Source of the DNA: an uncultured Phycisphaerales bacterium
GTDB taxonomy: Bacteria; Planctomycetota; Phycisphaerae; Tepidisphaerales; Tepidisphaeraceae
DNA length: 64,000 nucleotides
Reading direction: 5' to 3'
NCBI GenBank assembly: GCA_963758525.1
Contig: CAVWVQ010000003.1
Location: forward strand, 3,744,001-3,808,000
This document shows positions 1 through 64,000 of this stretch, one piece after another. The notes under the pieces are model-generated. The model had not been told where the DNA came from. It searched no databases and worked only from the letters and a program-made list of their open reading frames with translations. Made by a program: the position numbers and the translations under genes. Position 1 is the stretch's first letter. Every line of letters starts with the position of its first letter.

Positions 1-617
<617 letters not shown>

Positions 618-623
618 GAGATG

Positions 624-787
624 TCAGGGTTCAGGGTTCAGGGTTCAGGGGTCAGGCGCGAGGAGTCAGTTGAAGAGTTGCAAATTGGGGATTGCAAAAT
701 GCAAAATGCAAATTGTTGGGAGGGGGGAGACGTCCCCGGTTTCCAATTTGCAATTTGCAATCCCCAATTTGCAATTTGCAACTCTTC
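624..787. repeat. (TCAGGGT)n tandem tract followed by an inverted pair of TGCAAAT/ATTTGCA heptamer tracts
   Basis: tcagggttcagggttcaggg at 624-650; gaagagttgcaaatt... from 672 complementary to ...aatttgcaactcttc ending 787. Confidence 0.85.
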
Positions 788-928
788 GCAATGCGAATCG
801 CTTCCCGGAATGCGGAACTCGATTGTCCTCTCCGCCTGACGCGCAAGTTCTGCACGATCGCCTTGTGGGCATCCTATAAAGGCTATTATCAGCCCTTCAT
901 CGGGCGCAGCAGCTGCGCTCACGACGGT

Positions 929-957
929 TAAAGTTTGCGCCTCGGTTCATCCGAACA
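929..957 (+). promoter_or_regulatory. Putative sigma-28 (FliA) promoter of flagellin
   Basis: TAAAG-N16-TCCGAACA; same spacing as the site at 2946-2974. Confidence 0.45.
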
Positions 958-998
958 TGATTGCGGAACGTACAGCGGCGATGAGAAACCGCCGCGGC

Positions 999-1335
999 GG
1001 CCGAACGGATTCGGCCGGCTCAGATGAGTCTCGAACAAGGAGGTTCGCAACCCGCAATACACTTCCTTCCTCCGCCGGGCGGAGCGCCGGCAGTTCACCT
1101 TTCAATTTCGCCTGATCGAGTCCGCGCCGCCGCCATGGCTGCGGTCAGATTCACTCAGAGCAAAATCGTGTTAGCGCGATTTGGACGCGACCTGGACGTC
1201 GCTTTCGATTCGTGACGGGCCGCAACCGGACTATTCACCGGGTGCGGAACGCGTTGATTCAATAACTTCGTGCCGGAGACGGAACTCCGGCACTCCAACA
1301 GGTTCGCCGCGGCGAACCAATATCACGGAGGATAT
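999..1335 (+). promoter_or_regulatory. Flagellin leader with multiple GGA-loop hairpins (putative CsrA sites)
   Basis: Stems with loops ACGGAT, AAGGAG, CTGGAC, ACGGAA, and ACGGAG overlapping the SD. Confidence 0.7.
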
Positions 1336-1336
1336 C

Positions 1337-2749
1337 ATGGGTCAGATCAATACCAATATTAATTCACTTGCGGCGCTGCATGCGTTGAGCACCAACCAGG
1401 CGTCGCTGTCTCAGAGTCTCAACCGTCTGTCGACGGGCCTGAAGATCAACAGCGGCAAAGACGATCCGGCAGGGCTGATCGCCAGCGAGTCGCTCAAAAG
1501 CGAAATCAACGGGATCAACCAGGCGATCAGCAATTCGCAGCAGGCCGGAAACGTCCTCAACACGGCCGACGGCGCGCTCAATGAAGTCTCGTCACTGCTT
1601 CTGCAACTGCAGAGCCTCAACAACCAGGCCGCCAACGGCGGCGCTCTCTCGCCCGATGAATTGGCCGCCAATCAGCTCCAGGTCGATTCGATTCTCAACA
1701 GCATCAATCGCATCTCGAATACGACTTCGTTCAACGGCATTCAGCTTCTCAACGGATCGCTGGACTACACCAACAGCGGCGTCAACGCGAGCGACATCAG
1801 CAACGTTCAGGTGAATGCCGCGCAGATTCCTCAGGGCGGATCGGTGAACGTCGCCGTGCAAGTGCTCGCCAGCGCCAAGCTCGGGACGTTGACGTATGCG
1901 TCGTCGGGTATCGGCACGACACCGACCACCATCGAGGTGACCGGGTCGATCGGCACCGAGCAACTCTCCTTTGCCGCCAGCGCGCACAACAGCGCCATCT
2001 CGGTTGCGATCAACCAGCTCAAGGCGTCAACCGGTGTCAGCGCGACAGTGGCGGCCAACGGTTCGCTGAAGATCAACTCGACGGCCTACGGATCGGCCCA
2101 GTTCGTCAGCATCAAGACGATCGCCGGTTCGTTCGTCAACGGGAAGAACAACGGCGCCGATGCCACTGTCGACATCAACGGAAGCCAGGCAAGCGTGCAA
2201 GGCACCGTCGCGTCCATCCGAGCAGGCACCCTCGACCTGACGCTGAATCTCAGCAGCGCATTTGCTCAGAACACCTCGGCGGCGGGCGGCGTCACCAACT
2301 TCTACATCACCGGCGGCGGCGCCAAATTCCAGCTCGGCTCGGAAGTCACCGCACCCGGACAGGTTCAGATCGGTGTTGCGGCGGTAGGCACCGGCAGCCT
2401 GGGCAACAGCACCGACGGATACCTCTCGGGTCTTGCCAGCGGCGGCACCGCGTCCCTGCAATCGGGCAACACGATTCAGGCGCAGAAGATCATCACCGAC
2501 GCGATCAGCCAGGTGGCGACTCTCCGAGGCCGGCTTGGCGCGTTCCAGTCGGACGTGATCGACGCGAACACCAACAGCCTCAACGTGGCCTTGGAAAACG
2601 TCACCGCCAGTGAAAGCAACATCGAAGATGCTGACTTCGCGCAGGAAACCGCCAATCTCACCAGAGCTCAGATCCTGGTGCAGGCCAACGTTTCCGTGCT
2701 CGCCCAGGCGAATTCCCAGCCGCAGGCGATTCTGAAGCTGCTCGGGTAA
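1337..2749 (+). CDS. fliC: Flagellin (470 aa)
   Basis: MGQINTNINSL...RLSTGLKINSGKDDPAGL N-terminus; ESNIEDADFAQETANLTRAQIL C-terminus; SD GGAGG before ATG 1337. Confidence 0.96.
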   Translation: MGQINTNINSLAALHALSTNQASLSQSLNRLSTGLKINSGKDDPAGLIASESLKSEINGINQAISNSQQAGNVLNTADGALNEVSSLLLQLQSLNNQAANGGALSPDELAANQLQVDSILNSINRISNTTSFNGIQLLNGSLDYTNSGVNASDISNVQVNAAQIPQGGSVNVAVQVLASAKLGTLTYASSGIGTTPTTIEVTGSIGTEQLSFAASAHNSAISVAINQLKASTGVSATVAANGSLKINSTAYGSAQFVSIKTIAGSFVNGKNNGADATVDINGSQASVQGTVASIRAGTLDLTLNLSSAFAQNTSAAGGVTNFYITGGGAKFQLGSEVTAPGQVQIGVAAVGTGSLGNSTDGYLSGLASGGTASLQSGNTIQAQKIITDAISQVATLRGRLGAFQSDVIDANTNSLNVALENVTASESNIEDADFAQETANLTRAQILVQANVSVLAQANSQPQAILKLLG

Positions 2750-2781
2750 TTTGTTCCCCTCGCGATAGCAGGGTAACCCCA

Positions 2782-2820
2782 CGGAGAGCGGCTCAACGAT
2801 GAGCCGCTCTCCGACCCTTT
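2782..2820 (+). terminator. Strong hairpin after flagellin, probable terminator
   Basis: cggagagcggctca-acga-tgagccgctctccg, 14-bp perfect stem, short T-run after. Confidence 0.6.
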
Positions 2821-2945
2821 GATGCAGGGGGAACAGCGGATGTTTGAAACCTCCGCTTCCTCCCCGTGGAGTCGCCGAGCTTGCTCGCGGTTTCGTCAAT
2901 GACCCTTGCGCGAACACGAGTATCAATCTTCGCTTTGCAAGATAT

Positions 2946-2974
2946 TGAAGCTTGCCGCTTGCCGCGGCCGATAA
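2946..2974 (+). promoter_or_regulatory. Putative sigma-28 promoter
   Basis: TGAAG-N16-GCCGATAA; the -10 element is a perfect FliA consensus. Confidence 0.55.
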
Positions 2975-2981
2975 TGGAGTG

Positions 2982-4205
2982 ATGCGGCATGGAGGCGGCG
3001 TCATCCATCGAGCGCTGGAACGGTTCTCGTCGGCAGTGCGCGCGCGGCGCGCTGCAGCGGTCCATGGTGATCTTTCCCAACTGCTGGGCCGACCGCCGGT
3101 CAATCTCGACACGCCCGAGTTGCAGCGTTTTCTTGCGGGCAAGCGCGTTCTCGTGACCGGGGCGGGCGGGAGCATCGGTTCGGAAATCTGCCGGCAGGCG
3201 ATGAAATTCTGCCCTCAACGGCTCGTGCTGCTGGAACGCGGGGAAAACAGCCTTTTCGAAATCGATCGCGAATTGCGCCATCAATGGGTTGGCGCGGACA
3301 TCCGCGCCGCGATGGTGGATATCACTGATCCCATGCGGGTCGGGAAGCTCTTCGCGGTCGAGAGGCCGCAGGTCATCTTCCATTGCGCTGCCCACAAGCA
3401 TGTGCCGATGATGGAGGCGCATCCCTGGGAGGCGATCGCCAACAACATTTTCGGCACGCGCACCATCGCTGACGCGGCACTGGCGGGCGGGTCGGCGGCG
3501 TTTGTCATGGTCAGCAGCGACAAGGCCGTCAATCCCACCAGCGTGATGGGAGCCACGAAGCGGTTTGCCGAACTCTACATCCAGAGTCTGACGGGTGCAT
3601 GCCGTCCGACGGATGGCGCGCCCCGGACGCGATTCGTTGCCGTGCGCTTTGGCAACGTTCTGGGGAGCAGCGGGAGCGTTGTTCCGATTTTTGAACGGCA
3701 GATCGATGCGGGCGGGCCCGTCACCGTGACTCACGCCGACATGCGTCGCTATTTCATGACGATTCCCGAAGCGAGCCAGCTCGTGATGCAAGCCGGCGCA
3801 ATCGGGAAGGGGGGCGAAATCTTCGTGCTGGACATGGGGGATCCGATTCGCATTCTCGACCTGGCCACGATGATGATCCGCCGGCGCGGGCTGGAGCCGC
3901 ATCGCGATATTGCCATCCGTTTCACGGGAATTCGCCCGGGCGAAAAACTCTATGAGGAATTGGCCAAGGACGATGAACAGACCAAGCCGACTGCCCACCC
4001 CAAGATCCGCGTCTGGCAACTCGCGTCTGCGGACGCCCGCACGATCGCGATCCACTTGAAGCTGCTGAGCGAAGCCGCCACCAAAGATCGAGACGCCGCG
4101 ATTGCCGCGTTGTCGCAGTGCGTCCGCGAGTATCACGCCGACCGCTCCGCGGCCGACCCCGATCGCGCCAAGCCGCCGCTGCGTCTGGTCACCGAAGCGG
4201 CGTAA
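2982..4205 (+). CDS. Polysaccharide biosynthesis protein, CapD/PglF-like nucleotide-sugar 4,6-dehydratase without the N-terminal membrane part (start uncertain)
   Basis: VTGAGGSIGSE, HCAAHKHVP, SSDKAVNPTSVMGATK, VRFGNVLGSSGSV, GIRPGEKLYEEL. Confidence 0.88.
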   Translation: MRHGGGVIHRALERFSSAVRARRAAAVHGDLSQLLGRPPVNLDTPELQRFLAGKRVLVTGAGGSIGSEICRQAMKFCPQRLVLLERGENSLFEIDRELRHQWVGADIRAAMVDITDPMRVGKLFAVERPQVIFHCAAHKHVPMMEAHPWEAIANNIFGTRTIADAALAGGSAAFVMVSSDKAVNPTSVMGATKRFAELYIQSLTGACRPTDGAPRTRFVAVRFGNVLGSSGSVVPIFERQIDAGGPVTVTHADMRRYFMTIPEASQLVMQAGAIGKGGEIFVLDMGDPIRILDLATMMIRRRGLEPHRDIAIRFTGIRPGEKLYEELAKDDEQTKPTAHPKIRVWQLASADARTIAIHLKLLSEAATKDRDAAIAALSQCVREYHADRSAADPDRAKPPLRLVTEAA

Positions 4206-4244
4206 AATCACGAGAGGCCTCGCTCCGCTCGCAACAACGAAAGA

Positions 4245-4400
4245 GAAGAGCCGCGAAGACGCGAAGGCGCGAAGACAGCCGCGAAGAAGAAAGAAGAATT
4301 GTGCAGGCGCACCTCTCGAGAGTGACTGGGCCTGCTTCTTCCCAATTTAGAAGAATTTTCCTTCGCGTCTGCCTTCGCGTCTTCGCGTCTTCGCGGCTCT
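4245..4400. repeat. Inverted pair of CGCGAAGA/TCTTCGCG octamer tracts
   Basis: aagagccgcgaagacgcgaaggcgcgaag ... cttcgcgtcttcgcgtcttcgcggctctt. Confidence 0.8.
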
Positions 4401-4452
4401 TATCTTCTCCCCATGGCTTGACAATCCGCATGCGTCGGCGGAAAACCAGCGC

Positions 4453-5541
4453 GTGAATAACGATCTCCCCCGCATTCTTACGGGCGATACGCCCACCGGA
4501 AAACTCCATCTGGGCCATTACGTCGGCAGCATCGAGAACCGGCTGGCGCTGCAGGATGCCTACGACTGCTACTTCATCATTGCCAACAAACACGCCTTTA
4601 CCACGCGTGCCGACACTCCTGCGGATATTCGGCAGAGCGTGATCGATATCGCAACCGACTACCTCGCCGCCGGCATCGACCCGGGCAAGAGCACGATCTT
4701 CATTCAAAGCGAGGTGCCGGCCATTGACGAGCTGGCCAATTATTTTGGAATGCTCATTCCGTATCCGCGACTCATGCGAAACCCGACGCTCAAGGACGAG
4801 ATCCGCGATAAGCAACTGGGCGAAAATTACTCATTTGGCTTCCTCTGGTACCCCGTCGGGCAGATCGCCGACATCCTGGCTTTCCGTCCGGCCATGGTAC
4901 CCGTCGGCGAAGATCAGTTGCCGCATCTGGAGCTGACGCGCGAAGTCGCCCGGCGATTCAATCAGCTCTATTGCGATGTCGATCCCCAGACGCAGGACAA
5001 AGATTACGTCAAGGCCGGCGGCCTTTTTCCGATCATCGAGCCGAAGCTCGGGCGGGTGAAGCGTCTTGTCGGCACGGGTGGGCCCGGGCCAAGCGGCGAG
5101 CTTTTGAAGATGAGCAAGTCGCTCAACAACGCCATCTTTCTGTCGGATGATGCGGACGCCGTCCAGAAGAAGGTGATGGGGATGTACACCGATCCCAAGC
5201 GCATCCGCGCGACCGATCCCGGCACCGTCGAGAACAATCCTCTGTGGATCTTCCACGAGACGTTCAACACCGACACCGCATGGATCGCCGACCAGCAGGA
5301 GGCTTACCGCCAGGGAAAAGTCGGTGACGTGGTCATCAAGCGCAAGCTCGTGGAAGTGCTCAACACGCTGATCGCGCCGATCCGCGCACGGCGAAAGCAG
5401 TACGAAGCTCGGCCCGCAGACGTGATGGACGCCCTCAGTGCCGGCACGCAACGCGCCAATGTCGTTGCCGAGGAAACGCTTGCGTTGGCAAAGCAGAAGT
5501 TAAAACAGGATTATTTCGGCAGAAAGCTGGATATTTTGTAG
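4453..5541 (+). CDS. trpS: Tryptophanyl-tRNA synthetase
   Basis: TGDTPTGKLHLGHY (HIGH), VPVGEDQ, KMSKS. Confidence 0.93.
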   Translation: MNNDLPRILTGDTPTGKLHLGHYVGSIENRLALQDAYDCYFIIANKHAFTTRADTPADIRQSVIDIATDYLAAGIDPGKSTIFIQSEVPAIDELANYFGMLIPYPRLMRNPTLKDEIRDKQLGENYSFGFLWYPVGQIADILAFRPAMVPVGEDQLPHLELTREVARRFNQLYCDVDPQTQDKDYVKAGGLFPIIEPKLGRVKRLVGTGGPGPSGELLKMSKSLNNAIFLSDDADAVQKKVMGMYTDPKRIRATDPGTVENNPLWIFHETFNTDTAWIADQQEAYRQGKVGDVVIKRKLVEVLNTLIAPIRARRKQYEARPADVMDALSAGTQRANVVAEETLALAKQKLKQDYFGRKLDIL

Positions 5542-5606
5542 GGATGTTCGGCGGCCCGGTGGTCCTGAGCCAGGTCTGGTATGCGGTTCGCTGAAATCGC
5601 CGACCG

Positions 5607-6617
5607 ATGGCGCAGTCTGCAACAATGTCCGTCCCGTCATCCGCCAAAGGCGGCGGCGGGTTTTGGGGAATTCTTCGAAGTACTGGTCAAAACTGGCTCG
5701 CCGATAACGCGATGCGCCTCTCGGCCGCGCTCTCGCTCTACACGATCTTGTCCCTGGCCCCGCTGCTGGTGATCACGTTCAAGGTCGTTGCCATGATCTG
5801 GCATGGACAGGAAGTCGCACGCCAGCAGATCATGCGGCAGATGAGCCAGCTGATGGGCTCGCAGGCAGCCGACGCAATCAAACCCATGCTTGACGGCACG
5901 AGCAAGCCAGGCGGAGGGCATGTCGCGACGATTGTCAGCACGCTGGTCCTGCTCTTTTCCGCAACCGGGGTATTTGTCGAACTGCAGGATTCGATGAATA
6001 CCATCTGGGGTGTTAAGCCGGCCCCCAACCGTGGGATATACGCCTTTATTCGCAATCGTCTGCTGTCGCTGGGCATGGTGTTCGGCATCGCGTTCCTGCT
6101 GCTGGTGTCGATGTTTCTCACCGCTGTGTTGAGCAGCTTCGCGAACTGGCTGATATCCAACTCGGGGTGGCTGTTGATCGCAGTCGACGTCATCGTCTCG
6201 TTTGTCGTGGTGTGGATTCTGTTTGCGGCGATCTTCAAGTTCCTCCCGGATGTGCAGTTGAGCTGGCGGCACGTGGGTGCGGGCGCGCTGCTGACGGCGG
6301 CTTTATTCACGATCGGGAAATACGGTCTGGCGATTTACTTCAAGAAGGCGGCACCCACTTCGGCGTTTGGTGCCGCTGGCTCGCTGGCGGCGGTGCTGCT
6401 ATGGGTTTACTACTCCGCGTTTATCTTGTTTTTCGGCGCGGAGTTCACCAAGGTGTGGACGCTGGCGAAGGATCACACGATCAAGATTGAGCCTTTTGCC
6501 GTAGCCGCACAGCAAGCTCCCCGTTCCGCGGATCAGAACGCCGCGCCGCAATCAGTCCGTTCGGTCCCAAACGAGGTACCGCATCATGAGTCAAGGTATC
6601 AACCCAATGCCCGATGA
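5607..6617 (+). CDS. YihY/virulence factor BrkB family membrane protein
   Basis: AALSLYTILSLAPLL, multiple TM segments, FGAAGSLAAVLLWVYYSAFILFFGAEF. Confidence 0.88.
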   Translation: MAQSATMSVPSSAKGGGGFWGILRSTGQNWLADNAMRLSAALSLYTILSLAPLLVITFKVVAMIWHGQEVARQQIMRQMSQLMGSQAADAIKPMLDGTSKPGGGHVATIVSTLVLLFSATGVFVELQDSMNTIWGVKPAPNRGIYAFIRNRLLSLGMVFGIAFLLLVSMFLTAVLSSFANWLISNSGWLLIAVDVIVSFVVVWILFAAIFKFLPDVQLSWRHVGAGALLTAALFTIGKYGLAIYFKKAAPTSAFGAAGSLAAVLLWVYYSAFILFFGAEFTKVWTLAKDHTIKIEPFAVAAQQAPRSADQNAAPQSVRSVPNEVPHHESRYQPNAR

Positions 6618-6813
6618 GCTGATGGAGAAGCTGCGTCAAGCCACCGGCCATTTCCATGACTCCCGCAAAGGCCTGGAACAGGCGATGGACACTCCTGAGT
6701 ATGAGCATCAGACCCGAGTCGAAGCTGCGCACGACCAGGTCCGTCAGGCCGAGCACGAGCTGGAAGCAATCGAAGATGAGATCAGCAAGCGGTTGCCGGC
6801 GAGCGAAAAGTGA
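6607..6813 (+). CDS. Small helical/coiled-coil hypothetical protein (start 6586 or 6607)
   Basis: Charged amphipathic ORF with genome-typical codon usage, overlapping yihY end. Confidence 0.55.
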   Translation: MPDELMEKLRQATGHFHDSRKGLEQAMDTPEYEHQTRVEAAHDQVRQAEHELEAIEDEISKRLPASEK

Positions 6814-6831
6814 TCGATGGCCCCATCGATT

Positions 6832-8016
6832 TTATCCGCGATCCTTGGAGGCAATGGGCTCGCTTGCGAAATACGTCCGGCCGCGCCACGAAGCGGGTCG
6901 TCGCTGAATCCGCATCACGGCAGCTTGCCATTGAATGATCAGGAGTGCGAGGACGGCCACGGGATGCAGCAGCACAATCATCACGCGCTGGCGGAACCGC
7001 CACGCTGAAACGAAACGAATGATCAGGCCCGCCGAGGCCGCGATGAGCGAGAGGATCAACGCCCGTGAGTGAAAATCATCAAGCGAACGATATTGGCCGG
7101 TCATCAGAATCCAGCCAACGAGCACGTAGGGAAGCACTTGCCCGGACAGCAGGATGATTGTCCACGGAACGATCGCCCTTTGTGTTGCCAGGCCTTCGGC
7201 GGCGTTCTTCAGCAGTCCGTTCCACGTCGCGGATGCGGATGGATACATGCGGCAGTCAGCCACGTCGGTCGCGTCGAAAATCGCGGTCAGAAAACCCGCC
7301 CGTCGCATTGCCCGCGGAAGGGCGATTCCGTCGTGCAGTGAGCCGCGAATCGAGGCGTGACCGCCGGCATGGCGATAATCGCTTTTGCTTGCGATGAACA
7401 TCTGGCCGCACCCCGCGCCCAACCCGGGAAATCGCGAGCGTCGCATCATCCAGACCGGGCAATACCCCAGCAAAATGAAATGGATGAGCGGAATGACCAG
7501 GCTTTCCAAAAAGGTGCCGGTGGTTTTGCGCGGGAATCCGCTCAGCAGGGAAACCGGAGCCTCTTTCATCTCCAAGGCGATGCGCCGCAGCGCGTCGGGC
7601 CGCAAGCGGACGTCTGCGTCGATCCACACCAATAGATCGTGAGCGGCTGCCAGCGAAAGCTGGTGACACGCGTGCTGTTTCCCGCACCATCCCGCCGGCA
7701 GCGCACCGGCGCGAAGGAGCCGCACCCGCGCGTCGCCGCGGGCGATCTGCGTTACGATTTCTGCCGTTGCGTCTTCCGACGCGTCGTCCAGCACAATCAG
7801 CTCAAACTCAATGCCCTGATTTGAAAGGACGCTGTCAACGGCGCCGCGGATCGAATCAGCTTCATTTCGCGCGGGGATCAGCACCGATAGCGGTGCGAGC
7901 GGCCTGGCATCGGTTCTGCGGGGAAGCTTTCGGAAGGCGCCCAGGTTCCGAGCGAAGATCGCCAGCGGGATCAGTGCGGACAGCAAGCCCGCCGATGAGA
8001 GGCACAAGAGGATCAT
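6832..8016 (-). CDS. GT2 glycosyltransferase, carotenoid glycosyltransferase (CrtQ/CruC-like)
   Basis: SVLIPARNE, LPAGWCGKQHAC, DADV, C-terminal WRGR; ATGA overlap with upstream gene; crt context. Confidence 0.85.
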   Translation of the reverse strand: MILLCLSSAGLLSALIPLAIFARNLGAFRKLPRRTDARPLAPLSVLIPARNEADSIRGAVDSVLSNQGIEFELIVLDDASEDATAEIVTQIARGDARVRLLRAGALPAGWCGKQHACHQLSLAAAHDLLVWIDADVRLRPDALRRIALEMKEAPVSLLSGFPRKTTGTFLESLVIPLIHFILLGYCPVWMMRRSRFPGLGAGCGQMFIASKSDYRHAGGHASIRGSLHDGIALPRAMRRAGFLTAIFDATDVADCRMYPSASATWNGLLKNAAEGLATQRAIVPWTIILLSGQVLPYVLVGWILMTGQYRSLDDFHSRALILSLIAASAGLIIRFVSAWRFRQRVMIVLLHPVAVLALLIIQWQAAVMRIQRRPASWRGRTYFASEPIASKDRG

Positions 8017-8765
8017 TGCGCCGACTCTCCGTGTCCGGCCGAGAAGCGCGCTCCGGTTGCCGCGGCACGCATTCGTCGCCACAGATCGTAGAACAGCGAA
8101 ACGTTCGCGCGCCCGCCGAGCAGCAACGCGAACTTCCCCGGATCCTGGCCGATGGCTTCCGACATCAGCGCATCCTGGCACGCCTGCAGACCGAGTTGCA
8201 GCGATTTTTCATCCGGCGATTCGACCGGCACTCCAAAGCGGCACAGCGCCTCGGGAAATCGTTCCTGCCAGAACGGATATTCCATCGCAAGGGGCACGAA
8301 CATGGCGTGCGGCGCCCTTCGCGCCAGGTGCCAGAGGCCGGGCAGCAACTCGGTCGGGCGGCGGCGCGGATCGACGAAGCGCGCCTCGGGCGTGATCCAG
8401 AGAATGGATCCGGGTTGATTGAGAACCTCGAGGCCGGTCCGCAAAAACTGGCTCGCGCCGCGAGGCGAAGTCTTTTCGACGGGGAAAAAGCCGATTCTTC
8501 GGAAGAACCGGTATTTTTGCAGTGATGCCGCGTCAATCGGCGTGTAGTGCCGCCGCGATTCCCAGAAGCGATCGGCCAGGAGCACGGCGATCATCGGATC
8601 CCACCAGGAGGCGTGATTGAGGAAGATGACCATCGGCCGGTCGTCGCGCGCGCTTGGAGGGAACCCCGCAAGCGAGAGCCGAAGCGCGTGAAACGACCGA
8701 GCCACGTACCACCGCGCGTAGCGGGAAAAGAACCGGAAGAATGTCGGGGAAAAGTCCGGTGTCAT
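8013..8765 (-). CDS. PlsC-like acyltransferase (carotenoid acyltransferase, CruD-like)
   Basis: NHASWWD (HX4D), WITPEA; crt context. Confidence 0.82.
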   Translation of the reverse strand: MTPDFSPTFFRFFSRYARWYVARSFHALRLSLAGFPPSARDDRPMVIFLNHASWWDPMIAVLLADRFWESRRHYTPIDAASLQKYRFFRRIGFFPVEKTSPRGASQFLRTGLEVLNQPGSILWITPEARFVDPRRRPTELLPGLWHLARRAPHAMFVPLAMEYPFWQERFPEALCRFGVPVESPDEKSLQLGLQACQDALMSEAIGQDPGKFALLLGGRANVSLFYDLWRRMRAAATGARFSAGHGESAQ

Positions 8766-8834
8766 TATCGCAGAGTAGAGCGACTCACCCTCTCTCTCGG
8801 AGTACCGGGAGAGGGGGTAACGAGACGACGAAAT

Positions 8835-10351
8835 CTAAGCAAAGTCGCGATCCAGGGCGTCGGCGGCGATCCATCCGCTCATCATCACCATCGGCATACC
8901 CGGGCCGGGATGAGCCGATCCTCCCGCGAGATACAGCCCCGGCACCTGGGCATTGCGATTGTTTGGCTTAAACGCCCCGAGAAATCGGCCATGACTCGCC
9001 AGGCCGTAGATCGCGCCCTGAAGCACGTGATAGCGATCGTTGATGTCCTGGGGAGTAAGGCAATGCTCGACAACAATGCGATCCTCAATATCCGCCATTC
9101 CCGCGCATCGCTTGAGTTTGTCGAGGATCACACGTCGATACGCGGGCAGCATCTGTTTCCAATCGTGATGCGGCCGCAGGTAAGGCGTATGCACCAGAAT
9201 ATAGAGAGCCTCGCCGCCCGGCGGGGCCACTCCCGACTCGGTGCGCGACGGAGCGCAAACATAGGCCGTCGGATCAGGCGCCGGTTCACCGCGCCGGTAG
9301 ATAGTTTCAAATTCCTCGTGCGGATCGCGAGAGAAGATAAAATTGTGATGCAGCAGGTGATCGTACGCCTTGGAAAGACCCAGGTAGAGCACGACGCCCG
9401 AGCAGGCCGGCTCCGCTTTGTGACGGCGATTAAACTTCTTGGCGGCCGATCCGTTGATCAGCTCGCGGAACGTGCGCACGGAATCCATGTTGGAAACGAT
9501 CGCGTCGCAGCGCAGCGTTGCGCCGTCGCCGGTCTCGACGCCGACAGCGCGGCCGCCCTCGATAACGATCCTCTTCACTTCCGTGTTGAGCTTGAACGTC
9601 ACGCCGAGCTCCCCGGCGAGTTTCGCCAACGCAACTGGCACGGCCCGCGTTCCCCCGATCGGGTACCAGATGCCGTCGTGGGTCTGCATGTGCGCTACGC
9701 CACAGAGCACCGCCGGCGATTGATCGGCGCGGAGCCGACGTATTGCGTGAAATGATCGAGCATCTGCGCAACGCGCGGATCGGGCGTCATCGAGCGGATG
9801 GTCGACGCCACGCTGCGTCCCATGCGCAGCGCCATCACATCGCGCAGAGTCGAGAGGCTCATCGAATTGCCGAGCGAAAACATGTCGGCGATCGATCCGA
9901 TCGGTCGCCAGAAGAAGAATCGATCGGAGACATCGTGCAGGCGATGCGACATCCTGATGAACTGCCGGTATCGATCGCCGCTCTGCGTGTTGGGGGCATA
10001 TTTGTCGAGAGTGTGTGCCATCGCATCGGTCTGTTCGGACAGATCGAGCACTGACTGGTCCTCGAAGAAGCACCGCCATTGCGGATCGAGGCGCACCAGT
10101 TCGACAGCATCGCTCAACTTTCGGCCGGCCTCGCTGAAGACGCGTTCGAGGACAGCGGGGAGGGTGAGGATTGTCGGCCCCATATCGAAGCGAAAACCGC
10201 GGTCTTCGAGCAGGGCGGCCTTGCCGCCGACCCATTCGTTGCGCTCGATGAGCGTGACGCCGTACCCCCGTGCCGCGAGCGTACACGCTGAGGCGAGCCC
10301 GCCAAGGCCGCCGCCGATGATCGCAACGTCTGCTTTGTGCTGGCCGGTCAT
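8835..10351 (-). CDS. crtP: Phytoene-desaturase family, probable diapolycopene oxygenase (CrtP/CrtNb); frameshift near 9727
   Basis: GGGLGGLA...FDMGPTIL in ORF 9695..10351 continues as DQSPAVLC...GGSAHPGPGMPMV in ORF 8835..10286. Confidence 0.75.
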
Positions 10352-11646
10352 TTCGGCAAATCCTTTGCGGCTGTGGTTTGTGAATCGCGATGCCGTCGCG
10401 CGGCCCGGATCAACCGCAGCAGGCCCGCGAGCCGGCTTCCGATGGTTCTGCCGTGCGACGCCGCGAGTTGTCCGGCGAGAATTGCCGGTGTGTTTCCATT
10501 GGGAGGCATCAGATGCAGCCGGGGACCGCGCCGCCGGGTGCTGATGGTTTTGAGCGTCGTCATTTCCAGGAGCCCCTCGGCTCCGCGCGTCACGCCAAAA
10601 CCGCTTTGTCCGCGCCCGCCAAACGGGAGCCGCGGGTCAGCGGTGGGGACGATCAGGTCGTTGATGACAATCGAACCCACATCCAGTTGCGCGGCAACTT
10701 GGCGCGCGCTTTCGAGTGAGCCGAATATGGACGCGCCCAGACGATAGGGATGAGCATTGGTCTGCTCGATCGCCTCGACTGCACACGTGCGCACGATACT
10801 TTCGAATCCATCCACCTGGCTCAGCAACCGATCCGCGATGGATGCATCGACGAACAGTCTGCGGGGAGCGATGCAACTGTTGCCGCCGTTCAATTCCAAA
10901 CCAAATCGCAAACACCGCGCGGCAAGATCCACATCCGCATCCGCGAGAACGATCGCGCTGTCGCAACCGGAAAGCTCCATCACGCTGGGAATCAGATGCG
11001 GTGCGAGGGTTCGTGCGACGGCACGACCGGTTTCGGCCGATCCCGTGAGGATCACTTTGTCGATTTCGCCCAACCACGGCTCGATCGCCTCGGGAGATTC
11101 ATCGAGCACGATGCACGCCTCCCGCGGAACGCCCACGCCATGAAGCGTTTCCGCGAGCAACATCAGCACCGGGCGCGTGCCGGGCGCGGGTTTGAGCAAA
11201 ACGCGATTGCCGGCAACGAGCGCCTGAATAGCGCCGATGCCAGGGATCATGAGCGGGTAATTGACTGGCCCGATGATCAGGATCGTTCCCAGCGGCTCGT
11301 GGCGTATTTCCGCGTCAACGCCCAAGAGCCAAAACGGTCTGCCACGCCGGCCCAGATATTGGGGACGCAGTGCACGAGGTGCCGCCCTGGCGAGAAAGCG
11401 GCAGGCGTCGGCCAGCGGAATGATTTCCGCGGCCAGCGTCTCTTCTGCCGAAGTCCGAAACGGCAGGCGAATCGCATCGATCCACGGCTGCGGATCGTCC
11501 GCCAGGATGTGGCGCAGTGCGCAGACTCGCGAAATACGTTCCTTCAACGGCACCTGCGCCCAGCCCGGCGCGATGGCATCTGCTGCTTCGTCGCGCTGCT
11601 GCAGCGCGGCGTCGGAGGCGCGAAGTTGAACCGTGCCGTGCGTCAT
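10348..11646 (-). CDS. Aldehyde dehydrogenase, probable diapolycopene-aldehyde oxidase (AldH/CrtNc-like)
   Basis: EPLGTILIIGPVNYP, TGSAETG, MELSG, LPFGGRGQSGFG; lies between two crt desaturases. Confidence 0.82.
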   Translation of the reverse strand: MTHGTVQLRASDAALQQRDEAADAIAPGWAQVPLKERISRVCALRHILADDPQPWIDAIRLPFRTSAEETLAAEIIPLADACRFLARAAPRALRPQYLGRRGRPFWLLGVDAEIRHEPLGTILIIGPVNYPLMIPGIGAIQALVAGNRVLLKPAPGTRPVLMLLAETLHGVGVPREACIVLDESPEAIEPWLGEIDKVILTGSAETGRAVARTLAPHLIPSVMELSGCDSAIVLADADVDLAARCLRFGLELNGGNSCIAPRRLFVDASIADRLLSQVDGFESIVRTCAVEAIEQTNAHPYRLGASIFGSLESARQVAAQLDVGSIVINDLIVPTADPRLPFGGRGQSGFGVTRGAEGLLEMTTLKTISTRRRGPRLHLMPPNGNTPAILAGQLAASHGRTIGSRLAGLLRLIRAARRHRDSQTTAAKDLPK

Positions 11647-13196
11647 GAGTGCGATGGGCTGCTGAATGTCGGAATCAGCTCCATTTCGTCCGGAACGGCC
11701 GCGATATCCGAGGCAACGCCAAAGTCGTTGAGCAGCAACCGGCTGGTGATGCGCGCCGACTCGAAAATGACCGGCAGGCCGCTGCCCGGATGCGTGCCGC
11801 CGCCAACCAGGTAGACTCCTTCGACGCCTTCGAACCGATTCTTGGGGCGAAGGTGCAGCATCTGTCCCAGATTGTGTGCCAGGTTGAACGTCGCCCCGCG
11901 ATAAATTGGCCCGAACCGCGCCCAGTCATCCGGTGTCACCATTTTCTCGAAGACGATGCGTTTTGCGATGTCGCCAAATCCCAGCTTCGGCAGTTGATCA
12001 AGCGCGATCTGGCGAAACCGCGGCGCTTCCAATTCCCAATTGACGTTCGGATGCTGATGCGTCACCGGCACCAGCACATAGATCGTGCTTTGACCCGCCG
12101 GCGCCAGCGAAGGGTCGGTCACGCACGCATTCTGCACGTAGATCGAAGGATCGCGCATCGTCAGCACATGGCGGTCCTGAATGTCCTTCAAATTGTCGTG
12201 ATATTTGTCGGAAAGATAGATCGTGTGATGCGGCAGCGGATAGCGACCTTCAACGCCCAGATAAAGCATGAAGGTCGAACAGGAATACTCCTTGGTCGCC
12301 AGCTTCTCGTTCGACCATTGTTTGCGCAGCGCGTTGGGGATGAGTTTGCTGACGGTTCCGGCAAAATCTGCGTTGATCACAACGGCATCAGCCGAATATG
12401 TCCCTTCGGCAGTGCGCACGCCAGTCGCGCGATGCCCGTCAAAAACGATTTCCTCCACCGGCTCGCGCAGGTGCAGTTGCACATCCATCTCCCCGACAAT
12501 GCGCCCCATGGTTTCACTGACCGCGCTGCATCCGCCGATCGGATGAAACACGCCGTGCTCGTATTCGAGGAACGAAAGAATCGAAAAGAGGCTCGGGCAC
12601 TTGTACGGCGACATCCCCAGATATTTCGATTGAAACGAGAACGCCAGCCGAATCCGCTCATCCTTGAAGTATCGCCCCAACTCCCGGTCCAGGGAGTTCC
12701 ACGGTCGAAGCGTCGGCAGCAACTTCATCATGCGCAGGCTCAGGACGTCGCGCAGGCTCAGGAATGGCGACTCCAGGCATGGCTTGAACAACGCCAGTTT
12801 GCGCCGGTTCTCGCTCATAAATCGATCGATCGCGGCGGCGTCCTCAGGCGAGATCTTCGCCACCGCCGCTTTCATGCGCTCCAGGTCGGGGGTGGCGAGC
12901 AATTCGCCTCCGCCGCTGCCAAACATGACGCGGTATTGCGGATCGAGCTTGATGAACTCGATGTCGCGATCCAGGTCACGGCCGACGGACTTGAAGATCG
13001 AGCGAAGGACGTGAGGGTAGAGGAAAAACGTTGGTCCGACATCGAATCGGAAACCATTGGCTTCGATGGCCGACGTGCGTCCCCCGACGCGCGCATGACG
13101 CTCGAAAATATGCACTTTCAGACCCGCGCCAGCAAGCAGCATGGCTGTAGCCAGGCCGCCGGGCCCAGCGCCGATGACAATCACCTCACGAGCCAT
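11643..13196 (-). CDS. crtN: Phytoene/diapophytoene desaturase (CrtN/CrtI family)
   Basis: VIGAGPGGLA, FDVGPTFFL, FQSKYLGMSP, GGGTHPGSGLPVI. Confidence 0.8.
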   Translation of the reverse strand: MAREVIVIGAGPGGLATAMLLAGAGLKVHIFERHARVGGRTSAIEANGFRFDVGPTFFLYPHVLRSIFKSVGRDLDRDIEFIKLDPQYRVMFGSGGGELLATPDLERMKAAVAKISPEDAAAIDRFMSENRRKLALFKPCLESPFLSLRDVLSLRMMKLLPTLRPWNSLDRELGRYFKDERIRLAFSFQSKYLGMSPYKCPSLFSILSFLEYEHGVFHPIGGCSAVSETMGRIVGEMDVQLHLREPVEEIVFDGHRATGVRTAEGTYSADAVVINADFAGTVSKLIPNALRKQWSNEKLATKEYSCSTFMLYLGVEGRYPLPHHTIYLSDKYHDNLKDIQDRHVLTMRDPSIYVQNACVTDPSLAPAGQSTIYVLVPVTHQHPNVNWELEAPRFRQIALDQLPKLGFGDIAKRIVFEKMVTPDDWARFGPIYRGATFNLAHNLGQMLHLRPKNRFEGVEGVYLVGGGTHPGSGLPVIFESARITSRLLLNDFGVASDIAAVPDEMELIPTFSSPSHS

Positions 13197-13310
13197 CCAT
13201 TCCGTCCCTTTCTGGAGATGAAAATTTGACCCGGGAAGCGAAATTTCCCGGTCCTCGCATCGCATGGCATTCTAGGCATGTGTCGCGGCGGATGCATCTC
13301 AGGTCGGCTT

Positions 13311-13994
13311 TCAGAATTTTTCACGCGGGCACGGCAGCGCAATCACCGAATCTCCCGCGATCGCGAAGATGCGGCGGGCCTGCTGTGCCGGCATGTGGCA
13401 TCCACCGGTAAACGAACCAAACGCGGGCAATATTCCCACCTGTTCGTCAAAGACAAAGCACGGGACGCGCACGCTGGAGCCGTCAAAATCGCGCAACGCG
13501 CAGACGGGATGGATGTGGCCGCCCAACAGGGGCCGGCAATTGGGAATGTCGGGGAAATGCGAAAGGAACAATCCGTCGACCTCCAGAGGACCGGCCACTT
13601 CCTCAAACTTCCATTCGTCAGGGCAGGCGCCCGCGCTGCGGTCATGATTGCCGCGAATCAGCAGCATCTCGATATTGCCATGCGATCGCCGCCACTGGCA
13701 AATGGCTTCCATGATCTGCGGATGGCGCCCGCTGCGTGCATGGAGAAAGTCGCCAAGGATGATCATCCGGCGGGCCCCGGTGAGTGCCAGCACGCGCGAA
13801 AGACGCTCCAGATCTTTGCGGCTGCTCCCGGCGGGCACCGGAACTCCCGCGCTGCGGAAAGCCGCGCCTTTGCCCAGATGAACGTCCGTGACGATCACGC
13901 TTTGCCGCGCCGGCCACCAGATCGCGGGACCGGCGAGCAGCTCAAAGCGGTGCGACGCAAAATCCACCGCGATTCTCGACTTCTCTCGGATCAT
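13311..13994 (-). CDS. pdeM: Ligase-associated DNA damage response metallophosphoesterase/endonuclease
   Basis: DVHLGK, LGDFLH, GNHD, GHIHP, LPAFGSFTGG. Confidence 0.88.
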   Translation of the reverse strand: MIREKSRIAVDFASHRFELLAGPAIWWPARQSVIVTDVHLGKGAAFRSAGVPVPAGSSRKDLERLSRVLALTGARRMIILGDFLHARSGRHPQIMEAICQWRRSHGNIEMLLIRGNHDRSAGACPDEWKFEEVAGPLEVDGLFLSHFPDIPNCRPLLGGHIHPVCALRDFDGSSVRVPCFVFDEQVGILPAFGSFTGGCHMPAQQARRIFAIAGDSVIALPCPREKF

Positions 13995-16562
13995 CCGTTG
14001 AATCCTGTTTCATCGCCGCCGCCTCCAGCTCGCGGGCCAGGCGCTCAATCCTCTGCGTCGGGTTCTCCGATCGCAACTGCTGCGATGCGATGCGCTCGGC
14101 AAACAGCGGAAACGCCAGCGGAGTCACCTTCGCGGGCGAAGTCATGACGAGTTGCTCAGCAGCCAGTTGCAGCAGGGCCGACTGAAGACGGGTGAATTCG
14201 AGTTGACGCGTCAGCACTTCCTGCCGAGCCTGAATCAGCAGAAGATTCTCCGGGTCGAATTCCTTGAAGACATCATAGAACAACCCGCTGGAGGCTTGCA
14301 GCGCCCTGACGCTTCGCGGCGCGCCGGGCCGGGTGGGAACCAGCAGCCCCGCGATGCGCGCGATCTCGCGGAAGTGCCGCCGCGCCGATTCGCCCGTGTT
14401 GACGCATTCGGAAACATCCTCCAGCAGATTCGCCGGCGAGAGAACCTCGCGCCAATCCGGCTCTGATTCTGCCAGGGGCCGCTGCGAAAGCAGTTCGAGT
14501 CCGTAATCGTTAAATGTCGCGGTGATGGGAGAAAGACGGCGGCGCGCAAAACGATGCGTGATCAGCGCCGCAAGTCCTTCGTGAACAAGACGTCCCTGAA
14601 ACGGATACAAAAAGTGATGGTGCCCGTCGCGGCTGGTGACGGATTCGACCAGAAGCTGTGCCCGTCGCGGAATGACCGACCATCGCTGCTGCAGTTCAAG
14701 GATGGGGCGAACGTGCTGCATTTCCGCGTCGACAAAGCGATGCTCGGCTGCTTCGTCGAGCCGAACGCGAACCGACTCGGCCAGGCTTCCCGACATAGCC
14801 ATCTTCCCGCCCAACCATTTCGGGACGGTCCCGCGCTTTGACTTGGAGGGTTTCACCTGCAGCGTCATCTCGTGCATCCGGACCGTTTGCAGCGTTCGGC
14901 CCGCGAAGTTGAACAGGTCGCCGGGGCGCAGCCTGCTGGCAAAAGATTCCTCCACGCTGCCCAGATATTTCCCACGGACGAACTTCACGTTGACCGCGCC
15001 GTCGGCGGTGATCGTCCCGATATTCATGCGATGCATGCGCGCCAGTTGCGGCGATGCAGCGACCCACTTGCCATTTTCCTCAATGATCCGAGCGAAACGC
15101 GGGTAGGCCGCCAGGCTCTGCCCGCCGCGTCTGGCAAAGTCCATGACCCACTGCCAGTGCAGATCAGTCAGAGCCGCAAAAGCGTTCGTCGATCGCACCT
15201 CGGCAAGAAGCTCGCGGTCATCAAATCCGCCGCCCGCGGCCACTGTCACCACATGTTGCGCCAGAACATCCAGCGCCAGCGTTACCGGCTCGCGCAGTTC
15301 GACCGCGCGGCGATCCACCGCGCGTCGCACCGCTGAAAACTCAACCAGCTCAAACGCCTGTGTCGGCACGCAAACAATCTTGCTCGTCGCGCCCGGCTGA
15401 TGTCCGCTGCGCCCGGCCCGCTGAATCGCGCGGGCGATATTCTTGGGGCTTCCAATCTGAATGACCTGATCAACCGGCCAGAAATCCACGCCCAGATCGA
15501 GGCTCGAAGTGCAGACCACCGCGCGCAGTTGTCCTTCACGCAGCATCTGCTCGACGCTCGATCGAAGCTTGCGGTCCAGCGAGCCATGGTGCAACGCGAT
15601 CTTTCCCAGCCAGTCCGGCGCGCCTGCATCACTGCGCGGAACCACATCTCGCTCTGCGACCTTGTGTTGGTAAAGACCAGCGTGCTGCCGGCCGACTCGA
15701 TCAACTGGATCACAGGTTCGACCATCCGCGTCCCAAGGTGGCCGGCCCAGGGAAACCGCTCGATCCGCGCTGGGAGAACGCTGTCGACAAAGATCGGCTT
15801 TGTGTCTGGCGCAATAATGGATCTGGCGTTTGGGGCTGCGACAGGGCCGACCAGCGCCGCAAGCGCTTCGTGTCGATTGGCGATCGTGGCGCTCAAACCC
15901 CAGGTGCGCGTCGCCGGCGAAAAGCGGCGCAGCCTCGCCAGCGCCAGCTCGGCTTGCACGCCGCGTTTGGTGCCGATCAGTTCGTGCCATTCATCGACGA
16001 TCGCACAGCGCAGCGTTTGCAGTCGTGCCGGCGAATCGTCGTACGAAAGCAGCAATGAAGCGCTTTCCGGCGTAGTGACGAGAATCGTCGGAAGCCGCTC
16101 CTTCTGACGCCGGCGGAGCGCGGCAGATGTATCTGATGTCCGCAGCTCCACGCTCCAGGGAAGTTGCAGTCCCTCCACCGCCAATTGCAATGCGCCAACC
16201 GTGTCAGCGGCAAGCGCCCGCAGCGGCGTGATCCAGATCATTGTGAGCGGCGCGGTGCGCGGCACTCTACGCCGACTTCTCGCGTCTCCTCTTTCCCCCT
16301 CCCCCGGAGTACCAGGGGAGGGGATTTGAGTGCCAGCCGCTCTCAGCGTCGACTCGGAGGATGACGCGTCGAGGAACTCGATCATCGGCCCCAGCGCCGC
16401 GGCCAATGTTTTGCCAATGCCCGTCGGCGCTTGAATCAATCCGTCGCGCCCGGCGAGATATTCATTCCAAGTGTCCCGCTGAAAATCGAAGGGCACCCTG
16501 CCTTGCGCAGCAAACCAGTGCTCGACCTGCGCAGTTCCAGAGACGGCCGCCCGCTTGCTCAT
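13942..16562 (-). CDS. Ligase-associated DEXH helicase (Lhr-core); frameshift near 15618
   Basis: APTGIGKT, ITPLRAL, DEWH, SAT in ORF 15282..16562; HHGSLD, TSSLDLGVDF, QRAGRSGH in ORF 13942..15990. Confidence 0.88.
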
Positions 16563-18175
16563 CGCGCCTCCACGGTCTGCAGTAACGCAAACACCGATTG
16601 CAGCGTGTCAGCCTCTCGCGGCTTCTTGTCCTGACGCATGCGGAGGATTCGCGGGAATCGCAACGCAACACCCGACTTGTGCCGGTCGGATCGACGGATC
16701 GCTTCAAAGCCGATCTCGAAGACGAGTCGGGGCTCGATGATATGCACAGGTCCGAATCGGGCGGTGGTGTATCTTCGCGCGAAGCGATCGACACGGACGA
16801 TCTCGTCATCGGTGAGCCCGCTGTAGGCCTTGGCGACAGTGACCAGCTCATCCCCGGACCAAACGCCAAATGAATAATCGGTCAGCAGCCCCGCCCGCCG
16901 GCCGCGTCCAGGCTCGGCGGCGATGAGGACGGCGTCGAGCGTGAACGGTTCAATCTTCAATTTCCACCACAACCCGGCCGGCCGGCCCGCGCGATACGTC
17001 GAGTCGGCGCGTTTCAGCATCACACCTTCAACGCCACGCTCGCGCGACGCGTCGATCAGCGCTTGAAGCTCATCCCATTCCTGGAAATCGATGATCGGAG
17101 ACAGCGCAATGCACGAATCGCCGGGCACCGCCGCGAGGCGCGCTGCCAGCGCACCGCGCCGGAATTCGAGCGGATCTCGGCGAAGATCGCGGCTGTCGAG
17201 CTCAAGGAGATCGAAGGCCACGAATCGAACCGGGACGTCAGGCCAGAAGCTCGGCTCGTGCTGCTTGCGATTGAGGCGCGTCTGCAGATCAGAAAAAGCC
17301 ATCGGCCGATTGTCAGCAGCGTTCCATCCGACAATCTCTCCATCAATCACAATCCCGTCAGGCAGGTCGGATGCGCACTGAAGAATTTCGGGAAACGCTC
17401 CCCCGATCATTTCATCGCCGCGCGACCAGAGCGCGGTCTTGCCTTGTCGGCGGACGATCTGGGCGCGAATGCCGTCCCATTTCCACTCGATGAGCCAATC
17501 CGTCCGCGACCCCAGCGTTTGAGGCGCGGCATCCAGGGCATGGGCGAGCATGAAGGGATATGGCAGACACGCATCGCCGCAGGGCTCGGCATCGGCGGGG
17601 GAGAGCAGCCGCGCGAACGAGTGCTCGCCGGGCGTCCAGTTTCCCGCCAGCCGATGGGCGATCACCGCCGGCTCCACTTCCGCTAGCTCGGCGATTGCGC
17701 GAACGAGAAGCTGCTTTGAAACTCCGACGCGGAAGCTCCCTCCCAGCAGCTTGTGAAAGACCAGCCGCTGATCGACATCCAGCCGTAGCCAGGCTTGCGC
17801 CATGGTTTCCTGCTGTGCGGACGGTGACATGTGCGGCAGGGGGCGGACGGTCCTTTCGATCAGCTCATGCAGCGGCGGCGGCGATTCGCCTTCGGCTGCG
17901 CTGCCGGTGAGGAGCGCAAGTGTCTCCGAAAGATCGCCGACGAGCTGATGGCACTCGTCGACGAGCCAGGGGGGATGGCCGCTCGCGTCTGCGGCCCACC
18001 GCCGCAGCAATTTGCCCGCAATCCGCCTGCCGATCTTTCGGCCCGAAAGCAGGAACACCGCCCAGGCCGCATCGGGGGCGGGAGCGCTGCGGAAGTAAGC
18101 GACCAGTGCCTCGACCTTGTCCGCGGTGCGTGTGGTCTGGTCCAACGCAAGGTACAGATCCGTAAAGCGCTTCAC
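16559..18175 (-). CDS. ATP-dependent DNA ligase
   Basis: EWKWDGIR, DGEI, AFDLL, EGVMLK, WWKLK, LRFPRI. Confidence 0.93.
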   Translation of the reverse strand: MKRFTDLYLALDQTTRTADKVEALVAYFRSAPAPDAAWAVFLLSGRKIGRRIAGKLLRRWAADASGHPPWLVDECHQLVGDLSETLALLTGSAAEGESPPPLHELIERTVRPLPHMSPSAQQETMAQAWLRLDVDQRLVFHKLLGGSFRVGVSKQLLVRAIAELAEVEPAVIAHRLAGNWTPGEHSFARLLSPADAEPCGDACLPYPFMLAHALDAAPQTLGSRTDWLIEWKWDGIRAQIVRRQGKTALWSRGDEMIGGAFPEILQCASDLPDGIVIDGEIVGWNAADNRPMAFSDLQTRLNRKQHEPSFWPDVPVRFVAFDLLELDSRDLRRDPLEFRRGALAARLAAVPGDSCIALSPIIDFQEWDELQALIDASRERGVEGVMLKRADSTYRAGRPAGLWWKLKIEPFTLDAVLIAAEPGRGRRAGLLTDYSFGVWSGDELVTVAKAYSGLTDDEIVRVDRFARRYTTARFGPVHIIEPRLVFEIGFEAIRRSDRHKSGVALRFPRILRMRQDKKPREADTLQSVFALLQTVEAR

Positions 18176-19248
18176 GAATCTTCCCTCCGCGCAAATTCCA
18201 ACTCGGCGCCGGCCGGCAACGCTGCATCTTCTTCGCCCGAAGCGGGATCGACTTCTCCCTCTTCACCCTTGAAGCGTGTTTTGAAGGCAGCGGCGTCCAT
18301 CCCGCGCTCCCGCAGCAGGCGCACGAGCGGATCGGTGAAGCCGTGCGTGGCGATGACATGCTCCGCGCCGGTTTCCGCGATCGTCGAAAGCAGTTGCGGA
18401 AAGTCCGCATGATCCGAAAGCACAAATCCGCGATCTGCGCCTCCCCGCCGACGGAACCCGCGCACCTGCATCCAGCCGGATGCGACGCCCGTCGCAACCG
18501 GCGCAAATTTCCGCAGCCAGACCGAATGGAGCGCCGAGGGCGGCGCGATGACCATGGCACGGCCGCGATGCACTTTGGCGGCCTCCGCGCTCGCGTAGTG
18601 CGTCGGCGGCAGCTCGACGCCGGTTTGACGATAGGCGTTGGTGACCGCATCGACCGCGCCATGCAGGAGGATCGGGCCGATCGACGGATCCAGCCCGCCC
18701 AGCAGTCGCTCCGCTTTGCCGAGTGAGTAAGCGAACAGCGCGCTGGTCCGCCCGGCGGCGATATTATCCCGCCACCATTGGTTGACATCCTCCATCACGA
18801 GCTTCGGGTCGTTCCAATGGAAAATCGGCAGGCCGAACGTGCACTCGGTGATGAACGTGTGACAGCGAACCAGCTCAAAGCCCCGGCAGGTGACATCCGC
18901 ATGGCGTTTGTAGTCGCCGGTAAAAACCCAGACCTCGCCGCGATGCTCGATACGCACCTGCGCCGAGCCGAGGACATGGCCCGCGGGGTGGAGCGAGACA
19001 TGCACGCCGTTGATATCAATAACTTGCTGATAATGCAGCGCGTCGACGACGATGTCGCTGCCGAGACGCTGGCGAAGCAGTGCCGCGCCGTCGGCGGGGC
19101 AGAGGTATCGCTGCGAGCCGCGGCGAGCGTGGTCGGAGTGCGCGTGGGTGACGATGTTGCGTGGGACGTCGCCCCAGGCGTCTATGTAAAAATCGCCGGC
19201 CGAGCAGAAGAGTCCTCGACCGGTGTTGACGATCAGCGGTTCCGACAT
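18172..19248 (-). CDS. Ligase-associated DNA damage response exonuclease (MBL/beta-CASP)
   Basis: THAHSDHA, AGHVLGSAQV, TGDYK, ECTFG, LSDHAD. Confidence 0.9.
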   Translation of the reverse strand: MSEPLIVNTGRGLFCSAGDFYIDAWGDVPRNIVTHAHSDHARRGSQRYLCPADGAALLRQRLGSDIVVDALHYQQVIDINGVHVSLHPAGHVLGSAQVRIEHRGEVWVFTGDYKRHADVTCRGFELVRCHTFITECTFGLPIFHWNDPKLVMEDVNQWWRDNIAAGRTSALFAYSLGKAERLLGGLDPSIGPILLHGAVDAVTNAYRQTGVELPPTHYASAEAAKVHRGRAMVIAPPSALHSVWLRKFAPVATGVASGWMQVRGFRRRGGADRGFVLSDHADFPQLLSTIAETGAEHVIATHGFTDPLVRLLRERGMDAAAFKTRFKGEEGEVDPASGEEDAALPAGAELEFARREDS

Positions 19249-19308
19249 CGCCGAATCTTAGGCAGTTCGGCGCGCTCGGGGTGCGCGCGGTCGCTGCTGC
19301 GCGCTGCT

Positions 19309-19467
19309 CCCTCTCCCGGTACGCCGGGAGAGGGCTGGGGTGAGGGTGATTTGGAGAGCGAGAGGTCTCTGTTTGATGGGAAGAGCGATCATCGCCCGAG
19401 ACGAGAGTCCTTTCACGTTCGAAATCACCCTCACCCCAACCCTCTCCCGGAGTACCGGGAGAGGGGG
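19309..19467. repeat. Inverted pair of CCCTCTCCCGG-N4-CCGGGAGAGGG REP-like elements (other family copies at ~8788, 16295, 36890, 36969, 62651)
   Basis: ccctctcccggtacgccgggagagggctggggtgagggtgatt ... aatcaccctcaccccaaccctctcccggagtaccgggagaggg. Confidence 0.85.
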
Positions 19468-19534
19468 CAGGACGCGGCGTTGGTCGTGCATCGGTGCAGG
19501 CGTCGGCCCTCAACAGAAACCGGAGAGTTCTATA

Positions 19535-19606
19535 TGTAGGGCGGGATTCATCCCGCCGCTTCTTTTGTCTACGGCAAAATCGTGGCGGGATGAATCCCGC
19601 CCTACA
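19535..19606. repeat. Inverted pair of GTAG-type REP elements (second pair at 39391-39456)
   Basis: tgtagggcgggattcatcccgcc ... ggcgggatgaatcccgccctaca. Confidence 0.85.
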
Positions 19607-19658
19607 TTCGAGAATGTTCTTCACGCAAAGATTTTCTTCTTGATTTTATAATTTTTCA

Positions 19659-19685
19659 TGCAACAATTCAGGTCTAATCGGCGTT
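19659..19685 (+). promoter_or_regulatory. Putative ECF-sigma promoter of the tRNA array
   Basis: TGCAAC-N17-CGTT downstream of an AT-rich tract, just upstream of the leader SD. Confidence 0.45.
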
Positions 19686-19703
19686 ATGTCGATGGAGAGA
19701 CCT

Positions 19704-19787
19704 ATGCGGCACTTGAGTTCATCTAAGTTTAACGGTTGCCAACCAGAGCGACTCGCATCAAACCGAGCCGAACTGGTCAACTTATAA
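19704..19787 (+). CDS. Putative 27-aa leader peptide MRHLSSSKFNGCQPERLASNRAELVNL
   Basis: SD GGAG at 19694; many A/T-ending codons; followed directly by alternative hairpins. Confidence 0.5.
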   Translation: MRHLSSSKFNGCQPERLASNRAELVNL

Positions 19788-19856
19788 CTCCTCGCCGCCG
19801 CCGGCCGGGAGTTCTTCCCGGTCGAAAGTAATATTTCATAGAACCGGGAAGCAATT

Positions 19857-19930
19857 GGGCGTTCAGCTCATTTTGCTGGAACACCTCTCTTACAAAGAGG
19901 AGGTCCGTGATTTGAGCGGCCGTTGGCCCG
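19857..19930 (+). pseudogene. Degenerate tRNA-Val(TAC)
   Basis: Anticodon arm cctct-ctTACaa-agagg intact; T-arm and acceptor stem decayed. Confidence 0.55.
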
Positions 19931-20010
19931 GGAATCTCGCGGTTCCGAGGCGTATTGCGCGGCCAGGTGATTGTATTCACTATGGACGCATTACAAAGGC
20001 AGCGGTCCGC

Positions 20011-20081
20011 GCACTCGTAGCTCAATGCAGAGTCGCCGGCTCTTAACCGGTCGGGTGCAGGTTCAAATCCTGCCGGGTGCA
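20011..20081 (+). tRNA. tRNA-Lys(CTT)
   Basis: gcactcg/cgggtgc acceptor, gccgg-ctCTTaa-ccggt, GGTTCAAATCC. Confidence 0.88.
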
Positions 20082-20102
20082 TGAATTGAGAAACTATGGA
20101 AC

Positions 20103-20176
20103 GGTTCAGTAGCCCAACTGGCAGAGGCGCCTGACTCAGAATCAGGATGGTGCAGGTTCGAATCCTGCCTGGACCA
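20103..20176 (+). tRNA. tRNA-Leu(CAG) with short variable loop
   Basis: ggttcag/ctggacc, cctga-ctCAGaa-tcagg, GGTTCGAATCC; 74 nt. Confidence 0.82.
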
Positions 20177-20190
20177 TGAAGCGGTACAAC

Positions 20191-20263
20191 GTCGCGGCAG
20201 CTCGATTGGACGAGCACGGCCCTCCGAAGGCCATGGCTGAAGGTTCGAATCCTTCCCGTGACA
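20191..20263 (+). tRNA. tRNA-Arg(CCG)
   Basis: gtcgcgg/ccgtgac, ggcc-ctCCGaa-ggcc, GGTTCGAATCC. Confidence 0.82.
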
Positions 20264-20277
20264 TGGAAAAGAACATT

Positions 20278-20349
20278 GGGCCCGTCGTCCAACGGTAAGA
20301 CTCCTGGCCTGCAACCAGGAAATGAGGGTTCAACTCCCTCCGGGGTCCA
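20278..20349 (+). tRNA. tRNA-Ala(TGC), atypical (C33, one extra nt)
   Basis: cctgg-ccTGCaa-ccagg; G3:U70 pair and A73. Confidence 0.7.
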
Positions 20350-20354
20350 TGAGT

Positions 20355-20428
20355 GACATGCGGCATTGTTCTCCTGCGGCGGTCTCAAGAACCGCGCAGG
20401 TGTGGGTTCGACTCCCACCCGTGGCACT
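20355..20428 (+). pseudogene. Degenerate tRNA-Leu(CAA)
   Basis: gcggt-ctCAAga-accgc and gtggg-ttcgact-cccac present; D-arm and 5' acceptor strand decayed. Confidence 0.5.
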
Positions 20429-20481
20429 GAAAGGAGTTTATCATGTTCGTAAACAACTCGGCCAGACCACACAAGGAGACC

Positions 20482-20757
20482 ATGTATCTGATGTGTCAGC
20501 TCTCCAAGCCGGTGGAGGGGGGCGTTGCCCGGATGACGTCCTGGATCCGCCAGGCCGTCGCCAAACCCGGGGCGGTGTTGGGCCGTTTGGAAGACACAGA
20601 GACGGGTGTCTTCGAGACAGGTTGGCAAGTTGACTCAGCCAGTGGACCCGCTCTCCCGGAGTCGCTTTTGTTAAAGCGGTCTCACAAGAAGGTGTTCGCA
20701 TCCATCAAAGACGAAGAGGCGGCTCGAGAACATGTACGTCAAAGCAAGAATCGCTAA
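20482..20757 (+). CDS. Hypothetical protein embedded in the tRNA array (alternative start 20443)
   Basis: AAGGAG SD before both ATGs; 91-aa ORF MYLMCQLSK...SWI...GWQV. Confidence 0.7.
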   Translation: MYLMCQLSKPVEGGVARMTSWIRQAVAKPGAVLGRLEDTETGVFETGWQVDSASGPALPESLLLKRSHKKVFASIKDEEAAREHVRQSKNR

Positions 20758-20839
20758 ATCACATTGATCAGGCGGTTGCACCAGAGCGACGTGGATCAGG
20801 AGCGTCGGCAACGATGGAGGGTTTGTCATGTGATCTCCT

Positions 20840-20922
20840 GGAGGGTTGGCCGAATGGTATGGCACCCGTCTCGAAAACGGGCAAACCGAAAGGTGATGGG
20901 GGTTCGAATCCCTCACCCTCCT
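20840..20922 (+). tRNA. tRNA-Ser(CGA)
   Basis: ggagggt/accctcc, cccgt-ctCGAaa-acggg, long variable arm. Confidence 0.87.
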
Positions 20923-20968
20923 CTGACTCGGTGGTCGAGCAGGAACGGTCGAGCACTGGAAAAGATCC

Positions 20969-21053
20969 GGAGGGTTGGCGGAGCGGTCTATCGCGTCGCG
21001 TTGCTAGCGCGAAAAGCACTCGTGCTTCGAAGGTTCGAATCCTTCACCCTCCT
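20969..21053 (+). tRNA. tRNA-Ser(GCT)
   Basis: ggagggt/accctcc, tcgcg-ttGCTag-cgcga, long variable arm. Confidence 0.87.
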
Positions 21054-21130
21054 TTTAGGGTTCAGGGTGTCAGGGTTCAGGGTTCAGTGAGGCGTTGTTG
21101 CCGCTGGTGCCCAACCTGACGCCAGGAGTC

Positions 21131-21143
21131 GTTCTTTGACAAT
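21131..21143 (+). promoter_or_regulatory. boxA-like antitermination element
   Basis: GTTCTTTGACAAT resembles rrn boxA (TGCTCTTTAACA-type). Confidence 0.5.
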
Positions 21144-21283
21144 TCGATGCATCAAATGCAGGTGCGGAATTGCAAATTGAGGACTGCAAATTGCAAATTG
21201 CAAATTGTGGGGATGGGGAGGCTCCACGAATTTGCGATGGGCTTGAGCGTCGGCAGCACGCAATACTGCTCTCCGCAGCACTT

Positions 21284-21355
21284 GTGGACTTAGCTCAGCG
21301 GTAGAGCGGAGGCTTGAAGAGCCTCGCGTCCCTGGTTCAATCCCAGGAGTCCACA
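21284..21355 (+). tRNA. tRNA-Phe(GAA)
   Basis: gtggact/agtccac, gaggc-ttGAAga-gcctc. Confidence 0.88.
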
Positions 21356-21360
21356 TTCGG

Positions 21361-21480
21361 AGGTTTAGGGTTCCGGGAGGGTTCAGGGTTCAGGGTTCAG
21401 GGTGTCAGGGTGGAGGAACGGAAAATGTCTTTTTGCTGAACCCTGAACCCTGAACCCTGAACCCTAAATCCTGAACCCTA
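21361..21480. repeat. Inverted (AGGGTTC)n/(GAACCCT)n heptamer tracts inside the tRNA array (related tracts at 21057-21087 and 21170-21208)
   Basis: Same units as 624-787. Confidence 0.85.
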
Positions 21481-21484
21481 AGAA

Positions 21485-21556
21485 GCAGTGATAACTCAGT
21501 CGGCAGAGTGCCGGTCTTCCAAACCGGAGACGTGGGTTCGATTCCCCCTCACTGCA
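21485..21556 (+). tRNA. tRNA-Gly(TCC)
   Basis: gcagtga/tcactgc, ccggt-ctTCCaa-accgg. Confidence 0.85.
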
Positions 21557-21638
21557 ATGCGCGGCGCACAATCGCCGCTATTAGCGGGTGTCCGAAGGGC
21601 ACCGTCACGCGAGCAAGTGCATGCGGACATGCACGCTT

Positions 21639-21709
21639 CTGGGGATAGTTCAACGGCAGAACGTCCGGATGTGGCCCGGAATGCGGAGGTTCAACTCCTT
21701 CTCCCCGGA
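21639..21709 (+). tRNA. tRNA-His(GTG) lacking G-1:C73
   Basis: ctgggga/tccccgg, tccgg-atGTGgc-ccgga; base -1 is T and base 73 is A. Confidence 0.75.
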
Positions 21710-21728
21710 CTGATTCCAAACGTGAGAC

Positions 21729-21801
21729 TCAGGGATAGTTCAATTGGCAGAACGTCCGACTCTGACTCGGAAAGTTGAAGGTTCGAGTCCTTCTCCCTGG
21801 G
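21729..21801 (+). tRNA. tRNA-Gln(CTG)
   Basis: tcaggga/tccctgg, tccga-ctCTGac-tcgga. Confidence 0.87.
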
Positions 21802-21802
21802 C

Positions 21803-21875
21803 TGAGTCGTAGTTCAACTGGTAGCAATGCCGGTCTTTGAAGCCGGAGATCGTGGTTCAAATCCACGCGGCTCAA
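21803..21875 (+). tRNA. tRNA-Gln(TTG)
   Basis: tgagtcg/cggctca, ccggt-ctTTGaa-gccgg. Confidence 0.82.
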
Positions 21876-21950
21876 TCCGCGCCGGCGCGAGAAGGCAGCG
21901 GAGAAGAAATGGAACAAGAGGAAAGGTGGTTCATCGGATCCCGCGTCCAT

Positions 21951-22023
21951 ACCCATGTAGCTCAACTGGTAGAGTGCGCGACTGTTAATCGCGTCGTTGG
22001 TGGTTCGAATCCACCCGTGGGTG
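21951..22023 (+). tRNA. tRNA-Asn(GTT)
   Basis: acccatg/cgtgggt, cgcga-ctGTTaa-tcgcg, G73. Confidence 0.88.
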
Positions 22024-22147
22024 CTGGCTTCGCCAGAGCAGGTGAACCGTTGAACGGGCGAACAGGAGACGGAAAAAACTTGGCCTCGTCTCCTGATCCG
22101 CTGCTCACCTTTCTCCTGTTCTCGTTCGCGATGCATCGCGCAGCGCC

Positions 22148-22220
22148 GCTCCCGTCGTCCAACGGACAGGATGCCCGGCCTTCAACCGGATGATGATGGG
22201 TTCGATTCCCTCCGGGAGCA
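22148..22220 (+). tRNA. tRNA-Glu(TTC), atypical C33
   Basis: gctcccg/cgggagc, ccgg-ccTTCaa-ccgg. Confidence 0.75.
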
Positions 22221-22228
22221 TTACTCTT

Positions 22229-22282
22229 TGTGGCGCAGGCTTCGAGCCTGCTCCGCTCGGCAGGCTGGAAGCCTGCACCACA
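22229..22282. repeat. Inverted REP-like pair
   Basis: tgtggcgcaggcttcgagcctgc ... gcaggctggaagcctgcaccaca. Confidence 0.8.
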
Positions 22283-22317
22283 AAATAGGAAGGGTGATCG
22301 GGCGCCTGATTGTTGTT

Positions 22318-22391
22318 CAGCGTGTGGCGCAGTTTGGCAGCGCACGTGCCTCGGGCGCACGGGGTCGAAGGTTCGAATCCTTCCACGCTGA
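22318..22391 (+). tRNA. tRNA-Pro(CGG)
   Basis: cagcgtg/cacgctg, cgtgc-ctCGGgc-gcacg. Confidence 0.9.
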
Positions 22392-22403
22392 TTGAAACAG
22401 ATT

Positions 22404-22477
22404 GAGGAGGTGGCCGAGCGGTTCAAGGCCTGGGCCTGCAAAGCCCGTGTTCGCTGGTTCGAATCCAGTCCTCCTTT
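22404..22477 (+). tRNA. tRNA-Cys(GCA)
   Basis: gaggagg/cctcctt, gggc-ctGCAaa-gccc, U73. Confidence 0.87.
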
Positions 22478-22580
22478 TCCTGATGTTGCAATTATTCACA
22501 AACCTGGCATTCCTCGAAGGGATATATATAAGAGACGAGCAAAGGCTCGTCCCAATGAGTGTGTACTGCACGGAGGTGCA

Positions 22581-22802
22581 ATGATGTGGCAGCCCCAGCT
22601 GAATGATCGCGTACGATTGCTCCACGATGTCCCGGATCTGCTGTTGCACAGCGGCGACGTGGGTGTGGTAAAGAGCGTTTGGTTTGCGCCCCAAACGGCG
22701 TACGAAGTCGAATTCGAGCAGCCGAAGTCCGCTTATCGGGTTCGCAAAATTCTGCAGCCCGCGGAAGTCGAGCCTGACGCGGCGCCCCGTCAACAAAACT
22801 GA
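22581..22802 (+). CDS. DUF4926-like small protein
   Basis: SD GGAGGT; DRVRLLHDVP...GDVGVV...AYEVEF. Confidence 0.7.
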   Translation: MMWQPQLNDRVRLLHDVPDLLLHSGDVGVVKSVWFAPQTAYEVEFEQPKSAYRVRKILQPAEVEPDAAPRQQN

Positions 22803-22952
22803 GCGGGCCCTCTGATCGGTTGAGCTCGCTCTCCGTCGGCAGTGAATTCACTCCGGAAGCGCCCCTGCGAAAATCGATCAAGCCAGGCGGGGATGGCTCC
22901 TCAGGTGAAAGCGGGGAACCGACGTCGTCGCAGCCCGTTGCTTTGCAGAACG

Positions 22953-23414
22953 TCACCACCAGTAATTGAACATCAGCTCGCGCGACCATGCGGGCTGCGT
23001 CACCGCGCCTCTGGGCAAAAACTCCTCCATCACCGGCTTGATGTCCACCACCGGCGACCCGTCGATCGCGTCGAGTCCCGCGACTGTCAGCGTTTTTCCC
23101 TTGAGGCTCACGACCCGCGCTACGCAGGTTCCCAGTCGATTTGGCCGGTCTTTACCGCGCTGCACAAAGATGCCCACCCGCGGCCATTGTTCGTTACCGC
23201 GCGGGTGCCGGGCGCCACGCACGATGTCGCTCTCGTCGACGCGGTGAAAATGATAGATGACTTCAACGTGCGAAAAAGCCTCGATGCCGTCCAGCGCTTC
23301 GTCGCCGAACGCGTCTGACAGCTCGATCTTCGACACGACATCGCCCCAGAGATCGTCGCTCAAGTCCGTCCGTGTGCTGCTGACGTAGCCAATCGGCTCG
23401 ACTGCGATCATCAT
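22953..23414 (-). CDS. tsaA: TsaA/TrmO-family SAM-dependent tRNA methyltransferase
   Basis: PIGYV, LDGIEAFSHV, VGIF.QR...RPNRLG, GLDAIDGSPVVDIKP. Confidence 0.8.
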   Translation of the reverse strand: MMIAVEPIGYVSSTRTDLSDDLWGDVVSKIELSDAFGDEALDGIEAFSHVEVIYHFHRVDESDIVRGARHPRGNEQWPRVGIFVQRGKDRPNRLGTCVARVVSLKGKTLTVAGLDAIDGSPVVDIKPVMEEFLPRGAVTQPAWSRELMFNYWW

Positions 23415-23420
23415 GATTGC

Positions 23421-23973
23421 TCAATTCTCTGCGCGGATCGCGGCGAGCATCGCATCTGTCTCGATGCTGCCGAGATATCGCCGACCGTTGATGAAGAATG
23501 CCGGCGTTCCGCGCACGCCGCTTTTTTCGCCGCTGTCGTAGTGGTCGCGGACGCGCCGGGACCACGCGTTGGATTCCATCTCCCGCCCGAATCGGTAGAC
23601 CTCCAGTCCCAGTTGCAGCGCCAGATGCGTGAAGTCCACGTTCTCCAGATCCTTCTGATGCTTGTAGAGCGACTCGTGCATCTCCCAGAAGCGGCCCTGT
23701 TCGCCCGCGGCCTCCGCGGCCATCGCGGCGACGCTGGCGCGGGTGGACCGAGCCGCGCGGGAAATGGCGGAATACAAAGCGGAGCTTATCACCGAGGCGC
23801 TGCCGCAACTCGTTGACGATCGGCAGAGCATTGAGGCAGTCCGGGCACTCATAGTCGCCATACTCCACCAGCGTGACCGGCGCGTCAGGCGATCCGAGCG
23901 CGTGATCCGTGTTGGAAACGGGGACGGCGAGCAGTGCCGGTTGTTCTGAGGGGAGGGGAATTGAATGATTCAT
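23421..23973 (-). CDS. DsbA/thioredoxin-4 family protein; frameshift near 23742
   Basis: EYGDYECPDC...FRHFP in one frame, AAEAAGEQGRFWEMH...GTPAFFING in another. Confidence 0.82.
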
Positions 23974-24271
23974 GTCGTACCACGGGTTTCCAACCCGTGC
24001 GTGCTGCGCAGCGGGGAATGAGTTCCTCTGGGTTCCCGATTGTCACCTTGCAGCGAACAATTTCGACTCGAACTTCCACCTGCGACACTGTTCGTCCATT
24101 GAAGCTGCGGATTATAGTCATGCGGGAGGAACAGACCAAAGGGAGTGGCGAAATGACGCAATGAGTAAATCGCAATGAATCCTTTTTTCTCCGCGAAGGG
24201 CAAGCCACGGCGAAGCCGTTGGCGAGACCCGTGTGACCGGTGCCCCCGTCCCTTCCGTTTCCGATTCCTCC

Positions 24272-24300
24272 CCTCCGTGCCTCCGTGCCTCCGTGCCTTC
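24272..24300. repeat. (CTCCGTGC)n octamer tract (also ~38205-38245, ~45070-45096)
   Basis: ctccgtgcctccgtgcctccgtgcc. Confidence 0.8.
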
Positions 24301-24304
24301 CGCT

Positions 24305-25549
24305 TCATTCAACCCGCTTCATCACGACCGCGGTATTATGCCCGCCAAATCCGAAGCTGTTGCTCATCACGTATTGCAGTCGCTTCTCCCTCGGCCGGTT
24401 CGGGACATAATCCAGATCGCATCCCTCGCCCGGCTCTTCGAGATTGATCGTGGCGGGGACCAGATTCCGATCGATGGCCAGCGACGACACGATGATCGAA
24501 AGCGACCCCGCCGCCCCGATCAAATGGCCGGCTTGCGCCTTGGTGGAGCTGACCATCAGCCGGTCGGCGTGGGCGCCGAAGACCGCACGAATCCCGCGCG
24601 TCTCGGCGATATCTCCCAGTTCGGTGCTCGTGCCGTGGGCGTTGATGTAGTTCACATCATCCGCGTTGATCTTCGCATCCGCCAGGGCAAGACGCATCGC
24701 CGCGGCGGCCCCCGCGCCGTTGACCTCCGGCGAGGTGATGTGATACGCGTCGGCACTCACTCCGTATCCCACGAGCTGCGCGTACAGGTGCGCTCCGCGA
24801 CGCCGTGCGTGCTCCTCTTCCTCCAGCACAATCACGGCGGCTCCCTCCGAGAGGACAAACCCGTCGCGCCCCCGATCCCATGGACGACTCGCCCTGGCCG
24901 GATCGTCGTTGCGCGTGGAGAGCGCCCGGGCCGCGCAAAAACTTCCCAGGCCCATTTCGCACAGAACCGCCTCGGCGCCGCCGGCGACCATCACGTCCGC
25001 CTGACCGGTGCGGATTGCCCGCGCCGCGTCGCCGATCGCGTTCGATCCGGTCGAGCAGGCCGTGGAAACCACGGTGTTCAGTCCCTTCAAGCCGAATCGG
25101 ATCGAGACGTTGGCCGCCGCAGCATTCGTCATCAGCCGGGGCACCGTAAAGGGGCTGACGCGTCCGACTCCGCGCTCGAGCAGGACGCGATATTGTTCCT
25201 GGATCGTCTCCAGTCCTCCGATGCCGCTGCCGATGATCACGCCGCAGCGATCAGGGTCTTCGGTGGCAAATTCGATTCCCGCGTCGCGCACCGCGCCGAT
25301 GGCGGCAGCCAGACCGAATTGGGCAAATCGGTCCATCCGCCGCGCTTCCCGCGGGTCGACTCCGGATCGCGTGACGTCGAAGCTGGCGCACTCCCCGCCG
25401 AAGCGGACGGGAAAGGCGGAGCAGTCCCACCGCTTGATGAGTCCCACGCCGCTGCGGGCGCTGATCAGCGCGTCGATCAGCTCATCGCGTGATTCCCCCA
25501 GCGGCGTAATCAGTCCCAGCCCCGTGATGACCGCCCGCGGTTCGCTCAT
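24305..25549 (-). CDS. fabF: Beta-ketoacyl-ACP synthase II
   Basis: STACSTG, NAHGTST, GHLIGAAG, SNSFGFGGHN. Confidence 0.9.
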   Translation of the reverse strand: MSEPRAVITGLGLITPLGESRDELIDALISARSGVGLIKRWDCSAFPVRFGGECASFDVTRSGVDPREARRMDRFAQFGLAAAIGAVRDAGIEFATEDPDRCGVIIGSGIGGLETIQEQYRVLLERGVGRVSPFTVPRLMTNAAAANVSIRFGLKGLNTVVSTACSTGSNAIGDAARAIRTGQADVMVAGGAEAVLCEMGLGSFCAARALSTRNDDPARASRPWDRGRDGFVLSEGAAVIVLEEEEHARRRGAHLYAQLVGYGVSADAYHITSPEVNGAGAAAAMRLALADAKINADDVNYINAHGTSTELGDIAETRGIRAVFGAHADRLMVSSTKAQAGHLIGAAGSLSIIVSSLAIDRNLVPATINLEEPGEGCDLDYVPNRPREKRLQYVMSNSFGFGGHNTAVVMKRVE

Positions 25550-25670
25550 AGAAAGACTCCGTGAATCCCGTCCGGCCCGCGCAGCCGCGGTTGCTTTTGA
25601 TATGACGGTCGTCATACTATCGCTCCAGGCCGTACAAAGGCAAGCATCTCAACCGGACCCGACCGTCGTC

Positions 25671-26318
25671 ATGCGCTATTCCGCGAAGCACAAGCAGAAG
25701 ACCCACGAGCGGATTGTCACCAAGGCCGCGAGGCTCTTTCGCGAAGCCGGGTACACCGGGTGCGGCGTTGATTCGGTGATGCGTGCCGCCAGACTCACCC
25801 CCGGCGGCTTCTATGCTCATTTCCGCGACAAGGAGGCCTTGCTCACCGAAGCACTGACTCATTGCCGCACCGACGCCGCCCGTTTCATTGCCGCGGCGAT
25901 CGACGACGGGCGCGACCCGCTGGTGGCGTGGGTCGAGGCTTATCTCAACCGTGAACACCTCGATGCCCCCGGCACCGGCTGCCCGCTGCCGACCCTCGCC
26001 GGCGAAATCGCCCGCCAGCCTGCCAAGGTGCGCCGCGTGTTTACCAAGACGCTGCGCGCGTACATTGCCACGCTCGGCGCGCTGCACCCGCGGAAGCGCG
26101 GGTCGCGCCGCTCCGACGAAGCGATTGTTACGATCGCGACGCTTGCCGGCGCGGTTCTGCTGGCCCGGGCCGTGGAAGACGGCGACCTCTCCGAACGAAT
26201 TCTCAGCGTGATTCACCAGCGCGTCGCTCCCGGCGTTCCTCCCAGGCGCTTCCGCAAGCCTTCCGCTCGCACGGCCAGAGTGCGCCGCCCGCGAAGCATC
26301 GATAGCAAGTCGGCTTGA
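25671..26318 (+). CDS. TetR/AcrR family regulator divergent from fabF
   Basis: ERIVTKAARLFREAG...VMRAARLTPGGFYAHFRDKEAL, GCPL. Confidence 0.88.
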   Translation: MRYSAKHKQKTHERIVTKAARLFREAGYTGCGVDSVMRAARLTPGGFYAHFRDKEALLTEALTHCRTDAARFIAAAIDDGRDPLVAWVEAYLNREHLDAPGTGCPLPTLAGEIARQPAKVRRVFTKTLRAYIATLGALHPRKRGSRRSDEAIVTIATLAGAVLLARAVEDGDLSERILSVIHQRVAPGVPPRRFRKPSARTARVRRPRSIDSKSA

Positions 26319-26366
26319 GCGGGCGATCAAATGCCGGTGCGCGAGCGTAGCTGAAGCGGGAGCGCC

Positions 26367-27330
26367 TCATTCCGCGGGGCGCAATAGGATGCGCGACTTC
26401 CCGCGCACGGCTTCTTCGTACGCCGCTGCCGCCTGCGACAGCGGCCGCGGAATTCCGGCAATGGCTCGCAATGTTCCGGATTGAAATGCGGGCGACATCG
26501 CAGCGAGCATTGTTGCGCATGCCACCGCGTCAAGGTCTCGGGAGTCGACGCCGATGATGCACAGCATCTTCCGATAGACGTCGCGCAGGTTGAATGTGAC
26601 GATCCCATTCTGCGGCGCGGTGATCACCGCAAGCCGCCCCTTCAGTGCCGCTGCTTCCACCGCCTCGGCGAACATCATCCCGCTGGTGTCCAGGACGATA
26701 CTCGCTCCCAGTCCGTCGCTGTGCGCGCGAACTTGCGCCGCAAAATCGGACGATCGCGACGAAATCACTTCGTCCGCCCCGTGCTCCCGCGCGGCGGCGA
26801 AGTCCTTGTCATCCCGCACCGCGCCAATCACCCGCGCCGTGCAGCCTGGCAATCTGCACGGCCGCCGAACCGACTCCTCCCGCCGCGCCGATGATCAGCA
26901 CGCGATCCGCGGAGGATATGCCCGCGGATGTGACCAGCGCCTGCCACGCGGTCACGAATGTGACTCCCGCGCTTCCCGCCGCGTCGGCAGTCAGCCCCGC
27001 CGGCCGCAGAGCAACTCCATCGCGCGGCAGCAGAATGTATTGCGCGTGGCTGCCGTCGCGCGTGAAGCCGACGTCCCCGCCGGTTCCCCACACTTCTTTC
27101 CCAATAAGATCCGCTGGTCCGCGCGCCACGACCCCGGCAAAATCTCGACCAGGGACGCGCGGCAAAGTCGTCCCGTGCATCACGCCGGTCACATTTTTCA
27201 CATCACTCGGATTGATCGACGCCGACTGCACCTCCACCAGCACCTCGTCTCCGGCCGGCTCGGGTGTTGGAATCTCCTCGACTCTCAGATTCTTTACGTC
27301 GCCGAATTGCCGAATGAGCACTGCGCGCAT
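26367..27330 (-). CDS. Zinc-type alcohol dehydrogenase/quinone oxidoreductase; frameshift near 26833
   Basis: MRAVLIRQFG...ASINPSD...PGRDFAG...GAAGGVGSAAVQIA continues as RVIGAVR...LDTSG. Confidence 0.82.
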
Positions 27331-27439
27331 GGACCTGCCTTTCGTGTTTTTCCATGAACGTCCGCGGCCTACGCTGGCCTTCGGGCAGCCGCTAAACGCG
27401 GGCGTCAAGGCACAATCTGATTCAGAGCAATCAGGGCCG

Positions 27440-28410
27440 CGTTTGGGGGGACTCTCGCTCCCCGGCAGCCGCACCTTTGGAACGATCCGCTCAATCTGCG
27501 TCCGGTGTTTCTCCAGCCAAGGGGGCAGCATCAGCTTGCGGCCTAATTCCTCCGCCGGTTGATCCGCGGTGAATCCGGGATTCTCCGTCGCGATTTCGAA
27601 CAAAACGCCGCCCGGCTCGCGGTAATAGATCGAATGGAAATACGTTCGATCCATCACCGGCGAGACATTGAATCCCGCGTCCACGATCTTGCCGCGCCAT
27701 GCCAGTTGCCCGGCATCATCTGCCGTTCGAAAAGCCACATGATGCACCACACCGGCTCCCATCGTCCCCACCCGCGCCGCCGGAAGGCAGACCAGATCGA
27801 CGGTTGCAGCAAACCCGTCGCCTGCTCCGGCATGATAACGAAATCGATCCTGGTCACTTTCGCCGGCTTTGAATCCCATCACTTCGGTCAGCAAACGAGC
27901 CGTGCTCTCATACCCTCCCTCGGAAATCGTGATGCTGTCGAACCCGCGAATCGCCAGCTCTTGCGGTATCGTCCCGCCCGTCCACGGCGTCCCCCGCGGC
28001 TCTTTGTTGCCGATGATCTCCAACTGCATGCCGTCCGGGTCAACAAAGTTGATGACCGGCTGACCAAATCGCTCGCTCCCCGCCGCCGGCTTGATCCCGT
28101 GCTCCGCCAGCCGCGCCCGCCAGAACTCGATGGCGCTGCTCGGCACCGCGAACGCCGTGGTCGTCACCTGCGGCGGCCCAATGTGGCCCCGGTATGCGCC
28201 GGGCCATGCGAAGAAGGTCATGACGGTTCCCGGCCGACCCAGTTCGTCGCCGTAATAGAGGTGGTAGCTGCCCGGGTCGTCGAAGTTCACCGTCAGCTTT
28301 ACAAGACGCAGGCCGAGCACGCCAGCGTAGAAGTTGATGTTGTTTTGCGCGTCAGCGGTGATGGCGGTGACGTGATGGAGTCCTTCGAGCGTGGGTCGTA
28401 TTGGATTCAT
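27440..28410 (-). CDS. Ring-cleaving dioxygenase/glyoxalase (MhqO-like); no stop in this frame, end approximate
   Basis: GLHHVTA, VNFDDPGSYHLYYGD, GVVHHVAFR, DRTYFHSIYYREPGGVLFEIAT. Confidence 0.85.
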
Positions 28411-28423
28411 AAGAACATTCCCC

Positions 28424-28536
28424 GTGGCATGGGCGTCCCGCCCATGTTCAGGAGCGCCCGACGCTAGAGAAAACCTCGACAGCGAGAAAAACACTCACTC
28501 CGGCGCATTCCAACACGGGCGGGATACCCGTGCCAC
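28424..28536. repeat. Inverted REP-like pair (GTGGCA-type)
   Basis: gtggcatgggcgtcccgcccatg ... cacgggcgggatacccgtgccac. Confidence 0.78.
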
Positions 28537-28569
28537 CCGTGCCACCGGGCGAGCAAAGTTTCGCTAAAC

Positions 28570-29232
28570 TCATTTGTCTGTTGCCGTCGCGCCGGCGACC
28601 AGGTTCAACATCGCCCGGCAGGCGTCGATTTCATCCTCGTTGATTCCGTGGCCCATCCCGGGATAGCGCCGCAGTTCCACCTCCGCGCCCATGCGGGCCA
28701 GGACTTGCTCGGTTTCGCGAACGCGCTCGAACGGGACGTGGGAATCCGGATCGCCGCTGCCGAGAAATACCGGCGTTCCTGCCAGCGACCCCGGATAGTT
28801 TCGCGGTGTGCCCGCTGGTCCGATCAACCCCCCGGTGAGGGCAATGACCGCTCCGTACCGTCGCGGATGCCGGGCGGCGAATTCGACGCTCAAACAAGCG
28901 CCCTGCGAAAATCCCATGATCACGATTCGTTCGCTCGGCACGCGGCGCGAAAGCAAATTGGCGACGAGCGTTTCCACACGCGCCAGCGCCGAGTCGAGCC
29001 AGGGCTGATTCGCCGCGATCGGCGCGAGAAACGAGTTGGGATACCAGGTGTTCAGCGCCGCCTGCGGCGCGAGCGCGGCGAATCGCTCATCGGCCAGCTC
29101 GCGATAGAGCGCCATCATGTCATGGGCGGATGCGCCGCGGCCGTGCAGCATGATGATGGCTCCGGCCGCCTTGTCGGACGACGGGCCGGCGGCGAGGACT
29201 TCGCCATTTGCGTGAGGTGAGTGGTTGTCCAA
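28570..29232 (-). CDS. Phospholipase/carboxylesterase (alpha/beta hydrolase, MhqD-like); probable TTG start
   Basis: MLHGRG, GFSQG, DSHVP, GMGH; typical partner of the glyoxalase. Confidence 0.85.
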   Translation of the reverse strand: MDNHSPHANGEVLAAGPSSDKAAGAIIMLHGRGASAHDMMALYRELADERFAALAPQAALNTWYPNSFLAPIAANQPWLDSALARVETLVANLLSRRVPSERIVIMGFSQGACLSVEFAARHPRRYGAVIALTGGLIGPAGTPRNYPGSLAGTPVFLGSGDPDSHVPFERVRETEQVLARMGAEVELRRYPGMGHGINEDEIDACRAMLNLVAGATATDK

Positions 29233-29436
29233 AGCCTGCTCCGTTGCACCGGGGAATATGAGTGCATATACCGTAGCGTCAGGAGAATTAACTGCCAATG
29301 AGCGGGCGGTGCTTCGATTTGGTTCAATTTGAGATTCGGGGCAAGTTTCAGCGCGTTGGGCCGCTTGATCATCTCACAATGATGACGCAACTCCACGGCA
29401 GACTCCCGCGCCCGACTCCTCCGGGCGCGCTGCCGG

Positions 29437-32400
29437 CTACTTCGCGGCGGCAAACTCGCGCGAATGCATCATCGCGGCGGAAACGCTTCGATGCAGCAGA
29501 TCCGCTCCCAGCGAACCGTGCAGGCTGGCCAAATACTCGGCCGACTGGACCTCGGCCAGCGCTTCGCGGGCTCTGGCGAGCGTGCTGCGAACGTGCAGGC
29601 GCTCGGCTTCATGGGCGTAACCGGGGCGGAGCAGGAACGCCTCGAGCGCGTCGACGTGGCGCTGCCAGACGTTGGCGTCGATCCGTTGTTTGGCGGCAAG
29701 ACGCCGGGCATACCACTCGCTGGATAGCAGGTAGTCGCGGGTGAAAAGCTGGCGCACCTTTGGATGGTCCAACGGGAGATGTTCGAAGTGCCCGTCCCGC
29801 ATGATGTGCAGCAGCGCCGCCAGCGGGGGGCAGGCCCACGCGATGCTGCCGTCGTCGAAATAGGCGCGGGCGACGCGCTGCTGCGTGGCGAGAATGTTAT
29901 CCACGCCTTCGATGAACGTCGCCAGATCCTGGAGCTCGGGCCGGAGCATTTCGTCGGTGAAGACGACGTGCGGGTGATTGAATACCCGGCCGAAGTAGGT
30001 GTTCACAAATCGCCGCGTGATGCGGTAGCCGAGGCGGCTTGCGAGAACGGTTCGGCCGTCATGCTCGAAGTCGGCGCACTTTTCCAGATAGCCGTTGCGG
30101 ATCAGGAAAGCGGGCGATCTTTCCTGCACCGACATTCGGCACCAGATCTCCGGCACCAGCAGGCTCACATCATGATCAACGCGCACATGCGGCCCCACAT
30201 AGCCGGCGGCGGTGATGAAGACATCGGATTCACACAACACGTAGGAGACCAGCGCGTTGTTGAGATCGATGATGGGCGGAAGCGCGTTAAACGGGCCCTT
30301 GGTCAACGCCCCTTCCGAACCGGCGCCGGTGGTGGAGGGGCTCTTGCCGGTCATGGAGCAGATGATCTCCATGAACAGCTCGGGAAGGTCCATGTAGTGA
30401 ATCGGATTATGCACCGCCAGCGCGCGAATGCCGGCGGCAGGTTCCGGCGGATTGTTCCGCCGGCCCGGAAGCACCGCGCTGACGGGCGTGTGCGCGGGCT
30501 GATCGGGCGCGATGCGGCGATGAAGCCGCAGCGCGATGTCCGCCAGATAGGTTTCCCGCGGGTTGATCAGATCATTGCGTTTCTGCAGATAGCGCGGGTT
30601 CTTCGAGGGCTTACCATCCACAAGGCGCGGATATGCCGGTGAGAGGAAATACCCGCAGCCGGTGCCGGCGGCGCTTTCCCGGGCGACGGCGCGGATCAAT
30701 TGCCGCATCGGCTCGGTATATTCATCGAACCCGATCGAGTCCTCCATCAACTCGCGGGCCTTGCTGGCGGGGATCGGCTCGTAGTTTGAGAAGAAATGGC
30801 CCGACTCGGAAAAGTCCCTTTCCGTTCGCTTGTCGTACCCGCGATGGATCGCGTCGTCGGGGCGCTGAAACAGCAAGGTTTCGCAATTGGTGATGAACTT
30901 CACCGAGGCATTCAAATATTGCTTGTTAAGCCCTTCGAGCCGATTCGCTGACACCACGATCGAAGCGCTGATGTCGTCTTCCATTTGCAGCTTGACGGCG
31001 GGCTGAAAGTCCTTGCGCAGCCCGAAGGTTCGCCACGAGCCGTCATGGTCGTAGCCGACGCGAAGGTAATTGGTCACGAGCTTGCGATTGTCGCATTTCA
31101 GCTCGTTACCCGGTTTGCCGTTGATGATGTCGACGCTGAAATGCTCCTGCCAGTTGTCGTTCCACTCCGCTTTGTAGAAGCGTTTGACGACGAAGACAAG
31201 TTCCTTGATGTACTGCGGAATCGTCGCGAGCCACGCGTTGTATTCCGGGGTGTACTCCCGCGAATGGGGCGTCAGCAGTTGAATGACCGATCCCAGCGAA
31301 CGGGCGTTGCTGAGAATCGGCCGGCTCTTGTCCTTTCGCTTCTCAAGGTCCTTGAAACGATCCGCGTAGTCGCGCCGGATCAGCGCTGCCACGCGCTCAA
31401 AGTCGCTGTCAAAATCCGCGACGAAGACCGGGCCGGCGATGATCGCATCGGTGATCGGCTTGCTGATTTCCGATTTTCCGCCGCCGGAAACCGTGCACGG
31501 TTTGTGGCAAAACGTCGGCTCCGCCACGGTTCCGACCAGGCGCCAGGCTCTCCCGCCCGGCGGCTTCTCCATATGCACTTTGTAGCCGGAGGGCCGCACG
31601 TACGTCTTGCCGGGGAGCAGCCGCATCGACCTTTCGCAAGGCTTTCCCTCCGCGTCGGTCCAGGGCCAGCTCACCTTCTGGGCAAGCAGGTCGAAAGCCA
31701 CATTCTCCGAGACGTAGACGATGTCGCTGTACTTCTTGTCGGTCGCGTATCCGTCGAGATGCACGTCCATGCGCTGGGCGTAGGTCGAGATCATGTCCGC
31801 GTAGCTGTGATCCAGCCGGGGGACGTGCAGATGTCCGCTGAACTCCTCGCCCAGGTCATAGCTGGGATAGACCAGAGCGCCGCCGGCGTGTTCTTCTTCG
31901 CATGCGCCAAACAGATTCGCCGCGAAGCTGATCTGCGTCTTCACTTCCTTCTTGCAGTAGCCGTAATAGTTGTCCGCGATGACCGTGACGATGACGCCCG
32001 ATTCGTCGCGGGCCGTGATCTTGAACGCATTGCCGCCGTTATAAAGCTCGGCTTCGTTCTTCCAGCACATGCCGTCGCGGCGCTGACGCTCGGTTGCGTC
32101 ATCAAAATGCGGCAGACCCACCGACTTTTTCGTCAGCTTCGTCAGATGCGGCGCGAGAATGACACAACCCGTATGGCCCGTCCAATGCCGCACGTCCAGC
32201 GCCGCGTCGTTCTCCGGCAGATACGGATCGCCCGCGTTACCGAAGATGCTTTCCACGAAATCAAGATTGCTCACCAGTGCGCCGGGGGCGAAGAAGCGGA
32301 TCTCCATTGCCTTCTGGGAGGTGACGCCCGGCACCTTCGGACAGACGATCGGACGCAGCAGAAGCGACACGAAACAGGCCGCCTCCTGCGGCTGGCCCTG

Positions 32401-32973
32401 CGTGAACGGCAAGCGCATGTTTTCCGCCGGCGGCTTGAGCGCCGCGGCGAGCAGCCGGGCAAACGTCTCCTTCGGCACGGCTTCCTTGTCATCGGGAATC
32501 GGCAGCCCTCCCTCGGCCACATGGAAAATTCCCTTCGTCGTCCGGCGGTCGCTCTTGGGATTGTGCAAAACTCCCTGCTTCACGCGATACGAATGCACAA
32601 TCTCAGAAACGAATTCATCCCCCTTCGGCGGCAGCGACAGCGCCCGCGCTCTGCCCGCGCGGTCGAGCACAAACGTGATGCCCGGGAGCTTGATCGATCC
32701 GCCGGCGGGGCCTTCCGGCTCGATCCTGACACCGGCCAGGTAGCGATCCAAAAACGCCTGGATACGCTGATCGGCAGGGCAGAGATAGTTCGTGAGCAGA
32801 CGCATGGTCTCGCGAAAATGCGAGAGAAACGCGCCGGCCACATCGTGAAAATCAGCGTCGCCCTCAGTCCCGACCGTCGGGAGGCTCAGGGCCGCGAGTT
32901 TCAGATTGATATATTTGACAATAGTGCGCTGCTCAGCGGCCAAAGCCGCTGCGGGACCGTCTAAAGAACTCAT
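29437..32973 (-). CDS. PPi-dependent phosphoenolpyruvate carboxykinase (1178 aa)
   Basis: HNPKSDRRTTKG, NYYGYCKKE, EEEHAGGA, CTVSGGGKSEISK, TGKSPSTTGAGSEGALTK. Confidence 0.87.
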   Translation of the reverse strand: MSSLDGPAAALAAEQRTIVKYINLKLAALSLPTVGTEGDADFHDVAGAFLSHFRETMRLLTNYLCPADQRIQAFLDRYLAGVRIEPEGPAGGSIKLPGITFVLDRAGRARALSLPPKGDEFVSEIVHSYRVKQGVLHNPKSDRRTTKGIFHVAEGGLPIPDDKEAVPKETFARLLAAALKPPAENMRLPFTQGQPQEAACFVSLLLRPIVCPKVPGVTSQKAMEIRFFAPGALVSNLDFVESIFGNAGDPYLPENDAALDVRHWTGHTGCVILAPHLTKLTKKSVGLPHFDDATERQRRDGMCWKNEAELYNGGNAFKITARDESGVIVTVIADNYYGYCKKEVKTQISFAANLFGACEEEHAGGALVYPSYDLGEEFSGHLHVPRLDHSYADMISTYAQRMDVHLDGYATDKKYSDIVYVSENVAFDLLAQKVSWPWTDAEGKPCERSMRLLPGKTYVRPSGYKVHMEKPPGGRAWRLVGTVAEPTFCHKPCTVSGGGKSEISKPITDAIIAGPVFVADFDSDFERVAALIRRDYADRFKDLEKRKDKSRPILSNARSLGSVIQLLTPHSREYTPEYNAWLATIPQYIKELVFVVKRFYKAEWNDNWQEHFSVDIINGKPGNELKCDNRKLVTNYLRVGYDHDGSWRTFGLRKDFQPAVKLQMEDDISASIVVSANRLEGLNKQYLNASVKFITNCETLLFQRPDDAIHRGYDKRTERDFSESGHFFSNYEPIPASKARELMEDSIGFDEYTEPMRQLIRAVARESAAGTGCGYFLSPAYPRLVDGKPSKNPRYLQKRNDLINPRETYLADIALRLHRRIAPDQPAHTPVSAVLPGRRNNPPEPAAGIRALAVHNPIHYMDLPELFMEIICSMTGKSPSTTGAGSEGALTKGPFNALPPIIDLNNALVSYVLCESDVFITAAGYVGPHVRVDHDVSLLVPEIWCRMSVQERSPAFLIRNGYLEKCADFEHDGRTVLASRLGYRITRRFVNTYFGRVFNHPHVVFTDEMLRPELQDLATFIEGVDNILATQQRVARAYFDDGSIAWACPPLAALLHIMRDGHFEHLPLDHPKVRQLFTRDYLLSSEWYARRLAAKQRIDANVWQRHVDALEAFLLRPGYAHEAERLHVRSTLARAREALAEVQSAEYLASLHGSLGADLLHRSVSAAMMHSREFAAAK

Positions 32974-33096
32974 TGCGACGTTCGGTCCTTTCCGAAAGAG
33001 GAGCGCGGGTTGTAAAGATAGCGACCCGCGGCTCTCGAATCAAAACGAATCTGCAATTCAACAGCGAAAAAGGGGTTGCGCCCACGTATCCCTGCT

Positions 33097-33246
33097 GCGT
33101 GCGCAGCACTCGGAATCCTTTAGCCGCCTCGCTCGCGAGGCGTGTCCAACGGAGCAATTGTTCAAGACCGCGCCCAGCTGAGCATCCGCGCCGCTGGACG
33201 CACCTCGCAAGCGAGGCGGCTAAACGATTCTGAGTGCTGCGCACGC
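33097..33246. repeat. 150-bp element with ~58-bp imperfect terminal inverted repeats (MITE/REP-like)
   Basis: gcgtgcgcagcactcggaatcctttagccgcctcgc ... gcgaggcggctaaacgattctgagtgctgcgcacgc. Confidence 0.8.
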
Positions 33247-33281
33247 GGGACGCAACAAATGCCCACGAGCAACCCCTTCGA

Positions 33282-34427
33282 TCATCCCCGGATAATCTGC
33301 GCCATCGCATCCGCGAGCTTTTCCGGCGTGCAGGAAAGAATGTCCATCCCGACTTTTCGGCACTTGGAGGCGGTGGTCTTGTTGTATTCGGGACGAGCGG
33401 AGTAGCCGAGCGCGCCGAGGCCGATCATTCGAACGCCCGACTGGGCCATGTCGCGCACCTGGCTGACCAGATCGCGCTCCGAGCGCCCTTCGTAGAAATC
33501 GGTGATCAAAACGACGATCGTCCGGCCGGGCTGCGCGACCAGTTGATTCGCGTAATGGAGTGCTTTGGCGATATCCGTCCCGCCGCCGAGTTGGATCGAG
33601 AGCAGCACATCGACGGGCTGGCCGACCTTGTCGCTGAGATCGGCGATGTCGGTGTCGAAGAGGAACAGGCTCGTGCGCACCGACGGAAGCTCAGCGAAGA
33701 TGGACGCCATGACGGCAGAGAAAATCGCCGAGTCGAGCATCGAGCCGGATTGATCGACGGCGACGATGATGTGCCAGGGCCGGCTCCTGCGCTCGGCGGC
33801 ATGGAAGTAGAGGCGGTTGACCAGCAGCTTGGCGGACTCGGCATCATAGTTGTGCAGATTGCGGCGAATCGTCCGGCCCAGATCGAGGTTGCGATACACC
33901 CGCCGGGGCGAATGCTTGTCGCGCCGGATCGCGCCCGTGATGGCCGGCTCAATCTGCACTTTCAGCTTCTGCTTCAACTCCTGCACGACCTTGTCGATGA
34001 TCTTGCGCGCCAGGGAGCGCGTCTGCTCGTTGAGCAGATCGCGATGCGTCAGCAGTGTCTTGACCAATTCCTGGTTCGGCTCGATCCGCTCCAGCAATTC
34101 GGGCTTCTGCATCAGCTCGCGCAGGCCTTTGCGATTGACCAGCTCGCGCTCCATCACCTCTTTGGCTTCGCGGGGAAACAGCTCGCCAACCTCGTCCACC
34201 CAGCGCGGGACGTTCATCGCGTGGCCCGGGCCGGAGCCGCCGGTTCTGTCCCCGTGCTTCGGCTTCGCGCCGGCAGAGTCTTCGAAGAGGAAGCCGACGA
34301 GCGCTTCGATCCGCGCGGCTTGTTCGTCGTCGCCGGCGATCGAGACCCCGTGCTGGTCCGCGGCCTTCCCCAGGACCAGCCGCCAGCGGGTCAGCGTTTT
34401 GCGTTGTTGTTGAGTGAGATCTGCCAT
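33282..34427 (-). CDS. VWA/CoxE-like protein (YehP-like)
   Basis: RWRLVLG, MIDAS DQSGSM, LGGGTDI, ITDFYEG. Confidence 0.88.
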   Translation of the reverse strand: MADLTQQQRKTLTRWRLVLGKAADQHGVSIAGDDEQAARIEALVGFLFEDSAGAKPKHGDRTGGSGPGHAMNVPRWVDEVGELFPREAKEVMERELVNRKGLRELMQKPELLERIEPNQELVKTLLTHRDLLNEQTRSLARKIIDKVVQELKQKLKVQIEPAITGAIRRDKHSPRRVYRNLDLGRTIRRNLHNYDAESAKLLVNRLYFHAAERRSRPWHIIVAVDQSGSMLDSAIFSAVMASIFAELPSVRTSLFLFDTDIADLSDKVGQPVDVLLSIQLGGGTDIAKALHYANQLVAQPGRTIVVLITDFYEGRSERDLVSQVRDMAQSGVRMIGLGALGYSARPEYNKTTASKCRKVGMDILSCTPEKLADAMAQIIRG

Positions 34428-34439
34428 GGTGGGACCGAA

Positions 34440-36956
34440 TCAATTTTTGTCGCTGATCCATTTCTCCAGGATCGCCGCGACCTCGGTATCGAGTTGAGCC
34501 ATCAACCGGGCGGCGCCCACGCTGATCGTGAGGGTGCGGAGCGATTCACTTTCCTTCAGACCATACAGTTCCGCCACGTGCGACGCGACGCCGTCGCGCT
34601 GGCGCTCGTGCAGCGTCTCAAACGCCGCGCGGAGGCGCGGCACCATGTTGAGAAACGTTTCTCCGTCCGCGTTTTGCAGCAGTTCGTCGATCGCGGCAAC
34701 GAGCGCCGTCGCCCCCAGCAGGATCGCGGTCTTGGAGACGCGGAGCACGCCGTGCAGGAAATCGCCCGCGACCACCTGCTGATCGATGCCGCCCCGCGCG
34801 TACGCGCTCAGTTCCGCGGCGAGCGCCTCGGGCTTCATTCGCCGCATCTCTGTCAGAACGCCGAGAAACGCGCCGCGCAGGAATGGCATCGTCGAGTCCT
34901 TCGCGGCCCGATCGACGTGCGCTGCAAACAGGTCGGCATCCAGGTCCTGGCGTTGGACCACGGGCTCGGCCAGCGCCAACAGCCCGTGAATGACGTTGTC
35001 CCATTCCTCGGGCGGCACCGACGCGACTTGCGAGACCGCAAAGCACGCCCGATCGAAGCAGCGCGCGATCAGATCCGCGAGCCGTTGCTTTCCCATCCCG
35101 CGAAGCGCCGCATACCGCTCCAGCAGCATCAGCGACGTGAGCGCGTCAGTGAGCGAATGGAATCGATCATCATGGTCGATGGCATGCCCGGTGGCTTGCT
35201 CGGCCTGCGCGACAAGCGTCGGAAGATCCATGTCGATTGCCTGCACGAGCCGCCGGCATGCGGGGCCGGCTTCGAAGCTGTTTGCGCCGAGGCCTTCCCG
35301 CAGCAGCGTCATCGCCGCGACTTCCACGGTGTCGCCATGCAGGCTGCGCTCGATGAGCGACGCTCCGATCTTCGGACTCCACCGCAATTTCCAATGCTCC
35401 TTGAAGATCGACTGCCCGAAGGGGGACGTTTCGCGCTGCAGCGTGCCGATCTCGACGCCCAAAAAAATCAGGCGATGGAGGAATGCGGAGCGCGCCGCAT
35501 CGTTTGGCTGTCGCTTGTCGAGCGCATAAGTCTGCACTTTCTCGCGGGCGGCGACTTCCTCCAGATCGAGCCTGGCGAGTTGTTCGTAGAAGTCGTTGAT
35601 GATCGGAAGTCGGCCGATCCGGTCCGTCACCCGGCCGAGGCGCGTGCCGATGTTCACTTCGTCGATGGCATCCAGCAGGTTGCCCGCGTCGGTCTTCGGA
35701 TTTCCCTTGCAGCAGCAGGTGATCAGGGCATCGTGGATGTCATCCAGCACCGGGTGCTGCCGCCCGCGCAGGCGGGCGAGCATGAGCGCGTTCTGCGTCG
35801 CGGAGATGGCATCGGCTGAAGAGAAGAGCTCGCCGCGCCGGCGCGACTCCTTCAGGCAATCGATGACGTAATCGATCACCACCTGATCCTGCCCGATCCC
35901 TGCCGAATGGCTCTCGTAACACATCTCGTAAAAACGGGGCGCGCGGTTCCCGGCCCCATAGCCCGACAGCTCCGAAATCCGGAAGTATGAGTACGGCGCG
36001 ACGGTCACGCTCAGCGTTCCCTGCGGGATCGGCGGCGGAGGCTGGGGATCATTCCGATCGAGAAAAATGTGAAAGCCGCCGCAAACAACCATCGCCTCGG
36101 AAGGTTGAATGTTCAGATTGTCGAGCGTCTGGCGGATGGTTTTCCACATGAACCGCTCGCGGGCGAGAGTACCGTCGAACTGCAACGAGTCCGCCGGCGT
36201 GGTGGCGCGAACCGCCGCGCAGAACAGCGCAACATCGCGGCGCATGGTTTCGTAAGACTCGTCGGGCCGCGGGGTTTCAAAGAGTCTGTCCCATGTCTCG
36301 TTCCAGCTTCGATAGCCGGCGGTTTTCGCAAGCACCTGGTAGAACGTGCTGCGCGGGGCGATTTCATCGAGATCGCGCCGCTGCGCCGGCTGCGGTTGAT
36401 CGACGCCAGGGGAGGGCGGTCTTCCGATCGCATAATGGGGCAGGTCCATGAAAACGCTTTGGGCGCCGATCTCCCTGGCCGTGAGCATCGCGACGTATTC
36501 GGGCGAGTAGCTGACCAGCGGATACCAGACCGAATAGCGGGGGACCGGGATCGATGGACCCGCAACTGGTGCGCTTGCGGCGGTGTCGTCGCGGAAGCTG
36601 GAATAAATTGCCACCGGCGGGCGAGTCTTGGAATCGATGAGAAACTCGATCATCTCCTGCGCTTCGTGCGGCCCTTCGATGAACACGATCCGCGGCTTGC
36701 GCTGGCGGATCGCCTGGGCAATGTGCCGGGCGATGGCGGGGGAGTGATGCCGGACCGGAAACCAATAGAGCGGCTCGTTGAGAATCGTGTCCACGCTCGC
36801 GACCAGCGCGTCGACATCGAGTATCGCAGCGCGGGCGGCGTCAAGAACCTCGGAGGCAACTTCCGGGTTTGCGGGTGGCGCACCCATTTCCTCTCCCGGT
36901 ATGCCGCGGGAGGGCTGGGGTGGGGGCGTTTTCTGCTGTTGAAAAAGCTTGCTCAT
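34440..36956 (-). CDS. DUF5682 / YehM-like protein (start uncertain, 5' end overlaps a REP)
   Basis: PVRHHSP, IEGP, SPEYVA, RERFM, VCGGFH, GYGAG. Confidence 0.82.
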   Translation of the reverse strand: MSKLFQQQKTPPPQPSRGIPGEEMGAPPANPEVASEVLDAARAAILDVDALVASVDTILNEPLYWFPVRHHSPAIARHIAQAIRQRKPRIVFIEGPHEAQEMIEFLIDSKTRPPVAIYSSFRDDTAASAPVAGPSIPVPRYSVWYPLVSYSPEYVAMLTAREIGAQSVFMDLPHYAIGRPPSPGVDQPQPAQRRDLDEIAPRSTFYQVLAKTAGYRSWNETWDRLFETPRPDESYETMRRDVALFCAAVRATTPADSLQFDGTLARERFMWKTIRQTLDNLNIQPSEAMVVCGGFHIFLDRNDPQPPPPIPQGTLSVTVAPYSYFRISELSGYGAGNRAPRFYEMCYESHSAGIGQDQVVIDYVIDCLKESRRRGELFSSADAISATQNALMLARLRGRQHPVLDDIHDALITCCCKGNPKTDAGNLLDAIDEVNIGTRLGRVTDRIGRLPIINDFYEQLARLDLEEVAAREKVQTYALDKRQPNDAARSAFLHRLIFLGVEIGTLQRETSPFGQSIFKEHWKLRWSPKIGASLIERSLHGDTVEVAAMTLLREGLGANSFEAGPACRRLVQAIDMDLPTLVAQAEQATGHAIDHDDRFHSLTDALTSLMLLERYAALRGMGKQRLADLIARCFDRACFAVSQVASVPPEEWDNVIHGLLALAEPVVQRQDLDADLFAAHVDRAAKDSTMPFLRGAFLGVLTEMRRMKPEALAAELSAYARGGIDQQVVAGDFLHGVLRVSKTAILLGATALVAAIDELLQNADGETFLNMVPRLRAAFETLHERQRDGVASHVAELYGLKESESLRTLTISVGAARLMAQLDTEVAAILEKWISDKN

Positions 36957-37015
36957 TTCATAAGAGGACCCTCACTCCACCCTCTCCCGGTACTCCGGGA
37001 GAGGGTGGAATGATT

Positions 37016-38182
37016 TCACTTCAGGGACTTTTGTGCCTCGTCGTGGAATGACTGCCAGTGTTTATCCGACATCCCGCGTTTCCTGGCGACGATCGCAACA
37101 TATTCCTTGAGCGCGGCCAGATCCTGCGGGTCTTCCTTCACGATCGATCCGATCAGATTTCGCGCGATCGATCCTCCCGAGACTTTCCCGTCCCCGAAGA
37201 AACGGCTGTGGAGTGCGGCATCGACGGCGGTGCCGATCGCTTCCGCGGTGGAAAGAGTGGTGCCGGGGGATTTGACGCTGATGCCCTCCGCGGTTTTGCC
37301 GTCGCGCAGCTCGCGGAACGCGGTGGCAAGAAGATCGAGGATCGCCGGCTCGATTGTTGTGGGAATGTCATAACGCGAAAGAAGGTCCGCCGTCCGCTGA
37401 CGCACGATCTCGATTTCCGTCTTCTTGTCGGCGACGATCGGAATGTGGACGTAGTTAAACCGGCGTTTGAGGGCGGCTGAAAGATCATTAACGCCCTGAT
37501 CGCGGGAATTGGCAGTGGCGATGATATTGAAGCCCGGCCTGGCGAAGATGGTATTCGCATCCGGCAGTTCCGGAATTGCGATGTTCTTGTCCGACATGAT
37601 TGAGACAAGGGCGTCCTGCACGTCGGGCACGCAGCGCGTGATTTCCTCAAAGCGAAGCAGCCCGCCGCACCGCATGGCGACCATCGTCGGCGAGGGTATC
37701 AGATTGTTGGGCGTGGGACCTTCGGCGATGACGCGCGCGATATTCCAGGAATACTTGATGTGCTCCTCAGTGGTGCCTGCCGTACCCTGAATAACCAGCG
37801 TGGAGTTGCCGGCTATCGCGGCGGCGAGATGTTCGCTGAGCCAGCTTTTGCCGGTGCCGGGGTCGCCCACCAGCAGGAGCGAGCGCTCGGAGGCAAGCGT
37901 GACGATCGCCCGCTCGACAATGGCGGTATCACCATAGAATTTGCGCGTGATATCGACTTTCTTCTTCTTGCCGTCGATCGTCGCTTCCAGCGTCTTGCCG
38001 CCGAGGATGTAGGCCAAAACGGAACGTGGCGCAAGTTTCCAGGATGACGGAGGCTTGTCCCCCTCGTTTTGACGCAGCGCCTCGAGCTCATCGGCATAAG
38101 TGACTTCCGCCGGCAAGCGCAGCACATCGCTCTCCGCGGCGTGATGTTCCTTTTCCAAAGTCGGCTCCGTTTTCTTCGCCAT
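37016..38182 (-). CDS. MoxR-family AAA+ ATPase (YehL-like)
   Basis: GDPGTGKSWLSEHL, FEEITRC, ATANSRDQGVNDLSAALKRRFN. Confidence 0.9.
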   Translation of the reverse strand: MAKKTEPTLEKEHHAAESDVLRLPAEVTYADELEALRQNEGDKPPSSWKLAPRSVLAYILGGKTLEATIDGKKKKVDITRKFYGDTAIVERAIVTLASERSLLLVGDPGTGKSWLSEHLAAAIAGNSTLVIQGTAGTTEEHIKYSWNIARVIAEGPTPNNLIPSPTMVAMRCGGLLRFEEITRCVPDVQDALVSIMSDKNIAIPELPDANTIFARPGFNIIATANSRDQGVNDLSAALKRRFNYVHIPIVADKKTEIEIVRQRTADLLSRYDIPTTIEPAILDLLATAFRELRDGKTAEGISVKSPGTTLSTAEAIGTAVDAALHSRFFGDGKVSGGSIARNLIGSIVKEDPQDLAALKEYVAIVARKRGMSDKHWQSFHDEAQKSLK

Positions 38183-38251
38183 ATATCACTCCCATTCCTT
38201 ACCCTTCGTGCCTCCGTGCCTCCGTGCCTTCGTGCTTTCGTGCCTTCCCGG

Positions 38252-39361
38252 CTAAGTAAACTTCATCGCCTTTACCAGCTCCGCCTGACTGATTTTGTCG
38301 GCTGAGACGGTCAGATACTCCGGCCCGTCTTTGCCAAGCGCCGTCAGCGGCTGCAATAGCAGCTTGCAGGATTCGTAGTGTACGACGCCGTAGATCGGCG
38401 GCCTCTTCTTTTGTGCCGCCAGCTTTCCCATCACGGCATGCAACGGCGTGCCCGACGGACCGCGATCGAGCCGCGCCTCGAATTGCAAGGTTTGCGTGCT
38501 GAGTGGCAGGAGGTCGTAGCCTTCCTCTGAAGATGTTCGCTCGCCCGCCTGCCATTGGTCGACGAAGACTTCCTCCTGCAATTCGATCTCCAGATCCAGC
38601 GGCGTCGGGCGATGCTGCTCCAGCCGCGCCGACGCCGCCCGTGGATCCCAGTGCCACAGCGATTGCCAGTCCGTGAACGCGCTTGCCGTCTTCATCTCGC
38701 TGGCATCACCGAGGATCAGGCGAGTGACGCCGGGGGGCTGACGATGAATCGAACAGCGGCTGATTTCCACCGCTTTCTTCTCGAGCAGAAGCGATGGCTT
38801 GAATTTCTGCTTCTGCGGCAAATGCAAAAACGCCTCGGCGGGTAATTCGAGATCCTTTCGCATCGGAAAGACACAAGACCAGATGATCGCCTCGCCGGCT
38901 TCCACGGGCGCCGACGCTTCGATCGCGCGGAGACGGAAATCAAAGCTCGCAAACGCCCCCGGCACCACGCGCTTGGCAACGCCAAGCGTAACAACCTTCA
39001 GGCTCTGCACCGGCTGCGTCGGCGGAGTCGACATGAGAGCATCGAACGCGGCATTGTCGTTTGAATCGATCGCGCGGCGCATGCTCGTCGCCAGCAGCCA
39101 TGCTCGGCCGAGAAGAAACGCGAGGCGCCGCGAAGAGAATTGGGCCGATCCGGCGGTAAACCGCGAAATCTCCTCGTTGGCGATGCGAAGCGTCGAGCCC
39201 AGCCGGAGCAGACGCATGCGCGACGCCTCCTTGAAGCTCACGTCGATACGCTCGACCGTGGATTTGGAAGCCGCCGTGAGCCCGGCCAGCAGCAACTCCT
39301 CGACCGTGCCGCACAGTTCATCGAGAAGGGAGATGAGTTGTTTCTGTTCGGCTTGCTGCAT
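38252..39361 (-). CDS. Hypothetical protein (369 aa) in the Ku/ligase/MoxR operon
   Basis: Long co-oriented ORF, normal codon usage; helical N-terminus. Confidence 0.75.
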   Translation of the reverse strand: MQQAEQKQLISLLDELCGTVEELLLAGLTAASKSTVERIDVSFKEASRMRLLRLGSTLRIANEEISRFTAGSAQFSSRRLAFLLGRAWLLATSMRRAIDSNDNAAFDALMSTPPTQPVQSLKVVTLGVAKRVVPGAFASFDFRLRAIEASAPVEAGEAIIWSCVFPMRKDLELPAEAFLHLPQKQKFKPSLLLEKKAVEISRCSIHRQPPGVTRLILGDASEMKTASAFTDWQSLWHWDPRAASARLEQHRPTPLDLEIELQEEVFVDQWQAGERTSSEEGYDLLPLSTQTLQFEARLDRGPSGTPLHAVMGKLAAQKKRPPIYGVVHYESCKLLLQPLTALGKDGPEYLTVSADKISQAELVKAMKFT

Positions 39362-39453
39362 GTGTCCGCGATCCGTCAGAGTGTGAGTCTGGGGCGGGAT
39401 TCATCCCGCCGCATTCTCTGCTTCCCAAGACAATTGGCGGGATAAATCCCGCC

Positions 39454-39814
39454 CTACTCATCTTCAGTTGATTCGGGACTTTCTTCCCGATCGAGCAGTG
39501 CCACGGTCGTCTTGAGATGGGTGCCAACGACTCTCAGCGTGAGAAGTCGTTCCAGAAGGCGCACGGAAATCTGTGCTTCCAGCAGTTTGCGCGCGGACGC
39601 CCGTTCGTCCTTCTCGATTTGTGAATGCAGGGCCGACAGAATCGACGCCACATGTCCCGCGCCGGCTTGTTCCAGATATTCGGTAAATGACTGCAATTGC
39701 GACAGTTCATCCGGCCCGCAGGCGCAGGCCGCGAACGACAAGTGTTTCCAGCAGCGATCGCAGTCGTTCGATGCCGACGCGGAGTTCATCGAATTCGGAT
39801 GCACCAGTCACCAT
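39454..39814 (-). CDS. Small helical hypothetical protein; frameshift near 39722
   Basis: ATG 39814 gives MVTGASEFDELRVGIERLRSLLETLVVRGLR, which joins ACGPDELSQLQ... if a CG is restored. Confidence 0.65.
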
Positions 39815-39815
39815 G

Positions 39816-40709
39816 CTAATCGATGGAGCGGGAGTCGCCGCCGGCCCCAACCCCGCCAGTTGCCGGAACGGATTGGATGATCACGTATTGTTTTCGGAAC
39901 TCCACTCCGGCGTGCTCCCATGACTCGACGTATTTGCGCAGGGCGGATTTGCCCTCCTCAAATTCGGCGCCGTTGATTCGGCAATCCGCCTGGGCCGCGC
40001 CATCCTGGTTGCGCATGGCGAAAAGCCGAATGGCGCAAAAATGATCTGATTCCAGTAGCGATTTGAAAGCCTCGATTGATCGGGTCAGCAGACAACAGGG
40101 GCAAAATTGATGTTTGTCCCCGCCGCCGGCAGTTGGCTGGTCGGATGCATTGGGGTGTTGTTGATAGTGTGCCACGGGTCCCAGCACCACTCGACGGTGC
40201 CGCGCGGGCGTCGCGTCCTTCGGTGGAAATGACATCGAGAGAAGCGTCAACTGCTGAGGCTTCTCCCGGAGCGCTTCGACAAAAACAATATAATCAACCT
40301 GCGCCCACTGATCGAACCCCTTGGCGATCGAATCTTCCGCGCTGTCGCCCGTCGAATGTTGAAATTCAAATATCGGCTGAGGAATCAGCGTCGGATGGCT
40401 GATGTGAATCGTCGTGGTGGTCCTGGCTCCGCCAGCGTCCAGCGGCTGAAATCCTTCAACTTTTGGCCGGATGACGAAGCTGCGATCCTCGTCTTCAATG
40501 CGATCCTGGTGGCAAGTCACACGATACCCGCGCTGCCGAAGTACGCGGGCCGCGACCTCGAAGAGATTGAATTGCTCGTTCCAGGTCTCTGTTCCTCGGG
40601 CGTATGCGATCTTGACGTCTCCGGGAGATTTGGTGGTCGCAGCCGGAGCTGCAACCTGCTGTTGCGGTCCAGGTATCGGCCGGGCAGTTTTTTTGAACCA
40701 TCCAAACAT
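39816..40709 (-). CDS. Hypothetical protein, DUF6348-like
   Basis: MFGWFKK start; EFQHSTG, ADCRING, EFRKQYVI. Confidence 0.65.
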   Translation of the reverse strand: MFGWFKKTARPIPGPQQQVAAPAATTKSPGDVKIAYARGTETWNEQFNLFEVAARVLRQRGYRVTCHQDRIEDEDRSFVIRPKVEGFQPLDAGGARTTTTIHISHPTLIPQPIFEFQHSTGDSAEDSIAKGFDQWAQVDYIVFVEALREKPQQLTLLSMSFPPKDATPARHRRVVLGPVAHYQQHPNASDQPTAGGGDKHQFCPCCLLTRSIEAFKSLLESDHFCAIRLFAMRNQDGAAQADCRINGAEFEEGKSALRKYVESWEHAGVEFRKQYVIIQSVPATGGVGAGGDSRSID

Positions 40710-40744
40710 ACAGATCCCGGGCGCGGCGACCGCGTTTGTGACCC

Positions 40745-42856
40745 CTAGACCGCGTAATAATCTTCCGGCACGGTTTCGGTCGGCCGCCAATCCACTTCGC
40801 CGGCCTCGGCTCCCTTGTAGCGAATGAAGATCTCGCCCATCGTCTCCTTGTTCAACTCCGGCTTGGCGTCGTGCGTCCTGGCGATCCATCTGTCGATGGT
40901 CGAGGGATCGAGTTCCCCCGCCTTCACCAGGCCGATGATGAGCACCAGCAGATGTTTGCAGATCGAGCCGCGCAGACCGCCGCAGATGTTGAGGTTCTGG
41001 GTGCAGCAGGCGTATCCGCCGCCCGACTCGATCCGACAGGCGTAAACCAGATCAGCGTCCGTCTGGCTCTTGACCACGCCATTGAGATGCGTTTCGGTGA
41101 CGTCGTTGAAGAGTTGGAATCGCTCGGCCTTGAGCATTTTCGTTGCTTTATCGATTTTCGCCTTGTCTGCGCGAAGCTCGAGCGCTTTGAGGAATGTTGC
41201 GATGTCGGTGACTTGGCCGATCTCTTTGGCAATCTGCTTTGCGATGATTCTCTTGGCGGTCGCCTGCTGTTGTTCCGCGAGCTTTTTGACCTTCTCGCGT
41301 CGCTCGCGATCGATGGCTTTCTGCTCCTGCAGTTGCTCTCGGCGCGCTTTCGCTGCCGCCGCAAGTTCCTTCTCACCCGGAAGGGGCTGCGCGAAAGCCT
41401 CGGAAATTCCTTTCAGGACGAGCTCGCGAAGTTCCTTTCCGGCCTTGGGCGATTTGCTGGTTTCGATGTCCAGTGTTTCGAAACGAACCTGGCGATTCGT
41501 CAGCATATTGGCCAGAAGCAGCATCGAAGCGGAAAAGGTCGTGCTCGTCTGCCGCGCGAGTCGCCCGGCCAGGAGCGTTTGGGGAATCCGCAGCGCCCAG
41601 CCGTACTTCAATCGTGCGGTGTCGAGTCCGACTTCCTCCCCTTCGTCCGCTGCGTCCGTTCGAACGCGAAACGTCAGGCATATCCGCCGTGCCTGTTGTG
41701 CCAATGCGTCCAATTCCTTGAGGGCGGGACCAACCGCTCCCGCGGGAGCTGCGGCAGGATTGTAGTTTGTTGCGTTCTTCAGGTTGACGCCGTGAAGCTT
41801 CGCGCCTCTGAGGTTGCACTCCGTCAAGTCCGCGGCGTCGAAGCGGGAGTTGGTCAGGTCCGTGTCCGCGAAGTTGGCGCGCACGCAACTTGCGCCGCTA
41901 AAGTTGGAATCCGGCATGCCGCAGCCGACGAACGTGACTCTGTCCAGATTGGCATTGCGGAAGCTTGCCGCGGTGAACGTGCATAAGTTGAACACGCTGT
42001 CGGAGAGGTTGGCGCCATCGAAGTCTGGGGATTTCAGCGACAGGTTCAGAAACTTCGCCAGCCGCACGGAGGTTCCCGCAAAGACACAGCCGGTTGTGTG
42101 CAGTTCCTGAGCGGCCGTCAGGCCGTACATGGATCGCGTCAACGAGGCCTTATGGAGCATCGCGCCAGTGAAGTCTGCAGACGTCAGGCTTCCCTGAAAT
42201 CGGGCGCCTTCCAGGTCTGTCTTGTGAAATCGGCTGCCCTGCACGTCCACAAACGCCGCGCCCACCGCGTCGGCTCTGCTGAAATCGCAATTCCTGGCAG
42301 AAGCGAAGCTGGCGTTGCCCAGCTTAGAGCGGGCAAAGCTGCATTGCTCAAAGCCGATGGAGCCGAAGTCGAATCCCGGCAGTTCCAAATTGTCGAAGTT
42401 CTCGCCGGCAAACGTGAAAAGCGGCGCAAAGGTTTGATGGGGATAACGCAACTGTCGAGCGTCAGCCCCAACGGCTTTCTTGAACAGATCGGCGTTCGCT
42501 TTTCCGCCGCGAATGAGCAAAAGCGCCTCCTCTTCGGTTGGCACAACCATTTTCTCAAATGCATCGGCGTCGATTGTCTGTATCCCCGCGCCGTTCGCGT
42601 TTAGCGATAGCGCGAGCTTCTGGATGGTTTTCCCTCCGCTTAAATCCCTCAAAACCAGAAAATCCGCCGACTCGTCGAGTTCCTCAACAACAACCCCTTG
42701 CTGCGCGTCGACCATCCCTGTCAGTCGTTCCTTCACTCCATGATCGAACTTCCCGTTGAAGAACACCTTCTTCCCAAGCAGACGCGTCAGCACCGGCGGG
42801 AGGGCTTGCTCCTTCGGTGCGGGATTTGGATTCGCTGCCTTCTTCATTTTCCCCAC
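40745..42856 (-). CDS. BRCT + pentapeptide-repeat + SWIM zinc-finger multidomain protein
   Basis: GKKVFFNGKF...DFLV (BRCT-like); A(D/N)LxxAxF repeats; YACCTQNLNICGGLRGSICKHL. Confidence 0.78.
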   Translation of the reverse strand: MGKMKKAANPNPAPKEQALPPVLTRLLGKKVFFNGKFDHGVKERLTGMVDAQQGVVVEELDESADFLVLRDLSGGKTIQKLALSLNANGAGIQTIDADAFEKMVVPTEEEALLLIRGGKANADLFKKAVGADARQLRYPHQTFAPLFTFAGENFDNLELPGFDFGSIGFEQCSFARSKLGNASFASARNCDFSRADAVGAAFVDVQGSRFHKTDLEGARFQGSLTSADFTGAMLHKASLTRSMYGLTAAQELHTTGCVFAGTSVRLAKFLNLSLKSPDFDGANLSDSVFNLCTFTAASFRNANLDRVTFVGCGMPDSNFSGASCVRANFADTDLTNSRFDAADLTECNLRGAKLHGVNLKNATNYNPAAAPAGAVGPALKELDALAQQARRICLTFRVRTDAADEGEEVGLDTARLKYGWALRIPQTLLAGRLARQTSTTFSASMLLLANMLTNRQVRFETLDIETSKSPKAGKELRELVLKGISEAFAQPLPGEKELAAAAKARREQLQEQKAIDRERREKVKKLAEQQQATAKRIIAKQIAKEIGQVTDIATFLKALELRADKAKIDKATKMLKAERFQLFNDVTETHLNGVVKSQTDADLVYACRIESGGGYACCTQNLNICGGLRGSICKHLLVLIIGLVKAGELDPSTIDRWIARTHDAKPELNKETMGEIFIRYKGAEAGEVDWRPTETVPEDYYAV

Positions 42857-42859
42857 ATT

Positions 42860-44332
42860 TCACCCCTTGGCCGGCGCCCAGCCTTTGACGATGTTCTCAG
42901 CCTTCATCCCTATGAGCAAAGCCTCAATCTGCTCGCGCGAATTGCTCACGCGAATATCCCGGTCGATCGGTGTCGCGCGATTGGGACTGAAATCGGTGAA
43001 ATACGCGACATATGCCGGGAAATTGCCGCCTTCGGATTCCTTGTTGGTTTTCCAGAGCAGCAGCTTGCGGACCATCAGGTTGCCCTTGATGGTTTTCGTG
43101 AAGACCTCGCGCTGGAGCATCTGGCTTTTGGGAAGCGAAAGCTGCCGGGCGTCGCGATCGATCATCGCGACTTCGGTGATCTCGTGCACCTGATGCAGGC
43201 GAAGGTCCTGATGGCGAATCGTCTTGTCCTCGCGACGACGCACGAAGTTGGGCGAGATCGGGCTGGCCAGCGGAAGCCGCCGGATGGACTGATACATGTT
43301 GCGCGGCATGTCGTAGCCGAGCACCATCCGGTCGATGCTTCCGCCGCGCGTGGTCTGGCTGATCAGATCGAGGCAGGAGATTTCGATCACCCATTCGGGA
43401 CGGACCATCTGGTAAGCGACCGACTCGTTCACCTCGGCGTAGTCACTGTGGGCGGCCATGTCTTTGAGATCGCTGAGCCAGGCGCGCCGCTCGTCTTCGC
43501 TGATCCCGCCGCCGACGCGGCCCAGGATGTGGAAGCTGCTGTCCTGCCGCATCAGTCCGACGAGCATGTCGTGAATCATTCCCACGCGATCGTCCACGCC
43601 TTCGGTAAATCCCAGCACGGCCACGTCGAGCGAGATGCGCGGCTTGATCTTGAACAACCCGCCGCTGTCGGAGCGAACGACCAGACCCTCGCCGCCTTCC
43701 TCATCAACCCACTTGGCGAAACGTTGCATCACGTCGTCGACCGTTTTGGCCCTCGCGGTTTCCACGGGGTGGATCTTCTTGCCCGACTTGAAAGTTGCTT
43801 CGATTTTTTTGTGGACTTCGGCATATGCCGTCGGAGCGGATTTGTCGTCGATTTCATGAATGTCGAAGACGGCAAACTGCAGCAGGTCAAGCTCGGCTTG
43901 CGATTCGGGTTGGCGGGCGACGCGGGAAACATCGTGCACGCGCGGGCGGCGATCCGTCCGGGCAACGTATAACTCGCCGGCCAGGATCATCTTTTTGTGC
44001 TTTGTTTTGCCGAGCAGGGCGACCGCTTCCTGCATGAACGGCAATCCCGTCCGCACGACCCCGCCGGGATTGACCGAGCAGCAGTGGTCGCCGTCGATGA
44101 CCAGCAGCGTGAATTCCCCATCGACCTTTCGGCTGACAAAATAGTCGCAGGCGGGCAACTTCTCCTTCGCCGACGCCCGATCCAGCGCCATCATCTGTGC
44201 CGCCAGCTTGCGGCGGCATTCCTGGGCCTTGAGCGGGATAAACGGATCGGCCATGCATTGCGCTTTGCCGACGCCGTAGGTGCCAAAGAGCATCTGCAGG
44301 CGCGAGGTGTCGAGGAGCGTGTTGGTCGCCAT
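42860..44332 (-). CDS. Divergent ATP-dependent DNA ligase with C-terminal WGR-like domain
   Basis: SRKVDGE, AGELY, FAVFDI, EGLVVR, FKIKP, PEWVIEI, PNFVRRREDK; tail ends ...KAENIVKGW. Confidence 0.78.
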   Translation of the reverse strand: MATNTLLDTSRLQMLFGTYGVGKAQCMADPFIPLKAQECRRKLAAQMMALDRASAKEKLPACDYFVSRKVDGEFTLLVIDGDHCCSVNPGGVVRTGLPFMQEAVALLGKTKHKKMILAGELYVARTDRRPRVHDVSRVARQPESQAELDLLQFAVFDIHEIDDKSAPTAYAEVHKKIEATFKSGKKIHPVETARAKTVDDVMQRFAKWVDEEGGEGLVVRSDSGGLFKIKPRISLDVAVLGFTEGVDDRVGMIHDMLVGLMRQDSSFHILGRVGGGISEDERRAWLSDLKDMAAHSDYAEVNESVAYQMVRPEWVIEISCLDLISQTTRGGSIDRMVLGYDMPRNMYQSIRRLPLASPISPNFVRRREDKTIRHQDLRLHQVHEITEVAMIDRDARQLSLPKSQMLQREVFTKTIKGNLMVRKLLLWKTNKESEGGNFPAYVAYFTDFSPNRATPIDRDIRVSNSREQIEALLIGMKAENIVKGWAPAKG

Positions 44333-44335
44333 TGG

Positions 44336-45055
44336 TTACTCGCTGGTTTGCGGCCGCGCCTCGGCGGCCTTGAGTTCCATGTTGGAGAGGTGGAGGATCA
44401 GGCAATAGTTTTCCGCCTGCGTGCGTCCCTCCAGGAATCCGCGAAACTGCTGCCCGCCGCGAGTGAGGATCAGCGGATGATTCCCCTTGGGCCCGGCGCC
44501 GATAGCCATGAGGCTGTCGGTTTGCTCCAGTTCCCTGGCCATTGCGAAGAGGAAGTCGTAGGTGAGTCCGTTGACGTGAACGATCTGCCGTTTTCCCGCG
44601 AAGACAAACTTGTTGTAAACGTCCTTCTTCTTCATCAGTTTGCCGGACCACTTCAGCGGCGTTTCCCCGGCGCAGTTGGCCTGGGCGACCTTCCGCGGAC
44701 GCCGTTCGCGCTCGGTGCCGTCCGGATTCCGAATCACCTCAAATTGCTTCACCTTGTGAACGATCTTCCCGTCGGCGTCGATGAAGACCCGGCTGGTCTC
44801 CCTCAGCGTTGATCCAAAAGTTTCGATGTCGACATCCGGATCGCCGTCGATCAGAAGCTGTGCGATTTTGTCTCGCCCGCCGGCTTTCGCTTCGAGTGCC
44901 GCCAGATCATGCGCCGCATGCGCTTTCATCAGCCGGCACGACTGAATCTGCCGCCCCTGCTCGTCGAGCCAGCGCACCTTCGCCGGCTTCAAAACGCTCT
45001 GCGCACCCACCACCGCATCGCGTCCTTTGCTGTTGGCTATATTAATCGTTCCCAT
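44336..45055 (-). CDS. Hypothetical protein, Ku-like (by-eye similarity)
   Basis: KVRWLDEQGRQIQSCR; TYDFLFAMARELEQTDSLMAIG...YCLILHLSNMELK follows the Ku core pattern. Confidence 0.55.
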   Translation of the reverse strand: MGTINIANSKGRDAVVGAQSVLKPAKVRWLDEQGRQIQSCRLMKAHAAHDLAALEAKAGGRDKIAQLLIDGDPDVDIETFGSTLRETSRVFIDADGKIVHKVKQFEVIRNPDGTERERRPRKVAQANCAGETPLKWSGKLMKKKDVYNKFVFAGKRQIVHVNGLTYDFLFAMARELEQTDSLMAIGAGPKGNHPLILTRGGQQFRGFLEGRTQAENYCLILHLSNMELKAAEARPQTSE

Positions 45056-45103
45056 GTCCGCTCGCTCTTGCCTTCGTGCCTCCGTGCCTCCGTGCCTTCC
45101 CCC

Positions 45104-45718
45104 CTACATCATCCCGAAATCCATCGCCTCTTCATCCTCCGCTGTCGTGTCTTCGTCGCCGCTGATGGCGGCGCTTTGGTCGAAGCCAACGAACTCGAGT
45201 TTCGTGGGCGATCCCACCGCGAGAAACGGCGTTCCATCCGCGGCGAGCAGGAGAAAGCCGGTGTCGGCCTCCAGGCCGCCGCGGAACGAATAGGGGAACT
45301 GATAAATCGTCCCTTTTTTCAGTTCTGCCAGAAGCCCGCCGAAGTCTGCTTCGCAACTGATCTGATAGACCGACCGTATGTCGTGACTGAGATACTCTTC
45401 GATCGTCGCGGTCTTTTCCACCACGACTGGCGCGGCGTAAGAGGAACTGACCGGCACGATGCGGCTTCCCTGATTGTCAGTGGGAATCAGCGTCTTCTTT
45501 TCAACCCAATGCCCTTCGGGCGAGAGGGTGACCAGCGCCGTCCCGCCCGAAAAGATGACGCTCTTGCCGTCGTCGGCCAACGTCGCCAAGGTGCATTTGC
45601 GGCCCTTCTCGTCGAGCGTTTCGATCTCGACAGAGCCGTACAAGTCGGATCGCTCGACTCGGTTCAACGCAAACGGCAACTCAACTCCCCCGAAAGCCAA
45701 TATGAGCGGCTTAGCCAT
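45104..45718 (-). CDS. Hypothetical protein, Ku-like (by-eye similarity), acidic tail
   Basis: LILAFGGVELPFALNRV vs Ku GsIsFGLVnIPvkL; VEKTATIEEYLSHDIRSVYQI vs Ku iei.dFv...eIdpiyf...Yyl. Confidence 0.55.
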   Translation of the reverse strand: MAKPLILAFGGVELPFALNRVERSDLYGSVEIETLDEKGRKCTLATLADDGKSVIFSGGTALVTLSPEGHWVEKKTLIPTDNQGSRIVPVSSSYAAPVVVEKTATIEEYLSHDIRSVYQISCEADFGGLLAELKKGTIYQFPYSFRGGLEADTGFLLLAADGTPFLAVGSPTKLEFVGFDQSAAISGDEDTTAEDEEAMDFGMM

Positions 45719-45883
45719 GATTCATAGATTGAAGCGATCAAGCGGGACGGAGTCAACGGTTCCCAAGTTCATCTCTTCACATGCAGCATGATCGGCTGTT
45801 GATCGCGCCAGATCGAAAGATCGCAGGAGGCCCCGTTCCGCGGCCGATTGTACCAGCAGCTCGTTTGCAGTTATGGCAGGCTG

Positions 45884-47359
45884 CTACGCCATCAGCGGCC
45901 TAACGACGTTCCCATGAACGTCGGTCAGACGGAAGTCACGGCCCTGAAACTTGAACGTCAGGCGTTCGTGGTTGATCCCGAGGCAGGCCAGCAGAGTGGC
46001 ATTGAAGTCGTAGACCTCGACGGGATCTTTGACGATGTTGTAGCAGTAGTCGTCGGTCTGGCCGTAGGTGAAGCCGCTCTTGAGCCCGCCGCCGGCCGCC
46101 CACATCGTGAAGCAACGACCGTGATGATCGCGGCCGTAATTGTCCTTGGACAGCGATCCCTGACTATAGATGGTCCGCCCGAACTCGCCGCCCCAGACGA
46201 CGAGCGTGTCGTCCAGCAGGCCGCGTTGTTTGAGGTCTTTGACCAGGGCGGCGGTGGGCAGGTCGACATCCTTGCATTGTCCGCGGATCTGGCTGGGCAG
46301 ATTGCTGTGCTGGTCCCAGCCGCGATGCATCAGTTGCACGAATCGCACGCCGCGCTCGGCCATCCGCCGGGCGAGCAGGCAGTTTCTCGCGTATCCGCCA
46401 TCGACGGCGTTGTTGCCGGTTTCGTCCAGTCCGTATGCTTCCAGCGTGGCCTTGGATTCCTGCGAGAGGTCCGTCAGATCCGGCACGCTGCTCTGCATCC
46501 GATAGGCCATCTCATATTGCGCGATTCGCGTGCTGATCTCGGGATCTCCAAAGGCGTTGGCAGCGATGTGATTCAGCTTCGCCTCGGCGTCCAGCATGGT
46601 CCGCCGGTCTGTCTTGGAGACGCCGGGAGGGTCGGAGAGATAGAGGACGGGGTCCCCGCCGGAGCGAAGCCGCACGCCCTGATACTGACTCGGCAGAAAA
46701 CCTGATCCCCACAATCTCGAGAAGATTGGCTGGTCGGTCTTGTTGCCGCTCCCCTGGCTGATGAGAACGACGAAGCCCGGCAGATTTTGATTCTCGCTCC
46801 CCAGGCCGTAGCTGAGCCACGCCCCCATGCTTGGGCGGCCCGGCTGCTGCGAGCCGGTCTGGAGAAAGGTGATGGCCGGGTCGTGATTGATGGCTTCAGT
46901 GTTCAAACTTTTCACCAGGCAGATGTCGTCGACGATCGACGCGGTATGCGGAAGCAATTCGCTGAGCCAGGTGCCGCTCTGACCATGTTGTTTGAACTTG
47001 AATATTGGCGCGGCACACGGAAAAGACGCCTGCCCGCTGGACATTCCGGTGAGGCGCTGGCCCCCGCGAATTCTGGCCGGGAGTTCGGTGCCGTTGAGCT
47101 TTTGCAGGCTCGGCTTGTAGTCGAACAGATCGATGTGAGACGGCCCGCCGCTCATCACCATGTAAATGACGCGCTTGGCCGTCGGCGCAAAGTGCGGAGC
47201 GGCGAACGTTCCGCCCGCGCCGGTTGGCTGGAGATTCTGCGCGCCGAAGAGCTCGGGATTGAGGAGCGAGGCCAGGGCGGCGGCGCCGATACCGGTCGCC
47301 GTGCGGCCGAAAAGTTGCCGGCGTGTCAGAAGCAATTGATGTTGTCGTTGAAGGTCCAT
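45884..47359 (-). CDS. DUF1501 family protein (Tat signal)
   Basis: [44 protein letters not shown]. Confidence 0.9.
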
Positions 47360-47377
47360 GTACTCCCGCTCTTTCGC

Positions 47378-50300
47378 TCAACTTTTCGTCACCGCTTCAT
47401 CCAGGTTCAAAATCACGCTGACCACGTTGGTCCATGCGGCCAGTTCCGGCACGTTGAGCGTCGCATCGCGCTTCGATTCACCGACGCGCAGCAGTTTGTC
47501 GGCGGCGGCCGGATCATTTTGATAACGCGCCAGTTCGCGATCGAACACATCCCTAAGCACGGAAGTCTCTTCGGCAGTGGGCTTGCGGCACAGCACCAAC
47601 CGGAAGCTCAATGCGATCCGCTCGTCGCCGGACATGCTGGCTTCGTGCATCATCCGCTCTGCGATTTTGCGGCTGGCTTCGACGTATGTCGGATCGTTCA
47701 TCAGCACCAGCGCCTGCAGCGGCGTGTTGGTGCGGCCCCGGCGGACGGTGCAACCCTCGCGGTCAGGGGCGTCAAAGGTCGAAAGCGACGGAGGCGGGCA
47801 AGTTCTTTTCCAAAACGTGTACATCGTCCGGCGATACAGGTCTGGTCCATGGCTTTGCGAATAAGTCTGCGCCGTGAATTTTTCGCCGTCATTGCGGCTC
47901 ATCAACTCTTCCCAAAGTCCGCTGGGCTGATAGGGGCTGACGCTCGCGCCGCCGATGCGCCCGTCGAGCAGGCCGCTGGCGGCCAGGGCCTGATCGCGAA
48001 TGAATTCCGCCTGCAATCGAAAACGCGGGCCGCGCGCGAGCAGTCGGTTTTCCGGATCGCGCTCGTTCAGCTCAGGAGTGACAACCGATGACTGTCGATA
48101 GGTCGAACTGGTCACCATCAACCGGACCATATGACGAAGATCCCATCCTGCGCTTGTGCCGGGCGGACCGTCTCGGAATTCAACAGCGAGCCAGTCGAGT
48201 AACTCAGGATGGCTCGGCAACTCGCCTTGAGCACCGAAATCCTCGGCGGTCTTCACCAGCCCTGTCCCGAAAAACATTTGCCAGTATCGATTGATCGTGA
48301 CCCGTGCCGTCAGCGGATGGCTGGGATCGACCAGCCAGCGCACAGACCGAGTCGATTCTTCGGCTGACCCTGCGGCATGGGCGGGAGAAATGCCGGCAGG
48401 TCGGGAGTGACCACGTCCCCGTGTTTGTCATATTGGCCGCGAAGAAGAATGTACGATGTTCTCGGCTGATCCATTTCCTCCATGACCATGGTGCTTGGAA
48501 TGGTTTGTTCGAGGTTCTCACGCTGCTTTTTCAGACGCGCCAATTCGACCGCATACCCGTGGCCTTCGGGCCAAATCGTCTGGCGGTAGTAATCCCGCAC
48601 GGCTGCCGCCTGGGCGTCGGTGCGGCTCGCAGGCGCAACCTTCAACGCGGCAGCGACATCCTTGGGAAGCGTCTGCCGCTTCGCGGGCGGGAGCGAATCG
48701 CTGACGCTCAGGCGGAATCGCCCCAGTTGATGCTGGCGGAATTGGGACTGAAACTCCAGTCGCAACGCGAGTCGATTGACATGACCCAGCGGCTGAGTGA
48801 GTTCGAAGATCGCCTCGTGCGGCTTTCCCACCTCTGGATAAATGGCCCATCCCGCGCCAGCGGCGCCCTTCACGGCACTCCCAACCGGGTAACTGTCCTG
48901 GCTGAAATCAGCAGTCGCGCGGTGAAACGACAGATCCACGCTCGGCCCCGAAACGGGATCGACGCTGCCGCGGAATCCCGTCAGCACAAAATTGCCATTG
49001 GAGGAACGTCCTGGGCCGCTTTGCTCCAGGGTGCTGTCCGGCAGCGCTTCGAGGCGGATTGCCGCGATCTTTGCCAGGCCCACGGGGGCGGTGACCAGGT
49101 AGGTATCGGTTGCGGTGGCCGGGCCGGTGACGGCAACGCTTCCGTCTTTCTCCTGCGCGAAATATGCCCCGCCCGTGGACTTCATCTCCGACGGGTTCAG
49201 AACGGTCCAGTTTGCCTTCTCGTGACCATTGGCCAGCTTCTCCCACGCGGCCTGCAATGCGGCAAGTTCGGGGGACGGCGCACTGAGCTTTTTGTTCAAC
49301 TCCGCTTCAGCCGCGTCGAGCTGTTTGAGCTGCGACGTTTGCTCCGCAGTGGGGGTCTGCAGCAGCGGCCAGGCGTTTCCGTGGGCGCCGTCCAGACCCT
49401 TCTCGGGCACATTGTTAAAGAACGCAAAAAGCTGATAAAACTCTTTTTGCGTGACCGGGTCGAACTTGTGATCGTGACACTGGGCGCAGCCGACGGTCAG
49501 CCCCATGAAGACAGTGCCGGTGGTATTCACCCGGTCGATGACATAGGCGGTGTGATATTCATCGGGGATGGCGCCGCCTTCGAAGTTGACCATGTTGTTG
49601 CGCACGAAGCCGGTCGCAATTTTCTGGTCGTTCGTGGAATGGGGGAGCAAATCCCCGGCAAGCTGCTCCACGATGAACTGATCGAAAGGCTTGTTGGCGG
49701 CAAAGGCATTGATGACCCAGTCGCGCCAGTGGGTCTGATCGCGACCGCTGTCGATGTGGTAGCCGTGCGTGTCGGCATATCGCGCCGCATCCAGCCACTC
49801 GGTGGCCAGCCGTTCGCCGTGGCGCGGCGAGGCCAGCAGCCGATCCACTATCTTCTCGTACGCATCGGGTGAGGCATCAGCGACAAAGGCGTCCACCTCC
49901 GCCGGCGTGGGAGGAAGCCCGGTGAGATCCAGTGTCACCCGCCGAATGAGAGTGACCTTGTCCGCCTCCGCGGACGGATGCAGTCCTTCGCGGTGGAGTC
50001 GATCGAGCACGAAAGCGTCGATCGGATTTCGCACCCATCGCGTGTCGGCCGCGTCACTGAACTGCGGCGTCGCCGGGCGCTGCGGCGGAATGAACGCCCA
50101 ATGCGGCTGCCAGGGCGCACCCTCTTCAATCCAGTGCTTGATCAGGCCCATCTCAGCGGCGGAGAGTTTCTTGCCGGAATTGGGCGGCGGCATCATCTCG
50201 TCGGGATCCTGCGAGAAGATCCGACGCGCGATCTGGCTCTGGTCCGGCTTGCCGGGAACGACCGGGCTTCCATCCTTGAGCGGCGAAAACAGCCCATCCT

Positions 50301-50487
50301 TTTTGTCCAGCCGCAAATCGGCCTTGCGTCGATGGCTGTCCGGGCCATGACACATGTAGCAATTCGCCGACAAAACCGGCCGGATGTCGCGATTGAACAA
50401 AACGGCGGCTTCGTTGCCAGCCACCAGCGGACCGCTGCAGACAATGACCAGAGGGCAGAGAATTCTGAAAATCATGCGTTTATTCAT
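47378..50487 (-). CDS. PSD1/planctomycete cytochrome-c domain protein (DUF1549/DUF1553); frameshift near 48341
   Basis: [25 protein letters not shown] in ORF 48310..50487; [19 protein letters not shown] in ORF 47378..48343. Confidence 0.88.
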
Positions 50488-50565
50488 CGATCATGTCCGG
50501 GTCCGATGCTCCGGGCAATTTATATACGTGAGATATAAATCGGTGTTTCCGAAAAATCGCACAGT

Positions 50566-52107
50566 TCACTTCGCTTGGGCGGGCTTGAGGTTGGAGGGGA
50601 CGTTGGTCAGATGATCCCCGCTGATCTTCAGAGCGGCGCTCAGTTCGGATACCTTCGTTGCCGGCAACTGCACAGTCAAAGCGTCGGCGGTTTGCTTCCA
50701 TTCCACTTTGCCATCAAATCCGAGAACGGTCACAGCGGTGATGTGATTGACATCCTGCCCCTCCGGTTTAGCCAGCGAATGGACCACCATCTGCCCGTTT
50801 TCCGGCCAGCCCAGGGAGATGGCGTACAGAGTGTCTCCCTTGGTCGTGAACCGGATTTCGCGAGAGTCATACTTGAAGTCCTCGTGAAACTTCCCGCCCT
50901 TCACGTGGACCGTGCCTTCGCCGTACACCAGCCATGGCCGCGATCCGAAGATCGCTTCGCCGTAAATGGCGCTCCAGTCAGCCAGCTGACCCAGCATGGT
51001 TTCCACCTCCGGGTCCAGCGAGCCATCGGGACGCAATTGGACGTTCAGGAGGAGATTGCCGTTCTTGCTGACGTTGTCGACGAGCGTGTCGACGATCCAA
51101 CTCACCGGCCGCACTTTCCAGTGACGATTGTAAAACCAGTCTCCAATGGACGTATCGGTTTGCCATGGATACGGATCGATCTTCGGCATGATCCCGCGCT
51201 CCAGGTCCTCAACCCATCGGCCATCAGATGGCTCCTTGCAGTTGTAAACCGCTTCGCACCTGCCGTTGTGGAGCGCCGCGTTGGTGTTGTAGAAATGCGC
51301 GATCATGCTCAGGCCGACTTCGTTATTGAACGGGACCGGGCCGTCGGAATAGAGCAGGTCGGGATGGTAGTTGTCGACCAGTTCCTTGATCTCGTTGTAC
51401 CACTGGTGCTGCCATTTCGGATTGTTGCTGTACCAGCCCTTGTCGCCCGGTTCCGCGGGGAAGTGGTATAAGTCTTCATACTTCGGATCCGCTCCATCGT
51501 ACGGGATCCCCTTCTTGGGGCCCGATTTGTCCGAGCCATGGCTTCCCTGGAACCAGGTGAAGCTGGCTCCCAGATGCTCGGAAACGCCAAACTTCATTCC
51601 GTATTTTGTCGCTGCTTTCTGCCACTCGCCCACCACATCGCGATGCGGTCCCATGTTCACCGCGTTCCACGGGTTCAGCTTGGAATTCCACATGAAAAAA
51701 TTGTCGTGATGCGAGCCCATGCTCACGAAATATTTGGCTCCCGCTTTTTGATACAACGACATCAGGTGATCGGGATCCCACTTCTCGGCCTTCCAGAGCG
51801 GGATGATGTCCTTGTAGCCGAAGACCGACGGATGACCGTAGTGCTCGACGTGATACTTGTAGTCCGCGCTTCCCTGCTCATACATCTTGCGCGCGTACCA
51901 GTCCCCCTCCATTGGAACCGCCTGCGGGCCCCAATGAGCCCAGATGCCGAACTTGGCATCACGAAACCAGTCGGGACATTGATATTGCTTGAGCGACTCC
52001 CGATTCCCTTTGAACGGGCCGTCGGCGATGGGAAGATCGTCGGCCTTGAGGGATGCACTCATTAACGCCGCCAAGGTCAATATCGCGGGTAGCAGAAGTT
52101 TATCCAT
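50566..52107 (-). CDS. Alpha-L-fucosidase (GH29), secreted
   Basis: WFRDAKFGIWAHWG, HHDNF, WQTDTSIGDW, VSKNGNLLLNV; signal peptide. Confidence 0.88.
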   Translation of the reverse strand: MDKLLLPAILTLAALMSASLKADDLPIADGPFKGNRESLKQYQCPDWFRDAKFGIWAHWGPQAVPMEGDWYARKMYEQGSADYKYHVEHYGHPSVFGYKDIIPLWKAEKWDPDHLMSLYQKAGAKYFVSMGSHHDNFFMWNSKLNPWNAVNMGPHRDVVGEWQKAATKYGMKFGVSEHLGASFTWFQGSHGSDKSGPKKGIPYDGADPKYEDLYHFPAEPGDKGWYSNNPKWQHQWYNEIKELVDNYHPDLLYSDGPVPFNNEVGLSMIAHFYNTNAALHNGRCEAVYNCKEPSDGRWVEDLERGIMPKIDPYPWQTDTSIGDWFYNRHWKVRPVSWIVDTLVDNVSKNGNLLLNVQLRPDGSLDPEVETMLGQLADWSAIYGEAIFGSRPWLVYGEGTVHVKGGKFHEDFKYDSREIRFTTKGDTLYAISLGWPENGQMVVHSLAKPEGQDVNHITAVTVLGFDGKVEWKQTADALTVQLPATKVSELSAALKISGDHLTNVPSNLKPAQAK

Positions 52108-52249
52108 GATGCTCGGTTCCTGTCTTTGAACATAGAAAGGTCGATCGCACCGCCCCGGCCCCAAGAGGACGCCGGGCGGGAAATGACTCAGGGACTCAAC
52201 GTTCTTCCATTTTAACACCAGCCGAGGGTGAAAACGCAAACGTTCATGC

Positions 52250-53269
52250 CTAAAGGTCAGTCCTCACTCGCAGATAACTCGGAAACCGCGGGACGCCGCC
52301 TTCGGATAGTTCCTGGTAGCGAAAAGCAATCGTCGAGCCGATGGCAGGGGGGCTTTCCCGTTCCTTGTCGCTGAAGCCCGTTCCCACGGCGAACTCGGTG
52401 CCGTCCGGCAAGCGCACCAGCAGCGCGCCCAAACGTCCTTTATGCCTGCCCGCCCCGGCCTGATGCCCGGTCACGAGCGCATCGGCATCCTTGAAGCTCT
52501 TCACCTTCAGCAGCGTGGATGAACGACCGGCTTGATATGTCGAGGCGGGCTGACGCAGCATGAGACCTTCGCCTCCCAGGGATTCAACACGCGTCAATTC
52601 CTGCCGCAGGCTCGCGATGTCGCGGCACAACTGATGCGGATGCAACCCGGCAAACTTGCAGCTTCGGTCCGCAAACATCCGTTTCAGAAATTCCATGCGC
52701 GCTTCAAAGCCGCCAGCGACGGCGGGGGCGTCAAACACGAGATAGCGAACTTCCTTCCAGAGGTCGCTTTTGTCCTGCCGACGAACGATGCTGACGGTGC
52801 GCTGGAATTTTTTGCGATCGATCCAGAGTTCGCCATCAAGAGGGGTCTTCCCAAGGCCGGCCACGAACCAGTCCGGCGCGTGGTAGACGTTTCCCTGGCG
52901 GGAAAGAAACTGCTTGCCGTCCCAGTAGGCGCGCACTCCATCGAGCTTCTCGCTCATCCACCAGCCGGAAAGGTCGGCGGCGTTGTCCCAGCTTTCTGCC
53001 AGCAGAAGCGGGGGGCCGGCGCCCGCTTCACTGCCATCGGCGGAAGCTTTCACCGGTCGTTGCGGCAGCACGCCGCCAATGCGCGTGGTTTCGGCTGCAT
53101 CGCCACGAAGTTTGCGGAGGTGCTTGCAGGTTCTGCGTTCGATCGCAATCGATTGATTGCGCCACGCCGGACACGAGCATGAGAATACGCCGCCGGTGTT
53201 TTTGAGGACGTATGGCTTGGCGCCCGATCCTTGCATTTCGAATGTCTCGCCATCGTTGAGGTCGGCCAT
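52250..53269 (-). CDS. ATP-dependent DNA ligase (minimal type) with N-terminal SWIM zinc finger
   Basis: SCSCPAW...CKHL; SEKLDGVRA, DGELW, EGLMLR, LLKVK, PRFP. Confidence 0.88.
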   Translation of the reverse strand: MADLNDGETFEMQGSGAKPYVLKNTGGVFSCSCPAWRNQSIAIERRTCKHLRKLRGDAAETTRIGGVLPQRPVKASADGSEAGAGPPLLLAESWDNAADLSGWWMSEKLDGVRAYWDGKQFLSRQGNVYHAPDWFVAGLGKTPLDGELWIDRKKFQRTVSIVRRQDKSDLWKEVRYLVFDAPAVAGGFEARMEFLKRMFADRSCKFAGLHPHQLCRDIASLRQELTRVESLGGEGLMLRQPASTYQAGRSSTLLKVKSFKDADALVTGHQAGAGRHKGRLGALLVRLPDGTEFAVGTGFSDKERESPPAIGSTIAFRYQELSEGGVPRFPSYLRVRTDL

Positions 53270-53455
53270 GAAGTCACTCGTGTTTGAGAAATGCAGACTG
53301 CTTGATGGTCACACCCCGGCCTATCTTGCAACGTGAACTCTCGATTGTCATCTCGCGGATCATTCCTGTGGCGAATCGAATAAGAATGTTGAGCGAAAAG
53401 CTCCGGTGCGATACACTGGTCTGGGGGCGCCGCGGGCATTGTCCGGGGGACGCGC

Positions 53456-54655
53456 ATGAAGAAATGGGACAGGCAGACAATTCTTGCTGAACTTCTGCGG
53501 CGCCATCAGCGCGGCAAGGACCTCTCACAGACCGGCATTCGCGACGATCCGATTTTCTCCGCCTGCTTCCGTCATTTCGGGTCATATCGCAAGGCCGTCG
53601 AACTTGCCGGCATCGACTACGAAACGGTGTGGCGACGTCGCATCACCAAGTGGAACTGCGAGTCGATTAAACGAGAATTGAAGCAGCGAAAGCGGCGCGG
53701 CGAGGACCTCTGGTCGCGCGGTCTGCGGGTGACCGAGGCGCCGCTGCACTCCGCCGCGGTTCACTGGTTCGGATCCTATCGAGCCGCTGTCGAAGCGGCC
53801 GGGATCGACTATGGCAAGGTCTGCCACTGCGTCCCCAACACCTGGACCTGCGAAACGGTTGTCGCCGAAATCAAGCGTCTGCATCGAAAGGGCCGTCCCA
53901 TCCATCATGCCCGCCTCGAGCGGGCGGAGCCGCGGTTGGTGGTGGCGATGTACCGGTGCTTCGGCTCGTTCCGCAAAGCGATTGAGGCGGCGGGGATCGA
54001 CTACTCAAAAGTGATGGTTCGCCCGGCGCGCACCTGGTTTAAGCCGCGCGTCATTCGGGAAATGCGGCAGCTTCACCGGCAAAAAAAGGGGATGTGGAAT
54101 CGAGCGCTGCGGCGCAATTCGCCCTATCTTTTACGCGCTGCCAAGCAATTGTTCGGCAGTGTGCCGCGCGCTCTCAAGGCCGCGGGCGTGCCTCTTTCGG
54201 CAACGATTGCCCCAAAGCGCCAGCGGCGGCCCCTGCTCGAAAAATCCGCCATTCTCGCGCGAATTCGCGTGCTGGACGGCGCCGGCGCCGATCTGCGCGC
54301 CGTCGCCCTGATCCGCTCCGAGCGTCATCTCTATCAATCTCTTTTGCGCCGTTTCGGCAGCCACAAGTCGGCTCTCCTTGCCGCCGGAGCCCTCTACCCG
54401 CCGAAGCGTCCGCTTCGCCATTGGACCTGGCCGATCGTGCTCAAGGAACTCCGCGCGGCGCATCGGGAAGGCAAGGATCTACGTCATTCATCAATGCAGA
54501 AATCCCGCCGCCCGCTGTTCGACGCCGCGAAATATTACTTCGGCTCGTATGTCAACGCCGTCGCGGAAGCCGGCATTGATTACGACAAGATGGTCCAAAA
54601 GCAGTTGAAAGTTCGCCGCAAGACGGCATTGCCGCGGGCTGGAACCGCGCGATAG
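53456..54655 (+). CDS. Basic protein of six ~63-aa tandem repeats (homing-endonuclease-associated repeat-like)
   Basis: Six copies of W...I..E....G..........L......FGS...A..AAG. Confidence 0.8.
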   Translation: MKKWDRQTILAELLRRHQRGKDLSQTGIRDDPIFSACFRHFGSYRKAVELAGIDYETVWRRRITKWNCESIKRELKQRKRRGEDLWSRGLRVTEAPLHSAAVHWFGSYRAAVEAAGIDYGKVCHCVPNTWTCETVVAEIKRLHRKGRPIHHARLERAEPRLVVAMYRCFGSFRKAIEAAGIDYSKVMVRPARTWFKPRVIREMRQLHRQKKGMWNRALRRNSPYLLRAAKQLFGSVPRALKAAGVPLSATIAPKRQRRPLLEKSAILARIRVLDGAGADLRAVALIRSERHLYQSLLRRFGSHKSALLAAGALYPPKRPLRHWTWPIVLKELRAAHREGKDLRHSSMQKSRRPLFDAAKYYFGSYVNAVAEAGIDYDKMVQKQLKVRRKTALPRAGTAR

Positions 54656-54709
54656 GCCGAGCCTGCGAGTAAATGTACAGCAATATTCACTGCTTCCCCC
54701 CGGGCGCCA

Positions 54710-56740
54710 CTAAGAGAAGAGACCCCAGCCGCTGCGTTCGCTTTGACAATCAACTGCGGCGCCGCGCCGCGCCATCATCGCAGGGAAAACCGTCAGCAAG
54801 ACCAGCGCGGCCGATCCCGGCTCGGGAGCGGGGGTATATGTGAGCTGCAGATCCTGGCCGTTGCCCGTGCCGGCAATCAGGTCCAGCGTAAAGTAACGCG
54901 TCGGAATGACGCTGCCGTTGACCGTGAACTCGGAAGTGTCCAGCGCGAAGAGCCCGCTGAGCGACCCCGCCGACGCTCCGAAAAGCTCCGTGGAGTTGGG
55001 GTAGGTCGCCCCGTCGATGGTGACGCTCCCCGCCGACTCGGCGATGATCCAGCTCTGTTTTGGCTGGCCGCTGACATTCGCGGCGGTTCCGAGGTTCGAG
55101 CCGTTAAAGCTTTCGAGGGCGATGGTGAAGGGTGACGTGGTCAGACCCGTAAACGTCAGGGAACTCATCGTCACATCGTCCCAGCCGATTGACGTTCCGA
55201 TCGTGCCGTGGGCATTATTGATTTTCCACACATACTCCGCGCCACCGCTCCACGAATGCGTGCCCGTCGTGATCAGCTTGCCCGGCGTGGAACTGGTCGA
55301 GCCGGCGGTGATGATTCCGTTGGTCAGGACGACGGGGCCGGCGATTGTCCCATTGCCGCCGAGCGTGCCGCCATTCACCGTAACCGTTCCGGAGCCAGTG
55401 GCAGAACCGGCGCCGGACGAAAAGCCGTTGTTCGCGCGAAGCGTTCCGGAGGTGATGACAGTTCCTCCGCCATACGTGTTGGGGGAGTTGAAATTGACGA
55501 TTCCCTGCCCGGCCAGCACAACCGCGGCAGTGGTTCCGCCGATGCCGACGCTGCCCGAGGAATTACTCAGGGTGTAGGTGACGCTGCTGTTAATAAACGT
55601 GGCCACCGCGGGGCTGACTCCCGCGGCTTGAATCACCACGTTTCCCGTTGCAACGGCGTTTCCATTCGCGTCAGTGTCTCCGAAGAGCGCCTGGTCGCCG
55701 TCGGCATACATGGCGCTGCTGAAATTCGCATTGCCGCCCGTATGCCAGGTCGCGTCCTGCGTCATTGAGTTGCCGACGAAGCCGCTGAACGAAAGTGAAG
55801 TCACGTTGTTGTAGCCGAGCACGTCCATCGCTTCGTAATCAACCGCCGACACGACATTTTCGACGCTGGGAAAGTCGAAGGCGTTGAAAGAATCATTCGT
55901 TCCGGATGCCCAATCCTGGGGATCGCTGCCGTTGCCGTTGGGAAAATTGAAGTTCTTGAGATTGGTCTTTCCATTGTCGACTGAGAAGTAGACGTTGTTG
56001 TCATTGATACTGAGGCTGCGGACGCCCGGCGCCGTGAATCGGCTCAGATCGTAGGGCAGATACGATGAGGTGCCGCCGAGATTCACGCCCAATCCCGGAA
56101 TGCGGCCCATGATCTCCGTCAACTCGTGACTGGCCAAGCCGATGAAGTCAAACTCGCCGTTGACGGCGCGGTTGTTGGGATCGTACGTGTAGCTGTAGTT
56201 GCCGTTATAGGTAAAAGTTCCGTCGGTGCCGCTGCTATTGGCCGAGAGAAGTCCCAAGGCCTTTGCTTCGGAGTTGGCGACGACAAAGGCCGATCCGCTG
56301 GGGGTTGGGTCCGCTCCCATGGCCGCGAGCGATGAAATATCCGCGCCGGTGGTCGCATGCGTCGCCAACGCAGTTTTTACCTGGGCATACGTGTAATACC
56401 CTTGCAGGTAGGTGGTGCTCTGGCCAAGCGAAATGTTGGGGGACGCCGCGACAGTGATATTGAGCGTGATCGGATTGTTGTATTGTGTGGTGAACTGCTG
56501 CGCCGCATAACTGAACGCAGCCTGAACGTTGGCTAACTGAGCGGAGGGTATGCTGGAATCGTACGTCGGAACGATCGTCAGCCCGCTTGCAGGCAAGGTC
56601 AGAGCGAGGCCCACGCCGGCAGCCGCCGACGCTGCCATTCGCATCCGCCAGCGCCCATCGCGGCAACGCGCCGCCGGCAATGCGTCTTTCCGGCGCACCG
56701 CTAACACGATTGAATTGCCGCCGGCCGAGGCAGAAGTCAT
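54710..56740 (-). CDS. NF038122-like metalloprotease with autotransporter-type beta repeat and PEP-CTERM (start uncertain)
   Basis: HELTEIMGR, NTYGGGTVITSGTL, PAPEPGSAALVLL...RR. Confidence 0.75.
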   Translation of the reverse strand: MTSASAGGNSIVLAVRRKDALPAARCRDGRWRMRMAASAAAGVGLALTLPASGLTIVPTYDSSIPSAQLANVQAAFSYAAQQFTTQYNNPITLNITVAASPNISLGQSTTYLQGYYTYAQVKTALATHATTGADISSLAAMGADPTPSGSAFVVANSEAKALGLLSANSSGTDGTFTYNGNYSYTYDPNNRAVNGEFDFIGLASHELTEIMGRIPGLGVNLGGTSSYLPYDLSRFTAPGVRSLSINDNNVYFSVDNGKTNLKNFNFPNGNGSDPQDWASGTNDSFNAFDFPSVENVVSAVDYEAMDVLGYNNVTSLSFSGFVGNSMTQDATWHTGGNANFSSAMYADGDQALFGDTDANGNAVATGNVVIQAAGVSPAVATFINSSVTYTLSNSSGSVGIGGTTAAVVLAGQGIVNFNSPNTYGGGTVITSGTLRANNGFSSGAGSATGSGTVTVNGGTLGGNGTIAGPVVLTNGIITAGSTSSTPGKLITTGTHSWSGGAEYVWKINNAHGTIGTSIGWDDVTMSSLTFTGLTTSPFTIALESFNGSNLGTAANVSGQPKQSWIIAESAGSVTIDGATYPNSTELFGASAGSLSGLFALDTSEFTVNGSVIPTRYFTLDLIAGTGNGQDLQLTYTPAPEPGSAALVLLTVFPAMMARRGAAVDCQSERSGWGLFS

Positions 56741-56848
56741 GATCCGATCCGGGAAGATCAATCCCGCCATCACCTATTTTGCCAGAAAGCAACGTCATCT
56801 GCAAAAATCTTTTGCCGCGACGTGCGTCAATTTCCGGGGAACCGTCCG

Positions 56849-57719
56849 ATGGCCGGCGATCGCGATTCGCACTACATCGATTTGTGTCTGCCTTGTGGCC
56901 GGACTTTTTTCCACCGGCTGCACTGGCTTCGACGTGCTGAACGCGCCGATTTCTGCTGCCGGCTATTGCCTTCATGCTGATCTCCCATACGGCCCCATCG
57001 CCCGGCAAAAGCTGGATGTCTACGTTCCAAGGCACGCCGTGCCCGACGCCCGTGTCGTGATTTTCTTCTACGGGGGCGAATGGCAGGCGGGCCAGAAGCG
57101 CGATTACCGCTTCGCCGGCGAGGCGCTGACGAGCAGAGGGTTCATCGCGGTGCTGCCGGACTATCGTCTGTATCCCCAGACGAGCTTCCCCGGTTTTGTG
57201 GAAGATGCGGCATCAGCCGTTCGCTGGGTTCATGACAACATTTCGCGATTTGGAGGCGATCCATCGCACATTTATTTGATGGGTCATTCGGCCGGCGCGC
57301 ACATTGTTGCGCTGCTGACGCTGGACCCTCGCTACCTGAGAGAAGTTGGCCTCAGCCGCCATCTGATCCGCGCGACCGCGGCGTTGTCCGGCCCGTACGA
57401 TTTCCAACCGTTTCGCGACGATTTCCCCGTTTTCAACATGAAGCCCGAGGACAGAGCGCCGCCGCCCGACATCGAGCCAATCAATTTCGTCGACGGTCAG
57501 GCTTCGCCGATGCTCCTGCTGCAAGGGGGCAAAGACACACTGGTGGATCCCCGGAATGCGACCGAACTGCAAGCGAAGATCTGCAAAGCCGGCGGATGCG
57601 CGAAAGTAATCGTCTACCCCGATCGCGCCCACGAAGGAATGGTCATCGCGCTGGCCGCCCCCTGGCGCTGGCTTGCCCCCGTCCTCAACGATGCAACCAA
57701 GTTTTTTCGGGAACACTAA
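56849..57719 (+). CDS. Alpha/beta hydrolase esterase, probable lipoprotein (start uncertain)
   Basis: LDVY, FFYGGEW, DYRLYP, GHSAG, LSGPYDF; LFSTGC lipobox-like. Confidence 0.82.
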
Positions 57720-57729
57720 AGCGCCCCAG

Positions 57730-57831
57730 GTTAGCCGCGACGCGCAGCGGAGCGAGTATTCATGCCAGTTGCGCTGGGTGACACTGCGCTGTTTCTCGTC
57801 GAATACGCGCTCCGCTGCGCGTCGCGGCTAA
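57730..57831. repeat. Inverted REP-like pair between convergent genes
   Basis: gttagccgcgacgcgcagcggagcg ... cgctccgctgcgcgtcgcggctaac. Confidence 0.8.
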
Positions 57832-57876
57832 CCACAATACCGTACGGTATTGCGGCTAACTTGCGACGAAAAAGAG

Positions 57877-58410
57877 CTAGGTTGCGTCCGCGAGCCGGGC
57901 GTCGATCGCCGCGACAAGGTCTTCGAATTCGAACGATCCGTCGTGGCGATGACCGTTGATGAAAAACGTCGGCGTGCCGTTCACCCCGCTGCGCACGCCG
58001 CCCATGAAGTCATCTTTGACTCGCCCGGTAAAGGCGCCCTGCGACAATGCCGCCGCCAGATCGTCCGCGGGGAGTCCAAGCTCTTCCGCGAGCTCGAGAA
58101 AGAGCGGCTCTCCCAGCGACTCCTGGTTCTCGAAGAGCGCGTCGTGCATTTCCCAGAAGCGGCTCTGAGTTGCCGCGAATTCCGCGGTCTCCGCGGCGCC
58201 TTCGGCATTGGGGTGGATTTGATTCAACGGGAAGTTGCGGAACACAAATGCGAGCCGTTTGCCGAAATGCTTCTGCACGCGCTTCACCATGGGGTGGGCA
58301 TGGGCGCAGTGCGGACATTCGTAGTCGCCGTATTCAACGAGCATCGCCGGCGCGCGTTCATCGCCGGCAATGTGGTCCTTTGCGGTAACGGCGGTTTTCA
58401 ACGTTGCCAT
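57877..58410 (-). CDS. DsbA/thioredoxin-4 family protein
   Basis: EYGDYECPHC, FRNFPL, FWEMH, GTPTFFING. Confidence 0.88.
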   Translation of the reverse strand: MATLKTAVTAKDHIAGDERAPAMLVEYGDYECPHCAHAHPMVKRVQKHFGKRLAFVFRNFPLNQIHPNAEGAAETAEFAATQSRFWEMHDALFENQESLGEPLFLELAEELGLPADDLAAALSQGAFTGRVKDDFMGGVRSGVNGTPTFFINGHRHDGSFEFEDLVAAIDARLADAT

Positions 58411-58418
58411 GGCTGCTC

Positions 58419-58889
58419 CTATTGCTTTGCAAGATCCTCCAGCGCCTGGAGAATGCCATCGGCGCCGGGGTTGACGCCCATCGGCGAAAGATAACTCCAG
58501 AAAATCTTCCCTTTCCCGTCGATCACAAACAGGGCGCGCTCGGCGACGCCGTCCTCCTGGCGATAGGCCCCGTACTGTTTGGAGACCTGGCCCTTGGGCT
58601 CAAAATCCGCCAGCAGGGGGAAATGAAGATGCCGATCCTTCGCGAACTGCGCGTGGCACCAGACGCCGTCGACGGAAATGCCAACGAGTTCCGCGTGATG
58701 CTTGGAAAATTCAGAGAGGAGTTCGTTGTAAAGCCCCATCTGATCGCCGCAGACCGGACTCCAGTCGGCAGGATAGAACGCCAGAATCACCGGCCGACCG
58801 CGCAGCTCAGCGAGCGAGAGCTTTTGATCGGGAGTGACGTGAAGGGTGAAATCGGGAGCAATTGCTCCAGGTTCTAACAAATGGGCCAT
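58419..58889 (-). CDS. Peroxiredoxin/redoxin (AhpC-TSA family)
   Basis: APDFTL, FYPADWSPVC, GISVD, ERALFVID. Confidence 0.88.
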   Translation of the reverse strand: MAHLLEPGAIAPDFTLHVTPDQKLSLAELRGRPVILAFYPADWSPVCGDQMGLYNELLSEFSKHHAELVGISVDGVWCHAQFAKDRHLHFPLLADFEPKGQVSKQYGAYRQEDGVAERALFVIDGKGKIFWSYLSPMGVNPGADGILQALEDLAKQ

Positions 58890-59037
58890 CCCTCACCGTA
58901 CCCTTTCGGAGTTTGGCGCTGAGTTCCGTGCGGCCGCGAGATATCTCGCGGCAATCTTAGGCTCTCTGGGAACAGATGGCGCGTCGCTCGCGACGGGGCT
59001 GCCGCTCGCGGTCCGAAGCTACAAGTGACGCATTTAC

Positions 59038-59092
59038 GTAGCACAGCCGTCTCGGCTGCGGCCCGAAATCACAGTCGAGACGGCTGTGCTAC
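59038..59092. repeat. Inverted GTAG-type REP pair
   Basis: gtagcacagccgtctcggctg ... cagtcgagacggctgtgctac. Confidence 0.8.
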
Positions 59093-59169
59093 GGGGGAAT
59101 CGCCCTGCGGCCGCTTTGAATTTATCTGAGAAAGGTTATTCGTAAGCGGGTCCTCAGGTGAGCCGTGGT

Positions 59170-62018
59170 TTACGGTTTCCGTCTCGGCTCCTCCTGAACG
59201 GTCACGAGTCCGCCAAAACCGACCGCTTGTCGCCGGACCGGCTTCAAGCACGATGACGATCGTGTGATCGCGTTCACCTGGAGCCACCGGCGCCTCGAAC
59301 GACGCCGGCGCATAGTCGACTTTCCGGGCTGCGGCCTTTCCGTCAATGTAGACCTCCGCCTTGCCGGCAAAACTCTTGAAGACCACGCGTCCGCCGGCGT
59401 GCTTGATGGCGGCGCTGGGCGTGAACGTTGTGCGCAGCAGTGCATATCGGCCGGCGAGCTTTTGTGTGCTGCCAGGCGCGACGGTCGTGTAAGTATTCAT
59501 GTCAGTCTTGCCGATCTGCTGAGCGGGGTCCGGTTGGGTGTTCGATGCTGGCGATTGCTGCCAATGGCGAAGGAGCGTGACCGGCACTTCAACGGCCACT
59601 GATGCGATCGGTGGGACTTGCGTCAATTTGATCGTGACTGTGGCCGGCTTCAACCCGTCGGCGGCTGCAGTGAGCGTGATCGGCTCGCTGCCATCAGGCG
59701 TCGACTGGAGAATCGCCTGCGCCAGACCGTTATACAAACTGCGCCGATCGGCCTGATCCGACTCGTGACAGATCGGGTCGCCGTTGGCGACACCGATGAT
59801 GCTTCCAGAGCCTGCCGTTTTGAAGATAGCCAGCGGATGAGCGGTGGGAACGACCCGTCCCTGCGCATCGACGGCCTGGACCGTCACCGGCATTGCGTCG
59901 CGGCCGTCGTTTGCCAAAGTCTCGCGATCGGGAATGAGTCGGAGGGCTGCAACTTCGCCCGTTGTCTCGACGTGGCACCGCGAAACTTCTTTTCCGCTCT
60001 TGTAGCCGACGGCCTCCAACTTCCCGGGCGTGTACGGCACGTCCCACGTTGCGGTGACATCAATAGGATCGACCGGCTGACGACCGATCACCTTCCCGTT
60101 CAATGTCAGTTCGACCGCGTCGGCGTTGCAGATCGCCATCACCTTCACAGGCTTGCCCTCGCGGCCCGGCCAGTTCCAGTGCGGGATCAGTTGCAGCACC
60201 GGGCGATCCTTCACCCACTGTGCCTGATGAATATAGAACGCCGCCTTCGGGAAGCCGCACTGGTCCATGATGCCAAAAGAAGAACCGGTTGCCGGCCACG
60301 CCAGCGGCTGCGGCTCGCCGCGGTAGTCGAATCCTGTCCAGATGAATGTTCCCGCGACAAACGGCCTGGTGTCGATCGCTCTCCAGGCCGCACGATGACT
60401 GGCGCCCCAGGGCTGATGCTGGTCGTCATACGAATCGACCACGAATCGCGTCTTCTTGTCAGTGATATACTCGCCGCGGGTCATCACCGCGGAGGTATCT
60501 TCCGAGCTGGTCATCGGCTTCTCAGGATGCGCGGCGTGGTAGTGGTCGTAGTCTCCGTGGCCGTAGTTGAACCCGGCAACATCAGCCGCGAGTGACGCGT
60601 TGATCTTGTTCATCATCGCGCCGCTCTGAGCCGCGGTCACCGGACGCGTCACGTCGAGCTGTTTGACCAGCGCCGACATTTGCCGAACCATTTCATACCC
60701 TTGCTCGGTCCCTTGAAACGGCTCCTCGTTGAAGACCGACCAGAGAATCACGCTCGGGTGGTTGCGGTCGCGCCGAACCATCCATTGCAACTGGCGGACG
60801 TATTCGTCGGTGGTGTTGAAGTTGCGGTTCTCATCCATCACCAGCATTCCAACGCGGTCGGCCGCGTCGAGAAACTCCGCCGCCGGCGCGTTATGCGCAC
60901 AGCGATAGGCGTTTGATCCCATTTCCTTGAGTCGGCGCAGGCGATACTCCCAGAGGGAATCTGGCACCGCCACGCCGATGCCGGCATGGTCCTGGTGGTT
61001 GCAGGTTCCCATCAGCTTCACCGGCCGATCGTTGAGGAAAAAGCCCTTGTCTGCGTCAAACCGGATCGTGCGAAAGCCAACGCGCGTCGTCACCGCGTCG
61101 ATCGCAAGGGCATCGAGCCGCACGGTGGTGCGGACGGTGTACAGCGTCGGCGTTTCGCACGACCACAATTGCGGCGACTCCACCGGCAACTTCATTGTCG
61201 CGATGGAAGTCGAAAACGGATCGACCGAAGCGTCGGTCTGCGACGACGCGACACTTTTCCCGCCCGGATCAAAGAGTTCACCGACGACCGAAACCTTTTC
61301 CGGCCCGACCGCCGAGCTTGCGAGCGTCACCTCGACCGGAACCGACCACTTCCCGTCGGTCCCGCGCACCGGATTCGCGAAAACTCCATCGGTGGCAATG
61401 TGGACCGGGCTCCGCTTCGCGAGCCAGACGTGGCGATAGATGCCGGCCCCCTCATACCACCATCCCTCCTGCGCATCGGCGTCAACCCGGACGGCAACCG
61501 TGTTGAGGTCCTCGCCATACCGGGCAAACGAGGTCATGTCGACGTGGAACGATGTGTAGCCGCACCAGTTGCGCGCCGCGATCAGCCCGTTGATCCACAC
61601 GGTGCAATGGGTCGCCACGCCGTCGAACTGCAGTTCGATGTGTCGCCCGCGATCCGCGGTTTCCAGGCGAAACGACCGCCGATACCAGCCGATGCCGCGC
61701 GCGTGGAAGCCTTGTGAGAGGTTGTTGTGCTCGTCGACCGGCGTCCCCAGCGACCAATCGTGCGGCAGATCAACGGGCTTCCAGAGAGAGTCGTCATAGT
61801 CCAGCGCCGCGGCCCCGCGCGCGGTGCCAGCCTTGGCGTTGTTGTAACTTTCGTTGTGCCCGCTGATCACGGGGAACGGAATATCGCGGGGGTTAAACCG
61901 CCAACCGGCATCGAGCGACAGACGCTCTCGCTGCGACGGCGGCGGGGGCACATCACTGCCAACGGCATTCGGCGCGGTCAACAGCATGCCACCAAACAGA
62001 ATAACGCAATCCGTTCAC
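59170..62018 (-). CDS. GH2 beta-galactosidase; probable frameshifts near 62005 and 59232
   Basis: VDLPHDW, WYEGAGIYR, HQDHAG, RNHPSVILWSVFNEE, WTGFDYRGEP. Confidence 0.88.
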
Positions 62019-62584
62019 TTCTCGAAATATTGAACGATTCGCGGATTGGCACGGAGCGTCGCGATCGCGTGATGGAGGCGCGACTTGACCGTGCCGGGTG
62101 GGATGTTCAAAGCGAGTCCGATTTCATCGATCGACATGTCGTCGGCGAATCGCATCAGCATTACCTCGCGCTGAGCGTCCGGGAGCGATGCCATCACCGC
62201 GGCCATCTCAGACCGCTGCGCCTCCGGATCCACCTCGGATGGGGCCGTTACATCGGGCGTATTGCGGGAATCGGCAGTGCGCCGGCGCTCTTGAGCGATG
62301 CGGATCGACAGATTCTTCACGACGGGGTAGAGAAATGTGGTCATCCGGGCGGAGAGGCGCAGGCCGGGGAATTTGCCGAGCAAATATGTAAAAGTCTCCT
62401 GCATGACGTCCAGCGCATCGTCGGCATTGCCCGTGAAACGATGGGCCAGCCGGACGATCCAGTCGCGGTGGCGGTAGTAAAGCGTGTCAAAAGCAGAGGC
62501 GTCGCCGCGGTCGATGGCGGCGATGAGCTGCGTGTCGGAACGCGCGTCCGACGATGGGGGGGTTGTCTGGTTTCGATTCGCCAT
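62015..62584 (-). CDS. ECF-type RNA polymerase sigma factor
   Basis: GDASAFDTLY, DALDVMQETF, EIGLALNIPPGTVKSRLH. Confidence 0.9.
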   Translation of the reverse strand: MANRNQTTPPSSDARSDTQLIAAIDRGDASAFDTLYYRHRDWIVRLAHRFTGNADDALDVMQETFTYLLGKFPGLRLSARMTTFLYPVVKNLSIRIAQERRRTADSRNTPDVTAPSEVDPEAQRSEMAAVMASLPDAQREVMLMRFADDMSIDEIGLALNIPPGTVKSRLHHAIATLRANPRIVQYFEK

Positions 62585-62943
62585 TTGCTCGCTGTGGTGC
62601 AGGCTTTCGGGAAAGCCGCCGGGCGCGAAGTGCATTTGCCCACGACACCGCCCTCACCCCAACCCTCCCCCGGAGTTTTCCAAGAGGGCGCCACGCCCAG
62701 AGAGAGTCAAAAGGGGTTGCGTCCGGCATTGGGTAGCGTCTCTTTTCACAGCAGAAATGTCCAAGGCCCAATGGCCAACAAAGCCCCAAGGTCCAAGTGC
62801 CAGGGGAGGGGGAAAAAACAGCCTCGCGGGACGTGTCACGCACCCCGACGTGCCGTCATGCTTCCTCGCTTGTGCGTCCTCGCTCTTGACTTTCACCGAT
62901 AAAGCGCCAGAATTCCGCTCTTTTCGTCAGCGGAGATTCTTCA

Positions 62944-63255
62944 ATGTACGCGATCATCCAGGAAGGCGGCCGGCAGTTCAAAGTCACCAGCGGGGACACC
63001 ATCCGCATTGACCGTCCGCCGCAGGACGACGTCAAGAACATCACATTCTCGGAAGTTTTGCTGGTTGGCGGCGACGGCGCTGCCAAGATCGGCGCTCCCA
63101 TGGTTGCCGGCGCGACGGTCACGGCCGATGTCATCGGACCGGTCAAAGGCGTGAAAGTCCGTAGCGTAAAGTACCGCCGCCGCAAGGGATATCATAAGAC
63201 GGTGGGGCATCGACAGAAGTACCTTGCCGTTAAGGTGACGGGGATTAACCTGTGA
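62944..63255 (+). CDS. rplU: 50S ribosomal protein L21
   Basis: MYAIIQEGGRQFKV...KYRRRKGYHKTVGHRQ. Confidence 0.95.
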   Translation: MYAIIQEGGRQFKVTSGDTIRIDRPPQDDVKNITFSEVLLVGGDGAAKIGAPMVAGATVTADVIGPVKGVKVRSVKYRRRKGYHKTVGHRQKYLAVKVTGINL

Positions 63256-63291
63256 CGGACGGGTCGCCGATGCGATGCCGTTCATGCGCAA

Positions 63292-63612
63292 ACCCGAATG
63301 ACGAAAACCGAAACCCGAATCAAAGAATCAAATCCGAATGACGAATGTCGAATGACCGAAACGGGAACTCGACCATCTCGTGCCTGAAACAGCGGCGCAT
63401 CTGGCCGTGCTTTTAGGCGCTCAACACCAGCCTGAATCACTGAACCTTCGGGCGAATCGCCGCATCGACTGACGTGTGCGTACGGTGTGCGTTCGAACGG
63501 GCATGACTATTGGGGGAAATTTGGAATACCAACTCAGTTTCGACCATTCGTCATTCGGGTTTCGGATTTGATTCATTTGATTCGGGGATTCGGGTTTCGT
63601 CATTCGGATTTC
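63292..63612. repeat. Inverted pair of CGAATGA-type heptamer tracts
   Basis: ccgaatgacgaaaaccgaaacccgaatc ... gattcgggtttcgtcattcgg. Confidence 0.75.
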
Positions 63613-63776
63613 GTGAAAGCCCGCCCTCTTCCCAGCACCTGTAAAGACCAAGAAACGCCCCAGCACCTCCGCCCGCGCAATAAAAAACGGCCGACACACA
63701 TCGTGCGTGCCGGCCGTTCGAGCCTGCGAATCCTTTCGCTACATCCGTGAGACGATCGAAGAGTCTGGCGATTTCC

Positions 63777-64000
63777 TTATAGCCGCGGTTCCTCCCGCAA
63801 TGGCTCGACTTTTTGTTCTGCGATCAGCTCCTCTAAAAACGCTGCAAGTCCGTCCTCCCGATTGCTTCCGATGATGCGCTTCGCGACCGCCTTCACTTCC
63901 GGTCTGGCGTTGCCCATGGCTACTCCCAGTCCGGCGTTGCGGATCATCGGGATGTCGTTCACATCATCGCCGATCGCGATGATCTGCTCCGCGTCGATCT
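63777..64000 (-). CDS. Cof-like HAD hydrolase, 3' part
   Basis: IIAIGDDVNDIPMIRNAGLGVAMGNA...NREDGLA. Confidence 0.85.
   Translation of the reverse strand, partial: IDAEQIIAIGDDVNDIPMIRNAGLGVAMGNARPEVKAVAKRIIGSNREDGLAAFLEELIAEQKVEPLREEPRL

Follow-up and report, generated by a model that had tools for sequence, protein, structure and literature searches.

Two genes encoding proteins with a predicted Ku fold, here termed KuA and KuB, and an adjacent ATP-dependent DNA ligase gene form a conserved unit that is found in several bacterial phyla. This KuA-KuB-ligase triplet likely represents a form of bacterial NHEJ that sequence searches miss and that relies on a heterodimeric Ku. As a whole, the data are best explained by an end-joining pathway with a predicted Ku ring and an optional YehL-type helper, a reading that we consider probable. 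The window, which is the whole 64,000-nucleotide stretch of contig CAVWVQ010000003.1 that was analyzed, holds the triplet in a block of ten minus-strand genes (33282..45718) at the position and in the order of the original prediction. Gene calls and corrected starts confirmed that the ten genes are co-oriented with gaps of 1-92 nt (48, 3, 3, 35, 1, 92, 69, 59 and 12 nt in gene order). Neither a sigma-70 promoter nor a clear terminator was found at the block, so it is the spacing that suggests co-transcription of the ten genes. Genes 1, 2 and 7 gave no match at all in a Pfam search.

KuA (gene 1, 204 aa, 45104..45718) consists of a predicted Ku core at residues 1-175 and an acidic tail, and KuB (gene 2, 239 aa, 44336..45055) has a predicted Ku core and is net basic. 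The AlphaFold2 models of KuA (pLDDT 79) and KuB (pLDDT 94.5) both match Ku best, in line with the earlier view of the two proteins as Ku-like. The best matches of the KuA model are the Ku proteins of B. subtilis and M. tuberculosis (Foldseek E 7e-5), and its comparison to Ku gives a VIA Z of 10.7 with an rmsd of 5.9 over 160 aligned residues. All 38 PDB matches listed for KuB are Ku-containing entries (best E 1.3e-5), with a VIA Z of 12.7 and an rmsd of 4.4 over 163 aligned residues to M. tuberculosis Ku. Lack of the Ku beta-barrel would have spoken against the original prediction; the Foldseek and VIA comparisons of both models returned this fold. Top structural matches include bacterial as well as eukaryotic Ku, and the only two significant viral matches are phage Ku proteins. 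Whole-model TM-scores to Ku are just 0.44-0.49, and the next structural neighbours (Z 8-11) are SPOC domains and INTS13/14, non-NHEJ proteins that the Ku/SPOC barrel serves as well. However, 160-172 residues of the models align to bacterial Ku versus about 100-110 to SPOC-only domains, and the ring-forming arm is therefore part of the KuA and KuB models. For both KuA and KuB, the models thus predict a Ku beta-barrel with an arm/bridge insertion.

No match to the Ku profile PF02735 was found for KuA or KuB with Pfam, and Ku is not among the families of the 120 KuB rows listed (0/120). HHalign against 32 canonical Ku proteins gave probabilities below 1% and no profile similarity for either protein, and KuA and KuB share no sequence or profile similarity with each other (0.4%). 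A PF02735 search of their own genome returned two other genes only. A total of 580 KuA and 2870 KuB homologues were collected. KuA is net acidic, and its tail ends in a conserved D-F-x-hydrophobic-hydrophobic C-terminus, which is present in 144 of 163 complete KuA sequences. KuB relatives often possess Lys/Ala/Pro-rich tails, and canonical Ku also carries basic tails. Fourteen conserved basic positions in KuB and seven in KuA are compatible with putative binding of dsDNA ends.

Complex prediction of KuA with KuB scored 0.79 and the best of three controls 0.00, a difference that bears on pairing and not on a preference for the heterodimer. Of 157 solved complexes, 116 reached the mark used for this score, as did 2 of 215 mismatched pairs. 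At least 76% of contacts are shared between runs, with a partner pLDDT of at least 74. Arm residues lie within the predicted interface, and the score could stem from resemblance to Ku dimers of known structure. In the predicted complex, a likely heterodimer, the arms of KuA and KuB wrap around each other like those of a Ku ring.

The ligase (gene 3, 490 aa, 42860..44332; Pfam DNA_ligase_A_M and A_C, PF01068 and PF04679) comprises a nucleotidyltransferase domain, an OB domain and a conserved 90-aa C-terminal domain. Motifs I, III, IIIa, IV, V and VI are all present, and K69-x-D-G, E120, F156-D157, E215-G216, K228/K230 and R367-x-D-K are invariant in 28 of 28 aligned sequences. Motif I of DNA ligases usually includes an arginine; here it reads KxDGEF and lacks this residue. 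Among solved structures, archaeal DNA ligases come nearest (E 3e-18), and the protein also matches the Pfam family RNA_ligase (E 6e-7). Pfam detected LIG only and no POL or PE domain, which bears out the earlier statement that LigD polymerase and phosphoesterase domains are missing; the profile TIGR02779 scored 52.6 bits, below its cut-off of 227.75. The C-terminus has no Pfam match to WGR and is at most weakly WGR-like: HHalign gave 12.5% over 36 columns, which cover the last helix and the KG[WY] end, and the W-G-R motif is replaced. In another lineage, a classical AAA ATPase domain is fused to the ligase (five loci of three genomes).

Neighbouring genes were counted in 80 genome loci chosen by KuB. 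KuA lies next to KuB in 69 of them, and the ligase does so in 75; this presence of a Ku-type gene (Ku by structural definition) beside an ATP-dependent ligase fits a non-conventional NHEJ gene pairing of Ku with a stand-alone LIG; the triplet falls outside the conventional definition of Ku plus a three-domain LigD as given in PMC7719229. The triplet was complete in 13/13 loci excised from genomes of the phylum and genus sets and in 13/13 wide metagenome loci. Where KuA is missing at the locus, it is encoded elsewhere in four of five genomes and was not detected in the fifth; the missing ligase was found elsewhere in the genome for all four such loci. The triplet is spread over phyla including Planctomycetota, Acidobacteriota, Verrucomicrobiota and Cyanobacteriota. 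The conserved unit is thus these three genes and not all ten. Canonical Ku was found in only 4 of 40 carriers tested and in none of the 11 carriers of the phylum sample; it is rarer among carriers, but the difference is not significant (P 0.38). The host genome itself already holds two canonical ku genes and LigD. Five other genomes of the phylum have tandem canonical ku pairs, which are distinct from KuA/KuB. A fusion of an AEP primase-polymerase (AEP-TOTE-like, with DxD and SxxGGxH motifs) and a HAD phosphatase (DxDG motif) occurs in 15/80 loci and brings the polymerase and phosphatase functions that LigD supplies. Moreover, a MerR-TPR(-BRCT) gene is a neighbour of the triplet in 5/80 loci and of canonical ku in the host genome and in 3 of 29 other ku loci.

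The last three genes of the block constitute a YehL/YehM/YehP-type module, as originally proposed. Gene 8 (37016..38182) encodes a YehL-subfamily MoxR AAA+ ATPase (AAA_5, PF07728) that has intact Walker A and B motifs and shares 41% identity with E. coli YehL across 360 aa. Gene 9 (34440..36956) is a DUF5682 homologue of YehM (PF18934, E 2e-118; 28% identity over 816 columns), and gene 10 (33282..34427) is a VWA homologue of YehP (PF05762, VWA_CoxE; MIDAS motif; 37% identity). Gene 4 (703 aa, 40745..42856) belongs to the MoxR module of the host lineage and follows the ligase in five loci. Its assignment as a BRCT-pentapeptide-SWIM protein held for the pentapeptide repeats, found by Pfam, and for BRCT, which is weak here (E 0.06) and clear in homologues (E 3e-7 and 2e-8). 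The SWIM part came down to a SWIM-like C-terminal Cys/His motif, C-C-x6-C-x7-C-x-H near residues 615-635, kept in 4/4 homologues examined; neither a Pfam match to SWIM PF04434 nor BLAST similarity to YehQ was found. Gene 7 (369 aa, 38252..39361; 802 homologues) is also part of the module, with homologues at the same place in three other loci.

The view that the ten genes work as a single obligate machine, in which MoxR/VWA is required to assemble the Ku-ligase complex, draws on the tight gene spacing, on a matching order, gene 5 excepted, in a same-genus genome and two further loci, and on the position of the single DUF5682 gene of the host within the block. It is hardly tenable, as the module adjoins the triplet in just 4/80 loci (2/42 with wide flanks) and a search of 40 triplet-bearing genomes failed to find DUF5682 in 26. 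Close relatives of the same clade at five loci lack the module, and two genomes have a window-type module without KuB. The notion of a single conserved system with co-conserved ligase and MoxR/VWA halves is thereby largely overturned. It is quite possible, though short of probable, that the triplet joins ends and the module is mechanistically unrelated, both being clustered as an answer to the same stress: adjacent modules are of three types in four orientations (on the same strand, either downstream or upstream, or else convergent or divergent), arguing against one inherited operon, and yeh modules often stand alone (47/401 genomes). On the other side, DUF5682 adjoins the triplet in three of five co-carriers against a chance expectation of about 0.3% per genome, gene 4 contains BRCT, a DNA-repair adaptor, and another AAA ATPase has been independently fused to the ligase. 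DUF5682 is present in 5/11 KuB genomes versus 41/389 others (Fisher P 0.004, kin not being independent), and adjacency occurs at five separate places on a quick KuB tree. The module, linked to the triplet above chance and not obligate, would be an optional helper.

In the end-joining pathway that we favour, KuA and KuB would slide as a predicted ring over the end of a broken DNA and bring in the ligase, which would seal the break. Basic KuB may supply most DNA contacts, and the acidic KuA tail with its hydrophobic end could serve for docking, with the basic C-terminal domain of the ligase as its most plausible partner. Dirty ends would be handled by enzymes acting in trans: in many relatives the neighbouring AEP/HAD fusion, and in the host perhaps the separate LigD or a second small ligase. 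The YehL-type MoxR-VWA module would remodel the complex, most likely by removing the closed ring from the DNA once it is sealed. Such removal, by analogy to p97, which removes trapped eukaryotic Ku (PMC5577460), is proposed tentatively; the 26 of 40 carriers without a YehL module and E. coli, which has yehLMPQ and no Ku, speak against this step.

Among readings other than end joining, an action against mobile DNA, in which phage or plasmid ends would be capped or wrongly joined, or a role in circularizing and protecting a mobile element that carries the triplet, would suit the patchy distribution (12/401 genomes in the phylum, 1/60 relatives), an AAA-fused variant beside a serine recombinase in four loci, an IMG/VR contig that carries a related triplet, and the match of the partner primase to a Pfam family named for a conflict system. 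We regard it as quite unlikely. PADLOC 2.0 gave only weak AAA matches for gene 8, with E no better than 1e-4, and none for genes 1-7, 9 and 10, lending no evidence to the proposed defence system, and the clustered neighbours of the 80 loci include no recurring defence gene. Block GC (0.59-0.64) equals that of the flanks, viral contigs hold one locus only, and canonical NHEJ is itself sporadic across bacteria according to PMC7719229. Still less probable is RNA repair, with a Ku-fold pair binding RNA or protein like INTS13/14 and SPOC and the ligase and HAD phosphatase healing and sealing RNA. The SPOC and INTS13/14 neighbours, the RNA_ligase match, the atypical motif I and a match of the HAD domain to the 'Swiss Army Knife RNA repair' family would agree with it, but the enzyme, with its OB domain and motif VI, resembles DNA ligases most, the arms align to DNA-binding Ku and not to SPOC, and the triplet shares a neighbour gene with canonical ku.

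Like the Ku homodimer and LigD of B. subtilis, M. tuberculosis and P. aeruginosa, the triplet combines Ku-fold genes with an ATP-dependent DNA ligase, with basic tails in relatives and polymerase and phosphatase functions often nearby. Unlike them, it has two Ku-fold genes without detectable PF02735 similarity, a ligase of a separate clade with its 90-aa C-terminal domain, and end processing by the AEP-HAD fusion of relatives in place of LigD domains. The acidic KuA tail with its hydrophobic end presumably resembles that of Ku80. Ku70/Ku80 with p97 likewise offer an asymmetric heterodimer (predicted for the triplet) and a VWA protein and AAA+ ATPase, although here VWA is a separate, unfused YehP-type gene, no SAP domain is present, and MoxR is not p97; the likeness may be without a phylogenetic link. 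An ancient eukaryote-like second bacterial class, with an asymmetric Ku heterodimer, docking tail, dedicated ligase and ring-stripping AAA+ segregase, is unlikely; its segregase may be the YehL-type MoxR with a VWA adaptor or the ligase-fused AAA domain. If true, the orphan yeh module would gain its first client and p97-driven Ku removal a bacterial counterpart. The MoxR-DUF5682-VWA order is shared with E. coli yehLMPQ (28-41% identity), where YehQ is the SWIM protein and WGR proteins lie upstream; the upstream zinc-finger gene 4 with BRCT and pentapeptide repeats, and genes 6 and 7, for which no E. coli counterpart was detected, set the block apart. Sinorhizobium meliloti Ku3-Ku4 (with LigD4) are also encoded by two ku genes kept together in an operon, and the genetic evidence in PMC6379672 points to a putative heterodimer; they belong to the ordinary Ku family and use LigD, unlike KuA/KuB, which lie outside the profile and have their own ligase.

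Bacterial NHEJ surveys count Ku by sequence profile, as in PMC7719229, and the KuA/KuB family is therefore invisible to them; 36 of the 40 tested carriers would score as Ku-negative. NHEJ would be widened to lineages of the four phyla named above and others. A minimal three-gene bacterial heterodimeric Ku, as predicted, would be a model for why eukaryotes use two subunits. The triplet also supplies a little-studied ligase clade and a compact candidate end-joining toolkit for genome editing, and makes Ku removal from sealed DNA in bacteria and the targets of YehL-type MoxR ATPases testable.

Gene 5 (39816..40709), identified earlier as DUF6348-like and matching DUF6348 in Pfam, most plausibly starts at 40709, giving 297 aa. 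It is absent from three otherwise complete operons, from the 80 loci and from all 173 loci tallied, and is a local insertion outside the conserved unit. Gene 6 (39454..39814, start corrected to 39814) encodes a small helical protein of about 120 aa and is frameshifted near 39721 in the assembly. Homologues are intact in two loci, and a short-read contig (one contig, depth 2; 1 other letter in 151) has two extra bases behind 39721. The gene is broken at the same place in the same-genus genome, so both an assembly error shared with that genome and a real lesion in the genus are possible. We further found a second small ATP-dependent ligase (52250..53269, minus strand) 6.5 kb upstream of the triplet, which was absent from the original prediction. 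It has an N-terminal Cys/His zinc-finger-like segment, and its homologues lie beside the triplet in five other loci, making it a recurrent partner.

The ten open reading frames on the minus strand at 33282-45718 stand in the order of the original prediction when the sequence is re-read, with intergenic gaps of the expected 1 to 92 nt once genes 5 and 6 were given corrected starts. The window itself is G000:C3:3744001-3808000. Most of its domain assignments agree with ours; in gene 4, the SWIM domain has no Pfam support and the BRCT domain is weak in this copy. The first three genes, encoding two putative Ku proteins (KuA and KuB) and an ATP-dependent DNA ligase, are referred to as the triplet. 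The Ku claim and this three-gene core are upheld and can be tested directly; the ten-gene system is not upheld.

By sequence, neither KuA nor KuB would be recognized as Ku. No match to them was found in Pfam, NCBIfam or PADLOC, or by sequence search of the PDB. HHalign gave less than 1% for KuA and KuB against 32 canonical Ku proteins (PF02735 type) and 0.4% between the two. No usable match for KuA was obtained from the ESM Atlas, where KuB matched only unnamed clusters. The nearest named relatives of KuB, at 77-78%, come from Tepidisphaeraceae and Humisphaera, which makes a planctomycete of the Phycisphaerae the probable host.

Predicted structures point to Ku in both cases, in line with the original view of the first two proteins as Ku-like. 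AlphaFold2 models were built from alignments of 120 rows for KuB and 82 for KuA, and reached pLDDT values of 94.5 and 79, respectively. All matches listed by Foldseek against the PDB are Ku-containing entries for both models, with best E-values of 1.3e-5 (KuB) and 6.8e-5 (KuA) and TM scores of only 0.44-0.49. With an independent aligner, the top-ranked structure for KuB was Ku of Mycobacterium tuberculosis (Z 12.7, rmsd 4.4, 163 residues aligned), and those for KuA were the Ku proteins of B. subtilis and M. tuberculosis (Z 10.7, 160 and 172 residues aligned). SPOC domains and INTS13/14 follow close behind Ku in Z, with about 100-110 residues aligned and without the arm. Only two matches were found among viral structures, both of them Ku proteins.

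For the predicted KuA-KuB complex the score was 0.79, whereas the best of three controls reached 0.00; contact agreement was at least 76% and partner pLDDT at least 74. Of 157 solved complexes, 116 attained the mark that this complex passed, as did 2 of 215 mismatched pairs. It is possible that the pass stems from likeness to solved Ku dimers, and the score speaks for predicted pairing rather than for a heterodimer over a homodimer. The predicted interface takes in both arm regions (KuA 21-49 and 59-87; KuB 21-44 and 84-113). The two proteins differ in charge, KuB having 37 Lys and Arg versus 29 Asp and Glu, and KuA 16 versus 32. An acidic KuA tail ending in D-F-x-hydrophobic-hydrophobic is present in 144 of 163 complete copies, or in 157 if the pattern is relaxed. 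Lys/Ala/Pro tails, of a type also described on canonical Ku (PMC9638933), occur in several relatives of KuB and of the ligase.

Motifs I, III, IIIa, IV, V and VI of the ligase are invariant in all 28 aligned sequences, and among solved structures the protein comes closest to DNA ligases of archaea and eukaryotes. The arginine that is usual at its place in motif I is absent from the triplet ligase. Neither a POL nor a PE domain was found, confirming that the polymerase and phosphoesterase of LigD are missing here, and the protein lies far below the LigD cut-offs of NCBIfam. Its C-terminal domain of 90 residues, many of them invariant and basic, is confined to this ligase family among the sequences compared and displays only weak likeness to WGR. 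Two WGR-domain genes are located elsewhere in the source genome G000 (C3:4824490-4824711 and 2752122-2752328; loci L083 and L084), one of them about 20 kb from a canonical ku gene.

A total of 274 KuB relatives were found by scanning one genome per species, and the best 80 of them were examined as loci. These belong to Planctomycetota, Verrucomicrobiota, Acidobacteriota, Cyanobacteriota, Spirochaetota, Chloroflexota, Myxococcota, Actinomycetota and two Pseudomonadota bins. KuA lies beside KuB in 69 of the 80 and the ligase in 75. Five of the eleven loci without KuA are contig starts; among five others tested, KuA was found elsewhere in four genomes, as was the ligase in all four ligase-less cases tested. 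Eighty metagenome loci, most of them short, were chosen by KuA out of 361 found, and all three genes are present in each of the 13 with wide flanks. Canonical Ku was detected in four of 40 carriers tested. Among 400 evenly sampled genomes from the phylum, it occurs in none of 11 KuB carriers, including one (G125) known from a partial KuB match only, versus 56 of 389 non-carriers (P 0.38). G000 is an exception, possessing the triplet, two canonical ku genes and LigD. Canonical ku pairs within about 2 kb on one contig were also observed in Planctomycetota (G054:C252, G079:C461, G172:C68, G214:C223, G276:C2 and G399:C94) and resemble ku3-ku4 of S. meliloti.

Genes 8-10, the MoxR half, encode homologues of E. 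coli YehL, YehM (DUF5682) and YehP; YehL is described as one of seven MoxR subfamilies, with chaperone-like roles and an unclear target (PMC3893208). The gene order of the window without gene 5 is repeated in G402, L120 and L125, the last two with identical KuB, and its beginning is found in L003 and L099. The original proposal of a single ten-gene system fails on the frequency of this arrangement, since the MoxR half adjoins the triplet in four of 80 genome loci, and in two of 42 with wide flanks. DUF5682 is present in 14 of 40 carriers and beside the triplet in one of these. A module of the window type but without KuB is present in G054 and, in decayed form, in G405. The link between the MoxR half and the triplet is nevertheless above chance, because in the even phylum sample DUF5682 is found in 5 of 11 KuB carriers versus 41 of 389 others (kin not being independent), and within 10 kb in three of the five co-carriers. 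The MoxR-adjacent loci occupy five places on a quick KuB tree of 113 rows, from which rows below 6 kb or with partial KuB were excluded. They show three module types and four orientations.

Starting from the predicted Ku fold and the predicted KuA-KuB dimer, we infer how DNA binding, ligation, docking and unloading might proceed. A KuA-KuB ring would thread onto a DNA end, with KuB making most of the backbone contacts. The KuA tail would dock a partner, the simplest candidate being the basic C-terminal domain of the ligase. Ends would be trimmed or filled in trans and then sealed by the ligase, and the closed ring would stay trapped on the sealed DNA. In eukaryotes, such a trapped ring is taken off by p97 (PMC5577460). 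Our preferred, though tentative, role for the MoxR-VWA module is unloading of the Ku ring from sealed DNA; that the module is a mere stress-regulon neighbour of the triplet is about equally possible. Ring unloading would fit the observation that AAA+ ATPases have repeatedly joined the triplet. A divergent KuA-KuB-ligase lineage, found in L090-L094 (three copies in G162, and G400 and G289) and in L179, an IMG/VR contig, has a ligase of about 1040 aa that includes a fused AAA ATPase domain of the classical type. The presence of a serine recombinase and a common small gene beside the triplet in L091-L094 and L179 suggests that an integrative element carries it.

Other genes recur beside the triplet. 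In 15 of the 80 genome loci and 6 of the 80 metagenome loci, one neighbour is a fusion of an AEP primase-polymerase with a HAD phosphatase-like domain (L077:12305-13531, L042, L015:2821-3915, L156:15464-16549 and others). The AEP part weakly matches AEP-TOTE. This candidate stand-alone end-processing enzyme could in principle provide fill-in and 3'-phosphate removal, as the POL and PE domains of LigD do. A gene encoding a MerR-HTH and TPR protein, often with BRCT, flanks the triplet in five of 80 genome and four of 80 metagenome loci and also canonical ku, in G000 (L002:317-1177; C3 near 2730300) and in three of 29 other ku loci; the loci that hold it include L010, L015, L050, L051, L062, L154, L156, L158 and L165. 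It is possibly a shared NHEJ regulator or adaptor. A second, small ATP-dependent ligase, which bears a Cys/His finger at its N-terminus, is encoded at 52250-53269 (minus strand). A DUF1501/cytochrome-c-type/glycosidase block lies between this ligase and KuA, and homologues of the ligase lie beside the triplet in five loci (L089, L099, L100, L120 and L125). Divergent from the ligase gene, at 53456-54655 (plus strand), a 399-aa protein with about six W...S/G-Y-x-x-A-x-x-A-A-G repeats is likely a DNA-binding repeat protein.

The triplet would work like non-conventional bacterial NHEJ, whereas KuA and KuB fall outside the Ku family by sequence and the ligase outside LigD by domain content. A bacterial Ku heterodimer as such is not new, because S. 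meliloti Ku3-Ku4 offers a genetic precedent (PMC6379672); B. subtilis Ku is a homodimer acting with LigD (PMC12784961). Related reports, in the portions covered here, deal with surveys of Ku by sequence profile, another WGR-ligase group or human Ku paralogues and not with the triplet system (PMC11936186, PMC7719229, PMC7470946, PMC11377751, PMC7159879), and YehL, SWIM and WGR are not mentioned in PMC7159879. No description of the gene triplet was found in the main texts searched, so that a listing in a comparative-genomics supplement is possible. The same applies to a Ku pair that lies beyond the family profile and has a ligase clade of its own.

The assembled sequence of gene 6 contains a frameshift. 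Behind 39721, a single short-read contig (depth 2) has two additional bases and otherwise differs from the assembly in one letter of 151; coverage from the two DNA read runs consists of scattered short pieces. Homologues of gene 6 are unbroken in L120 and L125, and G402, a genome of the same genus, shares the break. Sequence comparison of gene 6, gene 7 and YehQ revealed no similarity, so that a split YehQ is no more than a conjecture. For gene 4, NCBIfam matches to Qnr, PipB, HalA and others were rejected, the pentapeptide-repeat likeness being far below the cut-off. Gene 4 is duplicated in tandem in G402 (L085:6436-10601) and L120 (7718-11851), at the place of DUF6348 in G000. Promoter and terminator scans of the gene run stayed at chance level, and a horizontal island was rejected as GC is not shifted. 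Directly downstream of the run, at 29437-32973 (minus strand), a 1178-aa protein with no Pfam or NCBIfam match may resemble pyrophosphate-dependent PEP carboxykinase.

Follow-up and report, generated by a model that had tools for sequence, protein, structure and literature searches.

A conserved bacterial gene module encoding two predicted Ku-like proteins and an ATP-dependent DNA ligase

INTRODUCTION

The described systems closest to the locus reported here include those in which a bacterial Ku homodimer works with the ligase LigD, as in Mycobacterium tuberculosis and Bacillus subtilis, and the eukaryotic Ku70/Ku80 pair. In mycobacterial Ku, a C-terminal helical sling and helix 4 stabilize the dimer and make up the interface for synapsis (PMC12784962), interface residues of B. 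subtilis Ku lie at 206 to 217 (PMC12784961), and long basic C-terminal tails are typical of bacterial Ku (PMC4889933). Moreover, tandem ku genes are noted in a 2006 review (PMC1378119), and a study of Sinorhizobium meliloti proposes a Ku3-Ku4 heterodimer on genetic evidence only (PMC6379672); given this precedent, a bacterial Ku heterodimer is not new as an idea. Surveys of bacterial nonhomologous end joining (NHEJ) count Ku by sequence profiles (PMC7719229).

Here, we describe two adjacent genes, designated A and B, found beside an ATP-dependent DNA ligase gene in a 64,000-nucleotide stretch of DNA from an uncultured Phycisphaerales bacterium (the window, to whose positions all coordinates refer unless a locus is named). 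From the DNA letters and their translations alone, the two had been read as a tandem, highly divergent Ku-like pair and a possible heterodimer (hereafter, the original prediction).

RESULTS

Gene layout and sequence relatives

Both open reading frames were recovered where the original prediction had placed them, on the minus strand, with gene A (45104..45718) encoding 204 amino acids (aa) and gene B (44336..45055) encoding 239 aa, and all of the peptides that it quoted are present in the translations. The two genes are separated by 48 nucleotides (nt), and B is followed after 3 nt by the ATG (position 44332) of a 490-aa ATP-dependent DNA ligase (42860..44332, minus strand) with adenylation and OB domains in Pfam (PF01068, E 2e-8; PF04679, E 4e-6), which bears out the placement of the pair directly upstream of a ligase, a linkage that is kept across loci. 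Another 3 nt separate the ligase from a codirectional 703-aa gene (40745..42856, minus strand), so that the codirectional order runs A, B, ligase, and 703-aa pentapeptide protein, followed by a MoxR/DUF5682/VWA cluster.

At E ≤ 1e-3, A had 580 relatives and B had 2870, the best of them 65 to 91% identical over the full length, which ruled out shadow open reading frames or an artefact; a B profile search gave 545 representatives at 50% clustering. The nearest named relatives came from Tepidisphaeraceae and Humisphaera (77 to 78% identity), and the relatives of both proteins are unannotated. The GC content of the module is about that of the rest of the window, and a promoter and terminator scan at the locus returned chance-level signals, and no RNA holder was among the matches listed.

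A tandem octamer, GGCACGGA (minus strand), occupies positions 45065 to 45098 between A and B, and the same repeat is found at the intergenic positions 24265 to 24297 and 38205 to 38245; the genome contains 43 occurrences of a 16-mer taken from this octamer repeat, in the manner of a REP-like dispersed repeat, with GGAGG inside. Elsewhere in the window, translations between about 19800 and 22500 resemble a tRNA gene cluster on one strand, and a second ATP-dependent ligase, of the PRK09125 type, is encoded 7 kb away from the module at 52250 to 53269; its N terminus bears a Cys/His cluster that looks SWIM-like by eye.

Predicted Ku core fold

Sequence-based searches did not connect either protein with Ku. 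Pfam, NCBIfam, PHROGs, PADLOC, and PDB profile searches with A and B were blank or at chance level, a check against the Ku profile PF02735 gave no match for A or B, and PF02735 was absent among the families listed for alignments A3 (113 members) and A4 (148 members; best 25 of 54 families). Likewise, HHalign comparisons of A and B with 30 canonical Ku proteins of the same phylum gave E values of 0.14 to 0.38, four A/B profiles run against PDB sequences returned chance matches only (E > 0.3), and an ESM Atlas search with A and B yielded no named lead.

Predicted structures gave a different result. AlphaFold2 models, built from alignments of 113 (A) and 148 (B) sequences, were confident, with pLDDT values of 82 for A and 92 for B, and in Foldseek the best match of the A model was B. 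subtilis Ku (E 5.6e-5) and that of the B model was M. tuberculosis Ku (E 1.2e-5), all of the PDB rows among the matches listed for both being Ku-containing entries with bacterial Ku first. In a VIA comparison over 48,161 chains, independent of Foldseek, M. tuberculosis Ku ranked first for both A (residues 2 to 174 of Ku; Z 10.9, 161 residues aligned, rmsd 5.8) and B (Z 12.5, 152 aligned, rmsd 4.3), and the sole BFVD matches at E < 0.01 were two phage Ku proteins. Thus, the resemblance to Ku that the original prediction had drawn by eye is upheld for both proteins by predicted structure (Foldseek and VIA), whereas it is invisible to sequence methods (PF02735 and HHalign).

The Ku/SPOC barrel also occurs in non-repair proteins such as INTS13-INTS14, and in VIA the SPOC and INTS13/14 chains scored Z 7 to 11, with INTS13-INTS14 at Z 9.7 to 10.3, about 1 to 2 units under Ku, and unrelated folds below Z 5. 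The aligned length was 152 to 162 residues for bacterial Ku versus about 90 to 115 for the SPOC/INTS13/14 chains, indicating that the ring arm is included in the A and B matches. Whole-chain superpositions were loose (Foldseek TM 0.35 to 0.51, VIA rmsd 4 to 6 Å, identity 8 to 13%), the high rmsd being what would be expected for an arm modeled without its partner. The structural alignments end at residue 174 of M. tuberculosis Ku and at 188 to 189 of B. subtilis Ku, beyond which the A chain continues in an acidic tail of low confidence and the B chain stops within about 10 residues, suggesting that the sling and helix 4 are absent from the predicted A and B; the models lack both the C-terminal helical sling and the LigD-binding minimal C terminus. 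The N-terminal vWA and C-terminal arm/SAP domains are also absent, the Ku core match starting at residue 1 of these proteins of 204 and 239 aa.

Based on these models, A and B very probably each have the Ku core fold, a split beta-barrel with an inserted ring arm. The predicted core spans residues 1 to 174 of A and is net acidic, while that of B is net basic and carries a helical insert in its ring arm.

Co-occurrence and distribution

A B relative was found in 274 GTDB stretches, of which the best 80 served as genome loci. In 70 of these 80 loci, A immediately preceded B, and the ligase was present in 75. B was at a contig edge in 3 of the 10 loci without A, and 8 of the 10 corresponding genomes held A elsewhere, 7 among unrelated genes and 1 at a contig end. 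This leaves 7 genomes in which A and B are unlinked, and B can stay beside the ligase. In metagenome loci, A was upstream of B in 61 of the 64 with at least 400 nt upstream (16 of 80 being left out for short flanks), and the ligase was present in 48 of 53 (27 of 80 left out for the same reason).

Among 301 genomes sampled evenly across the phylum, B was found in 7 and A in the identical 7, and among 351 genomes of another class B was found in 17 and A in 15, all 15 with B; these samples include kin, and the class sample partly overlaps the loci used for the profiles. The 2 of 17 B-bearing genomes without a detected A are both fragmented assemblies. All 10 A-B copies in the phylum sample were adjacent, one pair consisting of weak fragments; A without B was not seen among the 22 A-bearing genomes of the two samples, and the copy numbers of A and B match in multicopy genomes. 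When trees of A, B, and the ligase were compared, the supported splits of the A tree proved compatible in 34 of 38 and 35 of 38 cases, and congruence was as high for A with the ligase as for A with B, so that it shows co-inheritance, not contact. Taken together, A, B, and the ligase constitute a conserved module that is inherited together.

B relatives are scattered over about nine phyla, as judged from record titles, and an order-level search for A and B (two genomes) returned nothing. Canonical Ku occurred in 48 of the 301 phylum genomes and, among the seven A-B carriers, in this genome only, which is about the chance level; the other six had no canonical Ku match. This genome has two canonical Ku genes and LigD besides the module, which would therefore not be needed there for ordinary NHEJ. 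As a separate observation, five genomes of the phylum sample hold tandem canonical Ku pairs resembling Ku3-Ku4 (G143:C68, G072:C2, G027:C252, G053:C223, and G133:C94).

The patchy spread (7 of 301 phylum genomes, about nine phyla) and the coexistence with canonical Ku-LigD in this genome could also be read as a sign that the Ku-like ring and ligase serve mainly genetic conflict or mobile-element biology, not routine chromosome repair, by protecting or reclosing the ends of an element that has been excised or cut or by undoing nuclease damage, and four copies (two genomes) do lie at or near DUF2924 and serine recombinase genes, with AbiEii near one. We consider this unlikely, as no B relative was found in IMG/VR, 72,556 plasmids, or 50,697 phages, which led us to reject a phage or plasmid as the host; PADLOC gave no match for A, B, or the window ligase, and a known defense system was rejected on that ground; and most loci are flanked by ordinary genes that vary between them, the GC content resembling that of the rest of the window.

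Relationship between A and B

As single sequences, A and B gave no significant BLASTP match (best E 0.31). With a diverse A alignment (A7), HHalign matched A51-183 to B81-235 (E 5e-5, 130 columns), and six of six subsamples gave E values of 1e-5 to 2e-4, compared with 0.13 to 0.73 for either family against Ku, the canonical Ku profile being drawn from one phylum only, and 0.33 for a reversed control. The signal requires the diverse A7, as narrower A alignments against B gave nonsignificant E values of 0.016 and 0.084. The earlier statement that the pair barely resemble each other is therefore right at the single-sequence level, but profiles place A and B nearer to one another than either is to canonical Ku. 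Judged by these profiles, A and B are distant paralogs, likely the products of a duplication within the A/B lineage.

The two subunits differ in charge, with a median core net charge of -9 in A and +4 in B (+2 in canonical Ku) and, among 124 pairs, 5 conserved basic positions in A and 20 in B (K/R in at least 80% of sequences). A ends in an acidic C-terminal tail (45107..45172, minus strand) with a conserved D-F-x-hydrophobic tip, where pLDDT falls below 50 for residues 181 to 200; its last 22 residues have a median net charge of -8, and 106 of 113 sequences have DF among their final 6 residues, a pattern that suggests a docking peptide. B has a specific insert at about residues 44 to 78 (44822..44926, minus strand), with two helices (51 to 58 and 61 to 71 in the model) followed by a conserved D-x-D/E-x-D-x-E stretch; its placement would follow from the register shift between A30-46/B25-41 and A51-183/B81-235. 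Tails of at least 40 aa occur in 18 of 116 B representatives, 16 of them net basic.

These differences raise the question of whether B alone could form the DNA ring as a homodimer, leaving A as a separate acidic adaptor, a chaperone, an inhibitor, or a homodimer of its own. Such an arrangement would suit the strongly acidic core of A with its few conserved basic positions, the genomes in which A is unlinked while B stays by the ligase, and, as weak evidence, the lack of a credible A-B fusion among longer sequences. However, A retains the full ring arm, with 161 residues aligned to Ku, never occurs without B in the 22 A-bearing genomes, and matches B in copy number, which makes a B homodimer quite improbable. 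Interprotein covariation over 124 paired sequences (Meff 79) was uninformative, the best A-B score (z 7.5) lying under those of shuffled pairings (8.3 and 9.1).

The single candidate fusion, P0391, comprises an AAA fragment joined to a partial A and looks chimeric. In another protein, P0247, B is fused to a basic tail and a C-terminal domain that appears SAM-like by eye.

The module ligase

Across 59 ligase sequences, K69, D71, G72, E120, D157, E215, G216, K228, K230, R367, D369, and K370 are invariant, and the KxDG and later ligase motifs are intact. LigD POL and PE domains are absent according to Pfam, the score against TIGR02779 was 53 versus a cutoff of 228, and basic tails occur in 37 of 117 ligases. 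The conserved C-terminal domain of about 95 aa (42863..43150, minus strand; alignment A8) looks WGR-like by eye only: no WGR (PF05406) match was found in 25 members, and HHalign against a two-sequence WGR profile gave E 0.015 over 25 columns. One database protein, P0333, consists of B fused to this domain (E 2e-29) and could be a deletion product. Two WGR-domain genes were also observed elsewhere in this genome (L139:742-1863 and L140), the former with a ligase-like domain bearing a KxDG motif, by eye, after the WGR domain.

A ligase of 1041 to 1042 aa occurs in four copies in two genomes, and the one scanned contains an AAA+ ATPase (E 2e-39); the four copies are at or near DUF2924 and serine recombinase genes, with an AbiEii gene near one. 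At these loci (L093:1894-5022, L094, L095, and L096), the ligase bears an extension of about 560 aa that includes the AAA+ ATPase, DUF2924 and a large serine recombinase are encoded alongside, and the presence of three AAA+-ligase copies in one genome suggests a mobile element.

It is very doubtful that the pair is a Ku/SPOC-fold scaffold for a nick- or RNA-sealing ligase that, like INTS13-INTS14, does not encircle DNA: INTS13/14 and SPOC domains do reach Z 8 to 11, 18 of 59 ligases weakly match the RNA_ligase model, and a phosphatase domain encoded near some modules resembles RNA-repair and polynucleotide-kinase enzymes, but Ku is the best and longest structural match of both models, the DNA-ligase OB domain is present in 59 of 59 members, and the PDB profile matches of the ligase are archaeal and human ATP-dependent DNA ligases.

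Accessory and neighboring genes

Of the 80 genome loci, 15 have a nearby gene for a primase-phosphatase protein that combines AEP-TOTE and HAD domains, and 11 of these 15 are Acidobacteria according to their titles; among metagenome loci the count was 8 of 80, and no homolog was found in this genome. Its HAD domain resembles phosphatases of RNA repair and of polynucleotide kinases.

The 703-aa gene has a weak BRCT match (E 0.06, below the cutoff) and pentapeptide repeats (E 3e-20) in Pfam and a Cys/His cluster by eye; it was matched in 4 of 179 loci (L001, partial; L141; L147; L148) and is a local accessory outside the core module. It belongs to a codirectional cluster at 33282 to 42856 comprising the BRCT-like/pentapeptide protein, DUF6348, two unknown genes, a MoxR AAA+ protein, DUF5682, and VWA-CoxE. 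The MoxR-DUF5682 cluster was found in 4 of 80 genome loci (two of them close kin), in L092, in L147, and in the window; L041, L044, L048, L066, L092, and L147 have related MoxR clusters next to the Ku-like module, and the orientation of the MoxR-DUF5682 cluster relative to the module varies. As the cluster is single-copy in this genome, its proximity to the module is by our estimate more than expected by chance. A gene for a MerR-HTH and TPR protein follows a canonical Ku gene of this genome (L101:7271-8131), and such a family (f8), found in 5 loci, occurs near the module in L008, L013, L048, and L060, the domains having been scanned in L013.

DISCUSSION

The overall explanation that we favor, with moderate confidence, is that A and B form a ring on DNA ends that recruits the co-encoded ligase. 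That the two form a heterodimer, presumably with 1:1 stoichiometry, is a part we hold with fair confidence, supported indirectly by their near-strict co-occurrence in both directions, mutual paralogy, and charge asymmetry, and end joining is probably the main role of the module. The arms of A and B would interlock into one asymmetric ring, which would thread onto a broken double-stranded DNA end as a putative end binder and recruit the ATP-dependent ligase, so that the ends are joined. In such a ring, the basic B would make most of the DNA contacts, while the acidic tail of A or the C-terminal domain of the ligase may take the place of the missing LigD-binding C terminus of Ku in docking the ligase. 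Where the AEP-HAD protein is present, it could provide fill-in and 3'-phosphatase activities, as LigD does through its POL and PE domains; in this genome, the module might join ligatable ends or borrow LigD.

The acidic tip of A is reminiscent of the C-terminal end of eukaryotic Ku80, which docks partners, and the AAA+-fused ligases recall the removal of Ku (Ku80) by p97. A more far-reaching reading, which we offer only tentatively, is that A and B represent a third Ku lineage that arrived at an independent Ku70/Ku80-style heterodimer by its own duplication, in which B would grip DNA, the acidic tip of A would dock the ligase, and, in some lineages, an AAA+ motor, either as a ligase fusion or as a neighboring MoxR-VWA cluster, would pull the trapped ring off after joining; this would be a convergence on the eukaryotic design with a three-gene minimum.

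Profile-based counts of Ku are blind to A and B, so six of the seven carriers in the phylum sample would not score as Ku-bearing. The module may offer a minimal three-protein system for asking why Ku rings become heterodimers and a test case for how a sling-less ring brings ends together and is removed, and it is a possible compact end-joining tool for editing bacteria without NHEJ. No description of the A-B family was found in the literature searched, mostly open-access main texts, nor is it mentioned in the accessible portions of PMC11936186, PMC11377751, and PMC7719229.

Among known systems, INTS13-INTS14 and the SPOC domains share with A and B only the beta-barrel, over about 90 to 115 residues (Z 7 to 11), and differ in being eukaryotic and without ligase linkage. 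Eukaryotic Ku70/Ku80 is likewise a paralogous pair with a Ku core, but its vWA, SAP, and helical-arm domains are absent from A and B, and no special kinship was seen, B scoring Z 12.3 and 11.8 to Ku80 versus 12.5 and 11.8 to bacterial Ku. The S. meliloti Ku3-Ku4/LigD4 system shares an operon with a pair of ku genes that are always maintained together and a proposed heterodimer, but its proteins are recognizable canonical Ku and their partner is LigD (PMC6379672); A and B have about 10% identity to Ku, are nearer to each other, and travel with their own ligase family. With the Ku homodimer and LigD of M. tuberculosis and B. subtilis, the module shares the predicted Ku barrel and ring arm, a neighboring ATP-dependent ligase, optional basic C-terminal tails, and an AEP and a phosphatase that can accompany it. 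It differs in having two unlike subunits, neither found by PF02735 and both without the C-terminal sling or minimal C terminus; in its ligase, a separate family that carries a distinct C-terminal domain and lacks both POL and PE; and in its optional polymerase, a TOTE-like AEP fused to HAD rather than the LigD Prim-Pol. The module thus probably works like Ku-LigD and, although not a member of PF02735, is probably a variant of Ku-ligase end joining.
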